From NCBI GenBank assembly GCA_048937405.1, contig JBHLNF010000001.1:96001-160000 (forward strand): DNA of 64,000 nucleotides. Direction: 5' to 3'. The notes below the pieces were generated by a model that was not told where the DNA came from, made no database searches, and saw nothing but the letters and a program-made list of their open reading frames with translations. This document shows positions 1 through 64,000 of this stretch, one piece after another (position 1 is the first letter of the stretch; each line of letters opens with the position of its first letter). This stretch comes from Promethearchaeota archaeon. Its GTDB lineage: Archaea; Asgardarchaeota; Lokiarchaeia; Sigyniarchaeales; SOKP01. The position numbers were made by a program, and so were the translations under genes.

Positions 1-2808
1 AATTCTATCAAGACATTCACATAATAAGGGATATAAAGCAGAACGATGCAAATTTTCTACGTTATACGAATAATTAAATGTTGCAAATAATGCATTTGAC
101 CATAATTCTTCATCAACGCCTGGAAAATCAGTATCCCATCCTACACCAAAACCCATACTTTGCATAATCTCTCTTGCTCTAGTAATATTAAAGGTAGCAT
201 AGTTATTTGACCAGTTTGCATATAAGATTCCTTGAGGAATAAGTGATTTTGCTCTTATAGCATTTCCCTCCCATATTTCATCGATAATGTATGAATAATT
301 AATCACATATGATATTGCTTGTCTAAAAGTTTTATTAATCTGTTGATTATTCATACTAAGAAACCACGACTCTGCAGCTGGACCTCCAACTACGGTAAAA
401 TTGGGATCTATTTCGAATGTATCAAGCATTGATGTTATTGGGTCATCTAAAAAGTCAATTATCCCTAAGATTAAAGCATTATTTCTTAGATCTCTATCTG
501 ATATGATCAGGAACCATAGATCTTCGATTCCTGCTGGACCTTGCCAGTAATTCTCATATGAATAGAATTTTACACCAATACTTTCTTGATATTCATCAAA
601 AACAAAAGGACCAGTCCCAATTAAATCTCCTGTATTTGTATCTATGTAATTAGCAAAAGGAGTGGATTTTGGTGACAAAATACCAGTTGCCCAAGAAGAT
701 AAAAGTGCTTCGAGTGCTGCGTATGGTCTGTTTAATACAAATTTAATAGTATATACATCAATTACTTCAGTCCTATTAATTATTGGTACACCGTTATATC
801 CAGAAAACAACGATTTTAATCTTGTTTCTCTGACTTCTATAGGTAAGGTTCCACTAATATTCATAAAATACGCTATTCGGTCAAAATTCCATTTTACGGA
901 AGAAGCATTAAAAGCGGTTCCATCATGAAAAGTAATACCTTGTTTAAGTGTAACAGTATAATTTAAGCCATCTGTAGACCAAGTACCTAAATCTGAAGCA
1001 AGTCTAGGTATAATCTCACAATTAGGAGTAGATAAATTATAAGCAAACAAACTTTCTACAGTCTGATCAATTACATCAATTGATACCGAATCCCAACAAT
1101 TATGAGGATCAAGATCGAATATAACAGAGCTCCTACCAACTATAAAAACATCATCGGGTCTTGGATATTTTAAAAGTACCTCCAATTTAGTGTCTTCAAT
1201 GTTGTCTTCGTTATCAGCAGATCTATAGTATAAAGTTGTAACTCCATTATCAGTAATTATTATTGGCTCGATATATTCAAACCAATTAACTTCATCAAAG
1301 CTATATTCTGTATAGGCTACACCTGATTCCTCATCAAAAGCTGTTAGTTGCACTGTAATATCTGATAAATACCACCCATCAAATCCAAGAATGCCACTCA
1401 CGTCAATAGATGTCTCTGGAGGTACATCATCCAGTTCAATTGGATTAATCCCCCATTCTGGAACCATTAATGTTCCAGTTGCCCAAGTATCTGGATAAAT
1501 TATGTTTCCTGTTGGAAGTACCACTTTTGCCTCATCTTCCTGCCATTGACAGAATAGACCAATGCTATAAGCCTGTCCGTATAGTAAATCATGAGAAGAT
1601 GTAAATGCAATATTTCCACTTACACCTGTAAAAGGATTGCTCGCGTTTATTTTCTCTAATTCTGATACTATTGTATCGGGATTAAAAGATTGGGTCTTAC
1701 TTGTTACATTTGCAAGCAAATAGATAGCATCGTATGATCCTATCCCTGTGTATGCTGGTTCAATTCCATATTCTTCAAAAAAACTATTCCAAAATGGCAT
1801 TGTTAGCGTTGTTTTTGATATATTATAAGTAGATTGCATAACAATTTCATATTGGCAACCACCGTTAGTGTCACTCCAATAAGGATCTAATTGAGCAGGA
1901 ACATCTATACCAACCATAAGACACTTTGGCTTAACAACTCCGTATGTTTGAGCCATAATACCTCCAATGTCTGCCGTAGTTAAAGGAATCACTATTTGAG
2001 CTCCAGCATCGTCGATTTGATTCCAATAATTAGTAAAATCCTCAGTTGTTGCACTTAATGGGAATGCTATGTCTTCCACTATCTCAAAACCAAAAAGTTT
2101 TAAGTATTCTCTTAATACATCAACCATCCCACTAGTCCATTCTTTATCTTCATACAAAAGAGCGGATTTATTAATATCTTTACCGAGTGTTGCAGTTAAA
2201 TAATTATCTAGATAGTATAAATAGGTCAAAAATTCACGCGCAATCGAACTTGCGTTGAGTGGCATTACACGGAAAAAATATTTATATCTCATATAATCAT
2301 CCAAGACGTTTTGGGTTAAATTTTCAGAAGTACATCCAGTACCAATGAAAGGGATATTTGCATCCATTACAGGTTCAATGTATTCCTTCAATGCGTTCAT
2401 GTTGTATCCTCCTATGATATAATGAGGATTATTTTTAAGAATCATGTCATTAACAGCATTGAGAGCTTTAGATATATCAAAGTCAGACTCGGCTTCATGA
2501 GTATTATTTGCAACAAGTCCAATATAATACTGTGTACTATCTATATTAATACCACCCGCTTCATTTATCTCTCTTACTGCTAATTCTGCTCCCTTCCAAG
2601 CGTGTTCACCGCTAATATGGTTCATATCATCTAAAATCCCTACTTTTATTAATTGTTCTATGGTTATATCCCCTGGAGCACCAGGGGCTATGTAAGGATC
2701 TATCATTGATTCATCAGCACTAACGAAAAAAGTAAAAGGCATCAGAAAAGAACTAAGTATGAGTAGTGAAAGAAATAAATAACTTTCTAATTTAGATTTT
2801 TTTATCAT
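1..2808 (-). CDS. Secreted multidomain solute-binding protein: signal peptide + LivJ/Peripla_BP_6-type domain + Ig-like domain + family 5 (Opp/Dpp-type) domain; 3' end runs off the window
   Basis: Not in the ORF track. Read by hand: ATG at 2808 (preceded by GGGTGA), with no in-frame stop down to base 1. MIKKSKLESYLFLSLLILSSFLMPFTFFVSA signal peptide; IKVGILDD..GEHAWKGAELAVREINEAGGI (LivJ-like); DDVPPETSI..DEESGVAYTEYSFD..LYYRSADNEDNIE (Ig-like); LDPH..PRLASD..YTVTLKQGITFHDGTAFNASSVKWNFDR..IGTGPF (SBP family 5). Confidence 0.9.
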   Translation of the reverse strand, partial: MIKKSKLESYLFLSLLILSSFLMPFTFFVSADESMIDPYIAPGAPGDITIEQLIKVGILDDMNHISGEHAWKGAELAVREINEAGGINIDSTQYYIGLVANNTHEAESDFDISKALNAVNDMILKNNPHYIIGGYNMNALKEYIEPVMDANIPFIGTGCTSENLTQNVLDDYMRYKYFFRVMPLNASSIAREFLTYLYYLDNYLTATLGKDINKSALLYEDKEWTSGMVDVLREYLKLFGFEIVEDIAFPLSATTEDFTNYWNQIDDAGAQIVIPLTTADIGGIMAQTYGVVKPKCLMVGIDVPAQLDPYWSDTNGGCQYEIVMQSTYNISKTTLTMPFWNSFFEEYGIEPAYTGIGSYDAIYLLANVTSKTQSFNPDTIVSELEKINASNPFTGVSGNIAFTSSHDLLYGQAYSIGLFCQWQEDEAKVVLPTGNIIYPDTWATGTLMVPEWGINPIELDDVPPETSIDVSGILGFDGWYLSDITVQLTAFDEESGVAYTEYSFDEVNWFEYIEPIIITDNGVTTLYYRSADNEDNIEDTKLEVLLKYPRPDDVFIVGRSSVIFDLDPHNCWDSVSIDVIDQTVESLFAYNLSTPNCEIIPRLASDLGTWSTDGLNYTVTLKQGITFHDGTAFNASSVKWNFDRIAYFMNISGTLPIEVRETRLKSLFSGYNGVPIINRTEVIDVYTIKFVLNRPYAALEALLSSWATGILSPKSTPFANYIDTNTGDLIGTGPFVFDEYQESIGVKFYSYENYWQGPAGIEDLWFLIISDRDLRNNALILGIIDFLDDPITSMLDTFEIDPNFTVVGGPAAESWFLSMNNQQINKTFRQAISYVINYSYIIDEIWEGNAIRAKSLIPQGILYANWSNNYATFNITRAREIMQSMGFGVGWDTDFPGVDEELWSNALFATFNYSYNVENLHRSALYPLLCECLDRI

Positions 2809-3245
2809 TTTATTTCACCCATTTCTGTAAAAAAAATACAGAATTGTATAATACAAAATTAAACATTTATTTAAAAATCTTTCTCTAAGTTATTAATAAA
2901 ATTATATCAAACTCTTTAAAAGAAAATTAGGATTATTATATTTTAAGAGCAGTTGGATTCAGTTTTTCTTATTGATTTCGTTGTAATAATCCTTCTATTA
3001 ATATGTGAAATTAGAGATTAGACTTTTTGAAAAATAAAGAGAATAAATCCATAAATTATATTCAAATTCATACTAAATATAAGTTTAAGATCTATTTAAC
3101 CCAAAATTCTTTCAATTTGTCAATTTGAGTAAATATATCTAAAAGTATAATTTTATTTTTATCATAATTTTTTTTATTGAAGCACAAATTTATTTAGATA
3201 GAATTTGTAAGTTTATTGATAATTAGCAAATGAAATTGTTATAGT

Positions 3246-4526
3246 ATGAAGAAAAATAATTTTCAACATCCTTCAAAAGATATTGTTGAAAGTAAAGGAA
3301 CAATTCTTAGGGGAAAAACAATTTGTATGTGCCTAACAGGTTCAGTAGCAGTAAGTATTTCGCCTATCGTAGCCCGAGAACTCATGAGATTAGGAGCCGA
3401 AGTTATTTGTGTAATGTCAAGATCAGCAACAGAATTGATTAAACCTACCTTAATGGAATGGGCAACAGGAAACAAAGTTATTACTAATTTAACAGGAGCT
3501 GTCGAACATGTTTTTCTCGCAGGAGATAGATCTCATGGCGCTGGAAAAGCGGATTTAATATTAATATGCCCATCTACAGCAAATACAATTTCAAAAATAG
3601 CATGTGGAATTGATGATACTCCAGTTACAACGGTGGTTTCCACAGCATTTGGAACATCTATACCGATAGTTATCGTACCAGCTATGCATGAAAGTATGTA
3701 TAGACATCCAATCTTAGAGCAAAATGAACGTAAATTACGGGAATGTGGAGTTGATATCTTAGGTCCTAGAATTTCGGAAGGAAAGGCAAAAGTTGCTAGA
3801 GTTGATGATATTATTGATAGGGTCATCGATTTATTAATTACCAAGAAAGATTTTGAGGGAAAGAAAGTTCTTATAACAGCAGGTCCAACAAGGGAAGCTA
3901 TAGATTCAGTTCGATTTGTTTCAAACAAATCATCAGGAAGAATGGGGATAGAGTTAGCTAAAGAAGCTTCTGCTAGAGGAGCAGAAGTTATGTTAATTGC
4001 AGGAGAATGTATAGCAAAACTTCCAGATTATATTAACACCAAACATGTAGTTTCAACAGATGATTTTATAAGAGCAGTTAAAGATGAAATTTCATTGAAT
4101 AATTATGATATTTTCATATCTGCGGCAGCGGTGAGTGATTATAAACCCACAGCATGTATTGAAGGCAAAATATCTTCTGACAATATTGAAGAATTACGTA
4201 TCGATATGAAATTAACTCCAAAAATAATAAACGTGGCAAGAAAAAAAGATTTAAATTTATTTATTGTTGGATTTAAAGCCGAATCAAACGTATCTAAAAG
4301 TGAGTTAATAGAACGAGCATATAATCGGCTTGTTAAATCTGATGCAGATTTATTTGTAGCAAATGATATTGGTAGAGAAGATATAGGATTCACCAGTAAA
4401 TACAATGAAGTATTTATTATAGATAAAAAAAAACATATTACTCACGTTGAGAGAAATACTAAGCGATATATCGCTTCTAAAATTCTTGATACTACTTTAG
4501 AGGTTTTTAAAAAAAAAGAAAAGTAG
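3246..4526 (+). CDS. coaBC: Bifunctional phosphopantothenoylcysteine decarboxylase / phosphopantothenate-cysteine ligase
   Basis: Flavoprotein domain (LTGSVA, PSTANTISKIACG, PAMH) plus DFP domain (ITAGPTREAIDSVRFVSNKSSGRMG, SAAAVSDY, VGFKAE). Confidence 0.95.
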   Translation: MKKNNFQHPSKDIVESKGTILRGKTICMCLTGSVAVSISPIVARELMRLGAEVICVMSRSATELIKPTLMEWATGNKVITNLTGAVEHVFLAGDRSHGAGKADLILICPSTANTISKIACGIDDTPVTTVVSTAFGTSIPIVIVPAMHESMYRHPILEQNERKLRECGVDILGPRISEGKAKVARVDDIIDRVIDLLITKKDFEGKKVLITAGPTREAIDSVRFVSNKSSGRMGIELAKEASARGAEVMLIAGECIAKLPDYINTKHVVSTDDFIRAVKDEISLNNYDIFISAAAVSDYKPTACIEGKISSDNIEELRIDMKLTPKIINVARKKDLNLFIVGFKAESNVSKSELIERAYNRLVKSDADLFVANDIGREDIGFTSKYNEVFIIDKKKHITHVERNTKRYIASKILDTTLEVFKKKEK

Positions 4527-4852
4527 AACATTTTTTTCTACTATAGTTTTAAAAGCTATATTAAGAATATTCCTTTCTTTTATAAGATTAAGAACCCAAT
4601 CATAATATTTAAATAGTAATTTAATTACTCTAAAAAGTGAAGGAACTAATAATATTCATGCTTATAATATTATAAGACAAAGAAAAATGAGTATTGACAT
4701 CATATAAAATTATATTGTAGAAAGAATTTCGAAAATAACAGTAATGTATACTGTTAATTTTGGAAGTAAGTTTAATAAAATGAAAAAAAAGTGTATTACA
4801 AATTTCATCTAAAGAAGAAGGAAAAATAAAACAAGGGACTATTGCTGATTAT

Positions 4853-7800
4853 ATGCGTAAGAGGACTCAGCTAGTCGGTTTTGAATTTGGTTATTGGAAG
4901 CATGTACAGTATTGTAGTGAATTTATAGACAATGCTTTGGATGCGATTGAAAGCTTTCAATGGAAGGAATTAAAAAAATCAGATTCAAAGATAAGTTTTT
5001 CATTGGATCAAGAATTATTTTTAGAAAAATTTTCTATATTAGAGGCAGCAAAGGAAGAAAAAAAGACTCAACATTTAGATAGTGAAGCTAAACATACATT
5101 AATGCAGGAACTGGGTATTGAATCTACAGAAACCAATGAATCTGTTGTAAATAAGGTAGAAATAAAAGAAGAAGAATCAGGTGAAATAACAGATAAAGAA
5201 GAATTAGAGGTTGAGGAAGAGGTTAAAAGAATTATTGATGATATGAATGAAATAATTAAACCAGTTGAGTTTATAATTGATGTAGAACCAATCGTAATAA
5301 TTCGCATCAGAGAATTTGAAGCCCCAGCTTTTTTAACATCAGAAATAAGTCAAAAAAATATCATGAGTTATTCTTTTGAGATTTTTGATAATGGCACAGG
5401 TATGTCAAAGATTGATTTAAGAAAATTTGGTAGATATCTAGCATCCTCAAAATCTATGGAACTAAAACAAACCAGAGGTAGTCAAGGATTTGGAGCACCA
5501 AGTGCCTTTAGTGATGCTCAAAATACAACAGGCAAACCAGTTATTACAGTTTCAAAGTCAATTGATAATATTTATGCAACAGTTGCAGAATTTTTTACAA
5601 CTTCGAAAAATGAAAAAAAATACTTAATTCATCCAACTGAGATTGATAGTCCTTTCTTACATGGTACTTATATCAAGTTGAATTATTTAAACGTAAGGTA
5701 TATTAGAGGATATGCTGAGAAGTATATTGAAGAAACAGCGTTTATGAATCCTCATGTTACAATAATATATATTGATCCTTTTGGAAAAGAAAAAATATAC
5801 CGTAGATTAGCGACTTCGTTCCCACCCGAGCCAAAATATGCTAAACCTCATCCTTCTTCGGTTAATATTGGAGATTTACAAGATCTAATTACAAAATCAG
5901 AAAATAAATCTATTTCAGCATTTTTACAAGATAATTTTGTCAGAATGAGTTCAAGAACCGCTAAAGAAATCGTTGATATTGCTGAGAGAGACTTGCAAGA
6001 TAAATTAAATTTTCTTATTCTAAAAGATGGGTATATAAATATAGCAAAGAAAAAAACTGATCAAATACACTTTATGAAAAATGAAAAAAGAGTCTATGGA
6101 CGTTCTGATAAACCAAGAGATAAGCTAATAATTTATCAAGTTGAATCAGAAGAACTTAAAGAAAAGTACTGGAACACGGTTCAGAATTATAATAAATATA
6201 TTAAAGATTATGAAAAAAACAATAAAGAAATCAAGAAATTAAATGATCAAATTGAAAAATCAGAGACTCAAAAAGAAATTAAAGCTATTGAAAGAAAGAT
6301 TAAAAATATCTTGAAAAATATAGAGGGAATCAGAAAAGAAAAAGATAAAATTAAGGGAATTCTAAATAATCTGTTTAAAGATGTAAAGGATGGATTGATT
6401 GAACTAAAAAAATTTAAGAATCGAACTGATTTTGAATCTTTGATTAATGAAGTTCAAATATCTAAGACAAAACCTGTTGATTTAACAAAAGAACAATTTA
6501 ATTCTCTTTTTCTTGCTTTCAAATCAATAAAGTATATGGCTCCTCCAACAGATACTGCAATACCAGTGGGTGAATCAATTTTAGAAAATACTTTAATTAA
6601 GGAAATTGGATTAAGGATTTCAGAAAGTTTAGATGATTTTGATACCCCTATTGATACTACTAATCAAACAATTGAATTACTACATGAAGAAAAAAAGAGA
6701 TTACTGATAGAAGAAGGAAAAAAGGTTCAGGATGATGAAATTGCCAACATTAAAATAGATCCAGAAGAAGTTATAAACATAAGTTCTGAGATTTTAGGAT
6801 CGATTGATATCGATGGAAGTTCTCTCGATCAACAAGTAGTAAAACAAACTATTAACGATGTTCTTACATTTTCTGATATAGAATCTATTGATAGTTATCA
6901 TGATGTATTTGAATATTTCCTTGAAACCTACACAAAAGATGATGATTTTGTATCAGCAGAGACAAGAGCACCTACAAGTGGAAAAGGATTGGCGTACGTT
7001 GTCGAAGCTGTAATGGCTTATTCAAGAAATATGGAAACACCTAAACGTGCAAGAGATGTTTTGTCTAGGTTTGTGAATAGAACTCCCAAATTAAGAGATA
7101 GTGCTGATTGTGCTATAACAAAAGCAGTTCAATCAGTAAATTGGAAAAATTATAATCTTGATAGCTATGATAATGGATTACCAAAAGGTCCAATTAAATT
7201 ATTAGTCAATGTATCTGGCCCTTTTGTACACTTAATGTTTAAATCGCAATCAAAAAATGCTCTTGCTGATGACGATGAACTGATTAAAGAAATAAAATAT
7301 TGTCTTGAAGCAATAGGAAGAAGATTACGAGTATATCTCAATAGAAGGGCAAGTCTTCGTAAAAGCGAAAAAAGGTCTAGTTTAATAGAGAAATATATTC
7401 CCATATTTGCCAAAAGTTTGTATAATATCGCATCTCAAGGGGAAAGCAAATTTAAAGCGAAGATAATGACTAAAGAAATTGAAGAATTAATGAAGGGAGC
7501 AATAGGAAAAAAATCAGTTCCCTCTCCAGTACAAGATTTTAAGATAGAAAAACATGAGATAAAAGAAGTAAAATCTGTAGAGGAAAAACAAAAGCAAATA
7601 GAAATGCCTAAAGAAGAAATACCCGTTGAGAAAGAAATCTCTCCTGAAAAACCTAAATTAGAAAAAATAATGATTTCTAAAAAATCTTTACTAAACTGGA
7701 CTGTCAAAGAACTAAAGAATTATTGTGTGGAAAAAGATATTGAATTACACTCAAAAGCAAGGAAAAATGATATTATTGAGAAAATTTTAGAATCTTTTAC

Positions 7801-8155
7801 CGAAGAGAGAATAGTAAAGAAACCAGAAGAAATAAAAAGAGAAGTATCAGAAAAAATTATAAAAAAGCCAAAACTTAAAATAACTCCTATGAAGAAAAAG
7901 CCTATTCCAACAGTACCTAAAACAATAACTGCAAAATCAAAATCGACCCAAACAACACTCCCTATTATTACTACAGATAAAATAATATCGGTATTATCTA
8001 ACGAGTGGCAAAATATAAAACACCTTATCTTTAAACTAAAGATTAAAGATATGATGGATGCCCGTTACCTTCAGTTGAAGTTAAAAGAATTGGAACGTAA
8101 AGGAGATGTATTGGTTGAATTAAAAATGGGAAGAAAACATTGGAAATTAAAATGA
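4853..8155 (+). CDS. top6B: DNA topoisomerase VI subunit B with large insertions and a C-terminal extension; true start probably upstream (~4802)
   Basis: GHKL motifs EFIDNALDA, DNGTG, TRGSQGFG, HGT; KPHP; RFVNRTPKL; VNWKNY; SQSKNALA; adjacent to top6A. Confidence 0.92.
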   Translation: MRKRTQLVGFEFGYWKHVQYCSEFIDNALDAIESFQWKELKKSDSKISFSLDQELFLEKFSILEAAKEEKKTQHLDSEAKHTLMQELGIESTETNESVVNKVEIKEEESGEITDKEELEVEEEVKRIIDDMNEIIKPVEFIIDVEPIVIIRIREFEAPAFLTSEISQKNIMSYSFEIFDNGTGMSKIDLRKFGRYLASSKSMELKQTRGSQGFGAPSAFSDAQNTTGKPVITVSKSIDNIYATVAEFFTTSKNEKKYLIHPTEIDSPFLHGTYIKLNYLNVRYIRGYAEKYIEETAFMNPHVTIIYIDPFGKEKIYRRLATSFPPEPKYAKPHPSSVNIGDLQDLITKSENKSISAFLQDNFVRMSSRTAKEIVDIAERDLQDKLNFLILKDGYINIAKKKTDQIHFMKNEKRVYGRSDKPRDKLIIYQVESEELKEKYWNTVQNYNKYIKDYEKNNKEIKKLNDQIEKSETQKEIKAIERKIKNILKNIEGIRKEKDKIKGILNNLFKDVKDGLIELKKFKNRTDFESLINEVQISKTKPVDLTKEQFNSLFLAFKSIKYMAPPTDTAIPVGESILENTLIKEIGLRISESLDDFDTPIDTTNQTIELLHEEKKRLLIEEGKKVQDDEIANIKIDPEEVINISSEILGSIDIDGSSLDQQVVKQTINDVLTFSDIESIDSYHDVFEYFLETYTKDDDFVSAETRAPTSGKGLAYVVEAVMAYSRNMETPKRARDVLSRFVNRTPKLRDSADCAITKAVQSVNWKNYNLDSYDNGLPKGPIKLLVNVSGPFVHLMFKSQSKNALADDDELIKEIKYCLEAIGRRLRVYLNRRASLRKSEKRSSLIEKYIPIFAKSLYNIASQGESKFKAKIMTKEIEELMKGAIGKKSVPSPVQDFKIEKHEIKEVKSVEEKQKQIEMPKEEIPVEKEISPEKPKLEKIMISKKSLLNWTVKELKNYCVEKDIELHSKARKNDIIEKILESFTEERIVKKPEEIKREVSEKIIKKPKLKITPMKKKPIPTVPKTITAKSKSTQTTLPIITTDKIISVLSNEWQNIKHLIFKLKIKDMMDARYLQLKLKELERKGDVLVELKMGRKHWKLK

Positions 8156-8165
8156 GGTAAAAAAT

Positions 8166-9347
8166 ATGGCAAAAACTAGTAAAGTTTATGATTTAAAAGC
8201 AGCAAAAAATTTATATTTAGAATATTTAGAAAAAGGAAAGGAACATAAAGAAATCGCTCTTCCACCCGATACTGTAAAAATTGATGATCTAAATAAAAAA
8301 GAGATGTTAGATCGATTATATAGACTAGTCGATAATGTTCTGGAAAGAATTTATAAAACGGGAAGACCCTCAATCGAATTACCTTCTAGATCGAGCTCTA
8401 ATATCATTTGGGATGAAGAAAATGATCTGTTATTACTTGGTAAGCAAATAATGGAAAAGCAATTTCATTCATTAACCAGCGTCGCAGATATTACTAGACT
8501 AATGAGAGTATTAGAGGTAGTTAATGAGCTTCTCATTGAAGATATTCATGCTACTAAAAGAGAAATTTTCTATACTGATGTAAATTTATTCCAAGAGCAA
8601 AAAAATAGTGATAAAAGCATCGAAGATGTTGCCACAATGTTATATACGACAAGAAATTCAACACATATAGTTGCAGCTCCAAAAGGTACATGTGTTGGAA
8701 GATTAAGAATTCGCGATAGAAATGATATTATTGATTTGGAAGGGTTAGGGAGTGGTGGATGGACAATTTCACCAATGCTTGATAACATTGAAATAATTGA
8801 GTCTGATGCTGAATTTATCTTAGTAATCGAGAAGGATGCTGCTATGATGCGATTAGCAGAGGCTAGATTTTGGAGAAAGTACCCTTGTATCTTATTGACA
8901 GCTCAGGGTGTTGGAAATGTTGCTGTACGAATGTTTCTAAAGAGATTGAGTAAAGAATTAAATTTACCAATTTTTAGTTTAGTTGATAGTGATCCTTACG
9001 GTCACTATATACATTCGGTATATCTAAGAGGTTCGAAGAGATTAAGTTATGAATCACCTTTTCTAGCGACCCCAGATATCAAATTGCTAGGGGTTTTAAC
9101 AAGAGATTTAGATAAATATAAAATTCCTCAAGAAGTCAGGATAAAAATGAATAAACAGGATGAGAAGCGTGTAAAAGATCTCTTAAACGAAGACTTCGTG
9201 AAAAAGAATAAGGCTTGGGAAGCTGATCTCAAACTAGCTCTTAAACTTAAAATAAAAGCAGAAATACAAGCATTTGCGTCTCATGGATTTAAATTTTTAA
9301 CAGATCAATACTTACCAGAGAAACTCACAACAGGTGATTGGATATAA
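8166..9347 (+). CDS. top6A: DNA topoisomerase VI subunit A (Spo11 family)
   Basis: TKREIFY (catalytic Tyr), TOPRIM VIEKDA and DSDPYG, KAEIQA; GAGGT RBS-like motif upstream. Confidence 0.95.
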   Translation: MAKTSKVYDLKAAKNLYLEYLEKGKEHKEIALPPDTVKIDDLNKKEMLDRLYRLVDNVLERIYKTGRPSIELPSRSSSNIIWDEENDLLLLGKQIMEKQFHSLTSVADITRLMRVLEVVNELLIEDIHATKREIFYTDVNLFQEQKNSDKSIEDVATMLYTTRNSTHIVAAPKGTCVGRLRIRDRNDIIDLEGLGSGGWTISPMLDNIEIIESDAEFILVIEKDAAMMRLAEARFWRKYPCILLTAQGVGNVAVRMFLKRLSKELNLPIFSLVDSDPYGHYIHSVYLRGSKRLSYESPFLATPDIKLLGVLTRDLDKYKIPQEVRIKMNKQDEKRVKDLLNEDFVKKNKAWEADLKLALKLKIKAEIQAFASHGFKFLTDQYLPEKLTTGDWI

Positions 9348-9856
9348 GAGTCTTTAAAAAACAAGATGGTGGAGTTGTACAATTAATCGATAAAGAAGAT
9401 ATGAAAGAATGGCCTATTGAATTACCTTTACTTTTTATCGAATATATAAGGAATAAACAATTAGAAAGCTATGGAAGTGCTAAAAAGGACGTGGAGAAAT
9501 ATCTTGATGAAATTTTAAGTGATGTAGCAATTCCTAGACTAGTAAGTGTTTTGGAAGGAACTGATAATGAACAAATTATATTAGCTTTGACTCGCATTGA
9601 AGAAATTTCAAGAAAAGACGTTGAAATGGCAAAACCAATTAAAAAATATCTAACTGATCTTTCAAAGAAAAATGATAAACAAATAGTAAAATTAGCTCAA
9701 GCTATTTCAAAAAATTTTAGTAACGCTGAGAGGAAAAAAGAATTAGCAGAGAAAAGAAAGATTATGCGTGAAAAAGAGAAATCTTTTCTTGAGGGCAAAA
9801 TAAGTGGAGAAGATTACGCTAAGGCAAGAAAGGAATACTTAACATTAAAAGACTAA
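9338..9856 (+). CDS. Hypothetical protein with a HEAT-like helical pair and a SHOCT-like C-terminus
   Basis: 172-aa ORF overlapping the top6A stop and the pyrE start. AIPRLVSVL..IILALTRIEEI is HEAT-like; FLEGKISGEDYAKARKEYL is SHOCT-like. Confidence 0.7.
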   Translation: MDIRVFKKQDGGVVQLIDKEDMKEWPIELPLLFIEYIRNKQLESYGSAKKDVEKYLDEILSDVAIPRLVSVLEGTDNEQIILALTRIEEISRKDVEMAKPIKKYLTDLSKKNDKQIVKLAQAISKNFSNAERKKELAEKRKIMREKEKSFLEGKISGEDYAKARKEYLTLKD

Positions 9857-10545
9857 TGAGGAATCTTATGATTTGGGAGAATGAAAAAAATAATTTTTAT
9901 AATTTTATCTTAGACAATAATATAATAGGCTTATTTGAAGAACCTATAAAATTAAAATCTGGTAGACTGTCATACTGGTATATAAATTGGAGGAATATTG
10001 CTTCTGATGTATATCTACTCGATCAATTAACTGATTACTTATTATCATTTATTGATCACTTAAACTTAAAACCTAATTGTTTTTATGGTGTTCCAGAAGG
10101 CGCAACAAAATTAGGTATAATAACTCAATATAAATGGGCAAAAAGACAGAATAATTATAGTTCAAAAAGTTATCCTCTCTCTATGGGTAGAGGCAAGCAA
10201 AAAAAACATGGAGATCCTAAAGATCGTTTTTTTGTAGGAACCCCCTCTGGAGATACTATTATTCTTGAGGATATTACAACTACAGGAGGGTCATTAATCA
10301 ATACGATTGAAAAATTAAAAGATTTGGATGTAAATATCATTGCTGCAATAGGATTGACAAATAGAAATGAATTAACTGATGATGGAAAAAGTGTAGAAGA
10401 GAGTATCTTGGAATACAATGTTCAATATTATGCAATGAGTAATGCTATTGATTTGTTACCAAGATTAAAAATTAGTAAGAATACAGCTAAACATATTGAA
10501 GAATACTTTATTAAATATGGAACAGAACCAATAAAACTCTCATAA
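9856..10545 (+). CDS. pyrE: Orotate phosphoribosyltransferase-like type I PRTase
   Basis: LKSGRLSYWYINWR, GKQKKHGD loop, PRPP-binding IILEDITTTGGS. Confidence 0.85.
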   Translation: MRNLMIWENEKNNFYNFILDNNIIGLFEEPIKLKSGRLSYWYINWRNIASDVYLLDQLTDYLLSFIDHLNLKPNCFYGVPEGATKLGIITQYKWAKRQNNYSSKSYPLSMGRGKQKKHGDPKDRFFVGTPSGDTIILEDITTTGGSLINTIEKLKDLDVNIIAAIGLTNRNELTDDGKSVEESILEYNVQYYAMSNAIDLLPRLKISKNTAKHIEEYFIKYGTEPIKLS

Positions 10546-10585
10546 TTATTTAGTCCATCATAAATTAATTTCAATTAAAATCTGA

Positions 10586-11146
10586 TTAAAAAAAATCTCT
10601 CCAAATTTTGATAAGATGATACAAATATTTATTGAGTAGTTTCTCAGAATTCGTTAATAACCTTTCATCTTCTAAAGATAACTCAGCCATAGATAGTTTT
10701 AATAACTTTAATAATCGACTATCAATAATATTTGAAGTATAAGAATTATATCTGTCCAAGTCAATTTTTGGTCTGTTTTTCTTATCTATTTCATTTATCA
10801 TCAATCTTCTGAATTCTTTTATTTTATTCAAAAAATAATCATTTACTCTTTTAGTTAACTTTGGACTATCTCTCTCACTTATGGCATATCTTTGAACATC
10901 AACGCTGTCACATTTATCCTCTGGAGCTACTATTAAAATACCTTTCTCGATAAAAGGAACTGCAGAAAACAGCTTTATTTTATATTTCTTACCTTTCTCA
11001 AATTTACCAAAAGATTCTCCTAATAGAGAAAATCCTTCAAAATCTTTGATACATTCAGTGATAATTTTTTCATTATGAAAAATAAAATTAATCCTACTCA
11101 ATGAATTAGAGAACCTATCTTCAAATATTTCCAATAAGGAATACAC
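10586..11146 (-). CDS. GINS23-type (Psf2/Psf3-like) DNA replication protein
   Basis: N-terminal beta B-domain (IKDFEGF..FEKGKKYKIKLFSAVPFIEKGIL) followed by helical A-domain (ISER..DYFL..SRLLKLLKLS..LLTNSEKLL..IKIWR); mcm lies 3.6 kb away. Confidence 0.75.
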   Translation of the reverse strand: MYSLLEIFEDRFSNSLSRINFIFHNEKIITECIKDFEGFSLLGESFGKFEKGKKYKIKLFSAVPFIEKGILIVAPEDKCDSVDVQRYAISERDSPKLTKRVNDYFLNKIKEFRRLMINEIDKKNRPKIDLDRYNSYTSNIIDSRLLKLLKLSMAELSLEDERLLTNSEKLLNKYLYHLIKIWRDFF

Positions 11147-11240
11147 CAGATTTAATAACTTAAAAAATCTTTATATAGTATGTAAATGTAATACAAGAAA
11201 AATAAACTTACTATTGTTATATTAATAACTTAAAAACCTC

Positions 11241-14200
11241 GTGAAAATTTTGGTAATTGAAATAATTCTTCTTTTAGTATTTTTAATTTTCTTTATACTT
11301 GGATTCTATATAATTTATCGACAAGTTGCTTTAGTTAAAAAAGGAGTTTTTAGTAATAAAGATAGACTCCAATGTGTACTTTATGGATTTATCTTTAGCT
11401 TATCAGTTTTGGTAGTTTTTACTGTCGCTGTCATTTTTACTGTAAGATCACCTGATTTTTGGGACCCTGAAACAACACCACCAGAGGTTCATCCACTTGC
11501 ATTGTTGATTCCATTTATTTGTTGCTTAGGGTATATTACTATTTATCCTATAATTGACTTTCTTTATATTGCTTTAAGTAAAGAATCAGACGAAGGATTG
11601 ACACCATTTCATAAATTAATAAGCAATAAGCTAATAAATATTTCAAAAAGTAAACTTATTAAAGTTTTACTTGCTTTAACTTTTTCCATATTAATCTTTA
11701 TCCTCCCTCCTATCTTACTATTTTTAATGGGAGTACCCTTTATAGTGATATGGATAACATGGGTGCTCATCTATCCTCTGATGATTTTAACTTTTTATGG
11801 ATCTAAAGGTTATATTGCCGGTATTTCTAATTTATATTATCATATTCCAGATATAAGACGCTCTATTTTTCTTAATTTTGAGGATAGTAAAAGAGGATTA
11901 AAACAATTTATTTCTGATCCAGCACCATACATTGTCTTTGGTTTGATGTTATTTGTGTTTGTATGGGCTTGGATTTCACTATTCCAAACTATAGGATTCT
12001 TTTTCACTGGTACATTAGCTGTTTCTACCATGTCTTCAGCATTTGTGTTTGTAACTCTCTTTTTTGGAATACTCGGGTATTTCACACGTTTTTGGGGGAG
12101 AAAAATAAAGTACAGGGGAATAGATATTTATTTCGCAGCCTACTTAATGGCATCTATAGGAATTAATGTCTTAGTCAATTTTTTAATTGTTAATCCTGAT
12201 AAATTATTATATACTTTTAATTTATGGCCTATAACTAATCAGATTGTACCTAATTATTTAATGTTTGCTTGGGCTGCAGTTATTGAAGAGATTGTTTTAG
12301 TTATTTTTACTTCATATTTCATTCTATCAAGAAATAATGATTTCATAACGAATATTAGGTATTCAAAAATTTCAGAATGTGGACAAACATTTGATCCAAT
12401 TCCTTTATTTAATTTTATTAAACATCGTGATCCCAAAATAAGAAAACATGCCGAGGAAACATTGGTTTTAATGTTTGAAAGAATTCCTCTAAAGAATGAA
12501 ATTAATATTAATAATTGGAAATTTAAAAATTCATTACTTGATGGATTATGTGATTATAATAAAAATTCTAGAAAAGTTTGTAATCAGATCTTAATTCAGC
12601 TAGAAAGAGATGTTCCAGAAATAATATTACCACTAATCTTAGAAGCTATAACATCTCCAAACTATGATAAATCTATCCCTGTTGCAAAAACACTTATGAA
12701 AGCAGATATGGAATTAATAGAAAAAATACCTCAAGATGTACTATTCGACTTAATTGAAGATTCCGAATGGAGATTAAGACTGTTAGGTCTAAAAATTACA
12801 AGAAGGTTGTTAAATAAAAATAAAGATTTAATACTTAATCTTAATATTAAAAAATTAATCAATGACCCAGATAATATCATTCAAGTTGAAATTCTTAATC
12901 TTTTAGCTGAATCTGCTTATAAATTACCTACTGATCTAATAGTTGATAAAATCTTTCATATTAATAACGAAATTAGTGCTGCGGCGATTAAAAATATTAA
13001 AAATCTTGATGCTAAACAAATTGATAAAAAAATTATAAATAAACTAATTCCTTTAATTAAAGATCCCTCTAGCTCTGTAAGAGCATCAATTTTTGACGTC
13101 TTGGCAAAAATCGGCAATTTTAAAAAGAATAACATTCCAATATTACCTTTTTTGGATGGTTTAACAGATTCAAATGAACTAACAAGACTTGCGGCAATAA
13201 AAATCTTGGAAAAATACTTTGAAGAAGAACCAGGGCTAATAGAGATTGATGAGATAATTAGCAAAATTGATCCTAATAATTATGAGATATTAAACAGCTT
13301 TGTTTCGCTTCTTGGAAAAATTTGGAAATACAATCCAGAAAAAATAATTGCTACTCTTCTAATATTTATAAAATTTGATGATGAACAACTAAAAGAGAAT
13401 ATCTCAAATATATTAGTTGATAAATTTAGTAATTATCCTGATTTAGTAATTCAAAACCTAATAAAAATACCAGACATTTCGAAATTTATAACTAAAGGAA
13501 TAATTTCAAGAACCCTAATCAAAATTGGTAAAACCAATCCTACCACTGCTATTCAAATTTTAATGAAGTTCTTATCAGATGAGAATGAAGATGTCAGAAT
13601 AAATGCACTTAATTCAATAGATGGTTTGATTGAAGATTTTCTTAAATATATAGAGGTTAAACCTGTTCTATTATTATTAAATAGGGATGAAAATAAAGAA
13701 ATAAAAAAGATCGCTACAAGTATTATTTCAAAAATAGCTCAAAAAGATTCTACTCTTATAAAACCATACATGCCTGAATTTCTACAAATATTAGCTAGCC
13801 AAGAATCAACTTTAAGAGTTGTATTTTCTAAATCATTGTTAGAAATTGCTAAAGAATCCCCTGATATTATTCCAGTTCATAATATTTTAAATTTTCTTGA
13901 TGATCAAGATTCATTTATCCGGGAAACTAGCGTAAAAATCCTAGGATTTATTGGATATAAGCAACCTTTTCCAGTAGTAGATATTTTATTGAATAAATCG
14001 TTGATTGATGATGAATGGATTGTTAGAGATGCGGCTGTGACGAGTTTAGGGAAAATAATTGATCATGTTGATAATAAGCAAAAAATCATCGAAAAACTTG
14101 TTTCACTCCTTAATGATGAACAAAATTGGGTTCGTAGGTCTGCCATGAATATTCTCTCAAGTATAAAGGAAGTTAGTAATTCTCATATTCCATTTGATCA

Positions 14201-14594
14201 ATTACTCGATAATATAAAAAGTAACGATCCAAAAGTTAGAGAAGCTTCTGCAAGATTAATTGTGATATATAAAAATCAAATTGAAGATAAATTTGAAAAA
14301 TTCAAATTTTTGCTAGAAGATCAATCAAAAGAAGTACGCTCTAGTGCAATCAATAGTCTTATTAAAATAATACAGGATATTGGAATTAATCGTATTTTAA
14401 CTGTATTATTGCAGAATTTAAGCGGTGAAAGCTCTCTCCAAACTCAACAATCAATTGCACAGGTTTTAGGCCGTACAATGAAATATGAAAATGAAAAAAT
14501 TAAAAAGCGTGTGATTTCTCTCTTGAAGATAAGATGTGAAATGAGTCAAGATCCCATTATCTGTGGCATCTTACAACAATTAAAAGAGAATTAA
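11241..14594 (+). CDS. Polytopic membrane protein with a long C-terminal HEAT-repeat alpha-solenoid
   Basis: First ~360 aa contain about 9 hydrophobic segments. The remainder has repeated HEAT signatures (LIKDPSSSVRASIFDVLAKIG, LSDENEDVRINALNSI, LDDQDSFIRETSVKILG, LIDDEWIVRDAAVTSLG, LLNDEQNWVRRSAMNIL, LEDQSKEVRSSAINSL). Confidence 0.85.
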   Translation: MKILVIEIILLLVFLIFFILGFYIIYRQVALVKKGVFSNKDRLQCVLYGFIFSLSVLVVFTVAVIFTVRSPDFWDPETTPPEVHPLALLIPFICCLGYITIYPIIDFLYIALSKESDEGLTPFHKLISNKLINISKSKLIKVLLALTFSILIFILPPILLFLMGVPFIVIWITWVLIYPLMILTFYGSKGYIAGISNLYYHIPDIRRSIFLNFEDSKRGLKQFISDPAPYIVFGLMLFVFVWAWISLFQTIGFFFTGTLAVSTMSSAFVFVTLFFGILGYFTRFWGRKIKYRGIDIYFAAYLMASIGINVLVNFLIVNPDKLLYTFNLWPITNQIVPNYLMFAWAAVIEEIVLVIFTSYFILSRNNDFITNIRYSKISECGQTFDPIPLFNFIKHRDPKIRKHAEETLVLMFERIPLKNEININNWKFKNSLLDGLCDYNKNSRKVCNQILIQLERDVPEIILPLILEAITSPNYDKSIPVAKTLMKADMELIEKIPQDVLFDLIEDSEWRLRLLGLKITRRLLNKNKDLILNLNIKKLINDPDNIIQVEILNLLAESAYKLPTDLIVDKIFHINNEISAAAIKNIKNLDAKQIDKKIINKLIPLIKDPSSSVRASIFDVLAKIGNFKKNNIPILPFLDGLTDSNELTRLAAIKILEKYFEEEPGLIEIDEIISKIDPNNYEILNSFVSLLGKIWKYNPEKIIATLLIFIKFDDEQLKENISNILVDKFSNYPDLVIQNLIKIPDISKFITKGIISRTLIKIGKTNPTTAIQILMKFLSDENEDVRINALNSIDGLIEDFLKYIEVKPVLLLLNRDENKEIKKIATSIISKIAQKDSTLIKPYMPEFLQILASQESTLRVVFSKSLLEIAKESPDIIPVHNILNFLDDQDSFIRETSVKILGFIGYKQPFPVVDILLNKSLIDDEWIVRDAAVTSLGKIIDHVDNKQKIIEKLVSLLNDEQNWVRRSAMNILSSIKEVSNSHIPFDQLLDNIKSNDPKVREASARLIVIYKNQIEDKFEKFKFLLEDQSKEVRSSAINSLIKIIQDIGINRILTVLLQNLSGESSLQTQQSIAQVLGRTMKYENEKIKKRVISLLKIRCEMSQDPIICGILQQLKEN

Positions 14595-14700
14595 TGTTTG
14601 CTTAAATCTAAAATACAGTTTATTACAATTCAGTAAATCTTCCTACTGTATCTTTTTTTTATTAATACCTATTTACGGTTTAATAACTACGACATTAATA

Positions 14701-14722
14701 TTGGGGATTAAAAAATCCCCAA
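14701..14722. promoter_or_regulatory. Perfect inverted repeat TTGGGGATT-AAAA-AATCCCCAA upstream of mcm (candidate operator or hairpin)
   Basis: 9-bp arms with a 4-nt spacer, G/C-containing within AT-rich intergenic DNA, ending 40 nt before the mcm ATG. Function is inferred. Confidence 0.5.
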
Positions 14723-14762
14723 GAATAATTAGGTATATCAAAAAAATTAATATGGATTTATT

Positions 14763-16889
14763 ATGACAACACCCTTATCAAGTCCTAGTCAACCCATTAA
14801 TAAGATTCAAAGATTTGAGGATTTTTATAGGTTGTTTCAAGAAAGTCCAGGAGTTTATAAATATCAAGATCAAATTAATGAGATCTATGCAAAAAGTGGG
14901 AATTCCCTAATTTTTCTGTTTGAGGATCTATTAGCATATGATCCTGATATTGCAGAAATGTTAAGAAAGGATCCTGAAACTTTACTTGAAGATGCTGTCG
15001 ATGCTTTCAAAAATTTACTAAAATTTCAAGGAGCAACACTAAGTAATCAGGATTATTTTGTAAGAATAACAACTAAAGATAAAAAGAGTCCATTATTCCG
15101 AGCTCTGAGGGAATTGAGAGCAAAGAATATTAGTACGCTTGTTTGGTCTAAAGGTATTGTAGTTAGATCTTCAATAATAAGACCAAAGATAATAAAAGCT
15201 TTTTTTGAATGTATTGTATGCGGAGCTCAATTTGAAGTAATTCAGTTAACTTCAAGAATAAGACTCCCTAAATTTTGTACAAATAAGCGTTGTAAAGCAA
15301 AAGCACAGTCTGATTTTAGATTAATATCGAAGAATTCAGAATTTATAGATTGGCAAAGTGTAATGATTCAAGAAATTCCTGAGGATCTTCCACCTGGAAG
15401 AATTCCTAGATCCGTTCAAGCAATTTTGACCCATGATTTAGTCGATACTGTTAAACCGGGAGATAGAGTAACATTAATGGGTATTTATAAATCAGTTATA
15501 GCCCAATCAACGAAAAACTATAATTCAACCTTATTTAAAACTTATTTTGATATCAATTTTATTGATCCTGAGGATAAATCTGAAGAAGCGATTGATCTAA
15601 CCAAAGAAGATAAAAAGAAAATTGAAAACCTGTCCAAAGAACCATTTATTCAAAAAAAAATAGCACGTTCAATTGCTCCCGATATTTATGGGAGAGAGGA
15701 TCTTAAAATGGCATGTGCGTTAAGTTTATTTGCTGGTACTAGAAAGAAAAAACCAGGAGGTGGTTATAAAAGAGGTGATATTCATGTTTTATTCGTAGGA
15801 GATCCCGGGACCGGAAAGAGTGAAATATTGAAATCCGCAATAGAAGTTTCTCCACGAGGATTATACACATCTGGGAAAGGTTCTACAGCAGTCGGTCTCA
15901 CGGCTGCCGTAATTAAAGAAGCAGACACAGGTCAAATGAACCTTGAAGCAGGAGTTGTTGTCTTAGCAAATGGGGGAGTGGCGGCAATAGATGAGTTTGA
16001 TAAAATGGATACTGCGGATAGATCAGCTCTACATGAGGCGATGGAGCAACAAACGGTGAGTATAGCAAAAGCAGGAATTGTAGCTACTTTAAAAGCCCAA
16101 ACAGCGATTATTGCTGCAGCTAATCCCTATTCTGGCAGATATGATATATATAAAACGCCTACCCAAAATATTAGACTCCCTCCTTCTCTATTGTCGCGTT
16201 TTGATTTAATATTTGTGGTGGTCGACAAACCTAATGCCGCAGATGATGCTCAAATGGCTGAATTTATTTTAAAAAACTCGATGATGAATATAGAAGAATC
16301 TCTTGAGGATAATGATACTTCAATAGCACCAATTTCTAGAGATCTTCTGAAGAAATATATTAAACATGCCAGAAGAACATATAATCCAATATTAACCGAT
16401 GAAGCAAAGGAAAGAATTAAAGAATTCTATCTCGAATTACGAGGTCAATATGATAGTGAGGATGCCATAATTTCAATATTAGCAAGAAATTTAGATGCCT
16501 TAGTTAGACTTAGTGAATCTTATGCTAAAATGGCCTTAAGAGATAAAGTTCTTAAAGAAGATGTTGAAGAAATTATTAGCTTATTCAAAAGATATCTTAA
16601 AGATACAGGATATGATGAAACTACCGGTAAAATAGATATGGATAGGATATTTGTAGGACAATCCAGAAGTAGTCTTAATAAACTGGAAACATTAATGAAT
16701 AGGTTAAAAGAGATATTTGAAGAAAATGAGTGGAAAGCACAAGAAAAAACTAATGTTATTCAAATTTTAGAATTAGAAGAAACTTTGGATAGAAAATTCA
16801 TAGAAAGTGCTCTAGAAGAGCTAATAAAAGAAGGAACTCTCTATGAACCAAAAAGTAATCAAATAAAATTTACAAATAAAATAGAATAA
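14763..16889 (+). CDS. mcm: Replicative helicase MCM
   Basis: Zn finger CIVC..CTNKRC, QEIPEDLPPGRIPR, Walker A GDPGTGKS, IDEFDKM, Arg finger SRFD; no intein. Confidence 0.97.
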   Translation: MTTPLSSPSQPINKIQRFEDFYRLFQESPGVYKYQDQINEIYAKSGNSLIFLFEDLLAYDPDIAEMLRKDPETLLEDAVDAFKNLLKFQGATLSNQDYFVRITTKDKKSPLFRALRELRAKNISTLVWSKGIVVRSSIIRPKIIKAFFECIVCGAQFEVIQLTSRIRLPKFCTNKRCKAKAQSDFRLISKNSEFIDWQSVMIQEIPEDLPPGRIPRSVQAILTHDLVDTVKPGDRVTLMGIYKSVIAQSTKNYNSTLFKTYFDINFIDPEDKSEEAIDLTKEDKKKIENLSKEPFIQKKIARSIAPDIYGREDLKMACALSLFAGTRKKKPGGGYKRGDIHVLFVGDPGTGKSEILKSAIEVSPRGLYTSGKGSTAVGLTAAVIKEADTGQMNLEAGVVVLANGGVAAIDEFDKMDTADRSALHEAMEQQTVSIAKAGIVATLKAQTAIIAAANPYSGRYDIYKTPTQNIRLPPSLLSRFDLIFVVVDKPNAADDAQMAEFILKNSMMNIEESLEDNDTSIAPISRDLLKKYIKHARRTYNPILTDEAKERIKEFYLELRGQYDSEDAIISILARNLDALVRLSESYAKMALRDKVLKEDVEEIISLFKRYLKDTGYDETTGKIDMDRIFVGQSRSSLNKLETLMNRLKEIFEENEWKAQEKTNVIQILELEETLDRKFIESALEELIKEGTLYEPKSNQIKFTNKIE

Positions 16890-16916
16890 TTCTTTTTCTC
16901 TTAATTTTTCTTTAGT

Positions 16917-17450
16917 CTATTTTTTGTTATTAATTGTTTTTACCGCTTCTTCAGAAATTTTTTTAAATGCAGTCTCAACATTTTCACCTGTTTTAGCAGA
17001 AGTGTATATAATGGATAAAGCATTTATTTTTTTTCCTAAAAAATCTATCTCACTTTCACTTATCTGTGTTTCTAAATCACTCTTATTAGCGAGTAATATA
17101 ATAGGAACAATGTCGCAATATTGATTAATATCAGGAACCCAAAATTCTTCAATTTGATAAAATGTATTTTTTCTCGTTAAATCCCCTACAATAATCACCC
17201 CTCTAGCTCCAGTATAATAAGGTCTTCTCAAATTTGTCCAACGTTCTTGTCCGGCGATATCCCAAATCTGAATTGATATATTTGTCTCATTTTTCAATTT
17301 TATCTTTTTAATAAAGATATTAGTGCCGATACTTGCTCGATAGTCTTGAGTAAATTTCCCAGAGATAAATTTTTTAACTAAACTTGTCTTACCAACTGCG
17401 GGTTCTCCTATTATTATGATTTTTAGAGTATATTTGTTGGACTTGACCAT
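16917..17450 (-). CDS. Small Ras-superfamily (Rab-like) GTPase
   Basis: G1 GEPAVGKT, G3 WDIAGQE, G4 NKSD, G5 SAK; no C-terminal Cys prenylation motif. Confidence 0.92.
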   Translation of the reverse strand: MVKSNKYTLKIIIIGEPAVGKTSLVKKFISGKFTQDYRASIGTNIFIKKIKLKNETNISIQIWDIAGQERWTNLRRPYYTGARGVIIVGDLTRKNTFYQIEEFWVPDINQYCDIVPIILLANKSDLETQISESEIDFLGKKINALSIIYTSAKTGENVETAFKKISEEAVKTINNKK

Positions 17451-17550
17451 ATTTAATTATTCCTATGAAGAAAATTTTTTTAAGTATATATGTAGTTATT
17501 AAAATAATTATAGTTTAAAATTATTGAAGTAATTTTAGATTTTAAGATTA

Positions 17551-18660
17551 TTGAAGAGAATTAATATAATGACAACTGGAATTGTATACGACGATATTTT
17601 TTTAGAACATGACGTTGGTTCACATCCCGAGAACAAGAATAGATTAATTACTATTATGGACTTCTTAAAAGAAAAGAAATTACTTGAAAATCCGAGCTTT
17701 AAACTTATTAAGCCCAGAAAAGCTGATTTAGAGCAAATACGGTATGTCCATGAAGAACGGGTGATAAAAGAAATACAGGAGATATGTGAATTAAGTGCAA
17801 AAACACATCGTCTTCAATATTTAGATATGGACACTATAGCATCTCCCAAAACTTATGAAGCATCATTATATTCTGTGGGTGGAAATTTACAAGCTGCTGA
17901 TGAGATTTTAGATGGTAATATAAAGAATGCCTTCGCGTTAGTGAGACCTCCTGGTCACCACTCCAATTCACATAGATTTTCTGGATTTTGTATTTTTAAT
18001 AATATTGCGGTTGCAACAGAGTATCTTTTTAGAGAAAAAGGTATTAAGAGAGTTGCTATTGTCGATTGGGATTGTCACCATGGCAATGGAACTCAAGATA
18101 TATTTTATAAGGGTTCAGGATCAGATTCTGGAGAATTAGTAATATTCAATTCTCATCAGTACGGATATTTTTATCCAGGAAGTGGAAATTATGACGAAAT
18201 TGGATCAGATAAAGGAGCAGGAAAAATAATCAATTATGCAATGCCTGCTGGGACTGCTGATGACGCAATTCCTATCTTTTTTAATGAGATAATTTCTCCT
18301 GTATGTGGTGAATTTAAACCAGAATTCATACTAATATCTGCTGGTTTTGATACTCATTGGACTGATCAATTAACAAATATGAATTGGACCTATCAAGCCC
18401 CAGCAGAATATCTAAAAAAAATAAAAACAATAGCGCACAAATATGCAAAAGATAGAATATTGATAACCTTAGAGGGAGGTTATGAATTAGATAAACAGGC
18501 CCGAGCTGTTTATAACTGTTTAAAGGTTCTTAATAATGAAGACAATGATTTAATACAAGAAAAATCGAGATCCTCAGAATCAAAATTATTAAAATATCTT
18601 AATACCCAATTAATTCCCGCTTTAAAGGATAAATTAAAACCTTATTGGAGTTGTTTTTAA
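17551..18660 (+). CDS. Histone deacetylase (Zn-dependent HDAC/AcuC/AphA) family protein; start may be ATG at 17569
   Basis: HPE..RL, RPPGHH, GFCIFNN, DWDCHHGNGTQ, SAGFD, LEGGY. Confidence 0.93.
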   Translation: MKRINIMTTGIVYDDIFLEHDVGSHPENKNRLITIMDFLKEKKLLENPSFKLIKPRKADLEQIRYVHEERVIKEIQEICELSAKTHRLQYLDMDTIASPKTYEASLYSVGGNLQAADEILDGNIKNAFALVRPPGHHSNSHRFSGFCIFNNIAVATEYLFREKGIKRVAIVDWDCHHGNGTQDIFYKGSGSDSGELVIFNSHQYGYFYPGSGNYDEIGSDKGAGKIINYAMPAGTADDAIPIFFNEIISPVCGEFKPEFILISAGFDTHWTDQLTNMNWTYQAPAEYLKKIKTIAHKYAKDRILITLEGGYELDKQARAVYNCLKVLNNEDNDLIQEKSRSSESKLLKYLNTQLIPALKDKLKPYWSCF

Positions 18661-18759
18661 GGTATAACATAGAAACACTTTTATATTTACATTTCTGCTA
18701 TAATCATAATTACTCCAACAATTTTGTAGAAACTGTTTTTTATTTATTATTAAAAAAGA

Positions 18760-19665
18760 TTGATTATTATGTCAAATGAAAATGAGAAAAAAAAAAGAGA
18801 AAAAAAAAAAAGCTCAGTACCTTCAATGCCACCTCCTTCGATAACTCCCCTCACCCCACCTCCATCAATGCCACCCCCCTCATCTCCACAACCTGAAATT
18901 CCATTATCACCGGTAACACCTCCACCCATGCAAACCTTTCCCTCTACTTCCACTCCAACTATAACAGCTCCACCCCCACCCCCTACAATACCATCATCCT
19001 CTATTGGACCTTCAGAAGAAGAATACAATACAGTTGTAGCACAGCTTCAACAAAAGGATTCTAGTTTACTCCAACTACAAACTCAGGTTACTGAATTAAA
19101 TTCTCAAAGTTCACTACTAGCTGCTCAACTTAGAGAAAAAGAAAATCAAGTTACTCGATTAACAAATCAATTACAATCTCTTCAAACTTCAACTGAAGCA
19201 TATCAACAACAAATACAACAATTAACAGAGGAGAAAGCTCAATTACAAGCCCATATTCCAGGATTGCAACAGCAGGTTCAGGAACTACAACAGCATAATT
19301 CAATGCTGCAACAACAACTTGGACCACTACAAGCACAAATAACAAAGTTACAAGAAGAAATAGCGTATAGAGATAAACGGATTGAAGAATTAAGAGAACC
19401 TAAAGCTGTAATGCCTTCTAGTTTAGCACAAGGTATCACAAATCAGACAGCAAGTTATAGTTCCAGCCCATCTATTACACCTTCAACAACCTCACCTGCC
19501 ACACCATCGCCTCAAGTAGGAACTGGAAGAAGAATATGTCCCAATTGTGGTGCATCTGGGTTTGCTGTAAAAGAAGTTGAAGATAAAACACGTATAATTA
19601 GTTATATACCAAAACCAATTTATGCGAAGAAATTAGTATGCACTAAATGTGGATTTGAATTTTAG
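18760..19665 (+). CDS. Proline-rich / Gln-rich coiled-coil / C-terminal Zn-ribbon protein
   Basis: Pro-rich N-terminal region (PPP runs, APPPPPT), ~120-aa heptad-like Q/L/E segment, Ser/Thr/Pro linker, CPNC..CTKC. Confidence 0.8.
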   Translation: MIIMSNENEKKKREKKKSSVPSMPPPSITPLTPPPSMPPPSSPQPEIPLSPVTPPPMQTFPSTSTPTITAPPPPPTIPSSSIGPSEEEYNTVVAQLQQKDSSLLQLQTQVTELNSQSSLLAAQLREKENQVTRLTNQLQSLQTSTEAYQQQIQQLTEEKAQLQAHIPGLQQQVQELQQHNSMLQQQLGPLQAQITKLQEEIAYRDKRIEELREPKAVMPSSLAQGITNQTASYSSSPSITPSTTSPATPSPQVGTGRRICPNCGASGFAVKEVEDKTRIISYIPKPIYAKKLVCTKCGFEF

Positions 19666-19911
19666 ATATATTTACTATCCTTTAATCAAAAAAAATTTCA
19701 AATAAAATTTATTTCAAACCTTTTATTGAGCTGTTTGTAAATTAAAACTCTCTTATACCTATTTTTTAAGATAGTGAGTCAAACATAATATTAAAGATAA
19801 TTTTTAAAAAACCTATTAACTTAAAAAAAGTTGTGGAAAATTATATATATAATAAATTTGATTAATATTCTAAACTTTTTTTGAAAAAAAAAAAGATTAT
19901 TTATAGTATCT

Positions 19912-22900
19912 ATGTCAGAATTAAGAGAGGAAATATTAGGAGCTGCCATTAATAAAAAAAGAATTATTGGTGTTATATTGGTAGCAATACTTTTAACTTC
20001 AATTTTCGCCTTCTCAACAGTATTTTTTAATTATATATTTGGCTCTCAAAGAGAATTACCTAATAGAAATTTAGAAAATGAAACAGAAGAAGAGCCATTA
20101 TTAATATTACCACCTCCTCCACTTGACCTCGATGATTTACTCGACCTATTAGATCAGTTTGATCCTAATTTATTAGATCAACTAGACATTGATAATGAAT
20201 CCTTGATGAACATGTTTTCTGATTTGCTTGATGGAAATTTAGACGATTTAGATTTAGGTGATTTTTCTATGGGATCAATTCTCCCTATACTAGCCTTATT
20301 AGGTTTGGCTGGAGCTGGGGATATTGAAATATTTAGAGTATATAATTATGATTCCTTAGATGATATGAGAGACGTTTTATGGAAATTCGAATGTTTTGAT
20401 GAATATACTGGAGATGGATGGCATTCAACAGCAAGTACAGATATATATGACTTTTATGACTATTCTGATTATTACTCAAAATATGGTCCAGATCCAGAGC
20501 TTTTGACAATTAAAAAACCAGTTCCTTCTCCTGAAGTTGGAGGTAATTCAATGGTCATTCCAACACTTTTCCCTAATCCTTATGTTATGGATGGAAGTGT
20601 TAATGCTCCAAATTTAGATCCAACATATACAACACTTTATAAAAATGAATATAATTGTACTGTGCTAGATCTCTACTTCACATCAAGTGATGCAGTAAAT
20701 ATGACATATGAAATGTTTGGTCTAAACTTACCCACCGATCAAGAAATTAATAATAATGCTGTTGAACCTATTTATACCCCACTTTATATAAGAAATAAAT
20801 ATTTACAGTTACCCCCAACCATCGAAGATTATAAAAGTAATCATCCTAACTTTAATACTCATTTCGACAATTTAGATGCTATTATTGATCCTAGTGATAA
20901 TGCTTTCGTGGTGGCAAATAAAATTAAGAATTATCTTAATACTTACTTTGATATTCCGAGGAGTGTTGATGAATACAATCCTGCTCCTGAAGGGGTTGAT
21001 ACAGTTGAGTGGTTCTGTCAAGAACAAGTAGGAGTATATTCTGATTTTGCTTCTGCTTTTTGTGCTTTTTCTCGTGCTTTTGGTGTTGCTAGTAGATTTG
21101 TTGATGGTTTTAATAGCTTCCAAATAGAAGAATTTTATGATAATATTGAAGGACAGAATTCGTTTGCTATAAAATATGAAAATCTCTATAATTGGGCAGA
21201 AATTTATGTTCCAATGGATATATCAGGAGCAGGACAATGGGTTCAATTCGATATCGAACCAATAACAATATTGGGAGGAAATTATAATATTACAGTCGAT
21301 TCAGATCAATTATATTATTCTAGACCAGATACAGCAATAATCACAGCAAATGTTAGTTCTCTCACCAGTCCAGAAGAAGGTTTAACTATAACTTTTACAG
21401 ATACTACAACTGGGCAGAATTTGGGGCAAGATATTACCGATATTAATGGTGAAGCATCAATCCTTTTTGATCTTAATGATTCACACGTAGTTGGTCCTCA
21501 CGTCATCGAAGCAAAATATGACGATGTAAATTCGAATACTACAGTTATTGGTATATTAGGTGATATATCAGTGCTTCTTATAAATGTTAATCCAGCAGAA
21601 ATAAATATATCTGATTCTCAACCGGATTCGACAAACATTCAAGGACATGTCTATGACCCAAAAAATGGGGAAAGTGTCCAAAATGCTGTAGTAAATCTTT
21701 TACTATTTCAAAGAGGGACTAGTACAGAGGAAACATTTGCTTTCAACCCATCCTCAGTAATAACCGATAATAATGGTGATTTCAACGAGGTTATTGATTT
21801 AAATCCCTCTGTTCTAGTGGGACAATATGAGGTTAGAGCTGATTTTAATGGGACGTGGATTTTATATGTTGAACCTTATCTTTATCAAATTCCTTCAATG
21901 TCAAACTCAAGTAATAGAATGGGACTGAATGTCACAAAATCGTTAGATATTTCATTTTATATCGATGGTATACCTGCTGTTAATCCTACTAACCCTCTTG
22001 TTAATCGAAGTGATACTCTTACACTTACTGCTAGAGTAGTTTCAGTAGTTCATGGACCTATGTATAATAAAAGAGTTTATTTTTATGATTATTCTAGAGG
22101 AGATGTTCTCATAAATTCTGATCTAACAGATATAAATGGATATGCCTCTACTAGTTATTTTGTCGGAGATTATTGCGTAGCAGGACCGAACTTACTATAC
22201 GCTAGAATTGGTCTACAAAAAAATTACTCATATTTTGTTTTAAATGAGACTCCTACTATAAATATCATTTCTGGACCAACTCCTCGGGTTATAAACCGTA
22301 CAGGAAGTGGAGTAACACAGTTTAATATAGTAGGAGAAATTTATGATACTACTACTAATTCTCTACCAATACGCTACTCCGAGATAACGCTAACATTATT
22401 AAGAGGTGGTATAAATTATTCGTCTTACTTAGTTCCAAATGAGGCTTACCCTTATCAAACAGACGCATCTGGTAATTTTGATCTTACTTTTGGAGTTGAT
22501 TCCAATACTCCACCGGGTAATTATACGTTAAGATTAGATTTTAACGGTACAATAAATTTATTATCTTATCCTTATCCCTATTATTTTGATTTACCAATTT
22601 TAACCACTACATCATATTTTATAAACGATCTTAGAATAGAGACAGAAGCATCTTTACTATTTTGGATAAATGGAACTACATCAGATAATTTTAATAACCC
22701 ACGAATTAATCGTAATGAAGATCTAAACCTTTCAGTATATATTCATCTCGCTGGAGTTCCGATAGATGATGGAGAAAGAGTTGATTTTTACGATGTTACC
22801 CAAAACATCCCTATTGGTTATGATACAACCATAAATGGAATTGCTACAGTTATTTATTCAACAAATTCTAGTACAGTAGCAGGACCACATTTGATTTACG

Positions 22901-24393
22901 CTACTTGGAATGGTAGAACTAATTATTCTTATTTTGTTTTAGATGAATCAATAGATATTAATCTTCAGGCATGGCCTCAACCTCGAGAAATAAATAAATA
23001 TGGCCCTTCCAGTAATACATTTATTATTCAAGGATATTTAAATGATACATCAAATTTTGACCCTATTAAATACGGCGAAATATCTATCCACATTTTTGAC
23101 GGTACCGAAATTTTTGGTGGATTAGTACTTGTAAGTGGTTCTTATCAAACTGATCAATATGGTACAATCTATGCTGAATTCACGACGGCTAGTTTTGTTC
23201 CTACAGGTAATTATACTCTAGAAGTATGGTTTAACGGGACTTTCATTTATTCAAGTCCAAATAATATTTATAATGAACATGATTTTAATTTACCATATAT
23301 CAATGCTTCTTCAGACGCGAATTACCAGTTACGAGTATATGACCCCGACGATATTAAAATCCATCTTTGGATTAATGGTACTGCTACATTACCAACTTAT
23401 TATGATTGGGAAGGAAATTTCCCAGAAAGCTTTTCTCGTGGAGGAGACATAAATTTTACAGTATATATTTTAAACAGTACTGATAATCCTGTTACTTATG
23501 GAGAAGTAAGAATTTATAACATCTACAATAACTCATATCTTTTAGGCAGCCACACTTTTACTGGTGGTGAATCTAGACAAGGTTTTCATACATTTATTAT
23601 AGATACAAGCTTATGGTATGGTGGAATTCATTATATTAAAGTAAATTGGTCAAGTTATGTAACATTTAACACTACTTTTGTAATTATAAATGAGCCGGTA
23701 ACCATATCCACTAATTTGATTGATCGCATAATCACTAGGGATGTTGAAAATTTCTTTGTATCTGGAACCGTCCAAGACCAATTAATCGGAACTCCTCTAA
23801 GAGGTCTAAGATTAAATATAATATTACTAGATAGTAGTCTTTCAGATGTTACTCTTTCATATTTAATTGGCTCTAACTGGTTAACAATAAATAATGATGG
23901 GTCTTATCAATTTTCCAATTCAATTGCCCTTTCATGCCCACAAGGTGAATATTCGCTAAATATTACCTTTACGGGAGATATTGATGCTCCCGGTATATAC
24001 CAAACAGGGATTATGATTCACAGTAGTTCATTGATTCCCATAAATATTACGGCTGGAACATCTTTAATAACTGATACGTATTGGAGTGATTGGGAGTCAT
24101 ATGATCCAGAATTATGGATTTTAGGCGATACAGTCCATATAAATGGTACTTTATTATGGGATAATGGTACAGCCATTGAAGGTGTAAATGTTATTGTTTC
24201 AGTTAGATATCTTTCAAATGGTACTTGGATTGATGCAAATTCTTTTGTTGTTACTGGACCTGGAGGAATTTTTGAAGGAATTTTAACTGTTGATGATGAG
24301 TGGCCTGATACAAGAGCAGAAACAACCGTTTGGGTCAATTATAGCCCTCCTGTTTCAGAATATATTGAGGGAGATGAAGAACCATATTTATAA
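19912..24393 (+). CDS. Membrane-anchored surface protein: transglutaminase-like domain (catalytic residues substituted) + tandem Ig-like repeats
   Basis: N-terminal TM helix; TGase-like block GVYSDFASAFCAFSRAFGVASRFVDGF..YNWAEIY..GQWVQFD; four ~230-250-aa beta-rich repeats; many N-x-S/T sequons. Confidence 0.85.
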   Translation: MSELREEILGAAINKKRIIGVILVAILLTSIFAFSTVFFNYIFGSQRELPNRNLENETEEEPLLILPPPPLDLDDLLDLLDQFDPNLLDQLDIDNESLMNMFSDLLDGNLDDLDLGDFSMGSILPILALLGLAGAGDIEIFRVYNYDSLDDMRDVLWKFECFDEYTGDGWHSTASTDIYDFYDYSDYYSKYGPDPELLTIKKPVPSPEVGGNSMVIPTLFPNPYVMDGSVNAPNLDPTYTTLYKNEYNCTVLDLYFTSSDAVNMTYEMFGLNLPTDQEINNNAVEPIYTPLYIRNKYLQLPPTIEDYKSNHPNFNTHFDNLDAIIDPSDNAFVVANKIKNYLNTYFDIPRSVDEYNPAPEGVDTVEWFCQEQVGVYSDFASAFCAFSRAFGVASRFVDGFNSFQIEEFYDNIEGQNSFAIKYENLYNWAEIYVPMDISGAGQWVQFDIEPITILGGNYNITVDSDQLYYSRPDTAIITANVSSLTSPEEGLTITFTDTTTGQNLGQDITDINGEASILFDLNDSHVVGPHVIEAKYDDVNSNTTVIGILGDISVLLINVNPAEINISDSQPDSTNIQGHVYDPKNGESVQNAVVNLLLFQRGTSTEETFAFNPSSVITDNNGDFNEVIDLNPSVLVGQYEVRADFNGTWILYVEPYLYQIPSMSNSSNRMGLNVTKSLDISFYIDGIPAVNPTNPLVNRSDTLTLTARVVSVVHGPMYNKRVYFYDYSRGDVLINSDLTDINGYASTSYFVGDYCVAGPNLLYARIGLQKNYSYFVLNETPTINIISGPTPRVINRTGSGVTQFNIVGEIYDTTTNSLPIRYSEITLTLLRGGINYSSYLVPNEAYPYQTDASGNFDLTFGVDSNTPPGNYTLRLDFNGTINLLSYPYPYYFDLPILTTTSYFINDLRIETEASLLFWINGTTSDNFNNPRINRNEDLNLSVYIHLAGVPIDDGERVDFYDVTQNIPIGYDTTINGIATVIYSTNSSTVAGPHLIYATWNGRTNYSYFVLDESIDINLQAWPQPREINKYGPSSNTFIIQGYLNDTSNFDPIKYGEISIHIFDGTEIFGGLVLVSGSYQTDQYGTIYAEFTTASFVPTGNYTLEVWFNGTFIYSSPNNIYNEHDFNLPYINASSDANYQLRVYDPDDIKIHLWINGTATLPTYYDWEGNFPESFSRGGDINFTVYILNSTDNPVTYGEVRIYNIYNNSYLLGSHTFTGGESRQGFHTFIIDTSLWYGGIHYIKVNWSSYVTFNTTFVIINEPVTISTNLIDRIITRDVENFFVSGTVQDQLIGTPLRGLRLNIILLDSSLSDVTLSYLIGSNWLTINNDGSYQFSNSIALSCPQGEYSLNITFTGDIDAPGIYQTGIMIHSSSLIPINITAGTSLITDTYWSDWESYDPELWILGDTVHINGTLLWDNGTAIEGVNVIVSVRYLSNGTWIDANSFVVTGPGGIFEGILTVDDEWPDTRAETTVWVNYSPPVSEYIEGDEEPYL

Positions 24394-24434
24394 AAATCAG
24401 TAATTTATAAAGAATTAGGAGAAAAGAAAATTTT

Positions 24435-26048
24435 ATGTATAAAACAAGAAATCGAAAACACCTCAGAAGGTTTACTTGTTTTTTAGGTATAATTATTTTA
24501 TCTATTCCAATTTTTTTGATATTTCTAAGTAGTAATAATAATATAGCAAATGATTTTTACAAAAATGAGAATTTAAACAAAGGTGATAATGACATCATCC
24601 CCAAAAATTCAGCAACATGGGGATGGGTAAATCTTACGAATTATATGATTAATGAGACTCGTCATTATCATAATGATATTGTTCCAATCGAAGGGCGATT
24701 ATATTTTAAACCTAATGATACAGGTTATGAAGGAGAATCAGTATCTCTAAAAGTTGATGGAGATATCCTCTCCTCACAATATACTAATATAACAAATGAA
24801 AATGGAGAATTTAGATTTGACTATACAATTCCTAATTCAAGTAATATTTATACTGATCATAAATTTGAAGCGATTGTTAATACTGGTAAAACTGTTAAAT
24901 ATTTAAATTATTTAATTATCAACTTTAAATCAAACTCTACATTTGCTAATGTACTTTACAACACCTCTCTTCCATTACTTTCAGGAGAACAACTATCGAT
25001 AAGCGGAGATTTAAGTTATATGAATGGAAGTAATATTCCTTCGGCCATAATTAATTATTATTGGTTAGATGGTACAAATATATTGTCTCAGGATTCTTTT
25101 AATACAGATGATTTTGGCTCATTTACGAATACTATGATACAAGTACCTAATACATTTTCAAATTACTTGGATTTAAAATTAAACTTTTCAGATGATCCTT
25201 TTGTTGATTATAACGAATCGACCATTTCTGATATTTCAATCTTTTCAAATATTACGTGTAATTTGGATATTGATAGCACCCCCACAGAGGGACAAGAATT
25301 TACATTAAAAGGCACTTTATTATCTAGCACAGATCCCACTATAAGAATAAGTAACAGAGAAATTAAGATTATCTATAATAGGACAATACTTAATACTACA
25401 TCTGACCCTATAATAACAGAATCAGATGGCACTTTTTCTGCTACATTTCAAATACCTGAAGGAAATGGTACTGCGTCAATCCAGATAAAATTAGAAAATG
25501 ATCTAGATTTAGATTTAAGAACACCATTACGATATATATCCGTTGAGGCAAGTTCTTCTTCAGCCTCCGGATCTACAGGTGGTGCGCCTCCATTTTTAAT
25601 ATTTTCAATGATTTTCTTTCCAATTATAGCAATTGTTGCAGTAGCATTAGGAATTTATGGTTTTTATTATTATAGAAAACGAGAGAAAGAGTCACGAGTG
25701 GTAAATTTACCACTTGAATCAAGAATAGAAAATCTTAAAATTCTTAAAGATTCAGGAAGATTAGAAGAATCCATATCATATCTATTTAATGCAATTTATA
25801 TGGATTTAATCAATGCTAAATATAATCGGACGAGAAATATCAATGAAACCATCAGAGATTTTGCAATCATATCAGTGAAAGAATTAAAACTAACTCCTTC
25901 TTCAATATACCCCTTTATTCAAAAAGTTGAAGAGATAATATACGCAAAACCTTTTAAAATATTGGAGCAAGATTTCTATACCACATGCGAATTATTCTCA
26001 CCAATATATTATCAATTAACAGGTTATAATTTTGTTTTAAATTTCTAA
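24435..26048 (+). CDS. Membrane protein: extracellular Ig-like domains, TM helix, cytoplasmic DUF4129-like domain
   Basis: N-terminal signal/TM, beta-rich repeats (TNENGEF, TDDFGSF, TESDGTF), TM FLIFSMIFFPIIAIVAVALGIYGFYYY, tail with NETIRDFA..VEEIIY. Confidence 0.75.
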   Translation: MYKTRNRKHLRRFTCFLGIIILSIPIFLIFLSSNNNIANDFYKNENLNKGDNDIIPKNSATWGWVNLTNYMINETRHYHNDIVPIEGRLYFKPNDTGYEGESVSLKVDGDILSSQYTNITNENGEFRFDYTIPNSSNIYTDHKFEAIVNTGKTVKYLNYLIINFKSNSTFANVLYNTSLPLLSGEQLSISGDLSYMNGSNIPSAIINYYWLDGTNILSQDSFNTDDFGSFTNTMIQVPNTFSNYLDLKLNFSDDPFVDYNESTISDISIFSNITCNLDIDSTPTEGQEFTLKGTLLSSTDPTIRISNREIKIIYNRTILNTTSDPIITESDGTFSATFQIPEGNGTASIQIKLENDLDLDLRTPLRYISVEASSSSASGSTGGAPPFLIFSMIFFPIIAIVAVALGIYGFYYYRKREKESRVVNLPLESRIENLKILKDSGRLEESISYLFNAIYMDLINAKYNRTRNINETIRDFAIISVKELKLTPSSIYPFIQKVEEIIYAKPFKILEQDFYTTCELFSPIYYQLTGYNFVLNF

Positions 26049-26167
26049 ATTCAAATTTAATAAAAATATTAAGACAATTAATAATAAAAAAAGTACAAAA
26101 AAATAAAAGCTCATAAAAAATAAAATAATAAATTATTTTAAAAATAAAAAGCATAGGTTAGGATATA

Positions 26168-26545
26168 ATGGCTAAAAAGAAAAAGAAACAACCAGAACCA
26201 GAAATAAATATAAAACAAAGGTTTGATAATGTAAAAATTCTAGCTGAAACCAATCGATCCAAAGAAGCAATTGCCTATATTTATCTTGTATATGATGATA
26301 TTATCAACATCAAGTTTAAGAAACCAAGATTAGCTCATCAAACAATTCGTGAATATGCAATTGCTTGTGTTAATGAATTAGAAAAAAGATTAAAACCAGA
26401 ATCTATCTATCCATTTATTAAAAAAATAGAGGATATTATCTATGGTGGAGTGGAACCAACGAATAAGGAATTGAATTTTACTATAGATCTATTCTCTAAT
26501 ATATACAATGAAATAACTGGAAAATCTTTTACTTTCAAATTATAG
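26168..26545 (+). CDS. Stand-alone DUF4129-like helical protein, paralogous to the tail of the upstream gene
   Basis: EAIAYIY..HQTIREYAI..KPESIYPFIKKIEDIIY aligns with ESISYLF..NETIRDFAI..TPSSIYPFIQKVEEIIY. Confidence 0.75.
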   Translation: MAKKKKKQPEPEINIKQRFDNVKILAETNRSKEAIAYIYLVYDDIINIKFKKPRLAHQTIREYAIACVNELEKRLKPESIYPFIKKIEDIIYGGVEPTNKELNFTIDLFSNIYNEITGKSFTFKL

Positions 26546-26600
26546 AATTTAGCATTTAAAATATTTTTTAATATTAAAAAAGATTCAAAAGTAAATTACA

Positions 26601-28340
26601 ATGGTAAAACCTGGAAAAGCTACTCAGAAAAGTCTAAATACGTCTAAAGGGATAGTATTAGTATTTTTAACAATTTATTTCATAGTTTTTGGAATACTTA
26701 TCAGTGATTTTATCGATAAATTTAAACAAATAAAACCAGAAGAGTTGCCTGTTTTTGTAAGTTATATCCCCCTTTTAAGTTATTTAGGTGCTATTTTTAG
26801 TAGTATTACTTTTCTTATATTTTTAAGAAAAACAACCTCTCAGAAAATGCGACAATCCCAATCCCGTAAGAAAATCAAGGCTGGGTCGATTTATAAACAA
26901 GGCTTATTCGTAATCATTGTTATCCTTGTCTTTATTCCATTATTTTCCTCTGCGATTGATAAAGGAATAAATAATCAGAACTTTTCAGTTTATAATGATG
27001 ATTGGAATGGGGCTTCAAAATTCAAAACCGTGATAGAAAATGAAGGATATGAAGTAATGACAGTGCAATCTAGCCTGAGTGCAACTGAAAGACTTAATAA
27101 ATCAATCTTACTAATCCTATTAGGTCCAAATCAATTTTATGACCCTATTTTTGAAGTACCATATTTTATAAAGTTTTTTAATGGATCAAATTCACTTTTA
27201 ATATGCCATGATCATGGTTCTACAAGCACTTTATTATGGGAAATCTTTGTAGCAGGAGGACTTAAAGGACACCAGTTCCCTCTAACAATTTTTGCTAATG
27301 GGATCTTGAGAGATAATGAATCCTATTATAAAACTTCAGAATTTCCTGTTATCAAAGATTTTGCTGCTCATCAAACAACTACCGATGTGGATGAAGTAAT
27401 TCTTTCAAAAGCATCATGTGCCATAGGTGGACCTTTTGTTGAGTATTTTGGATGGACACAAATTGGAAGTTCTTCAGAATATAGTTTTATTGATAAAGAT
27501 GGTAATAAAAGATATAATTCCCCTGAAGATGATCTCAATCTTGGTTTTATGAGTATTTTAGAAGATAGCCAAGGTTTTTCGATCCCTACAACTATTCATC
27601 TCACACGCGAGCAAAGTGTATTTCTAGCTTATGATGGTGGCACACAGCGAACATTTGCATGTGCGGATGCAAGTTTATTTAATAATCAATTAATTGATTG
27701 GCCTGGATATGATAATTTACAATTTGGAATAAATATTATTGAGTGGTTGACCTATGCAAATGAGGGAAGACCTAAAGATGAGTGGGTAGTAGTATTTGAT
27801 GAAGCTCATATAAGACCAGAATATTCAAGAGATCTTACATCTGCAGGAATATTTGGTTATGTCATGCAGTACATTGTTCACCTCTCTACAAATCCTATCA
27901 CTGCGTGGATCTATCCTCTTTTAGCATTTTATACATTAAGAAAATATCTCCCGAAAAAAGATAAAAAGAAGGAGGAGGAAAAAATAGCTGAAGAAGAAGA
28001 AAAGAAAGAAGAAATGGCTAGATTTCGAACTTCTTCGTTCTTTGCTCAAAAAATTGATGAATATAAAGATAAGATGAAATATAGTGATGCTTTAAAATTA
28101 TTATATAGAAGATTAGAAAGAAAATTAAATACTCAATTAGGAGGGAGAAAAATTAATTCTGAAAATGTAATTAATTTAGTAACAGCAAAAGATCCTTCCA
28201 CAACCAAATTAAAAATTAGAAGATTAACTAGATTTATGGATAGGATATTATCAATTAAAGAAGGTAAATATAAAGTTAAAACTGAACAAGATTTCGAAGA
28301 AATATTTTTCGAGATGAGTTGGGCAGTTAATAATATTTAA
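26601..28340 (+). CDS. Membrane protein with a DUF4350-like (GldG/GATase-like) extracellular domain and a helical cytoplasmic tail
   Basis: 3 N-terminal TMs, FSVYNDDWNGASKF, ADASLFNNQLI..DNLQFGINIIEWL, VVFDEAH, then TM and tail. Confidence 0.75.
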   Translation: MVKPGKATQKSLNTSKGIVLVFLTIYFIVFGILISDFIDKFKQIKPEELPVFVSYIPLLSYLGAIFSSITFLIFLRKTTSQKMRQSQSRKKIKAGSIYKQGLFVIIVILVFIPLFSSAIDKGINNQNFSVYNDDWNGASKFKTVIENEGYEVMTVQSSLSATERLNKSILLILLGPNQFYDPIFEVPYFIKFFNGSNSLLICHDHGSTSTLLWEIFVAGGLKGHQFPLTIFANGILRDNESYYKTSEFPVIKDFAAHQTTTDVDEVILSKASCAIGGPFVEYFGWTQIGSSSEYSFIDKDGNKRYNSPEDDLNLGFMSILEDSQGFSIPTTIHLTREQSVFLAYDGGTQRTFACADASLFNNQLIDWPGYDNLQFGINIIEWLTYANEGRPKDEWVVVFDEAHIRPEYSRDLTSAGIFGYVMQYIVHLSTNPITAWIYPLLAFYTLRKYLPKKDKKKEEEKIAEEEEKKEEMARFRTSSFFAQKIDEYKDKMKYSDALKLLYRRLERKLNTQLGGRKINSENVINLVTAKDPSTTKLKIRRLTRFMDRILSIKEGKYKVKTEQDFEEIFFEMSWAVNNI

Positions 28341-28402
28341 TCAAATTACAATAACTAAATATATAATACACAAATTAAAAAAAATAAAGAGGTTTAAAAT
28401 AA

Positions 28403-29383
28403 ATGGAAACTCCTGACAAAGCAAAATATTATGACCATGAAGAGATTGATGTAACACCAATAAGAGAAATTGCTCAAGAAGTTTTAAGTGAAGTAAGTCG
28501 AGTGATAGTAGGATATGGGGAGATTCTACAACAACTTTTCATTGCACTACTAGTGAATGGGCATGTCCTTTTAGAAGGAGTCCCAGGGCTTGGAAAAACC
28601 GTTATGGCTAAAACATTTGCTAATACTCTTGGAATATCGTTTCGTAGAGTGCAATTCACCCCTGATCTTCTTCCCGCAGATATCACTGGAACAAAAATAT
28701 TTGATCAAAATGAGGGTGCCTTTGTGCTTCAAAAGGGACCTCTCTTTGCAAACACAGTCTTAGCTGATGAAATAAATCGAAGTGCTCCTAAAACTCAAGC
28801 AGCTTTGCTAGAAGCAATGGCTGAACGTCAAATTACAATTGAAGGTCAAACATTACCACTTGAAAAGCCTTTTATTGTAATAGCAACTGAAAATCCTGTA
28901 GAAATGGAAGGCACATACCCATTACCAGAAGCACAGGTTGATAGATTTCTTTTTAAATTATGGTTAGATTATCCTGAACAAGATGAAGAAGTTGAGATAT
29001 TAAGAAGACAAATTTCAGGTGATTCACCTTCTGTCGAGGCTATAACAAATGGGGAAGAAATTCTAGCAGCTCAAAAAATAATGAATTTAGTGTATATAGA
29101 TGATAGAATCCTTAAATATATTCGAGATCTCATTATAAAGACTCGAAATCATCCCCAAATAGCATTAGGATGCGGACCAAGAGCAAGTTTAACACTTATG
29201 AAATGTTCTAAAGCCCGTGCAGCGATATTAGGTCGTTCATATGTAACTCCGGATGATGTTCGAGCTTTAGTTGTTCCCGCATTAAATCATAGAGTTCTTT
29301 TAAAACCTGAAGCAGAGTTAGAAGGGCTTGATACTGTGAGTGTTCTTAAATCAATTACAGAGGAAATTCCCATCCCAATCTAA
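28403..29383 (+). CDS. moxR: MoxR-family AAA+ ATPase
   Basis: GHVLLEGVPGLGKT, RVQFTPDLLPADITG, LADEINR, NPVEMEGTYPLPEAQVDRF, GPRA. Confidence 0.95.
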   Translation: METPDKAKYYDHEEIDVTPIREIAQEVLSEVSRVIVGYGEILQQLFIALLVNGHVLLEGVPGLGKTVMAKTFANTLGISFRRVQFTPDLLPADITGTKIFDQNEGAFVLQKGPLFANTVLADEINRSAPKTQAALLEAMAERQITIEGQTLPLEKPFIVIATENPVEMEGTYPLPEAQVDRFLFKLWLDYPEQDEEVEILRRQISGDSPSVEAITNGEEILAAQKIMNLVYIDDRILKYIRDLIIKTRNHPQIALGCGPRASLTLMKCSKARAAILGRSYVTPDDVRALVVPALNHRVLLKPEAELEGLDTVSVLKSITEEIPIPI

Positions 29384-29425
29384 AACATTTTTTTTTATCT
29401 TTTATGATCATAAAATTTTAAATGA

Positions 29426-30790
29426 ATTAATAGAAAAAAAAGGAAAAAATGGTGGAGACCAATTTTAGGTGGTAAAGGTAGGACTTTAATCTTATTTGCT
29501 GTTTTTTTTCTTACAGCAGGTTTTGCATTTGTAAATTATTTTTTAATTTACTTCGCAATTTTACTTCTATTTAGTACTATCATTAGTCTACCTTTATTCT
29601 ACTATAAAATGAATGTAGAGGAATTAAAAGTACATAGAGAACTCGAAAAGGAAAAAGTATTCAAGGATGATTTTGTTCATATTAAAGTAGTAGTTGAAAA
29701 TACTGGACGAAATAGTTTTGATTTTATTGAAATAAGAGATAATTATAATCCCCAACTTTTTCGATTGATATTGGGTGAAAATTTTATATCTACTAGAATT
29801 GGACCTAAAGCAATTATAAAATTTTCTTATGTTCTTGAGCCAAGGGTTAGGGGTGAATATGCTATTGGACCATTGTCAATAATAGTAAAAGATAGATTAG
29901 GTTTTAATTCAGTTGAAAGGATTGTACCAGATAGCGTTACAGATATTCTTATATATCCTCCTTATGAAGATATTAAAAGAATTGAAATTTTAGGGTCAAA
30001 GCGCTCTCTACAATTAAATTATGGAGTACAAAGATCGAAGCAAAAAGGTCTTGGTTCAGAATTTTATGGAATGAGAAAATACGTTTTTGGTGATCAATTT
30101 AGATTAATAGATTGGAAAGCTAGTGCACGGGCTCAAACGTTAATAGTTAAAGAGTTTGAAACCGAAAGAGATGTAACAGTAATGATTTTGGTTGATTCAT
30201 CAGATACTATGGCGGGTGGAGCGATTGAAAACACAAAGTTTGAATATGCTATTAGAGCTTGTATGTTATTAACTAAAGTCGCTTTAACTAGAAGAGATAA
30301 TGTTGGTGTATTTACTTTTTCAGATAAAAAAAATCTGAATTTCTTAAAACCAAATAGTGGAGAAGAACACTTCTATCAAGTTTTAGATTTTGTTGCTCGA
30401 ATAAAACCACAAGGAAAATGCAAAATGATTGAAGCAATGGATCATTTCATTAAACGGTTTCAAAAGCGTAGTTTAATCTTTTTTATATCTGATTTGGAGG
30501 CAAATCCTAAAGATATTTCACAAGCTATTAAAAAATTAGTTCCCTTCAATCATACTATCATTGTTATCAATCCATTCAGTCCTTGGTTTGAGATTCATGA
30601 AATTGATCTATCATCAACGGATAAAGCTTTAGCAGAAGCCATTAGTGAGGAAATGCTTGAACATATTCTAACTATTAAACAAGATCTCCGTAATCTGGGA
30701 ATAAGTATAATAACTTGTGGACCTGATGATATGATGAATCAAGTATTAAGCAATTACATGGAAGCAAAAAAGAAAGGGAGGGCTTATTAA
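29426..30790 (+). CDS. DUF58 / vWA-domain membrane protein (MoxR partner); extended upstream of the track's ATG at 29609
   Basis: RGEY..GP..KDRLGF, GSEFYGMRKYVFGDQFRLIDWKASAR..VKEFETER, MIDAS-like VDSSDTM, FISDL. The frame is open from 29426 and encodes two TM helices before the first ATG; the start position is uncertain. Confidence 0.85.
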   Translation: MNRKKRKKWWRPILGGKGRTLILFAVFFLTAGFAFVNYFLIYFAILLLFSTIISLPLFYYKMNVEELKVHRELEKEKVFKDDFVHIKVVVENTGRNSFDFIEIRDNYNPQLFRLILGENFISTRIGPKAIIKFSYVLEPRVRGEYAIGPLSIIVKDRLGFNSVERIVPDSVTDILIYPPYEDIKRIEILGSKRSLQLNYGVQRSKQKGLGSEFYGMRKYVFGDQFRLIDWKASARAQTLIVKEFETERDVTVMILVDSSDTMAGGAIENTKFEYAIRACMLLTKVALTRRDNVGVFTFSDKKNLNFLKPNSGEEHFYQVLDFVARIKPQGKCKMIEAMDHFIKRFQKRSLIFFISDLEANPKDISQAIKKLVPFNHTIIVINPFSPWFEIHEIDLSSTDKALAEAISEEMLEHILTIKQDLRNLGISIITCGPDDMMNQVLSNYMEAKKKGRAY

Positions 30791-30793
30791 AAA

Positions 30794-32230
30794 ATGGCAC
30801 GTACATACTTATTGGCTTTAAAAATTATTAATTTGGTATTATATTCTTTATTATGTTTTCTTTTTTTAGCATCAATTTTTCATTTTGATATAGTAATTGT
30901 TACAGCTAAGGATGAACTCGTAATACTGGCTTTTTTTAAGGCTTTAAAAAATGTTTTTTCATATGTAATCTATGGGATTAGTTTAGTTATTGCATGGGGT
31001 TGTGCATATTTGATAGCAAGTTTTGGTCAAAATTTTTATATGTTTGCTTTTGTTAGAAATTTTTTTGAGGAATACCTGAGTAAATGGTTTTCAATACCTC
31101 AACCCGAATTATCTAAAATTCCCGGTTTAATTCTTGGTGAGTTTGAAGTGCTTTTAACAGATCTTTATTTGTTCATTTTTCAAATATTATTAGTCGTTTC
31201 CATTATATACGCGATTAGAGCTTTTTATAAAAATGATCCAAAACATTCTCTTATTGCAATTGGGGGTTTAATGCTCATGGTTATTGTTCCTCTTATGATA
31301 TCAGGATTAAGAGATATGTTGGATTTAATTAACCTTCATTATGAATATTTGGATACAATGGCTGATCCCATTGATCCAATTGTAAATCAAATACCTATTA
31401 ATAATTTTTTCGCATTTTTGGCAAATCCTATTATCTTATTTGCAATATTAGCCTATATTTATTTAGAATTAGCTTTCCAAATTAATTATACTGATACTGT
31501 AACTAAACCTTCTATAGAAAGAAGTGAACGATTAGAAGCTCAATTGAATATTCTTGCAAGAGAATCACACTATGTTAATGCAAATATCGATAAAATAAAA
31601 CAAGAAGCCAAAGAGAAATTGAAAGAGATTGAAACAGAACAGAAAGAGGGTTTAGCTCTCGGAAAATTCTTTGCAAAAACAGGTAAGCGATTCTCATATG
31701 TAAAAGAAATGATAGAAAAGAAAAAGTTAGAGGAAGAAGAAAAAAAACTAGTAACCGCAGCATCGAAAACAAGAAGACTTGGGAGATATATACAACGTCT
31801 TTTCCGAGAAGATTCAGAAGCCAGGGATACGTTAACTGCTAGTACATCAGCCCCTCAAGCTCGAAAGTTAGCAGTTTCTACACTAATTAATTTTACATAC
31901 CGTGTAGGTTTACTTTTAATTATAAGTTATATAATTATTCATCCACGTTGGTTTATTGAGAACATATTAAATTTACCTCCTGCTATTACTGAAAGTGTAG
32001 CAATGTTTTCTCCAGAAGTTATTATAATTTTATTGGCTCCTATCATGGTAATCTTTCCAGTAATATCAAAATTAATCTCATTTATCAAACATAGAAATTT
32101 AATAATCAGATTACAACAAGAAGGACGTATAAAAGAACTTCTTACTTCTGTTGGGGATTATGTTAGAAAAGAAGAAGTTGAAGTACCTATAGAAGAAAAA
32201 ACGGAAGAAGTTGCTGTTGAATCTACTTAG
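30794..32230 (+). CDS. Polytopic membrane protein with a central cytoplasmic coiled-coil region
   Basis: About 7 hydrophobic segments with a charged helical insert; starts 3 nt after the DUF58 gene stop. Confidence 0.75.
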   Translation: MARTYLLALKIINLVLYSLLCFLFLASIFHFDIVIVTAKDELVILAFFKALKNVFSYVIYGISLVIAWGCAYLIASFGQNFYMFAFVRNFFEEYLSKWFSIPQPELSKIPGLILGEFEVLLTDLYLFIFQILLVVSIIYAIRAFYKNDPKHSLIAIGGLMLMVIVPLMISGLRDMLDLINLHYEYLDTMADPIDPIVNQIPINNFFAFLANPIILFAILAYIYLELAFQINYTDTVTKPSIERSERLEAQLNILARESHYVNANIDKIKQEAKEKLKEIETEQKEGLALGKFFAKTGKRFSYVKEMIEKKKLEEEEKKLVTAASKTRRLGRYIQRLFREDSEARDTLTASTSAPQARKLAVSTLINFTYRVGLLLIISYIIIHPRWFIENILNLPPAITESVAMFSPEVIIILLAPIMVIFPVISKLISFIKHRNLIIRLQQEGRIKELLTSVGDYVRKEEVEVPIEEKTEEVAVEST

Positions 32231-32249
32231 GAATGACTTCCTTTTTTAA

Positions 32250-33179
32250 TTATAATTGAATGATAAATTGAGCTAAATCTTTTTTCTTTAATAAATCTAC
32301 CATTAGCGTATCATAACAATAAGTTCTTATACCAAGTTCTTCAATTTTTGGTTTTAAACTACAATCTTTATTATCAATTATGAAATGTCCTAAAAATTCT
32401 CGATAATATTTTGCCACTCCTAAACATGAGATCTCTAATCCAATACATTTCATTAATTTATCAGCAGGTCCCTTAATTGGAGATCCTTCAATAATGGGAC
32501 TAACGGAATATATTTTATCCTTAACTTTAGAGAGTGCCTTTTTAATGCCTTTCACTTGAACTATAGTTCCTATTGATACAATTGGATTTGAAGGACAGAT
32601 TATTATTTTTTTTGCATCTTCTATATATTTTAGGACGTTTTTAATTGGTACTGAATTTTGAATACCCTCAAAATGAATGTTAAGAACTTTTGGTTTACAT
32701 TGATGTTTAATGAAATATTCTTCAAAATGCATTGTTCCTGATGGAGTAGTAATAAATGTCTGAACATTTTCATTACACATCGGAATAAGATGAGATTTTA
32801 CTCCCAAGTTTTTACATATCATATTGGTAATCTCTGCCTTGCTAAATCCTTGTTTGAATAGATCAGTCCGATAAATATGAGTAGCTAAGTCATAATCACC
32901 AGCATTAAACCATCCTGTATTATAATATCTCTTTAAAATACTTAAACAATTAAAAGTCTCATCCTTAAATCCCCATCCCTTTTCTTTATCTACCAGGTTT
33001 GCTAATGTATAAGTTATTATATCCAAATCAGGGCAGATTTTTAGTCCAAACAACTCAATATCATCACCTGTATTAACAATAATCTTTAGTAATTCCGGGC
33101 TAACTACATTTGTTAATCCCTCAATTAATTTTGCGGCTCCAACACCTCCAGCTAAAACAACATAAAAATTATCATTCAT
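32250..33179 (-). CDS. cofD: 2-phospho-L-lactate/PEP transferase (F420 biosynthesis)
   Basis: LAGGVGAAKL, NTGDD..CPDLD, GDYDLATH, HFEEYF, PSNPIVSIG, KGPADKLM. Confidence 0.93.
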   Translation of the reverse strand: MNDNFYVVLAGGVGAAKLIEGLTNVVSPELLKIIVNTGDDIELFGLKICPDLDIITYTLANLVDKEKGWGFKDETFNCLSILKRYYNTGWFNAGDYDLATHIYRTDLFKQGFSKAEITNMICKNLGVKSHLIPMCNENVQTFITTPSGTMHFEEYFIKHQCKPKVLNIHFEGIQNSVPIKNVLKYIEDAKKIIICPSNPIVSIGTIVQVKGIKKALSKVKDKIYSVSPIIEGSPIKGPADKLMKCIGLEISCLGVAKYYREFLGHFIIDNKDCSLKPKIEELGIRTYCYDTLMVDLLKKKDLAQFIIQL

Positions 33180-33191
33180 AATTTTATTAGT

Positions 33192-34604
33192 CTAAATATT
33201 AGGTTCATATATTATTTCTTTCAAATTTTTACGATTTGGAGCTTTTATTGTTTTAATTGGGTAACCAACTGTAAAAAAAGCCATAGGGATATAACTTTGA
33301 GGTAGTTGCAAATTTTCTCTTATAATATTCTTAGCAAAAAGTGGAGCACAATACCAGCATGCAGCTAAATTTTTCATCTCGAGAGAAAGGAGAAAATAAA
33401 TTGCTGAACTACTAATACTTTGTATTCCTAAAAAAAATTCATTCTGATTTCTTTCAAAATCCGAATACTTTTCTAAATCTGAAGTATCCATGCATAGTAA
33501 AACCAAGAAGGGTGAATTTAAAAAACTATTTTTGGTTCTTTCTATTTTTAATTTAATAAACTCTTCTGATTTCCCATCTTTTTGTAAATCTATTCTTAAT
33601 TTTTCATTCATTTTAATAATCAAACTTTCACGTTTCTTATCTCTTTCAAATATTATATATCTCCAAAATTGTCCATTATGAGCGCTTGGTGCCCATCTGG
33701 CAAGCTTAATACATTCTTCAACAATTTTTCTATCAACATCTTGAGTAGAAAAAGATAATTTATAGCTTCTACGCTTTTTTAAGAATTTTTTTATTATATC
33801 CTCTTTATTTTCTCTGAATAAATCAATCTCCTTATTTCTCAAAATAGATTTAATTGTTGCTTTAGTACTAAATTCAAAATTATATCCTCTTATTAGTACA
33901 ATAGGAATACCCTCATTACATTCACCCATAACTAATTGTGCTGCTGCTGCTAAACTATCTACTTGGCCAATTAATGTTGTTTGGAGTATCTTCCCAAATA
34001 AATCATGTTGACCCCGCATGTCTAAAATCGGATTTATTCCTGAAACACCAATAGCAGTTCCAATAGCTCCTATTCTAAAAGCTCTCCCAAATGAATCGGA
34101 TATTATTATAGCTACATCCTTTTCTGTTTTCTTTTTTAATGTTATTCTTATTTTCTCCGCTTCCATATCAGGATTTTCTGGTAAAAGAGTTATTACACCT
34201 TCACCATCGACATTAGACTTATCTATTCCAGCATCAGCACAAATAAATCCGTGTTTAGTTTCTGTTATTATTACGTGTTGACTCTTTACAATTTCCTTAG
34301 ATTCATCTAAAATAGCTTGAATTAATTCAGGATTTTTTTCTGGTAATCCGTGAGTCTTAACTTTTGGTGTAATTTTTTTCCATAATTTAAAAGCTTTAGT
34401 ACTTGGTGTTATCTTATTTAAATTCCTTGTTCTACCAATACTTTTTGAAATAATAGTTTGAGCGATAATTAATATATCTCTATCTTCTAAGGTTAACCCA
34501 TTATTATTTATTGCCTTTAATATGATTTCGGGAATATTATCGCCTTTTTGAATTAATGGAACTTCTTTTAGTCCTATAATTTTAATTTCCTTACTAATAT
34601 ACAT
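33192..34604 (-). CDS. cofE: F420-0:gamma-glutamyl ligase fused to a C-terminal nitroreductase domain (FbiB-like)
   Basis: CofE motifs (ADAGIDKSN, SDSFGRAFRIG, LVMGECNEGIP) then nitroreductase (KKRRSYK, WAPSAHNGQFWRY, AACWYCAPLF). Confidence 0.9.
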   Translation of the reverse strand: MYISKEIKIIGLKEVPLIQKGDNIPEIILKAINNNGLTLEDRDILIIAQTIISKSIGRTRNLNKITPSTKAFKLWKKITPKVKTHGLPEKNPELIQAILDESKEIVKSQHVIITETKHGFICADAGIDKSNVDGEGVITLLPENPDMEAEKIRITLKKKTEKDVAIIISDSFGRAFRIGAIGTAIGVSGINPILDMRGQHDLFGKILQTTLIGQVDSLAAAAQLVMGECNEGIPIVLIRGYNFEFSTKATIKSILRNKEIDLFRENKEDIIKKFLKKRRSYKLSFSTQDVDRKIVEECIKLARWAPSAHNGQFWRYIIFERDKKRESLIIKMNEKLRIDLQKDGKSEEFIKLKIERTKNSFLNSPFLVLLCMDTSDLEKYSDFERNQNEFFLGIQSISSSAIYFLLSLEMKNLAACWYCAPLFAKNIIRENLQLPQSYIPMAFFTVGYPIKTIKAPNRKNLKEIIYEPNI

Positions 34605-34615
34605 AATTTTTCGCT

Positions 34616-35671
34616 TCAGATCTTTGTATATTTTCTAATATCTTCAATATTACTTTCAGCTAAATTTTCAAACTTTTCAGGAATTGCACAACAAGCAGAA
34701 AAATATTTATACTGTATTTTAGAATTATATTCCCTTAACCATATTAAAGTATCTCTAGATGGGATTTCAATTCGAGTGATACCTGCTTTAATTGCAGCTT
34801 TTTCAATCTCATTTTTAGCTCTTCCCCGAGGTCTCATACACCCTAATGAAATTTCTGTCTTAGGAAAAAGAATTCTTAGGATACTTATCACCTTTGCAAT
34901 ATCTTCTGGTTTTGGAATCTTAAATTTAATTTTGGAATCCTTTGGAGGAATTAAAACAATAATAACTATTAATGAGGGATTAATATTAGATTCCTTAATA
35001 AATTTAATAGAATCTAACTCCTTGCTCAGATTTCCATAATGAAGACCAATACAAATGTGAGGAACAATATTTAATTTATACCTTTTTAATAAATTTATTG
35101 CCCTTTTATATTCACTTAATTCGATATCTAAATGGTATATATTCTTTACAACCTCTTCATCCATATTTATATCAAAGGATACTATATCAACCTTAGCATC
35201 AGCGAGCTTCTTTGCTGTTTTTTCATTTAACAATCCGGTGTGTGAATTTATTATTAATTTTGTTTCTCTTTTCACTTTTTTTATAGCATCTAAATAATTT
35301 AATAATGGCACTGAACCATCCTCCATATTCCCTCCTGATATTAATGCCCCTACTCCACCCTTTTTAGAAAGGTCAAATAAAAATCTCTCTAATTTATGGG
35401 GATCTAGAATAGGGGTCATTCCCTTTAAATATTTCTTATTACAATGTTCACATTGTAAATTACATTCTCTTCCCGTTATACTGATAGCAGGAAATCTATT
35501 TGTGGGAATATAAATCTTTAAAATATTATTAAAGTTTTTACGGGTAATCTCTTGGGTTATGTCAAATAATTCAGTTAATTCAATTGATTCTAGATTGAGA
35601 ATGGTTGAAAAATCTCCCCATTCTATTGATTGAGATGTTATTTTTTCCTTCAACAATTGAGTTCTAGTCAT
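34616..35671 (-). CDS. lipS1: Radical SAM lipoyl synthase subunit, LipS1 type
   Basis: SITGRECNLQCEHC, plus GCMRP and CC motifs; next to a lipoate ligase. The S1/S2 naming is recalled from the Thermococcus system. Confidence 0.8.
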   Translation of the reverse strand: MTRTQLLKEKITSQSIEWGDFSTILNLESIELTELFDITQEITRKNFNNILKIYIPTNRFPAISITGRECNLQCEHCNKKYLKGMTPILDPHKLERFLFDLSKKGGVGALISGGNMEDGSVPLLNYLDAIKKVKRETKLIINSHTGLLNEKTAKKLADAKVDIVSFDINMDEEVVKNIYHLDIELSEYKRAINLLKRYKLNIVPHICIGLHYGNLSKELDSIKFIKESNINPSLIVIIVLIPPKDSKIKFKIPKPEDIAKVISILRILFPKTEISLGCMRPRGRAKNEIEKAAIKAGITRIEIPSRDTLIWLREYNSKIQYKYFSACCAIPEKFENLAESNIEDIRKYTKI

Positions 35672-36443
35672 ATTTTTTTAGCCAATTTTGAGTAGAATAT
35701 TTCTTTAGAACTAATTCTTCAGCTAACTTAATTTCTTCTTTAGTAAAAAAATCATCGACACAATTGATTTTTAGTGCTTTTTCGAAGCCATATTTTAATG
35801 ATCTAAGTAATTTTCGTTCTTTATAGTTTGGAATAATATTTTTTATGCCTATACACTTTGCTCGAACTGATCTGACCATTCTAGATTTCGTTACATTTTC
35901 TGGAGTCTTAAGTACAGAATACATTAATTCAGGGTTTATATCTAATAAAATTGTACCATGTTGGAGGAGATATCCTTTTCTGCGGATTTGAGCATTTCCA
36001 GAAAATTTTTTTCCATCCAAAAGAATTGCTGGACAATGGATGACATCCTTCTCTGGTTTTAAACCAAAATTTGATAATCCCCCAATTATTCCTTGGGTGA
36101 TTATTTCAAACTGATCTAAGACTTTATTTGCGCCTAATTTCTCAAGATATTTAATAGGACAAACAATTGAATAAGTAATCTCTCTAAATTCATCGTGGAA
36201 AACTGCACCGCCTCCAGTAATACGTCTTACAACATTGAATCCTCGATCTATGGCAATTTGAAGGTCAATCTCATCCGAAAGACTTTGATTTCTGCCAATA
36301 CTTGCTGTTGAAGGGTGCCATTTATAAAATCTTAATGTGTTTGGAGATTTTCCCTCTATGACTGCTGTTAGAATTGCCTCATCTAAAGCCATATTCCAAA
36401 AACCATTCTTAACTGTAAGTGGTATAAATCTCCAGGTATTCAT
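35664..36443 (-). CDS. Lipoate/octanoate-protein ligase (LplA/LipM family catalytic domain)
   Basis: NMALDEA, VVRRITGGGAVFH, GKKFSGNAQ, LQHGTIL. Confidence 0.92.
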   Translation of the reverse strand: MNTWRFIPLTVKNGFWNMALDEAILTAVIEGKSPNTLRFYKWHPSTASIGRNQSLSDEIDLQIAIDRGFNVVRRITGGGAVFHDEFREITYSIVCPIKYLEKLGANKVLDQFEIITQGIIGGLSNFGLKPEKDVIHCPAILLDGKKFSGNAQIRRKGYLLQHGTILLDINPELMYSVLKTPENVTKSRMVRSVRAKCIGIKNIIPNYKERKLLRSLKYGFEKALKINCVDDFFTKEEIKLAEELVLKKYSTQNWLKKYD

Positions 36444-36456
36444 TTTTACTAATCAC

Positions 36457-37461
36457 TTATTTATTTACAAATTTATTTAGTAATTCATATATCTCTTCTT
36501 TTTGTTTATCTGTCAGCGAACTTGGATAATTATAGATAGGACCTGAAGGTTTTGAAGTATAATAAGGGCGATTACATCCAGGACATCCAGAAGTTAAAAA
36601 AGAGTCTGTCTCATCAATGAGAATCTTTAGCTCTTTTTTATTAATATTAATATTAATAATTTCTCCTCTTGTATTAAATGTAAAATCCTTCAATTTTTTC
36701 CTTCTATTATAAATAAGAAATCTTCCTAACTGTATTTTTCTATAATTTGTAATACTAGGTTGTTGCTTATTTTCAAATCTGGTACCTTTAATTGGTGTAA
36801 ATGCAAATAGAGAAACAATAATACCTAAGTTGAATAATTCTTCAATAAGTTGAATTACATTTTTTTCAGTTTCATTTAATCCAACAATTATATGAGTACT
36901 TACAAATCCAGGAGTAAAAATTTCTAGAGCTTCTTTTAATTTTTGAAGGTGCTCCTCCCATTTATAGGGACCTTCAACATTCTTACCTTTTATTATTTCA
37001 AAAATTTCGGGTGTAGCCCCATCTAATGCAATTCCCACTCTTTGAACACCTCTATTTTTTAATTCTTTCAATTTTTCTTTTGACATAGGTGGAATTGCAA
37101 CTGAAATAGGAATGTCAATAATTCTTTTAATCTGAGTTATTATCTCGATTAAATCATTGAAATTTTCTGGGTAATTAAGTGTTTGAATACAAATTCTTTC
37201 AAATTTTTTTGAAGATGGCAAATACTTAAGTTTTGTCAGAAAATCTTTGAAGGAAAAAATTGGCCAATTAACACGAGATAGCTTCTCAATGGAGCTTTTT
37301 GATGATCTGGCTTGAGGACAAAAACTACAATTCGCTAAACAATGACCCTCCCTGAATGTCATGAGATAACACGTAGTAGGAGGATATTTAAATCGAGGTA
37401 ACGACCCTAATTCTAAAACTGAGGCACTTCCAACAGATAATCTTATTTTTTCAATTGTCAC
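36457..37461 (-). CDS. lipS2: Radical SAM lipoyl synthase subunit, LipS2 type
   Basis: CLANCSFCPQAR, LSRVNWP, C-terminal TSGCPGCNRP motif. Confidence 0.8.
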   Translation of the reverse strand: MTIEKIRLSVGSASVLELGSLPRFKYPPTTCYLMTFREGHCLANCSFCPQARSSKSSIEKLSRVNWPIFSFKDFLTKLKYLPSSKKFERICIQTLNYPENFNDLIEIITQIKRIIDIPISVAIPPMSKEKLKELKNRGVQRVGIALDGATPEIFEIIKGKNVEGPYKWEEHLQKLKEALEIFTPGFVSTHIIVGLNETEKNVIQLIEELFNLGIIVSLFAFTPIKGTRFENKQQPSITNYRKIQLGRFLIYNRRKKLKDFTFNTRGEIINININKKELKILIDETDSFLTSGCPGCNRPYYTSKPSGPIYNYPSSLTDKQKEEIYELLNKFVNK

Positions 37462-37658
37462 TAATATCCTTAGTAAGTTGGTAAAGTTAAGTTTTATTGC
37501 TACAGTTTATTTTTTTTCTATTTAGAATAACTATTGAAATTTTAAGTAATAACAAAAGATACTATGGTTAGTTTTCTACATAAAAAATTTATTGAATCAA
37601 ATACTAAAATATTAAATCGTTTGTATAACCACTAATTTATGGAAAGTAGTAGGATTTT

Positions 37659-40448
37659 ATGGTTGATTATAACGCAGAAAAAATCGAGAAAAAATGGCAA
37701 CAAAAATGGGAAAAAGATAAAATTTTTGAAGTTCAAGTAGATTCAGGGAAAAAAAAATATTATGTTTTAGAGATGTATCCTTATCCGTCTGGAAAACTTC
37801 ATATGGGGCACCTGAGAAATTATACTATAGGAGATTGCTATGCTAGATTTAAAAGGATGAATGGTTTTAATGTTCTTTATCCCATGGGTTATGATTCGTT
37901 TGGTATGCCTGCAGAGAATGCAGCAATTGATCATGGTGCTAATCCTGAAGAATGGACTAACAAAAATATAAAGAAAATGAAAAATCAGCAAAAAAGAATC
38001 GGACTTTCATACGACTGGACACGGGAGGTATATAGTCATAATCCAAATTATTATAAATGGGATCAATGGTTTTTTTTAAAGATGCTAGAAAAGGGATTAG
38101 CGTATAAACAAGAAAGCTATGTTAATTGGTGTCCTAAATGTGCTACGGTTCTAGCAAATGAGCAAGCTCAAGGAGGAAAGTGCTGGAGATGTAATACAAT
38201 TGTTGACCAGAAGTTTTTAACGCAATGGTTTCTTAAGATAAGAGATTATGCAGATGAATTGCTCGAGGGTTTAAATCTTGTTGATTGGCCTGAAAAAGTT
38301 AAGATTATGCAACAGAATTGGATTGGAAGATCAGAGGGTACAATAATAAAATTCCCTATTGATGAAGAAAAAAGAACTATAGATATATTTACAACTAGAC
38401 CTGATACATTATATGGTGTAACCTTTATGGTTTTTGCTCCCGAACATCCTTGGGTTCGAGAATGGGTGATTGGAACGGAATATGAGAATAGTTTTAATAA
38501 ATTATATGATGAGGTAATGCATCAAGATAAATTTGAACGAACTGATATTGAAATAACAAAGAAAGGAATGTTTATTGGAAAATATGCGGTAAATCCAATT
38601 AACAGTGAAAAAATTCCTATTTTCATAGGTAATTTTGTAATTTATGAGTATGGAGCAGGTGCTGTCATGGCAGTTCCAGCACATGACCAGAGAGATTTTG
38701 AATTCGCTAAAGAATACGATGTTCCAATCAAGATTGTAATTCAACCACATGACTATGAATTAAATATTACCAAAATGACTCGTGCATATGAAAGCGATGG
38801 TATCCTAGTAAACTCAGGAGAATTCAATGGCATGGAGAATAGATCTGCTATTAATAAAATAACTGAAAAATTAAATGAACTTGATATGGGATATGCTACT
38901 ATAAATTACAAGTTAAGAGATTGGGGAATTTCACGTCAACGCTATTGGGGCTGTCCAATACCAATCGTATATTGTGATGAATGTGGAACGATCCCAGTCC
39001 CATATGAAGACTTGCCAGTATATTTACCAAATGATGTGATATTCACCGAAGCAGGTAATCCATTAAAATCAAGTGAAAGGTTTGTTAATACAAAATGTCC
39101 CAAATGTGGAAATGACGCAACACGTGAGACAGATACAATGGATACTTTTATTGATAGTTCTTGGTATTTCTTTGCCTATTGCGATCCCCCTTCTCTAGAA
39201 TCAGATATTCCTTATGCTAAAACTAAGGTAAATTATTGGGGTAATGTTGATCTCTATGTGGGAGGGATCGAGCATGCTATACTCCATTTGATCTACGCGA
39301 GATTCTTTACAAAAGTGGCTCGTGATTTAGGACTTCACAAATTTGATGAGCCCTTCCAGAAATTATTAACTCAGGGGATGATTAATAAAGCACACCCATA
39401 TTGCCCTAAATGTAATACTTTTCTTATGAAAGCTGATTTAGAAGAGATGAAATGTAGAAAATGTGGAAGTAATGATCTTATTCAAAAATCTGTTAAAATG
39501 AGTAAAAGTTATGGAAATACAGTAGATCCGGGGGAAATTATTGGAAAATATGGAGCAGATGCAGCAAGATTTTTTATATTATTTGGAGCAAGCCCTGAAT
39601 CAGGATTAGAATGGAATGATGAGGGGGTCAATTTTGCTAATAAATTTATAAGAAATTTCTTTCATTTGTTAGCTACTCCAATTCAAAATAAAAGAAATAA
39701 AAGAAGTATTAGTGATGATCTAATTATATATAATTTGTATAAGACCATTAAATTAGTTTCTGAATACATTAACAGAATTGCGATTCGAGACGCTCTTAAT
39801 TATATTATACAATTCGTCTCGGAGTTAACAAAGTATAAAGAGGAAGGAGTAATGGAAAAAATCTTTGAAGAATGTAGAGAAAAATTATTAATTCTTTCAC
39901 ATCCCTTTGTTCCGCACGTTACAGAAGAAATCTGGGAATTAATTGGAAAAGATAGATTTCTAAGTATAACTCTTTGGCCAACTTATAATAATGATCTCCT
40001 CAATGTTGAAAATGATTATAAATGGAATTTATTAAACAACACTATTGATGACATCAAAAGTATTAAATTAGCAACAAAAATCAATGATATAAAAAAAACT
40101 ATAATTATAACGGCCACTGATTGGAAATATAAATTTTATTCACAATTAATGATATTAATTGAAGAAACAAAGGATCAAGGAGAGATCATGAAAGAATTGA
40201 TGAAAAATGGCGATTTAAAAATTCACAGTAAATTTATCAGTCAAACAACTACTAAGATTCTCAAAAATATTGGAAAGTATTCCAAACACCATATTGATAT
40301 ATCTGATGAAAATCAATTTTTTAATGAAATAAAACCTCTGATCAAAAAAAGATTTAATTGTAATGTAGATGTTATAGTAGAAGTTAAGTCTGAACATAAA
40401 AAAGCATCTCAAGCATTACCAGGACGCCCTGCTATAGTTTTAGAATAA
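37659..40448 (+). CDS. leuS: Leucine-tRNA ligase (bacterial-type core, archaeal-type C-terminal domain)
   Basis: YVLEMYPYPSGKLHMGH, FTTRPDTLYG, GAGAVMAVPAHDQRD, SRQRYWG, GGIEHA, KMSKS, C-terminal ALPGRPAIVLE. Confidence 0.97.
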   Translation: MVDYNAEKIEKKWQQKWEKDKIFEVQVDSGKKKYYVLEMYPYPSGKLHMGHLRNYTIGDCYARFKRMNGFNVLYPMGYDSFGMPAENAAIDHGANPEEWTNKNIKKMKNQQKRIGLSYDWTREVYSHNPNYYKWDQWFFLKMLEKGLAYKQESYVNWCPKCATVLANEQAQGGKCWRCNTIVDQKFLTQWFLKIRDYADELLEGLNLVDWPEKVKIMQQNWIGRSEGTIIKFPIDEEKRTIDIFTTRPDTLYGVTFMVFAPEHPWVREWVIGTEYENSFNKLYDEVMHQDKFERTDIEITKKGMFIGKYAVNPINSEKIPIFIGNFVIYEYGAGAVMAVPAHDQRDFEFAKEYDVPIKIVIQPHDYELNITKMTRAYESDGILVNSGEFNGMENRSAINKITEKLNELDMGYATINYKLRDWGISRQRYWGCPIPIVYCDECGTIPVPYEDLPVYLPNDVIFTEAGNPLKSSERFVNTKCPKCGNDATRETDTMDTFIDSSWYFFAYCDPPSLESDIPYAKTKVNYWGNVDLYVGGIEHAILHLIYARFFTKVARDLGLHKFDEPFQKLLTQGMINKAHPYCPKCNTFLMKADLEEMKCRKCGSNDLIQKSVKMSKSYGNTVDPGEIIGKYGADAARFFILFGASPESGLEWNDEGVNFANKFIRNFFHLLATPIQNKRNKRSISDDLIIYNLYKTIKLVSEYINRIAIRDALNYIIQFVSELTKYKEEGVMEKIFEECREKLLILSHPFVPHVTEEIWELIGKDRFLSITLWPTYNNDLLNVENDYKWNLLNNTIDDIKSIKLATKINDIKKTIIITATDWKYKFYSQLMILIEETKDQGEIMKELMKNGDLKIHSKFISQTTTKILKNIGKYSKHHIDISDENQFFNEIKPLIKKRFNCNVDVIVEVKSEHKKASQALPGRPAIVLE

Positions 40449-40499
40449 TTATAGGATTTTTAAATTTTTTTTCTTTTGCCTGCTAATTTATATTCATTA

Positions 40500-41078
40500 T
40501 TATTTATTTACGTATTCGATGTTAATTATAAGACTATAATCCTTACTTTGATTAAGATTTATTTTTGAAACCTTTCCATACCCTATTTGAAGTTTAAATG
40601 AACTTTTTAAGGGAATTTTTAATAAATAAGATAAGATTGAGCGGATTACTCCCGAATGAGTAATGATGCCCACTTTTTTATGACCTTTTTCGATTATATC
40701 TTCAAAAAATCTACAAGATCTCCTATATAGATCAAGAAACGATTCACCATTAGGACATGGTTTGTTTATAAAATCCTTTGTCCATTCTTGAAATTTAACT
40801 CTATTTATTAAATTCCATTTTTTTAACTCCCATTCACCAAAATCCATTTCAAGTAGGCGTTTATCTATTATTGGTGTTGTAGTGGATAATTTTTCTGAAA
40901 GCAAAGTACATCTTTTCAATGGACTTGAGTAAAAAACCATCTGAGGAGAAAAGGGCAATTTTTTTTTAAGTTCTTTAAGTTCATGTTCAAAAGAATCTGC
41001 AATATCTACATCAGATTGACCGTAACACACATCATTATCCAATTTTACATTAGTATGTCGAATAAGATATATATCCAT
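40500..41078 (-). CDS. cobC: Alpha-ribazole/adenosylcobalamin phosphatase (histidine phosphatase)
   Basis: LIRHT, CYGQSD, YSSPLKRC, EMDFGEWE, THSGVIR; cob cluster context. Confidence 0.82.
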   Translation of the reverse strand: MDIYLIRHTNVKLDNDVCYGQSDVDIADSFEHELKELKKKLPFSPQMVFYSSPLKRCTLLSEKLSTTTPIIDKRLLEMDFGEWELKKWNLINRVKFQEWTKDFINKPCPNGESFLDLYRRSCRFFEDIIEKGHKKVGIITHSGVIRSILSYLLKIPLKSSFKLQIGYGKVSKINLNQSKDYSLIINIEYVNK

Positions 41079-41127
41079 ACTTTAATCAATATAAGAAAAA
41101 TTTTTTTTGTTATATGTATTTATATTA

Positions 41128-41769
41128 TCACTTAATTCTATTGTTAAATTTTTTCAATTGATAAAAATCATCGATTGTGTTAATATTGAACAATAACTCT
41201 TCCTGTTCGCTAATAAAAATTGCTTGGTCAAGTTCTGGTTGTCCTATTAAGCGACCATCTATTATATTAATTCCTAGTGGTACTAAATTATTCTGTTTAT
41301 CATCAGATTGGAAAATTATTGTTGGTTTTAATCCATATTGACTAAATAATTTAATCTCTGCCATAACAGAAAGTGCTGGTCTACTTAATATAAAATATTT
41401 ATTGATAATCTCGTCGAGAATCTTAGGTTTAATTAACGGGATATCGGCTGCGATCGTTATGACAACCTCAAGATTTAATTTTTTTATTACAAATAATAAA
41501 TCTGAGTGGTAATTAATACCAGGAGTTTCTATCAATATAATTGACATTTTTTTTTTCTCGAGGACAGATTTCGTCTGTGGAGTGAATGGAGAGAGTGCAA
41601 TAATTACTTTATTGATATTTTTCGCGTTTAATGTCGCCTCAATGGCATATTCAATCATAAATCTATTATTAAATTGAAGTAATAATTTTTCTTGATATTT
41701 AGACTTAACTTTATCAAAATTAAACCGTTCACCTTTACCTCCTGCCATAATTATCGCTGGTATTTGCAT
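41128..41769 (-). CDS. cobY: GTP:adenosylcobinamide-phosphate guanylyltransferase (archaeal type)
   Basis: IMAGGKGERF..EK, ADIPL, GINI, FNINTIDD; adjacent to cobS. Confidence 0.85.
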   Translation of the reverse strand: MQIPAIIMAGGKGERFNFDKVKSKYQEKLLLQFNNRFMIEYAIEATLNAKNINKVIIALSPFTPQTKSVLEKKKMSIILIETPGINYHSDLLFVIKKLNLEVVITIAADIPLIKPKILDEIINKYFILSRPALSVMAEIKLFSQYGLKPTIIFQSDDKQNNLVPLGINIIDGRLIGQPELDQAIFISEQEELLFNINTIDDFYQLKKFNNRIK

Positions 41770-41797
41770 AATTTAGTCTCAAAATAAAATAAATACT

Positions 41798-42649
41798 TTA
41801 AATAAATCTCAAAGAATGGAATATCAACAATAATATTAATATGAATAGTCTCGTAATCTCATTTAAAGCTCCAAGACAATCACCAGTAAGACCACCGAAA
41901 TTTTGATAAGATAAAATTAATACAATAATTAAAGACAGAAGAGTCCCTATGACGAAAATTGTAAAGATTAAAATAGATTGGAGTAAATTCCAAGGCGAAA
42001 TCCCGTTTATTGGAATAAATGTAAACTTAAAAATAAGTATATCATGATATAATAAAATATAATAGGTTCTAATTAATAAAGTGAAATATATTAAAATAAT
42101 CGATAAAATTAATGAGAGAAACATATGTTTTTTCATATTTTTTTGGATAAATAGATCAGCCATCCTAGTTTTAGCAGATTTTCCAATAGAACAGGCAACT
42201 ACCATATTGAATTTAGCACCAATTTCACTCAACATTAAAGATATTAGAATAATATTCATTGAGTAAGAGATGGTTATTCCAGTTAGTATTAATATTATAA
42301 AACCTAGTGTAAAACCTCCTGCCCCTATAGTTGACTCGTGCATTACTTCTTTCTTCCGCTCAGGAGGACCTGATGCCATTAAACCATCTCCAAAATCAAT
42401 TAAACCATCAGTATGATGAATACCTGTCATTAATAGTAGTAATCCTAGGACAATGAACCCCACTATTAAAGACGGAAGAATACTGAATAAAATTAGACTT
42501 ATAATGCTAGATATTAATCCAAGTACGAATCCTACAAAAGGGAATAACCAAATATATGGTGCGATATCTTCTTGAATATCAACTTTTCCTCTAATAGGAA
42601 ATCTAGTTAAAAAAGAAAAGCAATTTTTAATTTTGTTTAGAATTCTCAA
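41798..42649 (-). CDS. cobS: Cobalamin (5'-phosphate) synthase
   Basis: FSFLTRFP, TGIHHTDGLIDFGDG, FGGLTGDCLGALNE; polytopic. Confidence 0.93.
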   Translation of the reverse strand: MRILNKIKNCFSFLTRFPIRGKVDIQEDIAPYIWLFPFVGFVLGLISSIISLILFSILPSLIVGFIVLGLLLLMTGIHHTDGLIDFGDGLMASGPPERKKEVMHESTIGAGGFTLGFIILILTGITISYSMNIILISLMLSEIGAKFNMVVACSIGKSAKTRMADLFIQKNMKKHMFLSLILSIILIYFTLLIRTYYILLYHDILIFKFTFIPINGISPWNLLQSILIFTIFVIGTLLSLIIVLILSYQNFGGLTGDCLGALNEITRLFILILLLIFHSLRFI

Positions 42650-42655
42650 TTCTCA

Positions 42656-42838
42656 TTACCTCCTTGCTCCTAATACTCTCTTAAGTGCATCAGTATCACA
42701 TTGAACTATAGAAGATCGTACTTTTTTTGCTTGTTTTATATTACCATAATTAGAAATAATGCTAATGTCGTTCTCGCTAAAAAAGTCATTCAAATTTGGG
42801 ATATAACTATTATACCATTTTACATTCATGATAACCAC
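42656..42838 (-). pseudogene. Short 60-aa ORF between cbiB and cobS; possible internally deleted gene remnant
   Basis: Starts 3 nt after the cbiB stop, and its last codons contain the GGAGG RBS of cobS. No recognisable domain, so identity is unproven. Confidence 0.3.
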
Positions 42839-42841
42839 AAT

Positions 42842-43921
42842 TTAAAATGTAAAAATCAAAAACATTATTAAAATAATAATTATAGAAAGAATTACTATAA
42901 ATAATAGAGCTGCTAATCGAACAATTCTAAAAGTTGTTCTAATATCTTCTGGTCTAAGCGTTTTATTGGAAATTCCTAACTTATAAGATCCTATTTTCTC
43001 AAGTTGAACATTTAATAATCCTGCCATAGTACCCATTGTCCATCCTCCATTAACGCTTTCTGTATGATTTTTATCTGATTTTAAAATCTTCCATGCATTT
43101 TTCACATCTTTTTTCAAAATTTTGCCGGCTAATAATAATAGTAATACAGTAAGACGTGTGGGGAAAAAATTGGAAAGATCATCCATTCTTGCTGAAAACC
43201 ATCCAATATCTATATTTTCAGAATCTTTATATCCCACAATACTATCAGCAGTATTGATAATGCGGAAAATATAAGCGGAGGGTATTCCTAAGAACAACCA
43301 GAAAACATGATGGTGAATATAAGTAAAAAAACTTGCTCCTAATAAATTTCCAATTAGAAAAAACCAAAATACACTGGTAACTGCATCAGTAGAACTTTCA
43401 GCTATAACTTCAACAGCAGCCGAAATTATATGAGAATTATCAAGTGTTTCAGTATCTCGGCGAACTATAAAAGATAGCTCTTTTTTTGCTTTTTCTATAT
43501 CACCATGTTTTAGATGCTCTCCAATAGGAATTGTGGTATCTCCTAAATTTTTGATTGCAAATGACCATTTTAAAATAAAGCCAAAAATGAATGAAATAAG
43601 GAGAATATCGAGGAAATTAATATTATTTAAACTAGAAGAATCCCAAATTTTCCATATCCACCAAATAAAGACCTGAACAAGAAATAGTGGTATGCAAAAT
43701 ATTAAAAAAGCAAATACTAATAGAAAAACCCCAAAAATTTTATCCAAAATTCTTTTATCACATTTCAATCTTAGTTTTAACCAGTTAATTACATTACCGA
43801 TTATATTTACAGGATGATATTTTAAGTGGGGATCTCCAATTATAAAATCGATAATAACAGAGAAAAATATTGTCAAAATAACTAAAAGAATGAAATAAGA
43901 TGGAAAAAGCGCGATATCCAA
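42842..43921 (-). CDS. cbiB: Adenosylcobinamide-phosphate synthase
   Basis: GDP..HPV, IVRRDT, VEVIAES, RIINTADSIVGY, GWFSARMDD, NGGWTMGTMAG. Confidence 0.93.
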   Translation of the reverse strand: MDIALFPSYFILLVILTIFFSVIIDFIIGDPHLKYHPVNIIGNVINWLKLRLKCDKRILDKIFGVFLLVFAFLIFCIPLFLVQVFIWWIWKIWDSSSLNNINFLDILLISFIFGFILKWSFAIKNLGDTTIPIGEHLKHGDIEKAKKELSFIVRRDTETLDNSHIISAAVEVIAESSTDAVTSVFWFFLIGNLLGASFFTYIHHHVFWLFLGIPSAYIFRIINTADSIVGYKDSENIDIGWFSARMDDLSNFFPTRLTVLLLLLAGKILKKDVKNAWKILKSDKNHTESVNGGWTMGTMAGLLNVQLEKIGSYKLGISNKTLRPEDIRTTFRIVRLAALLFIVILSIIIILIMFLIFTF

Positions 43922-43930
43922 TTATGACAC

Positions 43931-45448
43931 CTATATATTTACTAATTTTTTAATTTCTTGAAGATTTATACTTTTTAATACAGTATTAGCATACTTCTGT
44001 ATGTTCTCCTCTACTATACTTTTGTAAATTGTCTTTTTTTTTTTTCTCTTGACCCCTTTTCTCCTATATATATGTTTAATGAATCTTTCCCTAAAATCAT
44101 CATTATCCCATAATCCATGAATATAACAACCAAAAACATTTTTATTTTTATTAATTGCTCCAATAAAACTGTTAACGGATTTTACATCAGAGTTTATTAT
44201 TCTTAACAAGGGCATTGCTCCAGCTTCATATTTAGTTTTTCCCATATGTATTTCATATCCATTAATTTTTTGACTATTGAGGAAAGGTAACCCAATAAAC
44301 TCTGCTAGTATTTGTTTTGTTATCTTATTATAATCTAAAAATTCAGTTTGAATAGGTAATAATCCTAATCCTTCAAATTCTCCAATAGAGTCACTTTCAA
44401 TCTTATTGTCTATTACTTTTCTTCCTAATATTTGATACCCTCCACACACACCAATTATTAAAGTTCCAACTTGGTTTAATTGTTTTAATTTGTCAGAAAA
44501 GCCACTCTCTTTCATCCATTTCAAGCTTTCTACTGTATTTTTAGTTCCTGGTATAATAATAACATCAGAATTATCCAGTTGCTCTGGAAGAGAAACATAG
44601 GATATATGGATATCTTCCTCCCAATTTAATACTTCAAAGTCAGTAAAATTAGAAATTTTTGGTAAATTAATAACCTTAATATCTAAGAATCCACCGCCTT
44701 CACTTTTTTCCATAGAAAGTGAATCTTCAGCAGGTATTTTTAAATTAGATAAATAGGGTATTACACCACTACACTTAAGACCTAATAATTTTTCTAAGTC
44801 TTCTATTCCTGACTTTAAAAGAGTTATATCTCCACGGAATTTATTGATAACAAACATTTTTATTAGATTTTGTTCCTCCATACTAAGCAATTTGATTGTT
44901 CCATAAATTGATGCAAAAACTCCACCTCGATCAATATCGGCAATTAATATCACAGGGGCATCAGCTAACTTTGCAACAAACATATTTGCTATTTCCTTAT
45001 CCATTAAGTTTATTTCAGCGGGGCTACCAGCCCCCTCAATTATAACAATATCATAATTTTCTCTAAGATAATTGAGAGCGCTTTTTATATAAGGTTTAAA
45101 TTTTGGAACATATTTGGTGTAATATTCTTTTACCTTTGTATCTGCATAAGGTTTTCCCATAAGTATTATTTGAGAAGTTGCATCTCCTTTAGGTTTTAAT
45201 AAAATAGGATTGAACTCTGCAATAACTTCTGACCTAGAAGCTAAAGCTTGCACAACTTGAGAACGAGCAACTTCTTTTCCATCTTTAGTGACGAACGAGT
45301 TTAAGGACATATTTTGTGCTTTAAAGGGTGCAACTTTATACCCCATATCACTAAAAATTCTACATAAAGCAGTGACTAACATTGATTTACCTGCATGAGA
45401 AGTTGTTCCCTGGATCATTAAAACTTTCCCGAGCATTCCTACAACCAT
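43931..45448 (-). CDS. cobQ: Cobyric acid synthase (CobQ/CbiP)
   Basis: QGTTSHAGKS, PFKAQNMSLNS, EGAGSPAEINL, DIDRGG, ISNFTDF, GVCGGYQILG, YIHGLW. Confidence 0.96.
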   Translation of the reverse strand: MVVGMLGKVLMIQGTTSHAGKSMLVTALCRIFSDMGYKVAPFKAQNMSLNSFVTKDGKEVARSQVVQALASRSEVIAEFNPILLKPKGDATSQIILMGKPYADTKVKEYYTKYVPKFKPYIKSALNYLRENYDIVIIEGAGSPAEINLMDKEIANMFVAKLADAPVILIADIDRGGVFASIYGTIKLLSMEEQNLIKMFVINKFRGDITLLKSGIEDLEKLLGLKCSGVIPYLSNLKIPAEDSLSMEKSEGGGFLDIKVINLPKISNFTDFEVLNWEEDIHISYVSLPEQLDNSDVIIIPGTKNTVESLKWMKESGFSDKLKQLNQVGTLIIGVCGGYQILGRKVIDNKIESDSIGEFEGLGLLPIQTEFLDYNKITKQILAEFIGLPFLNSQKINGYEIHMGKTKYEAGAMPLLRIINSDVKSVNSFIGAINKNKNVFGCYIHGLWDNDDFRERFIKHIYRRKGVKRKKKKTIYKSIVEENIQKYANTVLKSINLQEIKKLVNI

Positions 45449-45808
45449 CTATTTTTTAATATTTTCCAATATTTTAGAACGTAATTTTAATAATTCTTCT
45501 CTTGAAATTTCTTCAAATTTTTTTTTATAACTTATCAAACCTTCAAGGATTAATTCTGAATTTTTCATTTTATGTATAAAAAGACAATTAGAACATGCCC
45601 AAATAGGTTTTTGTGTATTAGAGTTTATCTTTTCAAATCCTCTAGTATCAATTTCATTACAAGGATAAAAAGGGCAATAGCAGAATGTACAATCTTCTAA
45701 TCCATCATGACATGGTAAATAATCACATGATTTATCAAGACCAGTTAAACTTTTTCTTTTTATTGCTCTATTTATCAAAATCTTACCTTTTTCCAGCATC
45801 TCAGTCAT
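45449..45808 (-). CDS. Cysteine-rich small-domain (zf-like) protein associated with cobamide genes
   Basis: CDYLPCH..DCTFCYCPFYPC..WACSNCLFIH. Confidence 0.8.
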   Translation of the reverse strand: MTEMLEKGKILINRAIKRKSLTGLDKSCDYLPCHDGLEDCTFCYCPFYPCNEIDTRGFEKINSNTQKPIWACSNCLFIHKMKNSELILEGLISYKKKFEEISREELLKLRSKILENIKK

Positions 45809-45828
45809 CTCTTTAACTATTTACTTGA

Positions 45829-46950
45829 TTATATTATAGATTTTAAAGTTTGAATTAATTTTATATTAGACTCTCGATCTTTTACTGAAATCCTTATATA
45901 ATAATTATCCAAATATTTAAAATTAGAACAATCTCTTATTAGAATATTCTTTTCTAATAAAATCTTCTTTAATTCATGAGATCTAATTCCAGTATTTTCA
46001 ATATTGATTAATATAAAGTTAGTGCGAGTAGTGAATAATTTTAGTTTTGGTATTCTACTTAATTCGGAAATTAGAAAATTTCTTTCTTTATTAACAAAAG
46101 AAATCGAACTTTTTATAAAATTATTATAATATAACATTTTTTCGGCAAATTTTTGACCAATACAATTAACTGACCATAAATTTTGAGCTTTCTTCATATG
46201 TTTTATTAAAACTAAATCCCCTACCCCAAATCCTATTCGAAGTCCTGGAATTCCAAAAAATTTCGTAAAACTGCGACTAACAAAGAGATTTTTATATTTA
46301 TTAATCTTATTAATAAATGAATTTTCTTCACCTGTGAATTCAATAAAAGCTTCATCAAGAAAGACCAAGATATTTCTATCTAATGAAAATTTTATTATCT
46401 CTTCAATATCATTAAAATTTTCCAAATTCCCATTTGGATTGTTAGGATTACAAATAAATATAGCTTTTGTTTGGGGATCAATTCTTGACATAATTGGATG
46501 TTTCTCAAGCTTGAAATTATTCTGAAGATCCCTGGGGATATTGATTATATCTCCAAGATTTTTTCGAATAGCCCACTCATATTCAGAAAAGGTAGGTTGA
46601 GAAATTATTATATTATCATTGGGCTCAATAAATATATCACAAAAATTAGTAATTAATTCCATGGAACCAGCTCCAATAATAATATTTTCTAATTTAATTC
46701 TATTACTAAAGTAACTTACTAATCTTTCTTTTAGTATTAAAGATTCTGAATCAGGATATTTTTGGATTTCTGATAAACTTTCCTTAAACCATTCAGAATA
46801 CTTATTAGAAGCATTTAATGGATTAATATTTATACTAAAGTCTATTATTTCAGATTTACCTTTAAATATTTTTTTCTTATATATTTCACCTCCATGTCTT
46901 TTATGGATTAAATCTTTCTTTTTTTTGTTTATAATTTTATCAAAATCCAT
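45829..46950 (-). CDS. cobD: L-threonine-O-3-phosphate decarboxylase (PLP, HisC-like)
   Basis: HGG, DFSININP, CNPNNPNG, DEAFIEF, RSFTKFFGIPGLRIG, IRDCSNF. Confidence 0.88.
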   Translation of the reverse strand: MDFDKIINKKKKDLIHKRHGGEIYKKKIFKGKSEIIDFSININPLNASNKYSEWFKESLSEIQKYPDSESLILKERLVSYFSNRIKLENIIIGAGSMELITNFCDIFIEPNDNIIISQPTFSEYEWAIRKNLGDIINIPRDLQNNFKLEKHPIMSRIDPQTKAIFICNPNNPNGNLENFNDIEEIIKFSLDRNILVFLDEAFIEFTGEENSFINKINKYKNLFVSRSFTKFFGIPGLRIGFGVGDLVLIKHMKKAQNLWSVNCIGQKFAEKMLYYNNFIKSSISFVNKERNFLISELSRIPKLKLFTTRTNFILINIENTGIRSHELKKILLEKNILIRDCSNFKYLDNYYIRISVKDRESNIKLIQTLKSII

Positions 46951-46965
46951 TATAATTAATCCTTT

Positions 46966-48210
46966 TTATTCTGATATTTTCTGAAAAAGCGTTTCTAAAT
47001 TATTTACAACCATAACATTACTTTTATTAATTAAATTTAGGTAAACATTTGTTGCTAACCCTCCAGTAAAATCTCGATTTTCAATTGGTTCTAATTCATA
47101 AATAATAATTTTTTTTTCGCATTCATTTAGAATATGTAAATTCTCTATATTATTATAACCAAAAGGCATATTTCCCAGAATTATAAGATCTACGTTTTCT
47201 AATACTTTCCTTAATTTATTCTTAGATTCTTCAGAAATTGGAGAGAATGGTGCTTCTGAAATAATCCTATAATTTAGTTCATTTGCTAATGAAAAATCAT
47301 CATCTAAAACATTCAAAATACCAATACTAACTATATTATTTTTTAATTTTGGTAGAATTTCTAATGCAGATCCACCTCCAGCTATTACATGAATCCTTTT
47401 TCCTTCTTTTAATTTACATTTTCTTGAAATATGAGATCTATCTTTTAATGGAGTAATATAAATAGAATTTGTGAATAAATTTTTTCGAATTGCAATTTCT
47501 ATATTATACACAGATAGAATATTTTCCTTTGTTATTGTTTCTTCAATTGATCCAAAAGCTTCAATATGCCCAGCATTTAATAGAATGATCTTATCACAAA
47601 ATAAAGTTGCTAAATTTAAATCATGCAGAACGATTATAACGATTAGTCCATCCTTGACGTAATTTTTTAACATTTCCATTAATTCAATTTTATAGTTAAG
47701 ATCTAACTGCGATGTTGGCTCATCTAATAAAAGAACTTCACTTTCTTGAGCAATTGCCCTACTAATAATAACTTTTTGTTGTTCTCCACCACTCAATTCA
47801 TTAAATCCTCTGTGTTGTATTTCAGTTAAATTAAATTTATTTAAAATTTGATCAACAACATTAATATCCTTTATAGATTCTCTTGAAAAGCGTCCTACAT
47901 GTGAATATCTTCCCATTTTAATAATTTCTCTTACTGAAAAATCAAAATTAATTGATGTTGATTGAGGAACTATTGCTATTTTTTTCGCTATTTCACGTAT
48001 CATTAATTTGTTAATATTATCTTCATCAATTAAGACTTTTCCATAATTAGTTTTTAAGATCCCACTAAGAATTTTTAAAAAAGTAGATTTTCCACACCCA
48101 TTTGGGCCTATTATTCCATAAAGATAACCCTTTTCAAACTGCATAGATATATTGTTTAAAACTTCTTTTGTCCCATATTGAAAACTAATATTTTCACATT
48201 TAATAGTCAT
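46966..48210 (-). CDS. btuD: Corrinoid ABC transporter ATPase with C-terminal extension
   Basis: GPNGCGKST, LSGGEQQ, LLLDEPT, VLHDLN; C-terminal HVIAGGGS domain. Confidence 0.85.
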   Translation of the reverse strand: MTIKCENISFQYGTKEVLNNISMQFEKGYLYGIIGPNGCGKSTFLKILSGILKTNYGKVLIDEDNINKLMIREIAKKIAIVPQSTSINFDFSVREIIKMGRYSHVGRFSRESIKDINVVDQILNKFNLTEIQHRGFNELSGGEQQKVIISRAIAQESEVLLLDEPTSQLDLNYKIELMEMLKNYVKDGLIVIIVLHDLNLATLFCDKIILLNAGHIEAFGSIEETITKENILSVYNIEIAIRKNLFTNSIYITPLKDRSHISRKCKLKEGKRIHVIAGGGSALEILPKLKNNIVSIGILNVLDDDFSLANELNYRIISEAPFSPISEESKNKLRKVLENVDLIILGNMPFGYNNIENLHILNECEKKIIIYELEPIENRDFTGGLATNVYLNLINKSNVMVVNNLETLFQKISE

Positions 48211-49241
48211 TACCCTAATTCACCTTTTCTTTTTTTTTTAACAATTAAATAGAGAAAAAATGGTCCACCCATCAACGCAGTGAATATTCCAACGGGTATT
48301 TCGAGAGGTGCTATCAATGTTCGAGCGAAAATGTCTGCCCATAATAATAATAATCCTCCAATTAATGCACTATAGGGAATTAATTTTTGGTTATTACTTC
48401 CAATTAGTAATCTTATAGTATGGGGAACAATTAATCCAATAAAGCCAATACTACCACAAAATGCCACAGCTGTGGAAGTTAATAATGTCATTAAAAATAA
48501 AATTATTTTTTTTGATTGCTCAACATTAACACCCATTGACTGCGCCGTTTCATCTCCAAATACCATTAAATTTAAATCACGACCATAAAAAAACAATATT
48601 ATTGTGCTTGGAACCATAACAAGTAACACGATATAAAATTCAATCCAAGTTATGCCCCATAAACTTCCCATTAAATAAATAAGAATTGTATGAGCTTTAT
48701 CTTCGGAAAAAAATAAGATAAAACTGGTAAGGGCAGAAAAAAAGAAAGATATGGCAATCCCCGCTAATAAAAGAACAGTTGTTGATATTCTATATGTTGT
48801 TTTAGATAATTCATATACAATGGAAATTGATAATATAGCAAATAGAAACGCAACAAGTGGAATTGTTAATAAACTAAAAAAGCCAAGCACAAGTACTACC
48901 ATTAGGGCGGTCCCAAATCCTGCTGCTGCTGAAACACCAATAATATAAGGATCAGCAAGAGGATTCTTTAATATTCCCTGAGCGGCTACTCCCGCAACTC
49001 CTAGCATTGCACCAATAACAACAGCCATTAATACTCTTGGCATTCGTATAGTTAAAATGATAGTTTCTTCTCCCGCATCATAAGTTCTTGGAATATTAAA
49101 TCCAATTTTATTCATTATAATAATCCATACTTTAGGAAATTCGATTTCGACAGAGCCAATTGAAATTGCAAATATTACACTAAAAAATAAGAAAATTGAA
49201 AGAAAAAGAGGTAAAAAAATATTAATAGCTTTTTTTTTCAT
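48210..49241 (-). CDS. btuC: Corrinoid ABC transporter permease (FecCD family)
   Basis: RMPR, NPLADPYIIGVS, GSIGFIGLIVPH, EIPVG..GGPFF. Confidence 0.88.
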   Translation of the reverse strand: MKKKAINIFLPLFLSIFLFFSVIFAISIGSVEIEFPKVWIIIMNKIGFNIPRTYDAGEETIILTIRMPRVLMAVVIGAMLGVAGVAAQGILKNPLADPYIIGVSAAAGFGTALMVVLVLGFFSLLTIPLVAFLFAILSISIVYELSKTTYRISTTVLLLAGIAISFFFSALTSFILFFSEDKAHTILIYLMGSLWGITWIEFYIVLLVMVPSTIILFFYGRDLNLMVFGDETAQSMGVNVEQSKKIILFLMTLLTSTAVAFCGSIGFIGLIVPHTIRLLIGSNNQKLIPYSALIGGLLLLWADIFARTLIAPLEIPVGIFTALMGGPFFLYLIVKKKRKGELG

Positions 49242-49283
49242 ATTCTTTTAAATTAAAGATTTGGTTCTTTTTTTAGATTATTT

Positions 49284-50237
49284 TTAATCCAATATCCCTG
49301 GATATAGAGCTAATGTCATGTTAATTAACGCATCAATTATTCGAGGTCCTGCTCTTGTGAACTTGTCATCATCGCATATATATATTCGATTATTTATTAC
49401 TGCATTAACAACATCATAACCACTTCTTTCAGCAATGTTGCTTTCATAATAATCTCTTCCCATTGCAGTAATAAAAATTACTTCAGGATTATTGCTTATA
49501 ACCGATTCATGACTCACTATTGGATATTCCTCTTGTATATCACCAAAGATGTTTATACCCCCAGCTTTTTTAATCATATCATCAATGAAAGATTTAGCCC
49601 CCGCTACTTTTGGAGTTTCCCATACCTCAAAATAACAGGTTAACTTGTCACTATTATTTATTTGTGATGTTTCAGCTGTAATTAAATTCATTCTAGCTTT
49701 CAAGGAATCCAAAAAGTCTTTACTCTTCTCTTTTTCATCGATTAGCCACCCAATATCCTCAATATTCTTAAAAATATCACTGATTGAATTCGCTATGAGA
49801 ATAACAACCGTGATATTATAATAATCTAATTGATCAATTATATCTGGATCATCCCTTGCTCCTATGACTAAATCGGGCTCTAAACTTACTATAATTTCAA
49901 TATTTGGAGTAGAAAAACCTCCTATACTTGTTTTATTTTTTGTCTCCTCTGGATAATTGCAGTAGCTGGTAACAGCAACTAATTTATCTTCTGCTTCAAC
50001 AGCATATAATATTTCTGTTATGGCAGGGGCCATAGATATAATTTTTTCAGGATATTCTGGAACTTCTACCTCTCTACCTAGTGAATCCTCAAATAATCTT
50101 ATTTCATTTCCTTCTGGATTACAAATATCTCCAACAATAATATTAACTATGATTAAACTTGATATGAGTAATACTATTGTCAAACTGAGTAATACAATTT
50201 TAAATATACCTTTCATTTTTTTTCTCTTTATTTTCAT
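49284..50237 (-). CDS. btuF: Corrinoid ABC transporter substrate-binding protein
   Basis: IISMAPAITEIL, YCNYP, PNIEIIVSLEPDLV, RAGPR; N-terminal anchor. Confidence 0.85.
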   Translation of the reverse strand: MKIKRKKMKGIFKIVLLSLTIVLLISSLIIVNIIVGDICNPEGNEIRLFEDSLGREVEVPEYPEKIISMAPAITEILYAVEAEDKLVAVTSYCNYPEETKNKTSIGGFSTPNIEIIVSLEPDLVIGARDDPDIIDQLDYYNITVVILIANSISDIFKNIEDIGWLIDEKEKSKDFLDSLKARMNLITAETSQINNSDKLTCYFEVWETPKVAGAKSFIDDMIKKAGGINIFGDIQEEYPIVSHESVISNNPEVIFITAMGRDYYESNIAERSGYDVVNAVINNRIYICDDDKFTRAGPRIIDALINMTLALYPGILD

Positions 50238-50245
50238 TAAGAATT

Positions 50246-50911
50246 TTAAGAATACTCAAGAATATTCAAATACCAATAATTATCTCTTAAAATTGAGTTA
50301 TGTTGTTTAATATTTATTTTCTCTTTGAATAAGGGACAATCAGTTACAAATGTATGAAATTCACCTAACTCCCCACATGTATTAATTTGATTATCTTTAA
50401 GATATTCAAAATAACTTTTATCTAAAAATTGACCAAGCCATTTTTTATTAATTAAATTTGCTTTTAAGCTAACAATAATTGCTTTAAATCCCACTTCAAT
50501 TAACTCAAGGTAAATGTCATCGGCTGAGTATCCCCAAAGCGGTTCAACAGCTTGGACTCCTAATTCTCCACATACATTTTCTGCCCATTTCTTATGTTTT
50601 TGAATTTCAAACTCTTCTAAATAAATATCTCCAAAAATTATCCCCTTTAAACTATTTTTAATTAATGGCTTAATAATTCTTTTGAACTCTTGTGTATAAT
50701 TATTCCAACTGATTTCTTGTTGTATAAGTGGTATATGCATAGATTTTGCTTGTAATTGTATTAGTTCAGTATTTATATTATGGGTATCAATCTTCTTAGA
50801 TTCTTTAGAAACTAAATTTATTAGATGAGATATATTATATCCTTCACTAATTGCCTTGAAACATGCAAAGCAGCAATCTTTTCCACCGCTCCAAGAAACT
50901 AAATAGCTCAT
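50246..50911 (-). CDS. Diphthine-ammonia-ligase-like PP-loop ATP pyrophosphatase (ATP_bind_4 family)
   Basis: SWSGGKDC, FGDI, EPLW, CGELGEFHTFV..PLF. Confidence 0.85.
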   Translation of the reverse strand: MSYLVSWSGGKDCCFACFKAISEGYNISHLINLVSKESKKIDTHNINTELIQLQAKSMHIPLIQQEISWNNYTQEFKRIIKPLIKNSLKGIIFGDIYLEEFEIQKHKKWAENVCGELGVQAVEPLWGYSADDIYLELIEVGFKAIIVSLKANLINKKWLGQFLDKSYFEYLKDNQINTCGELGEFHTFVTDCPLFKEKINIKQHNSILRDNYWYLNILEYS

Positions 50912-50936
50912 TTTTATATTTTTATTTTGAATTAAT

Positions 50937-50958
50937 TTATAGGAAATTTATCCTATAA
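50937..50958. promoter_or_regulatory. Palindromic candidate operator, copy 1: TTATAGG-N8-CCTATAA
   Basis: TTATAGGAAATTTATCCTATAA, 25 nt upstream of the leftward cob/btu operon start. Confidence 0.65.
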
Positions 50959-50997
50959 AAAATTATTTAATAAAGTAATGTACTAATGTTTTTAAAG

Positions 50998-51019
50998 TTA
51001 TAGGTTAAGTTTCCTATAA
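50998..51019. promoter_or_regulatory. Palindromic candidate operator, copy 2: TTATAGG-N8-CCTATAA
   Basis: TTATAGGTTAAGTTTCCTATAA; its reverse complement matches copy 1 at 20/22 positions. Confidence 0.65.
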
Positions 51020-51183
51020 TTTTTAAATAAAATTTAATTAATTCATTTAACGACATTTGAATGTCGTTTTGTTCGAATGATTTAAAATATCTAAAAATAA
51101 GGAGATTTCTCAATAAATGAGAATACATCTTCAATAGCAATTTAAAAAATTTAAAAGAAACTCTGTTAAAATAGCGAATATTA

Positions 51184-52278
51184 ATGAAAGAAATTATAAG
51201 AATAGGTAAAAAGGAAAAAATTGAAGATTTTATATCAAAAATAGAAGGAAAAAAACCTCTGTTTATATGTGTTATAGGAAATACTGAAACTGCAAAAATT
51301 CCTAGCATCTCTGCAGCGGGTGCTAATCCAGATATTACAGATTATACACCAGCTGCTGATATGGAATACTTAATATATGAGAAATGCAAATCAATTGAAG
51401 GTGTTCCAATTACACCTGATGGAATACCAACTCCTGCCTTGATTACTAAAGCTTCAATAGATTTAGCAGAAATATCCTTATTAGTTGCATCTGGTGGACT
51501 AAATATACATCCTCAAACACCATTTTTAGAATTTGGAGGGCAACCAGGAAAAAATATTTCAAATGGACTTGCTTTAAATAAAGTTTCAAGTGTATTTGAA
51601 AGAGCTAAAATATTAGGAGAGCAAATATCAAAAGCAGTAGATTATCTTGTAATTGGAGAAAGTGTTGCAGGAGGAACTACGACTGCTTTAGGAGTTTTAA
51701 CAGCCATGGGATTTGATGCATCAAATAAAATTAGCAGTAGTTTACCCAAGAATCCAATTGGTTTAAAGATTAAAACTGTAAAATTGGGACTTAAGAACGC
51801 TGGTATAGTTGCTGGAGATTTAAAAAATGAACCCTTAAAAGCGATTAAATTATTAGGAGATCCTATGCAACCTGTACATGCAGGTATAGTTATAGGGGCT
51901 GCAGAAAGAATCCCTGTATTATTAGCAGGGGGGACTCAAATGAGTGCTGTTTTAGCAATAGTAAATTCCATTAATCCATTGATAAGTAAAAATTTAGCTA
52001 TAGGGACAACTAGATGGATAATTGAAGATAAACAAGCTGATTTGAAGGGGCTTATCGATCAAATTAATCCAGATATTCCAATCTTAGGCGCAAACCTTAA
52101 CTTTAATCAAATGAAATATGATGGTTTAAAGGCATATGAACAGGGAGTAGTTAAAGAAGGCGTTGGTGCTGGAGGGTCTGTCATTGCTAGTATATTATCA
52201 ACTAAAGGTATGATATCAATTGATCAAATTCATCAAAAAATTAAAGATAACTATAGGAGAATAGTTTTAAATGAATAA
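51184..52278 (+). CDS. cobT: Archaeal-type nicotinate-nucleotide:lower-base phosphoribosyltransferase
   Basis: TETAKIPSISAAG, PTPALIT, GESVAGGTTTA, GDPMQ, LAGGTQM, VKEGVGAGG. Confidence 0.88.
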   Translation: MKEIIRIGKKEKIEDFISKIEGKKPLFICVIGNTETAKIPSISAAGANPDITDYTPAADMEYLIYEKCKSIEGVPITPDGIPTPALITKASIDLAEISLLVASGGLNIHPQTPFLEFGGQPGKNISNGLALNKVSSVFERAKILGEQISKAVDYLVIGESVAGGTTTALGVLTAMGFDASNKISSSLPKNPIGLKIKTVKLGLKNAGIVAGDLKNEPLKAIKLLGDPMQPVHAGIVIGAAERIPVLLAGGTQMSAVLAIVNSINPLISKNLAIGTTRWIIEDKQADLKGLIDQINPDIPILGANLNFNQMKYDGLKAYEQGVVKEGVGAGGSVIASILSTKGMISIDQIHQKIKDNYRRIVLNE

Positions 52279-52660
52279 AAATACAATGAAAAAAGAATCT
52301 TTACAAAAAATATTCATAATAATAGCAGATCGGTGGAAATTGAATTTTTATTCAAAATTTATGAGTATTTTAGATGAAACAAAGAATCAGGGAGAAATAA
52401 TGAAGAGACTTATGATAGAGAGTGAGTTTAAAAAACATAGTAAAATCATAAACCAAAGTGTCAATAAGATTCTTAAAAATGTGGGAAAGTACCCAAAATT
52501 GACTCTTACTACGAATGAAGAATTTCATTCTTTTGATGAAATAAAACCAGTTTTAGAGAAAAAATTCAATTCTAAAGTAGAGATTATGTATGAACAAGAC
52601 TCAAAGGAACAAAAAGCAGCCAACGCGCTTCCTGGTAAACCTGCAATCGTTATTTTTTAA
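52271..52660 (+). pseudogene. Isolated, diverged copy of the LeuRS C-terminal domain (remnant or stand-alone protein)
   Basis: Ungapped alignment to the last ~119 aa of the 37659..40448 protein, 58 identities by hand count (~49%). No catalytic domain. Confidence 0.8.
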
Positions 52661-52824
52661 ATATTTTTATTGATATATCAAAATTATTTCATTTAATGAG
52701 CTAAAATTCTACATGGTTTTATTAACTTAAGATTAATTTAAATATTATAAATTTAAATATGTTAAAAGTTGTTAGAAAAGCATTGAATCAATTAAAATAT
52801 TCAAGAATAGTATTTTCAAAATAG

Positions 52825-53694
52825 ATGACTATCTACGAACTTAGTATTATTACAACAACAGGATTTCCTTATTTCAATACCATAATTAAACCTATACCAG
52901 AAGGGGTAAAAGTCTTTCTTAGATTTTTTGATTTTTCTAGAAATATATCACTAGTTCAAGATGAATTAGATTTGAATTCAAAATTTGATCTTACTGCTGG
53001 TTTAATCTCAGCTCTTTTTGAATTTGCTCGAAATATTGATAAGAAAATAGATATTCTTGAATTCAGACCTAAAAAACTAAAAGATATAGCAAAGAATGTA
53101 AATATTAATAACAAATATCAAGGAGACGTGCTAATTACAGCACAAACAGAATCTTTCTTATTACATAGATCAGTAAGAGAAAAAATTAAATTAATTTATA
53201 CTAACTATATTTATTCTAAAATTCCTCTTGATTCGGCTGATTACATTCAAGAAAATGAAGAAAAAAAAATTATAGAGATTCTAAGAGATTCAAAATCTAG
53301 ACAAAAAGTCTTAAAATCTCAGAATGATTTAAAAAGAACTGCTAGTGCTTTTTTGAATGAAATGAAAGATTATGGTCTATGGGGCATTTGTATAACAACT
53401 TTTGATCTCTCACCGATAATTAATTTTGGAAAGAAATTCACATTGGAGAATGTGAATGATATTTTGAGACATATTGGTTATATCCCCGAGATTGTGCCTT
53501 TGGAATGGATTTATAGGCAATCTTTTTTTTCAAATGAACAAATTCAGGTATGTATTATCAAATCAAATATAGGACCTACCATTGAAAACAGTTTATTTGA
53601 ACCTTATTTCTATTTGCTTTTAGCAGATCCTCAAAGTTATATGGGTGAGTTTCCTGAAAAATTAAATTCTGCTTTTAGTATGATTCTGGGATAA
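52825..53694 (+). CDS. Hypothetical protein with longin/roadblock-like domain(s)
   Basis: IYELSIITTTGFPYF..LTAGLISALFEFA resembles Asgard longin-like N-termini; a second alpha/beta unit follows (GLWGICITTFDLSPI). Fold call is an inference. Confidence 0.55.
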   Translation: MTIYELSIITTTGFPYFNTIIKPIPEGVKVFLRFFDFSRNISLVQDELDLNSKFDLTAGLISALFEFARNIDKKIDILEFRPKKLKDIAKNVNINNKYQGDVLITAQTESFLLHRSVREKIKLIYTNYIYSKIPLDSADYIQENEEKKIIEILRDSKSRQKVLKSQNDLKRTASAFLNEMKDYGLWGICITTFDLSPIINFGKKFTLENVNDILRHIGYIPEIVPLEWIYRQSFFSNEQIQVCIIKSNIGPTIENSLFEPYFYLLLADPQSYMGEFPEKLNSAFSMILG

Positions 53695-53767
53695 GAGAGA
53701 TAGGATGTCTAAAATTCCTCCATTAATTTTAGAAAATAAGTTAAAAAAATATTTTATTTCAATTATC

Positions 53768-54538
53768 TTATTTAATAGATTTATCCGCTGCTTTTATTAT
53801 CTGAAATAGGGAATTTGAATCTAGAGAAGCACCTCCAACTAATCCTCCATCGATATTTTTTTTATTAAACAAATCCTCAGCATTAATAGGTTTAATGGAG
53901 CCCCCATATTGTATCCTAACAATATCACTAATTTCTTTATCATATTTTTTAGTTAAAAGTTCCCTAATGAAAATATGTATTTCTTCTGCTTGTTCCGGAG
54001 TAGCTGTTTTTCCTGTTCCTATTGCCCAAATAGGTTCATAGGCTATAATTATCTTTTTCATTTCTTCTTTGGAAAGATCCCTAAATGTTTCATTAATCTG
54101 GTATTCAATTATTTCTTTTGTTCTTCCAGTTTCTCTTTCTTCTAAGTGTTCTCCAATACAAACAATTGGTTTCAAATTTATTGATAATGCCTTCTTAATC
54201 TTTTTATTGATTAAAGAATCTGATTCTTTAAAAATGTCTCTTCTTTCACTGTGACCAAGAATGACATATTCAACCCCAATTTCTTTTAAAAATTTAGGGG
54301 AAATTTCACCTGTATATGCTCCTTTATCTTCAAAATGCATGTTTTGTGCGCCTAATTTGATATTAGTATTCTTTAAAATCTCATACGCACTAGTTAGAAC
54401 CGTATAAGGAGGTGCTATAATTATATCTACATTATCTATTCCCTCTACTTGTGGTATAAGATTTTCTAGCATTTCAATTGTTTCATTTGGGGTTCCCCGA
54501 TTCATTTTCCAATTTCCTCCAATAACAAGTTTTCTCAA
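53768..54538 (-). CDS. tpiA: Triosephosphate isomerase (bacterial/eukaryotic type)
   Basis: GNWKMN, GAYTGEIS, GHSERR, AYEPIWAIGTG, YGGS, DGGLVGGASL. Confidence 0.97.
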   Translation of the reverse strand: MRKLVIGGNWKMNRGTPNETIEMLENLIPQVEGIDNVDIIIAPPYTVLTSAYEILKNTNIKLGAQNMHFEDKGAYTGEISPKFLKEIGVEYVILGHSERRDIFKESDSLINKKIKKALSINLKPIVCIGEHLEERETGRTKEIIEYQINETFRDLSKEEMKKIIIAYEPIWAIGTGKTATPEQAEEIHIFIRELLTKKYDKEISDIVRIQYGGSIKPINAEDLFNKKNIDGGLVGGASLDSNSLFQIIKAADKSIK

Positions 54539-54660
54539 TTTTTCTACCTCTATAATTATGAAATTATTAAATTAACGCTATAATTCAAATATTGAATTAA
54601 GTTAATAAAATTCTAACGAAAAATTATATTACATTTACAGTAAAAATAATTAAGAAAAAA

Positions 54661-55164
54661 TTATTCTGTTTTAGGTAGTTTTCCAGATAATTCTGTTGCC
54701 TCAAGCAACTTTTTTACTTCTTTCACATCAGGATTCATAATTGCAGGTAATCCTAATTGTGAGCGACGTCGCTCTATAGCGGGTTGCATAGGAATTGCTT
54801 TACCATGTTCCAAAACAGTCGAAGCCTGACCAGTGTAGTGGGTGGGTGCCTCTCCTCGCGCAACGCTCATATTTTTTAAGATTGTAAAGATCTCTGTAAG
54901 CTCAACCTTTTGAGGACAAACTTCATCGCAAGTATCGCACATTGTACATCCCCAAATATTGAAAGCGTTTTCAGGCCCAAAAATCTTTTCTTTTAATCCC
55001 AATAAAGCATCGAGTATTAATCTACGTGGATTATATCTACCTTCGGTAACCTGTGCTACAGGACATGCACCACTACAAGTAGCGCATTGGTAACAATAGG
55101 CTAGTGTATTTCCAATATCATTACCAAGAATTTGATTTCTGAAATTAAAATCTATAGTTGCCAT
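54661..55164 (-). CDS. hdrC: Heterodisulfide reductase subunit C-like 2[4Fe-4S] protein
   Basis: CYQCATCSGACP, WGCTMCDTCDEVCPQ, RRSQLGLP. Confidence 0.8.
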   Translation of the reverse strand: MATIDFNFRNQILGNDIGNTLAYCYQCATCSGACPVAQVTEGRYNPRRLILDALLGLKEKIFGPENAFNIWGCTMCDTCDEVCPQKVELTEIFTILKNMSVARGEAPTHYTGQASTVLEHGKAIPMQPAIERRRSQLGLPAIMNPDVKEVKKLLEATELSGKLPKTE

Positions 55165-55404
55165 TTAAAATAATCTTTTTATAATAATATTATGTAGTAT
55201 AACCTATAGTCAATTTTAAAATTAATTCTTTTAAAAACAAGTTTTAAATTTGATAATTTTACTTAATTTTTTTTATTATACTTATTTTTTCAGATCATCT
55301 TATTTTAAAATGTAAATGAAATCAATAAAAGTAATTGAATATTTATACTCTCAATAATATTTTAAAAGAATTTAAACTGCAAATTATTTAAAAATTGAGA
55401 TGAC

Positions 55405-55761
55405 ATGACAAAAATAGAGGAACTAAAAGAATTTGGGATCGAAATTACAGAGGATATGAAACAAGGAAAAGTTATTATTGATGTTTATACTACTTGGTGT
55501 GGTCCATGTCGTTTTTTAAGTCCAATATTAGAAAAATTGCACAAAGAAGGGCTAATATCATTAATAAAAGAAGATCTTGATCAAAATAGACCACTTGGAG
55601 AAAGATTTGGAATAAGTGCAATACCTACACTCCTCCTATTTAATAATGGTGAATTGTTGAATCATCCTATAGAAGTTGAAGGCCAAATACTTGTGAGAAA
55701 TGGAATTATGGTAGGTGCTGCTGGAGAACAAGTTCTCAGAGAAATAATTTCAAAAATGTAG
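55405..55761 (+). CDS. trxA: Thioredoxin
   Basis: WCGPC, FGISAIPTLLLFNNG. Confidence 0.88.
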   Translation: MTKIEELKEFGIEITEDMKQGKVIIDVYTTWCGPCRFLSPILEKLHKEGLISLIKEDLDQNRPLGERFGISAIPTLLLFNNGELLNHPIEVEGQILVRNGIMVGAAGEQVLREIISKM

Positions 55762-56065
55762 GAAATAACCTCAACTTAAAATTATTTAATAAAAGAAAAT
55801 TACTTTTTTACATCATTCTTTCATTTTTATTAAAAATTTAAGAGAATTATAAATTTTAAACGAAATTAGAATTAAATAGGAGAAATATATAATAAATAGA
55901 AATTATCCAAATATACGAATAAAGTAAAAGATATGTAATTTAAACGAATTTTTTAATTTAAAAAGCCTTCAGAAATCCTACAAATAATCTATTAATCAGA
56001 TTAAAAATTTTTTATTTAATGTATTTTTTCAATATTTAATTTAAATAAGTTATCATGATAGAATA

Positions 56066-56578
56066 ATGAATTACTCGAGGAAAGATTTAGTTCAAACAGA
56101 TGCAACTATGAATCAAATGCGAAATAGCATTTATATTCTAGCAAACTTCATGAAGAATAATGGAGTTATAGATTTGAAAGAAAAACTAAGATCAATGGGG
56201 CGAAAAATAGCAAAAACATATATAAGGTACTGGAAACCTACAAATTTTGTTGATATTTCAAATTTGAAAGATGTGATAACAACTATTTATCAAAAAATAC
56301 TAAATAGTACTATCTCAATTGAAATAAAAGATGATGAAAATATAATTAGTGTTAATGATCACAGATGTGCTTTGTGCAAATACCATTATGAAGATGTTAA
56401 AATTGCTGGTTGTGAAATAATATTGGGAATGGTATCTGAAATTGTCTCTCTAATCAATCAAGAATCCAGTAATCCATATTCTTTAATATTAGATCCATAT
56501 GAAGTAAAAGAATCTCGAGCATTCGGAAATAAAACATGTATTCAATTGTATAAATTTAAAATTGGGAGGATATCCTAA
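56066..56578 (+). CDS. V4R / Bet3-like fold protein
   Basis: LRSMGRKIA helix, CALC, GCEIILGMV, EVKESRAFGNKTC pattern typical of V4R-type domains. Confidence 0.6.
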   Translation: MNYSRKDLVQTDATMNQMRNSIYILANFMKNNGVIDLKEKLRSMGRKIAKTYIRYWKPTNFVDISNLKDVITTIYQKILNSTISIEIKDDENIISVNDHRCALCKYHYEDVKIAGCEIILGMVSEIVSLINQESSNPYSLILDPYEVKESRAFGNKTCIQLYKFKIGRIS

Positions 56579-56580
56579 AA

Positions 56581-58053
56581 ATGGGGGCATTTCAGTGGTT
56601 AATGAAGAAAATAACTAAAGTATTTGGACGTTCTACAAATGCTTTGTTCTACACATTACTTTATAGAGAAATTCTTAATGAGATTAATGAAATTACTAAG
56701 AATGAAGAGGATAGCTTAATTGTACTTAGAGAAATAGGAAAAAGAGCAGCTTATGAATCTTGTGAACGCCACTCAAGTATTTTCAAATTTATGCCTGGAT
56801 CTCCTAAGAAAGTTCTAGATTATTTTGAGATTCTTTGGGTTGTTGTATTTGGAAAAGAATTAGAGCAGTATTCTTATGAAGAAATACAAAAAGTAGGATC
56901 AAAATATAATGATTATGTTCTAAAAATTAACCAATGTCCAATCTGCGCAGATTATGGTCAAGATAAGGAAGATACATTTATTTTTAAAAGATTAGAAGAT
57001 AGGGATACTGAAGGATTAGCTTGTGGACTTTGTGGAATGCTTGAAACAGTTGCAAATTTTATATTGAAGATAAAAAGAAATAACTATAGAATCCAAATAG
57101 TTGAACAAGCGTGTATAGCTAAAGGAGGGGATTCTTTGAGATTACTCTGTAAAATCCATGATATGAAAGAATGGAAAGTACTCAAAGATTCAAAAACTCA
57201 AGAAAATAAGGTATTAGGTAAATTTTTTAAAGATACTATTAAAGAAGAAGAATTTATTCAAGAAACAAAGCTGGATATTATTGACAAACTACAAGATGTT
57301 ATTTCAATTGATAAATTAGAGGAATATCTTGATGAACCGCTAGAAGGAATAAAGCAAAGAGTTTCTGATATTATTAGAGATAAATTGAACATGGAACCTA
57401 AAAATTTTTTTGATTACTTTCGTAACTATGAGGATGACATGATCCGTATTATTGGTTACCTTGGAACTCATATCTTAAATGAATATGGCGGATTATTGGA
57501 AAAATCTTTCCAGAATGAATGGTTTGCAAAAGTCTTTGGTTATATTTTTAAACAATTTAAAGAATTGACATTATTATTTGTTCCTTTAGATGTTATACGT
57601 GATTATAATTCATTACTAGTAAAGTTTTTAGAAGGTATAGCTCCTCCAGAAATGGTTGAAAACGTGAAACTCTTTTCTGGTAAAGATACAATCAATTACA
57701 TTTTTGATGGGGCTCAAATGGCTCTTGAAAATTTAGGAGTTGATTTTTCCGAACTCAAGGATAATGTGTGGGAGGAACTAAAAGTAGAACGCGAAAACGG
57801 TTTAATTTCTTCAGAATCCTCACCTTTAGATAGATCTCGTGAAAAAATGCCTCAAATCATTAATATCATTCAAGAGGTACTAATGGTCATCAATGATATC
57901 CTAACTTTGCCTATTAGAGTTTTAATATCAGAAAGCCATTATGGATTAAAGACAGCAATTAATTCAGTAGTATCAGAAGAAGAAGGTTTATATGGTTCTA
58001 TACGTGGAAGACTTGATAATATCTTTGACCAAATTCAAGAAATAAGAAAGTAA
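56581..58053 (+). CDS. Protein with an N-terminal Bet3/V4R-like domain and a long helical C-terminal region
   Basis: LFYTLLYREIL..LREIGKRAA..VLDYFEILWVVVFGK..CPIC..CGLCGMLE..VEQACIAKGG. Confidence 0.6.
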   Translation: MGAFQWLMKKITKVFGRSTNALFYTLLYREILNEINEITKNEEDSLIVLREIGKRAAYESCERHSSIFKFMPGSPKKVLDYFEILWVVVFGKELEQYSYEEIQKVGSKYNDYVLKINQCPICADYGQDKEDTFIFKRLEDRDTEGLACGLCGMLETVANFILKIKRNNYRIQIVEQACIAKGGDSLRLLCKIHDMKEWKVLKDSKTQENKVLGKFFKDTIKEEEFIQETKLDIIDKLQDVISIDKLEEYLDEPLEGIKQRVSDIIRDKLNMEPKNFFDYFRNYEDDMIRIIGYLGTHILNEYGGLLEKSFQNEWFAKVFGYIFKQFKELTLLFVPLDVIRDYNSLLVKFLEGIAPPEMVENVKLFSGKDTINYIFDGAQMALENLGVDFSELKDNVWEELKVERENGLISSESSPLDRSREKMPQIINIIQEVLMVINDILTLPIRVLISESHYGLKTAINSVVSEEEGLYGSIRGRLDNIFDQIQEIRK

Positions 58054-58108
58054 GAATTGAATTTTTTGTACATTTTTCCATACTATTTCTTATATTTTTC
58101 CATATCCA

Positions 58109-59530
58109 CTAAAATTTAGTCTTTTCATAGATTTCATAGAACCAACTTGTGATATATTGAAAGAAAATTCTCTCCCTTAAAACATCATAATGGGATTTTT
58201 CTTTTAAGCTCGTTAATTTTGCTATATCTTCTGATTTTAGCAAACCCCTGGTAACTAAATCCATCCGCGCTTTATATTGATCTATCATTTTTATAGGTCT
58301 TAAAATTACGCGAATAGCATATGAAATTTTATCTATTAATCTCTTATAAATCTCTTCCGATAAATTTAAATCTTTACTATCTTCAATCAGAAAGTTTCTA
58401 ATATTCCTTAAAATAGAGTCTTTTTTGAAATAACTAATAACATCTTTATTATCCAATACTTGAGTAAGATAATTTACTATTTTTTCAACTGTAGTTTCCT
58501 TTATATGTAATTCATTCATTTCGTTTCCTAATTTCTCAATAAATTGTGTTTTTAAGAATTTTTTAAACTTGACAATAATCGCCTTATTTTGTTTATTATC
58601 TGAACATATTTCAATTACTTCCCCTCTTGGAGTAGAATAAGTAAAACCTAATCCTTGTGGTCCTAAACCTCCCTGAAGTACCATGGATAAATTATAAAAA
58701 TTGTAATTATTCTTCTCCAAAATTTTATCTATATTTTTCATTATATTCTTTGGAGAGACAAGATGTTTTTTATTCTCCCTATACTCTCGTTCTTCTTCTG
58801 TACCATAATAGAACATTCTATATTTATAAGTTGCATCAAATTCAATTAGTTCATCTTTCTTCTTAGAAAGTTGTTCTTCTTTTGTTTTTAATTGATTTTT
58901 GTTTTGGGCAAAATTCTCTTTAAATTCCTTGAGAAAATCATAAATTGAACTTAAATATCTTACACTTAAACCGTAAATCGTATATTGGTCAAAAAAAACA
59001 TTTTTAATGAAATGCATCATCTGATCCTGATCAGGAAAATAGGAATTTAACCGAGTTATGAAATATTCGTAGAGATCCTGAGGTATGACCTTATAAATAA
59101 AAAGAGTAAATGAATTTGATACTTTACCAAATAAATCATTTAAATTTGAAATAAATAAAATATCTTTTCTAAGATTTTCAACATTTTTTTTTTCTGAATA
59201 ATCTAACTCTCTCTCTAACAAGCCATATTTATTACAAAATCTTAAAATATTAATGATCTCTCCTAATGCTGAAGTTTGATATCCAGTAGATACTTTATCT
59301 GTACAATTTAATAGCAATTTTGAAATAATATTAAATCGATCAGGGATTTTTTTAATATCAAAAAAAAGATTGAATTCAACCGATGCGTTGAATAGCAATT
59401 TATAGACCTTATATTGTCCATTCCTAAGACATTTTGTAAGGGTGTTATAATATGATTTCTCTAGTTCCTCTTTATCCTTTATCTTTAATAGTTCTGTTTT
59501 AAACTCAATAAAGAGCTGATTTGAAATCAT
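58109..59530 (-). CDS. Hypothetical protein
   Basis: 473-aa ORF filling the gap; mostly helical, with a Gly-rich block GGLGPQGLGFTYSTPRGE. No family recognised. Confidence 0.7.
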   Translation of the reverse strand: MISNQLFIEFKTELLKIKDKEELEKSYYNTLTKCLRNGQYKVYKLLFNASVEFNLFFDIKKIPDRFNIISKLLLNCTDKVSTGYQTSALGEIINILRFCNKYGLLERELDYSEKKNVENLRKDILFISNLNDLFGKVSNSFTLFIYKVIPQDLYEYFITRLNSYFPDQDQMMHFIKNVFFDQYTIYGLSVRYLSSIYDFLKEFKENFAQNKNQLKTKEEQLSKKKDELIEFDATYKYRMFYYGTEEEREYRENKKHLVSPKNIMKNIDKILEKNNYNFYNLSMVLQGGLGPQGLGFTYSTPRGEVIEICSDNKQNKAIIVKFKKFLKTQFIEKLGNEMNELHIKETTVEKIVNYLTQVLDNKDVISYFKKDSILRNIRNFLIEDSKDLNLSEEIYKRLIDKISYAIRVILRPIKMIDQYKARMDLVTRGLLKSEDIAKLTSLKEKSHYDVLRERIFFQYITSWFYEIYEKTKF

Positions 59531-59600
59531 TTTAAAACTATTAAGTTAAAAGTAATCTACAAAAATAATATTTTGCATTAATAAATATTGATAAATTACA

Positions 59601-59972
59601 TTAATCTAATAATTCAGCGATTTTTTTCGATACACTTTGGATATTTAAGAAAACCATTCCTAATGAAGCATCACTTTTCGCAAGAGTACACAATATAGCA
59701 TTTTCTCCTGCTTTTGATAAAATAATTATACCATCAACACCTTCTATCAAAATTCTTTTTAAATCTCCACGTGCAAGTTCTTCAACAGCGCGTTCTGAAA
59801 CACTGAGTATTGCTGCACTCATAGCACTTACGATTCCATCATTAACATCTCTCGCAAGGACTGAACAGATAGGTAACCCTTGTACACTAACGATAGCGCT
59901 TCCCTGAATATCTGAGTTTACAGCTTCCATTCTTCTTAAAAGGTCGATGAGTTCACTGATATTTTCGCTCAA
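59601..59972 (-). CDS. Roadblock/LC7 (MglB/LAMTOR-like) protein
   Basis: IQGSAIVSVQGLPI..VSAMSAAILSVSERAVEEL.RGDLKRILIEG.DG..ASLGMVF. Confidence 0.92.
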   Translation of the reverse strand: MSENISELIDLLRRMEAVNSDIQGSAIVSVQGLPICSVLARDVNDGIVSAMSAAILSVSERAVEELARGDLKRILIEGVDGIIILSKAGENAILCTLAKSDASLGMVFLNIQSVSKKIAELLD

Positions 59973-60137
59973 AAATTTATCAACTTGAATAAATAGTAGG
60001 TTATTGATCTAATTAGATAATAATATAATAATATTATTAATATTTTTAATTTTAATCTAATTTTAATAAAAACTTTATTATTAAAGTTAATACTTATTTA
60101 AAAAATATTTTTATCAATATCCGCATTAGTAATTATA

Positions 60138-61115
60138 ATGACTGAGAATGAAAAGTTAAAAAACGAGATTAAAGAAGAAAAAAGTAAGGAAGAGTTAGAT
60201 AAAGAAAAAGAAGAAAAACTCAAAATTGAATCTCTTCAAAAAGCAGGGAAAATTGCTCAAGCAGTTAAAAAGTATATTAAGCCAAAAATTAAAGTAGGAG
60301 CAAAAATTTTTGATTTAATATCTGATATCGAAGCTAAAATTGAGGAGTTAGGGGGATTTTGTGCTTTTCCAGCAAATATTTGTGTAAATAATATTGCTGC
60401 TCATTACACATCTCCAACTAAAGATGATGGTTTAGAAGTAAATGAAGGAGATTTAGTTAAAATTGATCTAGGTGTCCATGTAGAAGGATATATAGTAGAT
60501 ACTGCTTTTTCTATAAATTTTAGTGAAGAAGAATCAGTTGAGAATATCATACAAGCAATTGAAGTGGCACTTGATGCAGCAAAAATGATGGCTAAACCTA
60601 AAACTAATACTCAAAACATTGGTAAAAAAATAGAAGAAATTGTTAAAGGTTTTAAATACAATCCAATCAGAGAACTTGGTGGACATCAAATTGAAAGATG
60701 GACTGTTCATGGTAAAAAACAACTGCCAGAATTAGGCTCTCAGGGGGGAGATATAATGGAACTTGACGAGGTTTTTTCTATTGAGATCTTTGCTAGTACA
60801 GGTCAGGGTTCAGTTCATAATACCCAATATTCATATATATATGAAATGAATCCCTATGCAGGTAGAGTCCCTTTACGAAGAAAAACATCTAAACAACTCC
60901 TAGGCTATATTAATAAAAATTTTAAGACTTTACCATTTGCGGAGAGATGGTTAGCAAAAGAATTTAGGTTAGGAGTTGCTTTTGGGCTTCAAGAATTAAT
61001 ACAACAAGGTAAATTACAAGTACATAATGTATTAGCTGAAAAAAAGGGAGTTAAAGTAGCCCAGATCGAGGAAACAATCCTTATTACTGAAGAAGGATTT
61101 GAACAATTGACTTGA
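60138..61115 (+). CDS. map: Methionine aminopeptidase type II
   Basis: AFP.N..AAHYT, KIDLGVHVEGYIVDTA, GHQI..VH, type II helical insert. Confidence 0.93.
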   Translation: MTENEKLKNEIKEEKSKEELDKEKEEKLKIESLQKAGKIAQAVKKYIKPKIKVGAKIFDLISDIEAKIEELGGFCAFPANICVNNIAAHYTSPTKDDGLEVNEGDLVKIDLGVHVEGYIVDTAFSINFSEEESVENIIQAIEVALDAAKMMAKPKTNTQNIGKKIEEIVKGFKYNPIRELGGHQIERWTVHGKKQLPELGSQGGDIMELDEVFSIEIFASTGQGSVHNTQYSYIYEMNPYAGRVPLRRKTSKQLLGYINKNFKTLPFAERWLAKEFRLGVAFGLQELIQQGKLQVHNVLAEKKGVKVAQIEETILITEEGFEQLT

Positions 61116-61156
61116 AATAATAATAAATAACAAATAAAAGGATTTTCTTACTTAAT

Positions 61157-62269
61157 ATGGATAAATTAAATATTTGTTTAATTTCCTTAACGTTTGCTCC
61201 TGATACGCAAGATGGGGCGGCTAAATTCTTTACTGGGATCTATAAATATCTAAAAAATCAAGGTCATAATGTAAAAGTAATTACAGGAAAATGGAATAAA
61301 TCACTCCCAGATCCAAATATTTTGCAAATAGCTATTATTAGAAGAAGATTTTTTTGGTTTCCTCAGTTTAATATTAAAACCGTAAAATTTTTAAAACGAA
61401 ATCAATTCGATATTATCCATGGTAATAGCCCTAAAGGAATTTTACCTATAATATTCGCAAACAAGAAACGATTCATATCTACGATTCATGATTTAGGTCC
61501 ATTTGAAACTCGATTTACTAGAATTCCAATTGAAAGATTTTTAATTAAATATGCTGTTAACAAGTCAACTTATATCACAACCTGCTCTGAATTTATAAAA
61601 AAGGAAATTAAATATTACATCCCAAATACAGATTTAAATAAGATTTTTAATCTCTATTCAGCGATTGAAAATAAATATAAACCTCTTCCTAAAGAATCTC
61701 AAAAATTAAAAGAAAAACTTGGTATTAAAGGACCAGTTCTACTATATATCGGGCGAATAGCTAAATACAAGGGTGTTAGTGATATCATAAAAGCTTATCA
61801 AATTGCTAAAAAAGAGATTCCTGGATTAAATTTAGTAATGGGGGGAAAGCCTGATTTTTATATGGAAAAATCTTATCTAGAATGGAAACAAAAGTTCAAT
61901 GATATCTATTTTGTTGGTTTTATTCATGAAAAAGAAATTCCTGTATATTTCTCGATGGGTGATATATTTGTAACATATTCTTATGCATCTGAAGGCTTTG
62001 GTTTAACTCCAATTGAAGCAATTGCATGTGGAACTCCTGTGATTTGTTCATCAATGATAGCATATAAAGAAGTTTTAAAGGATAACGCAATTTTTGTTCC
62101 TCCTAAAAATCCTCAACTACTCGCAAAAGAAATTATTAATTTGTTACAGGATGATATCAAGAGAAGAACTTTAATAGAAAGGGCCCAAAAGTTTATAAAA
62201 AGATATAGTTGGAAATCAGTTGGTGAAAAATTAGAGACAATTTATCGTAAATTCATATTTGATGAATAA
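61157..62269 (+). CDS. Glycosyltransferase family 4
   Basis: TIHDL, YIGRIAKYKG, EGFGLTPIEAIACGTPVI, YSW. Confidence 0.9.
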   Translation: MDKLNICLISLTFAPDTQDGAAKFFTGIYKYLKNQGHNVKVITGKWNKSLPDPNILQIAIIRRRFFWFPQFNIKTVKFLKRNQFDIIHGNSPKGILPIIFANKKRFISTIHDLGPFETRFTRIPIERFLIKYAVNKSTYITTCSEFIKKEIKYYIPNTDLNKIFNLYSAIENKYKPLPKESQKLKEKLGIKGPVLLYIGRIAKYKGVSDIIKAYQIAKKEIPGLNLVMGGKPDFYMEKSYLEWKQKFNDIYFVGFIHEKEIPVYFSMGDIFVTYSYASEGFGLTPIEAIACGTPVICSSMIAYKEVLKDNAIFVPPKNPQLLAKEIINLLQDDIKRRTLIERAQKFIKRYSWKSVGEKLETIYRKFIFDE

Positions 62270-62353
62270 AATATTGTTAGGAGGAAAGTTTCCATTAAAC
62301 ATTATAAACTAATTTTATCTTCCTATTTAAACTTTGATTGAAATTATTATATC

Positions 62354-63472
62354 TTATTTGTTTATTAATTTATTTTTAACAAACTCAAAACAAATTTCAT
62401 TGGGATTCTCAAATTGGCAAATTTTTTCTTTAAATGAGCTTATCTTAAATCTATCTGGAGTGGGTCCTTGATTAAGAAGACTGATGGTTCTTTCTATGAT
62501 ACTCTTTGAATCCCGTAGGTGTTCTAGAGGAAATCCCTCACTAATTAAAAATTTTTCTTGAGGGGCTGATTCTCCGGGATAAAATTCTATACTAGGGACA
62601 TTTAATAAACTTGATTCTCTCACAATAGTACCACCTCCACTAATTATTATACCCCCATAAAAGCATAAATCAACTAAATTTGGTAAATAGCGTGTAATGA
62701 TTATATTCTTCTCTTTATTTAGGTTAATAAGTTCTTTCAAAAGAAATTGTTCTTGTATTTTTGAGCGGACTAAAATCAAATATTTATAATTTGGAAAAGC
62801 TTTAAAAATTGGAGGTAAGAATTTACTTATCAGAGTTTCTTCTGGTTTAATTTTTCCAATTAAATATGAGGCATGAGTGGGTTCAGTTCTCATGATTAAG
62901 AATTTACCTTTTTCTAAATCAAGATTATTCAGAATCTCAGGATTCGGCGTATATTCTGAAAGCCAAGCAATTTCATCTAGCCCATTATATCTAATTATTT
63001 TTTCAGGATCAGCATGAAGTTGTATATATAACTCTTTAGGAATGCATTTAGGAACTATTACATTATCTATAAATGGATGGATTAACTTGCATACAGGCTT
63101 ATTTCTGGGTTCATCATTCATCCCTATTGATGGTGTTTTTAATCCATAGGCAATTCTTGTACCTTCCACAGAGAGAAAAGTAACAAAATAATCTGGTGAA
63201 AATTTATTAATTATCGGAAAAAGTTGATTTAAACGCTCAATATACGCGCATAATTTCTCTTCGATTTTATCACCACCATGACGTCCAATTTTCATGTAAT
63301 CAACTCCATAATTCTCTAGAATTTGAAAAGTAGAATCATAATCTCGAGCGGTAATTAATAGTTTTATCCCTTCATTTTCAAACTTTTTATATAATGAATT
63401 AAACATAATTGCAGTTTTAGGTTGCTCGATATCAATCCAAATTCTTTTACCAGAAAGACTCATAATAAGCAC
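62354..63472 (-). CDS. DUF354-family GT-B-fold protein
   Basis: IWIDIEQPK, TARDY, IGRHGG, YNGLDE, GGGTIVRESSLLNVPSI. Confidence 0.75.
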   Translation of the reverse strand: MLIMSLSGKRIWIDIEQPKTAIMFNSLYKKFENEGIKLLITARDYDSTFQILENYGVDYMKIGRHGGDKIEEKLCAYIERLNQLFPIINKFSPDYFVTFLSVEGTRIAYGLKTPSIGMNDEPRNKPVCKLIHPFIDNVIVPKCIPKELYIQLHADPEKIIRYNGLDEIAWLSEYTPNPEILNNLDLEKGKFLIMRTEPTHASYLIGKIKPEETLISKFLPPIFKAFPNYKYLILVRSKIQEQFLLKELINLNKEKNIIITRYLPNLVDLCFYGGIIISGGGTIVRESSLLNVPSIEFYPGESAPQEKFLISEGFPLEHLRDSKSIIERTISLLNQGPTPDRFKISSFKEKICQFENPNEICFEFVKNKLINK

Positions 63473-63587
63473 TTTAATGACGATTTAGTTTTATTTTTTT
63501 TTATATATTGAAATATCATTAATCGAGAATTTAATAGTTTTTAGTACTTCAATCATTTAAATTTTTATTCTCTTGTATAGAGGAGAG

Positions 63588-63881
63588 CTATTTCTGACAA
63601 ACACAAGGTTTTGATTTACACTTGATACACTTATCAGGATACTTTTTTAATAGGGCTGATTCAAGATCTATTTCTAATAAATTTGCCAAGGAATTTGACC
63701 ATGCAATAATATCAGCTAATTCTTCTGAAGCATATTGTTTATCAAGAACCTTACTTCTTAAAACACGGGCTAATTCTCCAATTTCTTCAATTAACCAAAT
63801 GAACGTGTTATTAATTCCTCTTTTCAAATCTTTTTTGAAATAAATTTCTTTAATTAAACTCTGAAATTCTGAAATTTTCAT
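63588..63881 (-). CDS. MazG-like nucleotide pyrophosphohydrolase
   Basis: WLIEEIGELA..EELADIIAW..LANL, C-terminal CIKC..PCVC. Confidence 0.85.
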   Translation of the reverse strand: MKISEFQSLIKEIYFKKDLKRGINNTFIWLIEEIGELARVLRSKVLDKQYASEELADIIAWSNSLANLLEIDLESALLKKYPDKCIKCKSKPCVCQK

Positions 63882-63935
63882 GTAAGCTCCATTCTCAATT
63901 GCTATTTTTTTTTTATTAACAGAACCATATCACTA

Positions 63936-64000
63936 TTATCCACCACCAGGAGTGAATAACCATGAAAAAAGATCTAAATGTGCTAGAATAACAATTAGGA
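63936..64000 (-). CDS. 3' end of a membrane protein entering from outside the window (possibly SecG/Sec61-beta)
   Basis: One minus frame reads LIVILAHLDLFSWLFTPGGG-stop. Only 20 codons are visible, so both frame and identity are tentative. Confidence 0.3.
   Translation of the reverse strand, partial: LIVILAHLDLFSWLFTPGGG

What the first reader, a model, noticed from the sequence alone, without database searches (positions are those of the whole stretch)
40089..52660. Cobamide island bracketed by a duplicated leuS 3' end: footprint of insertion at an essential gene
Seen: the last ~119 codons of leuS (40089-40448) recur as a separate ORF (52301-52660 within 52271..52660), same strand, ungapped, ~49% aa identity by hand count. 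Everything between the copies is cobamide transport/biosynthesis, and no integrase or transposase is present. Established: elements integrating in a gene's 3' end often supply a replacement end and displace the original. Inference: the ~12-kb B12 cluster arrived with a relative's leuS end by recombination, leaving the old end downstream. The copy is still an open frame overlapping the cobT stop, so it may be expressed as a stand-alone tRNA-binding domain.
Basis: partly seen in the sequence, partly recalled or inferred. Interest (0 to 1): 0.75.

Follow-up and report, generated by a model that had tools for sequence, protein, structure and literature searches.

The report
Displaced leuS end beside B12 island
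In this Lokiarchaeial genome the tail of a leucyl-tRNA synthetase gene was swapped for a foreign version, the old tail was left 12 kb downstream, and a vitamin-B12 salvage gene cassette sits between them; relatives show the same swap with quite different inserted genes, so the site is a recurring recombination slot.

Summary
LeuS residues 810-928 and the 129-aa ORF align without gaps at 49% identity (E 1e-36).

The footprint reading is largely right, with corrections:
- Ten same-genus genomes show the empty site, with leuS directly followed by the 52825 gene.
- The 129-aa ORF is the native leuS end: 81% identical to the nearest relative's intact end, 48% to its own gene's end.
- The resident gene is a mosaic. 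The breakpoint is at about residue 631-648, not 810. About 280 codons are foreign and about 150 native codons are gone.
- This leuS is not the only LeuRS. A canonical archaeal one lies on another contig.
- The same foreign end occurs in at least seven other Lokiarchaeial (Promethearchaeota) loci. They carry other cargo and native remnants of 390, 67, 22 or 0 codons.
- The foreign end is younger than the species. No integrase was found in any cargo.

So this is a recombination slot with C-terminal displacement, as in rhs tips or e14/icd. The cob cassette is one of at least six cargos and probably came in a later step. The intact ORF is most likely a young relic, not a free tRNA-binding domain. 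It is a new variant of a known kind, of moderate interest.

The parts
37659..39548 (+). leuS, native 5' part (residues 1-630): bacterial-type LeuRS body
   Evidence: TIGR00396 leuS_bact 959 bits over residues 4-783. 85-98% aa identity to G001 in 60-aa windows. In the tree of residues 330-630, G000 groups with G084, G081 and G072, with G001 as sister.
39549..39602 (+). crossover interval (residues 631-648), an invariant block after KMSKS (KYGADAARFFILFGASP)
   Evidence: Left of it the four mosaics read like G001/G003. Right of it they read like the F type and genus g22 (alignment; sliding windows).
39603..40448 (+). leuS, laterally acquired 3' part (F-type; anticodon-binding domain plus archaeal-type C-terminal domain)
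   Evidence: 38-58% identity to same-genus native ends, but 88/81/77% to G084/G081/G072. It forms a clade with genus g22 (99*), apart from the native clade. AU test p 5e-64. dS is 0.30-0.58 of that of the 5' part.
40449..40503 (.). 55-bp spacer after the leuS stop, shared with G084; left boundary of the cob cassette
   Evidence: 91% identity over 55 bp to G084. Similarity then ends exactly at the cobC stop codon.
40500..50911 (-). cob/btu operon of 11 genes: cobC, cobY-like, cobS, cbiB, cobQ, PF04071 protein, cobD-type aminotransferase, ABC ATPase, FecCD permease, binding protein, Dph6-like
   Evidence: Pfam. TIGR03162 cobC at 166.6 bits. The same gene order is found in 7 other genomes of the order at 45-75% aa identity, never next to leuS.
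50912..51183 (.). divergent promoter region of the cassette, with a palindrome pair
   Evidence: Inverted repeat 50934-50958 / 50998-51022, 88% complementary (I13). No riboswitch was found.
51184..52278 (+). cobT (archaeal type), right end of the cassette
   Evidence: TIGR00303 at 380 bits. It matches homologues over residues 1-360..363 of 364. It is present in only 3/54 genus genomes and 15/153 order genomes.
52271..52660 (+). displaced native leuS 3' end (remnant; residues ~801-929 of the old gene), still an open frame
   Evidence: 81% aa identity to the intact LeuS end of G001, 71% to G003, 48% to its own LeuS. It groups with G001 at 99*. DNA homology to G001 starts at about 52275. ATG 52271 is created by the junction; the native Met codon is at 52286.
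52661..53694 (+). native leuS-orf289 spacer and the 289-aa gene that follows leuS in relatives
   Evidence: Colinear and conserved with G001, G003 and G072. The order leuS-orf289-TIM-fer4-trx is seen in 10 genomes.

Best explanation
The locus is a recombination slot at the 3' end of the bacterial-type leuS paralogue of a Lokiarchaeial (Promethearchaeota) genus.

Shown:
- The last ~280 codons of leuS exist in sharply different allele classes.
- The 'F' class in G000 is phylogenetically foreign to its own 5' part. It is shared with other species at lower synonymous divergence than the rest of the gene.
- At every F-type locus with enough sequence downstream, the F end is followed by inserted DNA. 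At six of the seven such loci whose right side is assembled, a leftover of that genome's own leuS end follows, just upstream of the normal neighbour gene (L167 has lost it entirely).

Inferred mechanism:
- Incoming DNA carrying an F-type leuS 3' part plus cargo recombines homologously in the conserved leuS body. The last usable homology is the KMSKS block near residue 640.
- On the other side it is joined without homology. Alternatively it integrates as a circle by a single crossover.
- The result is that the old end is displaced downstream (C-terminal displacement).
- Later arrivals reuse the same anchor and erode the remnant further.

In G000 the cargo is an 11.8-kb cobamide salvage and transport cassette, cut exactly from the cobC stop to the cobT stop. 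It probably replaced an earlier cargo together with remnant codons ~540-800 (inferred, about 60%). The alternative is that it arrived with the F end in one step (about 40%).

The 129-codon ORF is the still-undecayed native end, not a dedicated gene.
For: - Empty site in 10 same-genus genomes and 8 non-F metagenome contigs.
- The remnant is 81% identical to the G001 end and 48% to its own gene's end.
- Breakpoint at residues 631-648 in all four mosaic genomes.
- The trees of residues 330-630 and 655-929 conflict. AU rejects the 5'-part clade on the 3' part (delta lnL 104, p 5e-64).
- dS(3' part)/dS(5' part) is 0.30-0.58 in six mosaic pairs, against a median of 0.98 in 28 native pairs.
- Cargo differs at F-type loci: cob cassette (G000); subtilase (G084); a 1221-aa ORF (G072, L169; inverted in G081); a 0.68-kb small ORF (L167); an intein ORF plus an HD-CE/ATPase protein (L168); other genes (L170).
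- Remnant sizes are about 390, 129, 67, 22 and 0 codons.
- The remnants of G000 and G072 are not sister sequences (AU p 3e-4).
- Remnants in L168 and L170 are a third native type, so the F end entered at least two backgrounds.
- The cob cassette has the same gene order elsewhere in 7 genomes, never beside leuS. cobT is patchy.
- G000 and G084 share 55 bp after the stop and then diverge at the cobC stop.
- No integrase by Pfam, PHROGs or PADLOC.
- The exact remnant protein is found on two contigs, from NCBI and from the Logan assemblies of public sequencing runs.
Against: - No donor with an F-type leuS directly followed by cobC was found, and no circular or free element (viral contigs gave nothing).
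- The shared breakpoint coincides with the last conserved block, so it cannot separate one origin from several.
- dS values (NG86, AT-rich genes, 90-280 codons) are noisy, and the pairs are not independent.
- The trees are quick searches with SH-aLRT support only.
- The order of events (cob cassette first or later) is not resolved by parsimony.
- The 754-aa intein-bearing ORF next to F ends in L168 and L172 has no assigned function and could be an unrecognised recombinase.
- All genomes are MAGs.
Confidence: 0.75

Rival explanations
1. One-step arrival. A single DNA fragment from a donor whose F-type leuS was followed by the cob cassette recombined in leuS near residue 640. It was joined illegitimately at native codon ~801, deleting codons ~650-800.
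For: This is the simplest account of both G000 junctions and of the missing 150 codons. F ends are horizontally mobile. Each F locus has its own right junction, as independent events would give.
Against: G084 and L167 have the closest F ends. They share 15-55 bp downstream of the stop, but have other cargo and no trace of cob genes. No sampled cob cassette lies next to leuS. Three loci keep a longer remnant with one common 5' boundary, which suggests a canonical older structure that was later trimmed.
Confidence: 0.35
2. Decayed site-specific integrative element (e14/icd type). An integrase-bearing element targeting the leuS 3' end supplied the replacement end, and the integrase has since been lost.
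For: The architecture matches e14 between icd and the icdC fragment (PMC13626634). The site is used recurrently, also in another genus (G065). An unannotated 754-aa intein ORF sits next to F ends in L168 and L172.
Against: No integrase or transposase domain was found in seven different cargos. There are no exact flanking direct repeats. The duplicated segments differ in length from 0 to about 390 codons. The replaced segment (about 840 bp) is far longer than typical att overlaps.
Confidence: 0.1
3. The 129-aa ORF is a functional free-standing tRNA(Leu)-binding domain, translationally coupled to cobT.
For: The frame is open for 129 codons in about 27% GC DNA. It overlaps the cobT stop by 8 nt. 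dN/dS against G001 is 0.13, like intact genes. The family-conserved C-terminal motif is retained.
Against: It is absent from all empty-site relatives. Remnants elsewhere have other lengths and carry a frameshift (G072) or stops (G081, G065, L170). Low dN/dS is expected if displacement was recent. ATG 52271 is a by-product of the junction. Its terminal branch is about six times longer than G001's.
Confidence: 0.12
4. Assembly or binning chimera of two co-occurring strains.
For: G000 is a MAG with 5.7% estimated contamination. The crossover lies in a conserved block where assemblers could switch strains.
Against: The right junction has only about 8 nt of microhomology, too short for an assembler to bridge. 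The same architecture occurs in independent MAGs and metagenome contigs from different projects. The exact remnant ORF is found on two contigs, from NCBI and from the Logan assemblies of public sequencing runs.
Confidence: 0.02

Closest known systems
C-terminal displacement in rhs genes (Jackson et al. 2009, PMC2935791), and by recall from memory only (not searched or read here) the 'orphan' toxin tips of CdiA loci
   Same: The conserved gene body and variable 3' end have decoupled phylogenies. A laterally acquired 3' end recombines onto the body. The former end is pushed downstream and persists as a fragment. No dedicated integrase is involved. The rhs authors propose homologous recombination with circular intermediates.
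   Different: Here the gene is a housekeeping-type aminoacyl-tRNA synthetase in an Asgard archaeon, not a polymorphic toxin. The cargo between the ends is unrelated accessory DNA: a B12 cassette, a protease, large unknown proteins. Only one remnant is kept rather than an array. No selective reason for swapping tips is evident.
Prophage e14 in E. coli icd, with the icdC C-terminal pseudogene (as described in PMC13626634)
   Same: An inserted element lies between a gene whose 3' end it supplies and the displaced original 3' fragment. The gene stays functional.
   Different: e14 uses a site-specific integrase and a short duplicated end of near-identical sequence. Here no integrase was found, the replaced part is about 280 codons at about 50% aa identity, and the remnant length varies from locus to locus.
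Homology-facilitated illegitimate recombination (definition in PMC3240628)
   Same: [quoted passage not shown] This fits the G000 structure: an anchor in leuS, an ATAAAAAT microhomology at the cobT/remnant joint, and loss of the recipient codons in between.
   Different: HFIR has been shown experimentally only in bacteria, after transformation or conjugation. The uptake route in Lokiarchaeia is unknown. The longer remnants (from residue ~540, overlapping the native part of the resident gene) fit a single-crossover circle better than classical HFIR.
Archaeal cobamide salvage / nucleotide-loop assembly clusters (CobY, CobS, CbiB, CbiP, CobD, archaeal CobT, BtuFCD)
   Same: The gene content and Pfam/NCBIfam assignments match the late pathway plus corrinoid uptake. 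The cassette order is conserved in 7 other genomes of the order.
   Different: The location beside leuS is unique to G000. No corrin-ring genes are in the cassette. A Dph6-like ATP-pyrophosphatase heads the operon. The gene that follows cobT in four other cassettes is missing here.

Membership tests
C-terminal displacement (rhs-type) | Gene body and 3' end have conflicting phylogenies | tested here: met
   Trees and 75/76. AU p 5e-64. P0034 has an F2 3' part, but its 5' part is sister to P0027/P0029 (F1).
C-terminal displacement (rhs-type) | The former end persists downstream of the new end as a dissociated fragment | tested here: met
   Remnants in G000, G072, G081, G084, L168 and L170. There is a single remnant at each locus, not an array.
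C-terminal displacement (rhs-type) | The new end is acquired laterally | tested here: met
   The F end clusters with genus g22 (99*). Its dS is 0.30-0.58 of that of the 5' part.
C-terminal displacement (rhs-type) | Circular or episomal intermediates carrying tips | tested here: inconclusive
   No viral-contig hit. A free F2-type 185-196-aa ORF exists in G078:C59, but in a chromosomal context. The common 'M-HLIYARFF' remnant boundary in three loci is suggestive.
Site-specific integrative element at a gene's 3' end (e14/icd type) | Integrase/recombinase gene in the insert | tested here: not met
   None by Pfam, PHROGs or PADLOC in the G000, G084, G072, G081, G065, L168, L170 and L172 inserts.
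Site-specific integrative element at a gene's 3' end (e14/icd type) | Short, near-identical direct repeats (attL/attR) at both ends | tested here: not met
   The only flanking repeat is the diverged leuS end itself (72 nt at 74%).
Site-specific integrative element at a gene's 3' end (e14/icd type) | Replacement 3' end supplied, original end displaced | tested here: met
Homology-facilitated illegitimate recombination | One junction inside a homologous anchor | tested here: met
   The crossover interval is the invariant block at residues 631-648.
Homology-facilitated illegitimate recombination | Other junction without homology (microhomology only) | tested here: inconclusive
   The cobT-end/remnant joint shares about 8 nt (ATAAAAAT), which is not significant in 27% GC DNA.
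Cobamide salvage / nucleotide-loop cluster | CobS, CbiB, CobQ/CbiP, CobT, CobC, CobY-type transferase, CobD-type decarboxylase, BtuFCD-type transporter | tested here: met
   Pfam. TIGR00303 and TIGR03162 above cut-off. CobY and CobD are assigned only at domain level.
Free-standing aaRS-derived tRNA-binding domain protein | Conserved as a separate gene in relatives | tested here: not met
   Absent from 10 empty-site genomes. Remnant lengths vary and some carry stops or a frameshift.
Free-standing aaRS-derived tRNA-binding domain protein | Purifying selection after separation; expression | tested here: inconclusive
   dN/dS is 0.13 against G001, but the time since displacement is unknown. Expression cannot be tested with these tools.

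The most novel reading that the evidence does not exclude
Lokiarchaeia host an integrase-free mobile module whose homology arm is a LeuRS C-terminal-half gene. It starts at a fixed ATG placed before HLIYARFF, near residue 540. By a single crossover with chromosomal leuS it delivers arbitrary cargo: defence-like genes, proteases, or a complete B12 salvage cassette. It swaps the synthetase's tRNA-binding end and spreads between species. This would be an archaeal, housekeeping-gene counterpart of rhs tip displacement, and direct evidence for frequent inter-species homologous recombination in Asgard archaea.
Probability: 0.3. Interest if true: 0.75.

Novelty: new variant of a known kind. Interest (0 to 1): 0.55.

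Why it matters
How genes move between Asgard archaea is poorly understood. This locus gives a datable footprint with base-level junctions. It shows inter-species homologous recombination inside a synthetase gene, repeated insertion of accessory DNA at one slot, and the acquisition of corrinoid salvage. Corrinoid salvage is patchy in this order: cobT is present in 15 of 153 genomes. The locus also shows that the tRNA-binding end of this LeuRS is exchangeable between lineages. That bears on how a bacterial-type LeuRS body came to work with an archaeal-type C-terminal domain. The locus also offers population-genomic markers (F/N alleles, remnant length) for tracking gene flow in Lokiarchaeia.

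Tried and rejected
The contexts of short database hits P0004-P0022 and of P0027-P0036 could therefore not be fetched.
- I looked for cob pseudogene traces in the G084, G072 and G081 inserts (tblastn E<=1, blastn). There were none beyond the shared 55 bp.
- I looked for leuS fragments beside the cob cassettes of 7 other genomes. There were none.
- I looked for att-like direct repeats, tRNA genes and a B12 riboswitch. There were none.
- A search of viral contigs for LeuRS-end carriers found nothing.
- The ESM Atlas gave nothing for the N-extein of the 754-aa intein ORF.
- I first read the shared breakpoint and the clade on residues 330-630 as one ancestral event inherited vertically. I gave that up for four reasons. 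The dS of the F end is half that of the 5' part. G001, which has an empty site, is the sister of G081, which is a mosaic, in the flanking genes (dS 0.2). The remnants are not sister sequences. Two different native remnant types exist.
- A classical Campbell integration of a wholly foreign fragment cannot be confirmed or excluded. The remnant's residues 540-645 look native-like in G072, and donor and recipient may be indistinguishable in that conserved stretch.
- A literature search found no description of this locus.


Full report
**Observation.** The window is G000:C7:96001-160000 of a 4.47-Mb, about 29% GC archaeal MAG. Titles of the nearest public records name Promethearchaeota/Lokiarchaeia MAGs.
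- leuS is 37659-40448 (+), 929 aa.
- A 129-aa ORF lies at 52271-52660 (+).
- BLASTP aligns LeuS 810-928 with ORF 10-128 at 58/119 identities, ungapped, E 1e-36.
- Between the two lie the following genes:
  - cobC (TIGR03162)
  - a CobY-like nucleotidyltransferase
  - cobS
  - cbiB
  - cobQ
  - a PF04071 Cys-rich protein
  - a CobD-type aminotransferase
  - an ABC ATPase
  - a FecCD permease
  - a binding protein
  - a Dph6-like ATP-pyrophosphatase
  - divergently transcribed, archaeal cobT (TIGR00303)
- There is no integrase, tRNA gene or riboswitch.

**Empty site.** The order lplA - radical SAM - leuS - orf289 - TIM - ferredoxin - thioredoxin, with leuS directly followed by the 52825 gene, holds in ten same-genus genomes: G001, G003, G017, G023, G004:C98, G006, G002, G011, G007 and G078. 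It also holds in eight non-F metagenome contigs.

**Which copy is native.**
- The 129-aa ORF is 81% identical to the C-terminal end of the intact LeuS of G001, 71% to G003 and 56-67% to other genus members. It is only 48% identical to its own genome's LeuS end.
- DNA downstream of it, through the spacer into orf289, is colinear with G001, G003 and G072.
- In trees of residues 655-929 the ORF groups with G001 (99*), inside the clade of native ends.

**The resident gene is a mosaic.**
- Identity of G000 LeuS to G001 is 85-98% up to about residue 630. From about 650 to the end it falls to 38-58%.
- The switch lies within the invariant block at residues 631-648, just after KMSKS (window 39549-39602).
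- So about 280 codons are of a different origin, not 119. Native codons ~650-800 are missing from the genome.
- The resident end ('F type') is 88, 81 and 77% identical to the ends of G084, G081 and G072, and at most 59% to all others in 399 genomes of the phylum.
- It forms a clade (99*) nested with another genus of the family (g22), away from the native clade.
- On residues 330-630 the same four genomes sit with G001.
- Forcing that grouping on the 3' part costs 104 lnL units (AU p 5e-64).

**The site is a recurrent slot.** The F-type loci examined are these:

| Locus | Cargo after the F end | Native remnant |
|---|---|---|
| G000 | 11.8-kb cob cassette | ~129 codons |
| G084 | 4.1 kb with an 868-aa subtilase | 22 codons |
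| G072, L169 | 1221-aa ORF of unknown function | residues ~540-929, split by one frameshift (shown for G072; L169 ends inside the cargo) |
| G081 | the same cargo as G072 (93% nt), inverted | 67 codons, a stop at its edge |
| L167 (closest to G000: leuS 88% nt, orf289 94% aa) | 0.68 kb with a small ORF | none |
| L168 | 754-aa intein-bearing ORF plus an HD-CE/ATPase protein | starts at residue 539 |
| L170 (Loki's Castle sediment) | 4.7 kb of other genes | pieces, one with a stop |

- G065, in a different genus, shows an independent case. A 102-codon remnant with a TAG stop lies 1.2 kb downstream of leuS.
- No cargo holds a recognisable integrase.

**The F end is younger than the species.**
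- Among the four mosaic genomes, dS of residues 655-end is 0.24-0.51, against 0.70-1.02 for residues 1-640. The ratio is 0.30-0.58.
- In 28 native pairs the median ratio is 0.98.
- Flanking genes give dS 0.45-1.2 for the same genome pairs.
- G001 (empty site) and G081 (mosaic) are close relatives in the flanks (dS 0.2).
- The remnants of G000 and G072 are not sister sequences (AU p 3e-4).
- The remnants of L168 and L170 belong to a third type of end: 41-49% identical to both N and F types, 79% to each other.

Together these say that the F end has moved between species and displaced at least two kinds of native end. These dS estimates are noisy and the pairs are not independent. I treat this as good but not conclusive evidence.

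**Junctions in G000.**
- *Left:* G000 and G084 share 55 bp after the leuS stop (91%). They then diverge exactly at the cobC stop codon.
- *Right:* homology to native leuS begins at about 52275, within the last codons of cobT. An ATAAAAAT microhomology lies at the joint. ATG 52271 is created by the joint, while ATG 52286 is the native Met codon.
- cobT is full length relative to its homologues.
- The gene that follows cobT in four other cassettes is absent here.

The cassette is thus cut precisely from stop codon to stop codon.

**Origin of the cob cassette.**
- cobT occurs in 3 of 54 genus genomes and 15 of 153 order genomes.
- The whole cassette, in the same gene order, occurs in G057, G056, G101, G022, G084:C63, G058 and G049 at 45-75% aa identity. 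Its flanks there are unrelated, and it is never beside leuS.
- It is a patchy, relocating accessory module. Its donor is unsampled.

**One step or two.** Parsimony does not decide, because at least two cargo replacements are needed either way. I favour two steps (about 60:40) for two reasons.
- The closest F haplotypes (G084, L167) lack any cob trace.
- Three loci (G072, L168, L170) keep a longer remnant with an identical 5' boundary. An ATG replaces the Leu codon before HLIYARFF, and the upstream DNA is unrelated. A remnant can only shrink.

This boundary also suggests a common mobile fragment (a 'LeuRS C-terminal half' gene) and a single-crossover mechanism like that proposed for rhs tips (PMC2935791). 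The alternative mechanism is homology-facilitated illegitimate recombination (PMC3240628).

**Is the ORF functional?**
- dN/dS against G001 is 0.13 (dN 0.087, dS 0.65), like intact genes. This is also expected if displacement was recent.
- Its terminal branch is about six times longer than G001's.
- Remnants elsewhere differ in length and carry lesions.
- No relative has it as a gene.

I put a functional stand-alone domain at about 12%.

**Essentiality.**
- The window's LeuS is a bacterial-type body (TIGR00396, residues 4-783) with an archaeal-type C-terminal end (residues 611-929 match TIGR00395/PRK12300).
- G000 also encodes a canonical archaeal LeuRS of 962 aa on contig C22 (TIGR00395, 914 bits).
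- Many relatives show the same second match.
- Redundancy may explain why this gene's end tolerates repeated recombination.

**Artefact check.**
- The right junction has no repeat that an assembler could bridge.
- The architecture recurs in independent MAGs and contigs from different projects.
- The exact remnant protein is found on two contigs, from NCBI and from the Logan assemblies of public sequencing runs.

**Comparison and novelty.**
- The closest known phenomena are C-terminal displacement of rhs genes (PMC2935791) and e14 in icd with the icdC fragment (PMC13626634).
- The integrase and att tests for an e14-type element were not met.
- I found no description of this locus or of leuS-end displacement in Asgard archaea. 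The library searched is limited.
- I class it as a new variant of a known kind.

**Limits.**
- All genomes are MAGs.
- Trees are quick searches.
- The order of events and the transfer vehicle are inferred.

Noticed in passing
G000:C22 (L086:866-3754, minus strand): A second, canonical archaeal-type LeuRS (962 aa; TIGR00395 914 bits) is present in the same genome. Many relatives show the same weak second match of about 950-990 aa. These Lokiarchaeia therefore carry two LeuRS genes.
   Followed up: partly
window 37659-40448: The window's LeuRS is itself a deep domain chimera, as is its whole family. It has a bacterial-type body (TIGR00396, residues 4-783) and an archaeal-type C-terminal region (residues 611-929 match TIGR00395/PRK12300).
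   Followed up: partly
window 50934-50958 and 50998-51022: A pair of palindromic sites (88% complementary, 39 nt apart) lies in the divergent promoter region between the Dph6-like/btu operon and cobT. It is a candidate operator. No B12 riboswitch was found.
   Followed up: partly
window 42662-42747 versus 43331-43506: The 190-bp cobS-cbiB spacer contains pieces 77-81% identical to an internal part of cbiB. This looks like a small partial duplication or pseudogene fragment inside the cassette.
   Followed up: no
L168:1141-3405 (-) and L172:1849-4116 (-): A 754/755-aa ORF sits immediately downstream of F-type leuS ends in two diverged haplotypes (66% identical to each other). It carries a LAGLIDADG intein, and its exteins match no family. 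Its function is unknown; it could be an element core gene.
   Followed up: partly
G078:C59:1877-2452 (L057), minus strand: A free-standing 185-196-aa ORF is an F2-type LeuRS C-terminal fragment (residues ~739-928). It lies in an unrelated chromosomal neighbourhood (ArsR-like regulator, AdoHcy hydrolase, archaeosine TGT). G078's own leuS locus is the normal empty site. The exact protein is seen on 9 contigs in public data.
   Followed up: partly
L059 (G065:C6) 12616-12921: In another genus (g21), a 102-codon leuS-end remnant with a TAG stop lies 1.2 kb downstream of leuS. A DUF998/Frag1 membrane protein gene sits between them, and GATase and GNAT genes lie before orf289. This is an independent use of the same slot.
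   Followed up: partly
G004:C146 (L036) versus G004:C98 (L037): G004 holds two bacterial-type leuS copies. One has the normal synteny. The other is a g22-like copy on a 12-kb contig without the usual neighbours. This may be contamination (estimated at 9%) or a true second copy.
   Followed up: no
window 46966-48210: The BtuD-like ABC ATPase is 414 aa, and only residues 18-167 match PF00005. It has a long C-terminal extension that is conserved in the cassettes of other genomes.
   Followed up: no
L087 / G084 record title: The public record of G084 is titled 'Candidatus Odinarchaeota'. Its leuS locus and flanks are nevertheless the closest relatives of this Lokiarchaeial genome. The label is probably wrong.
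   Followed up: no
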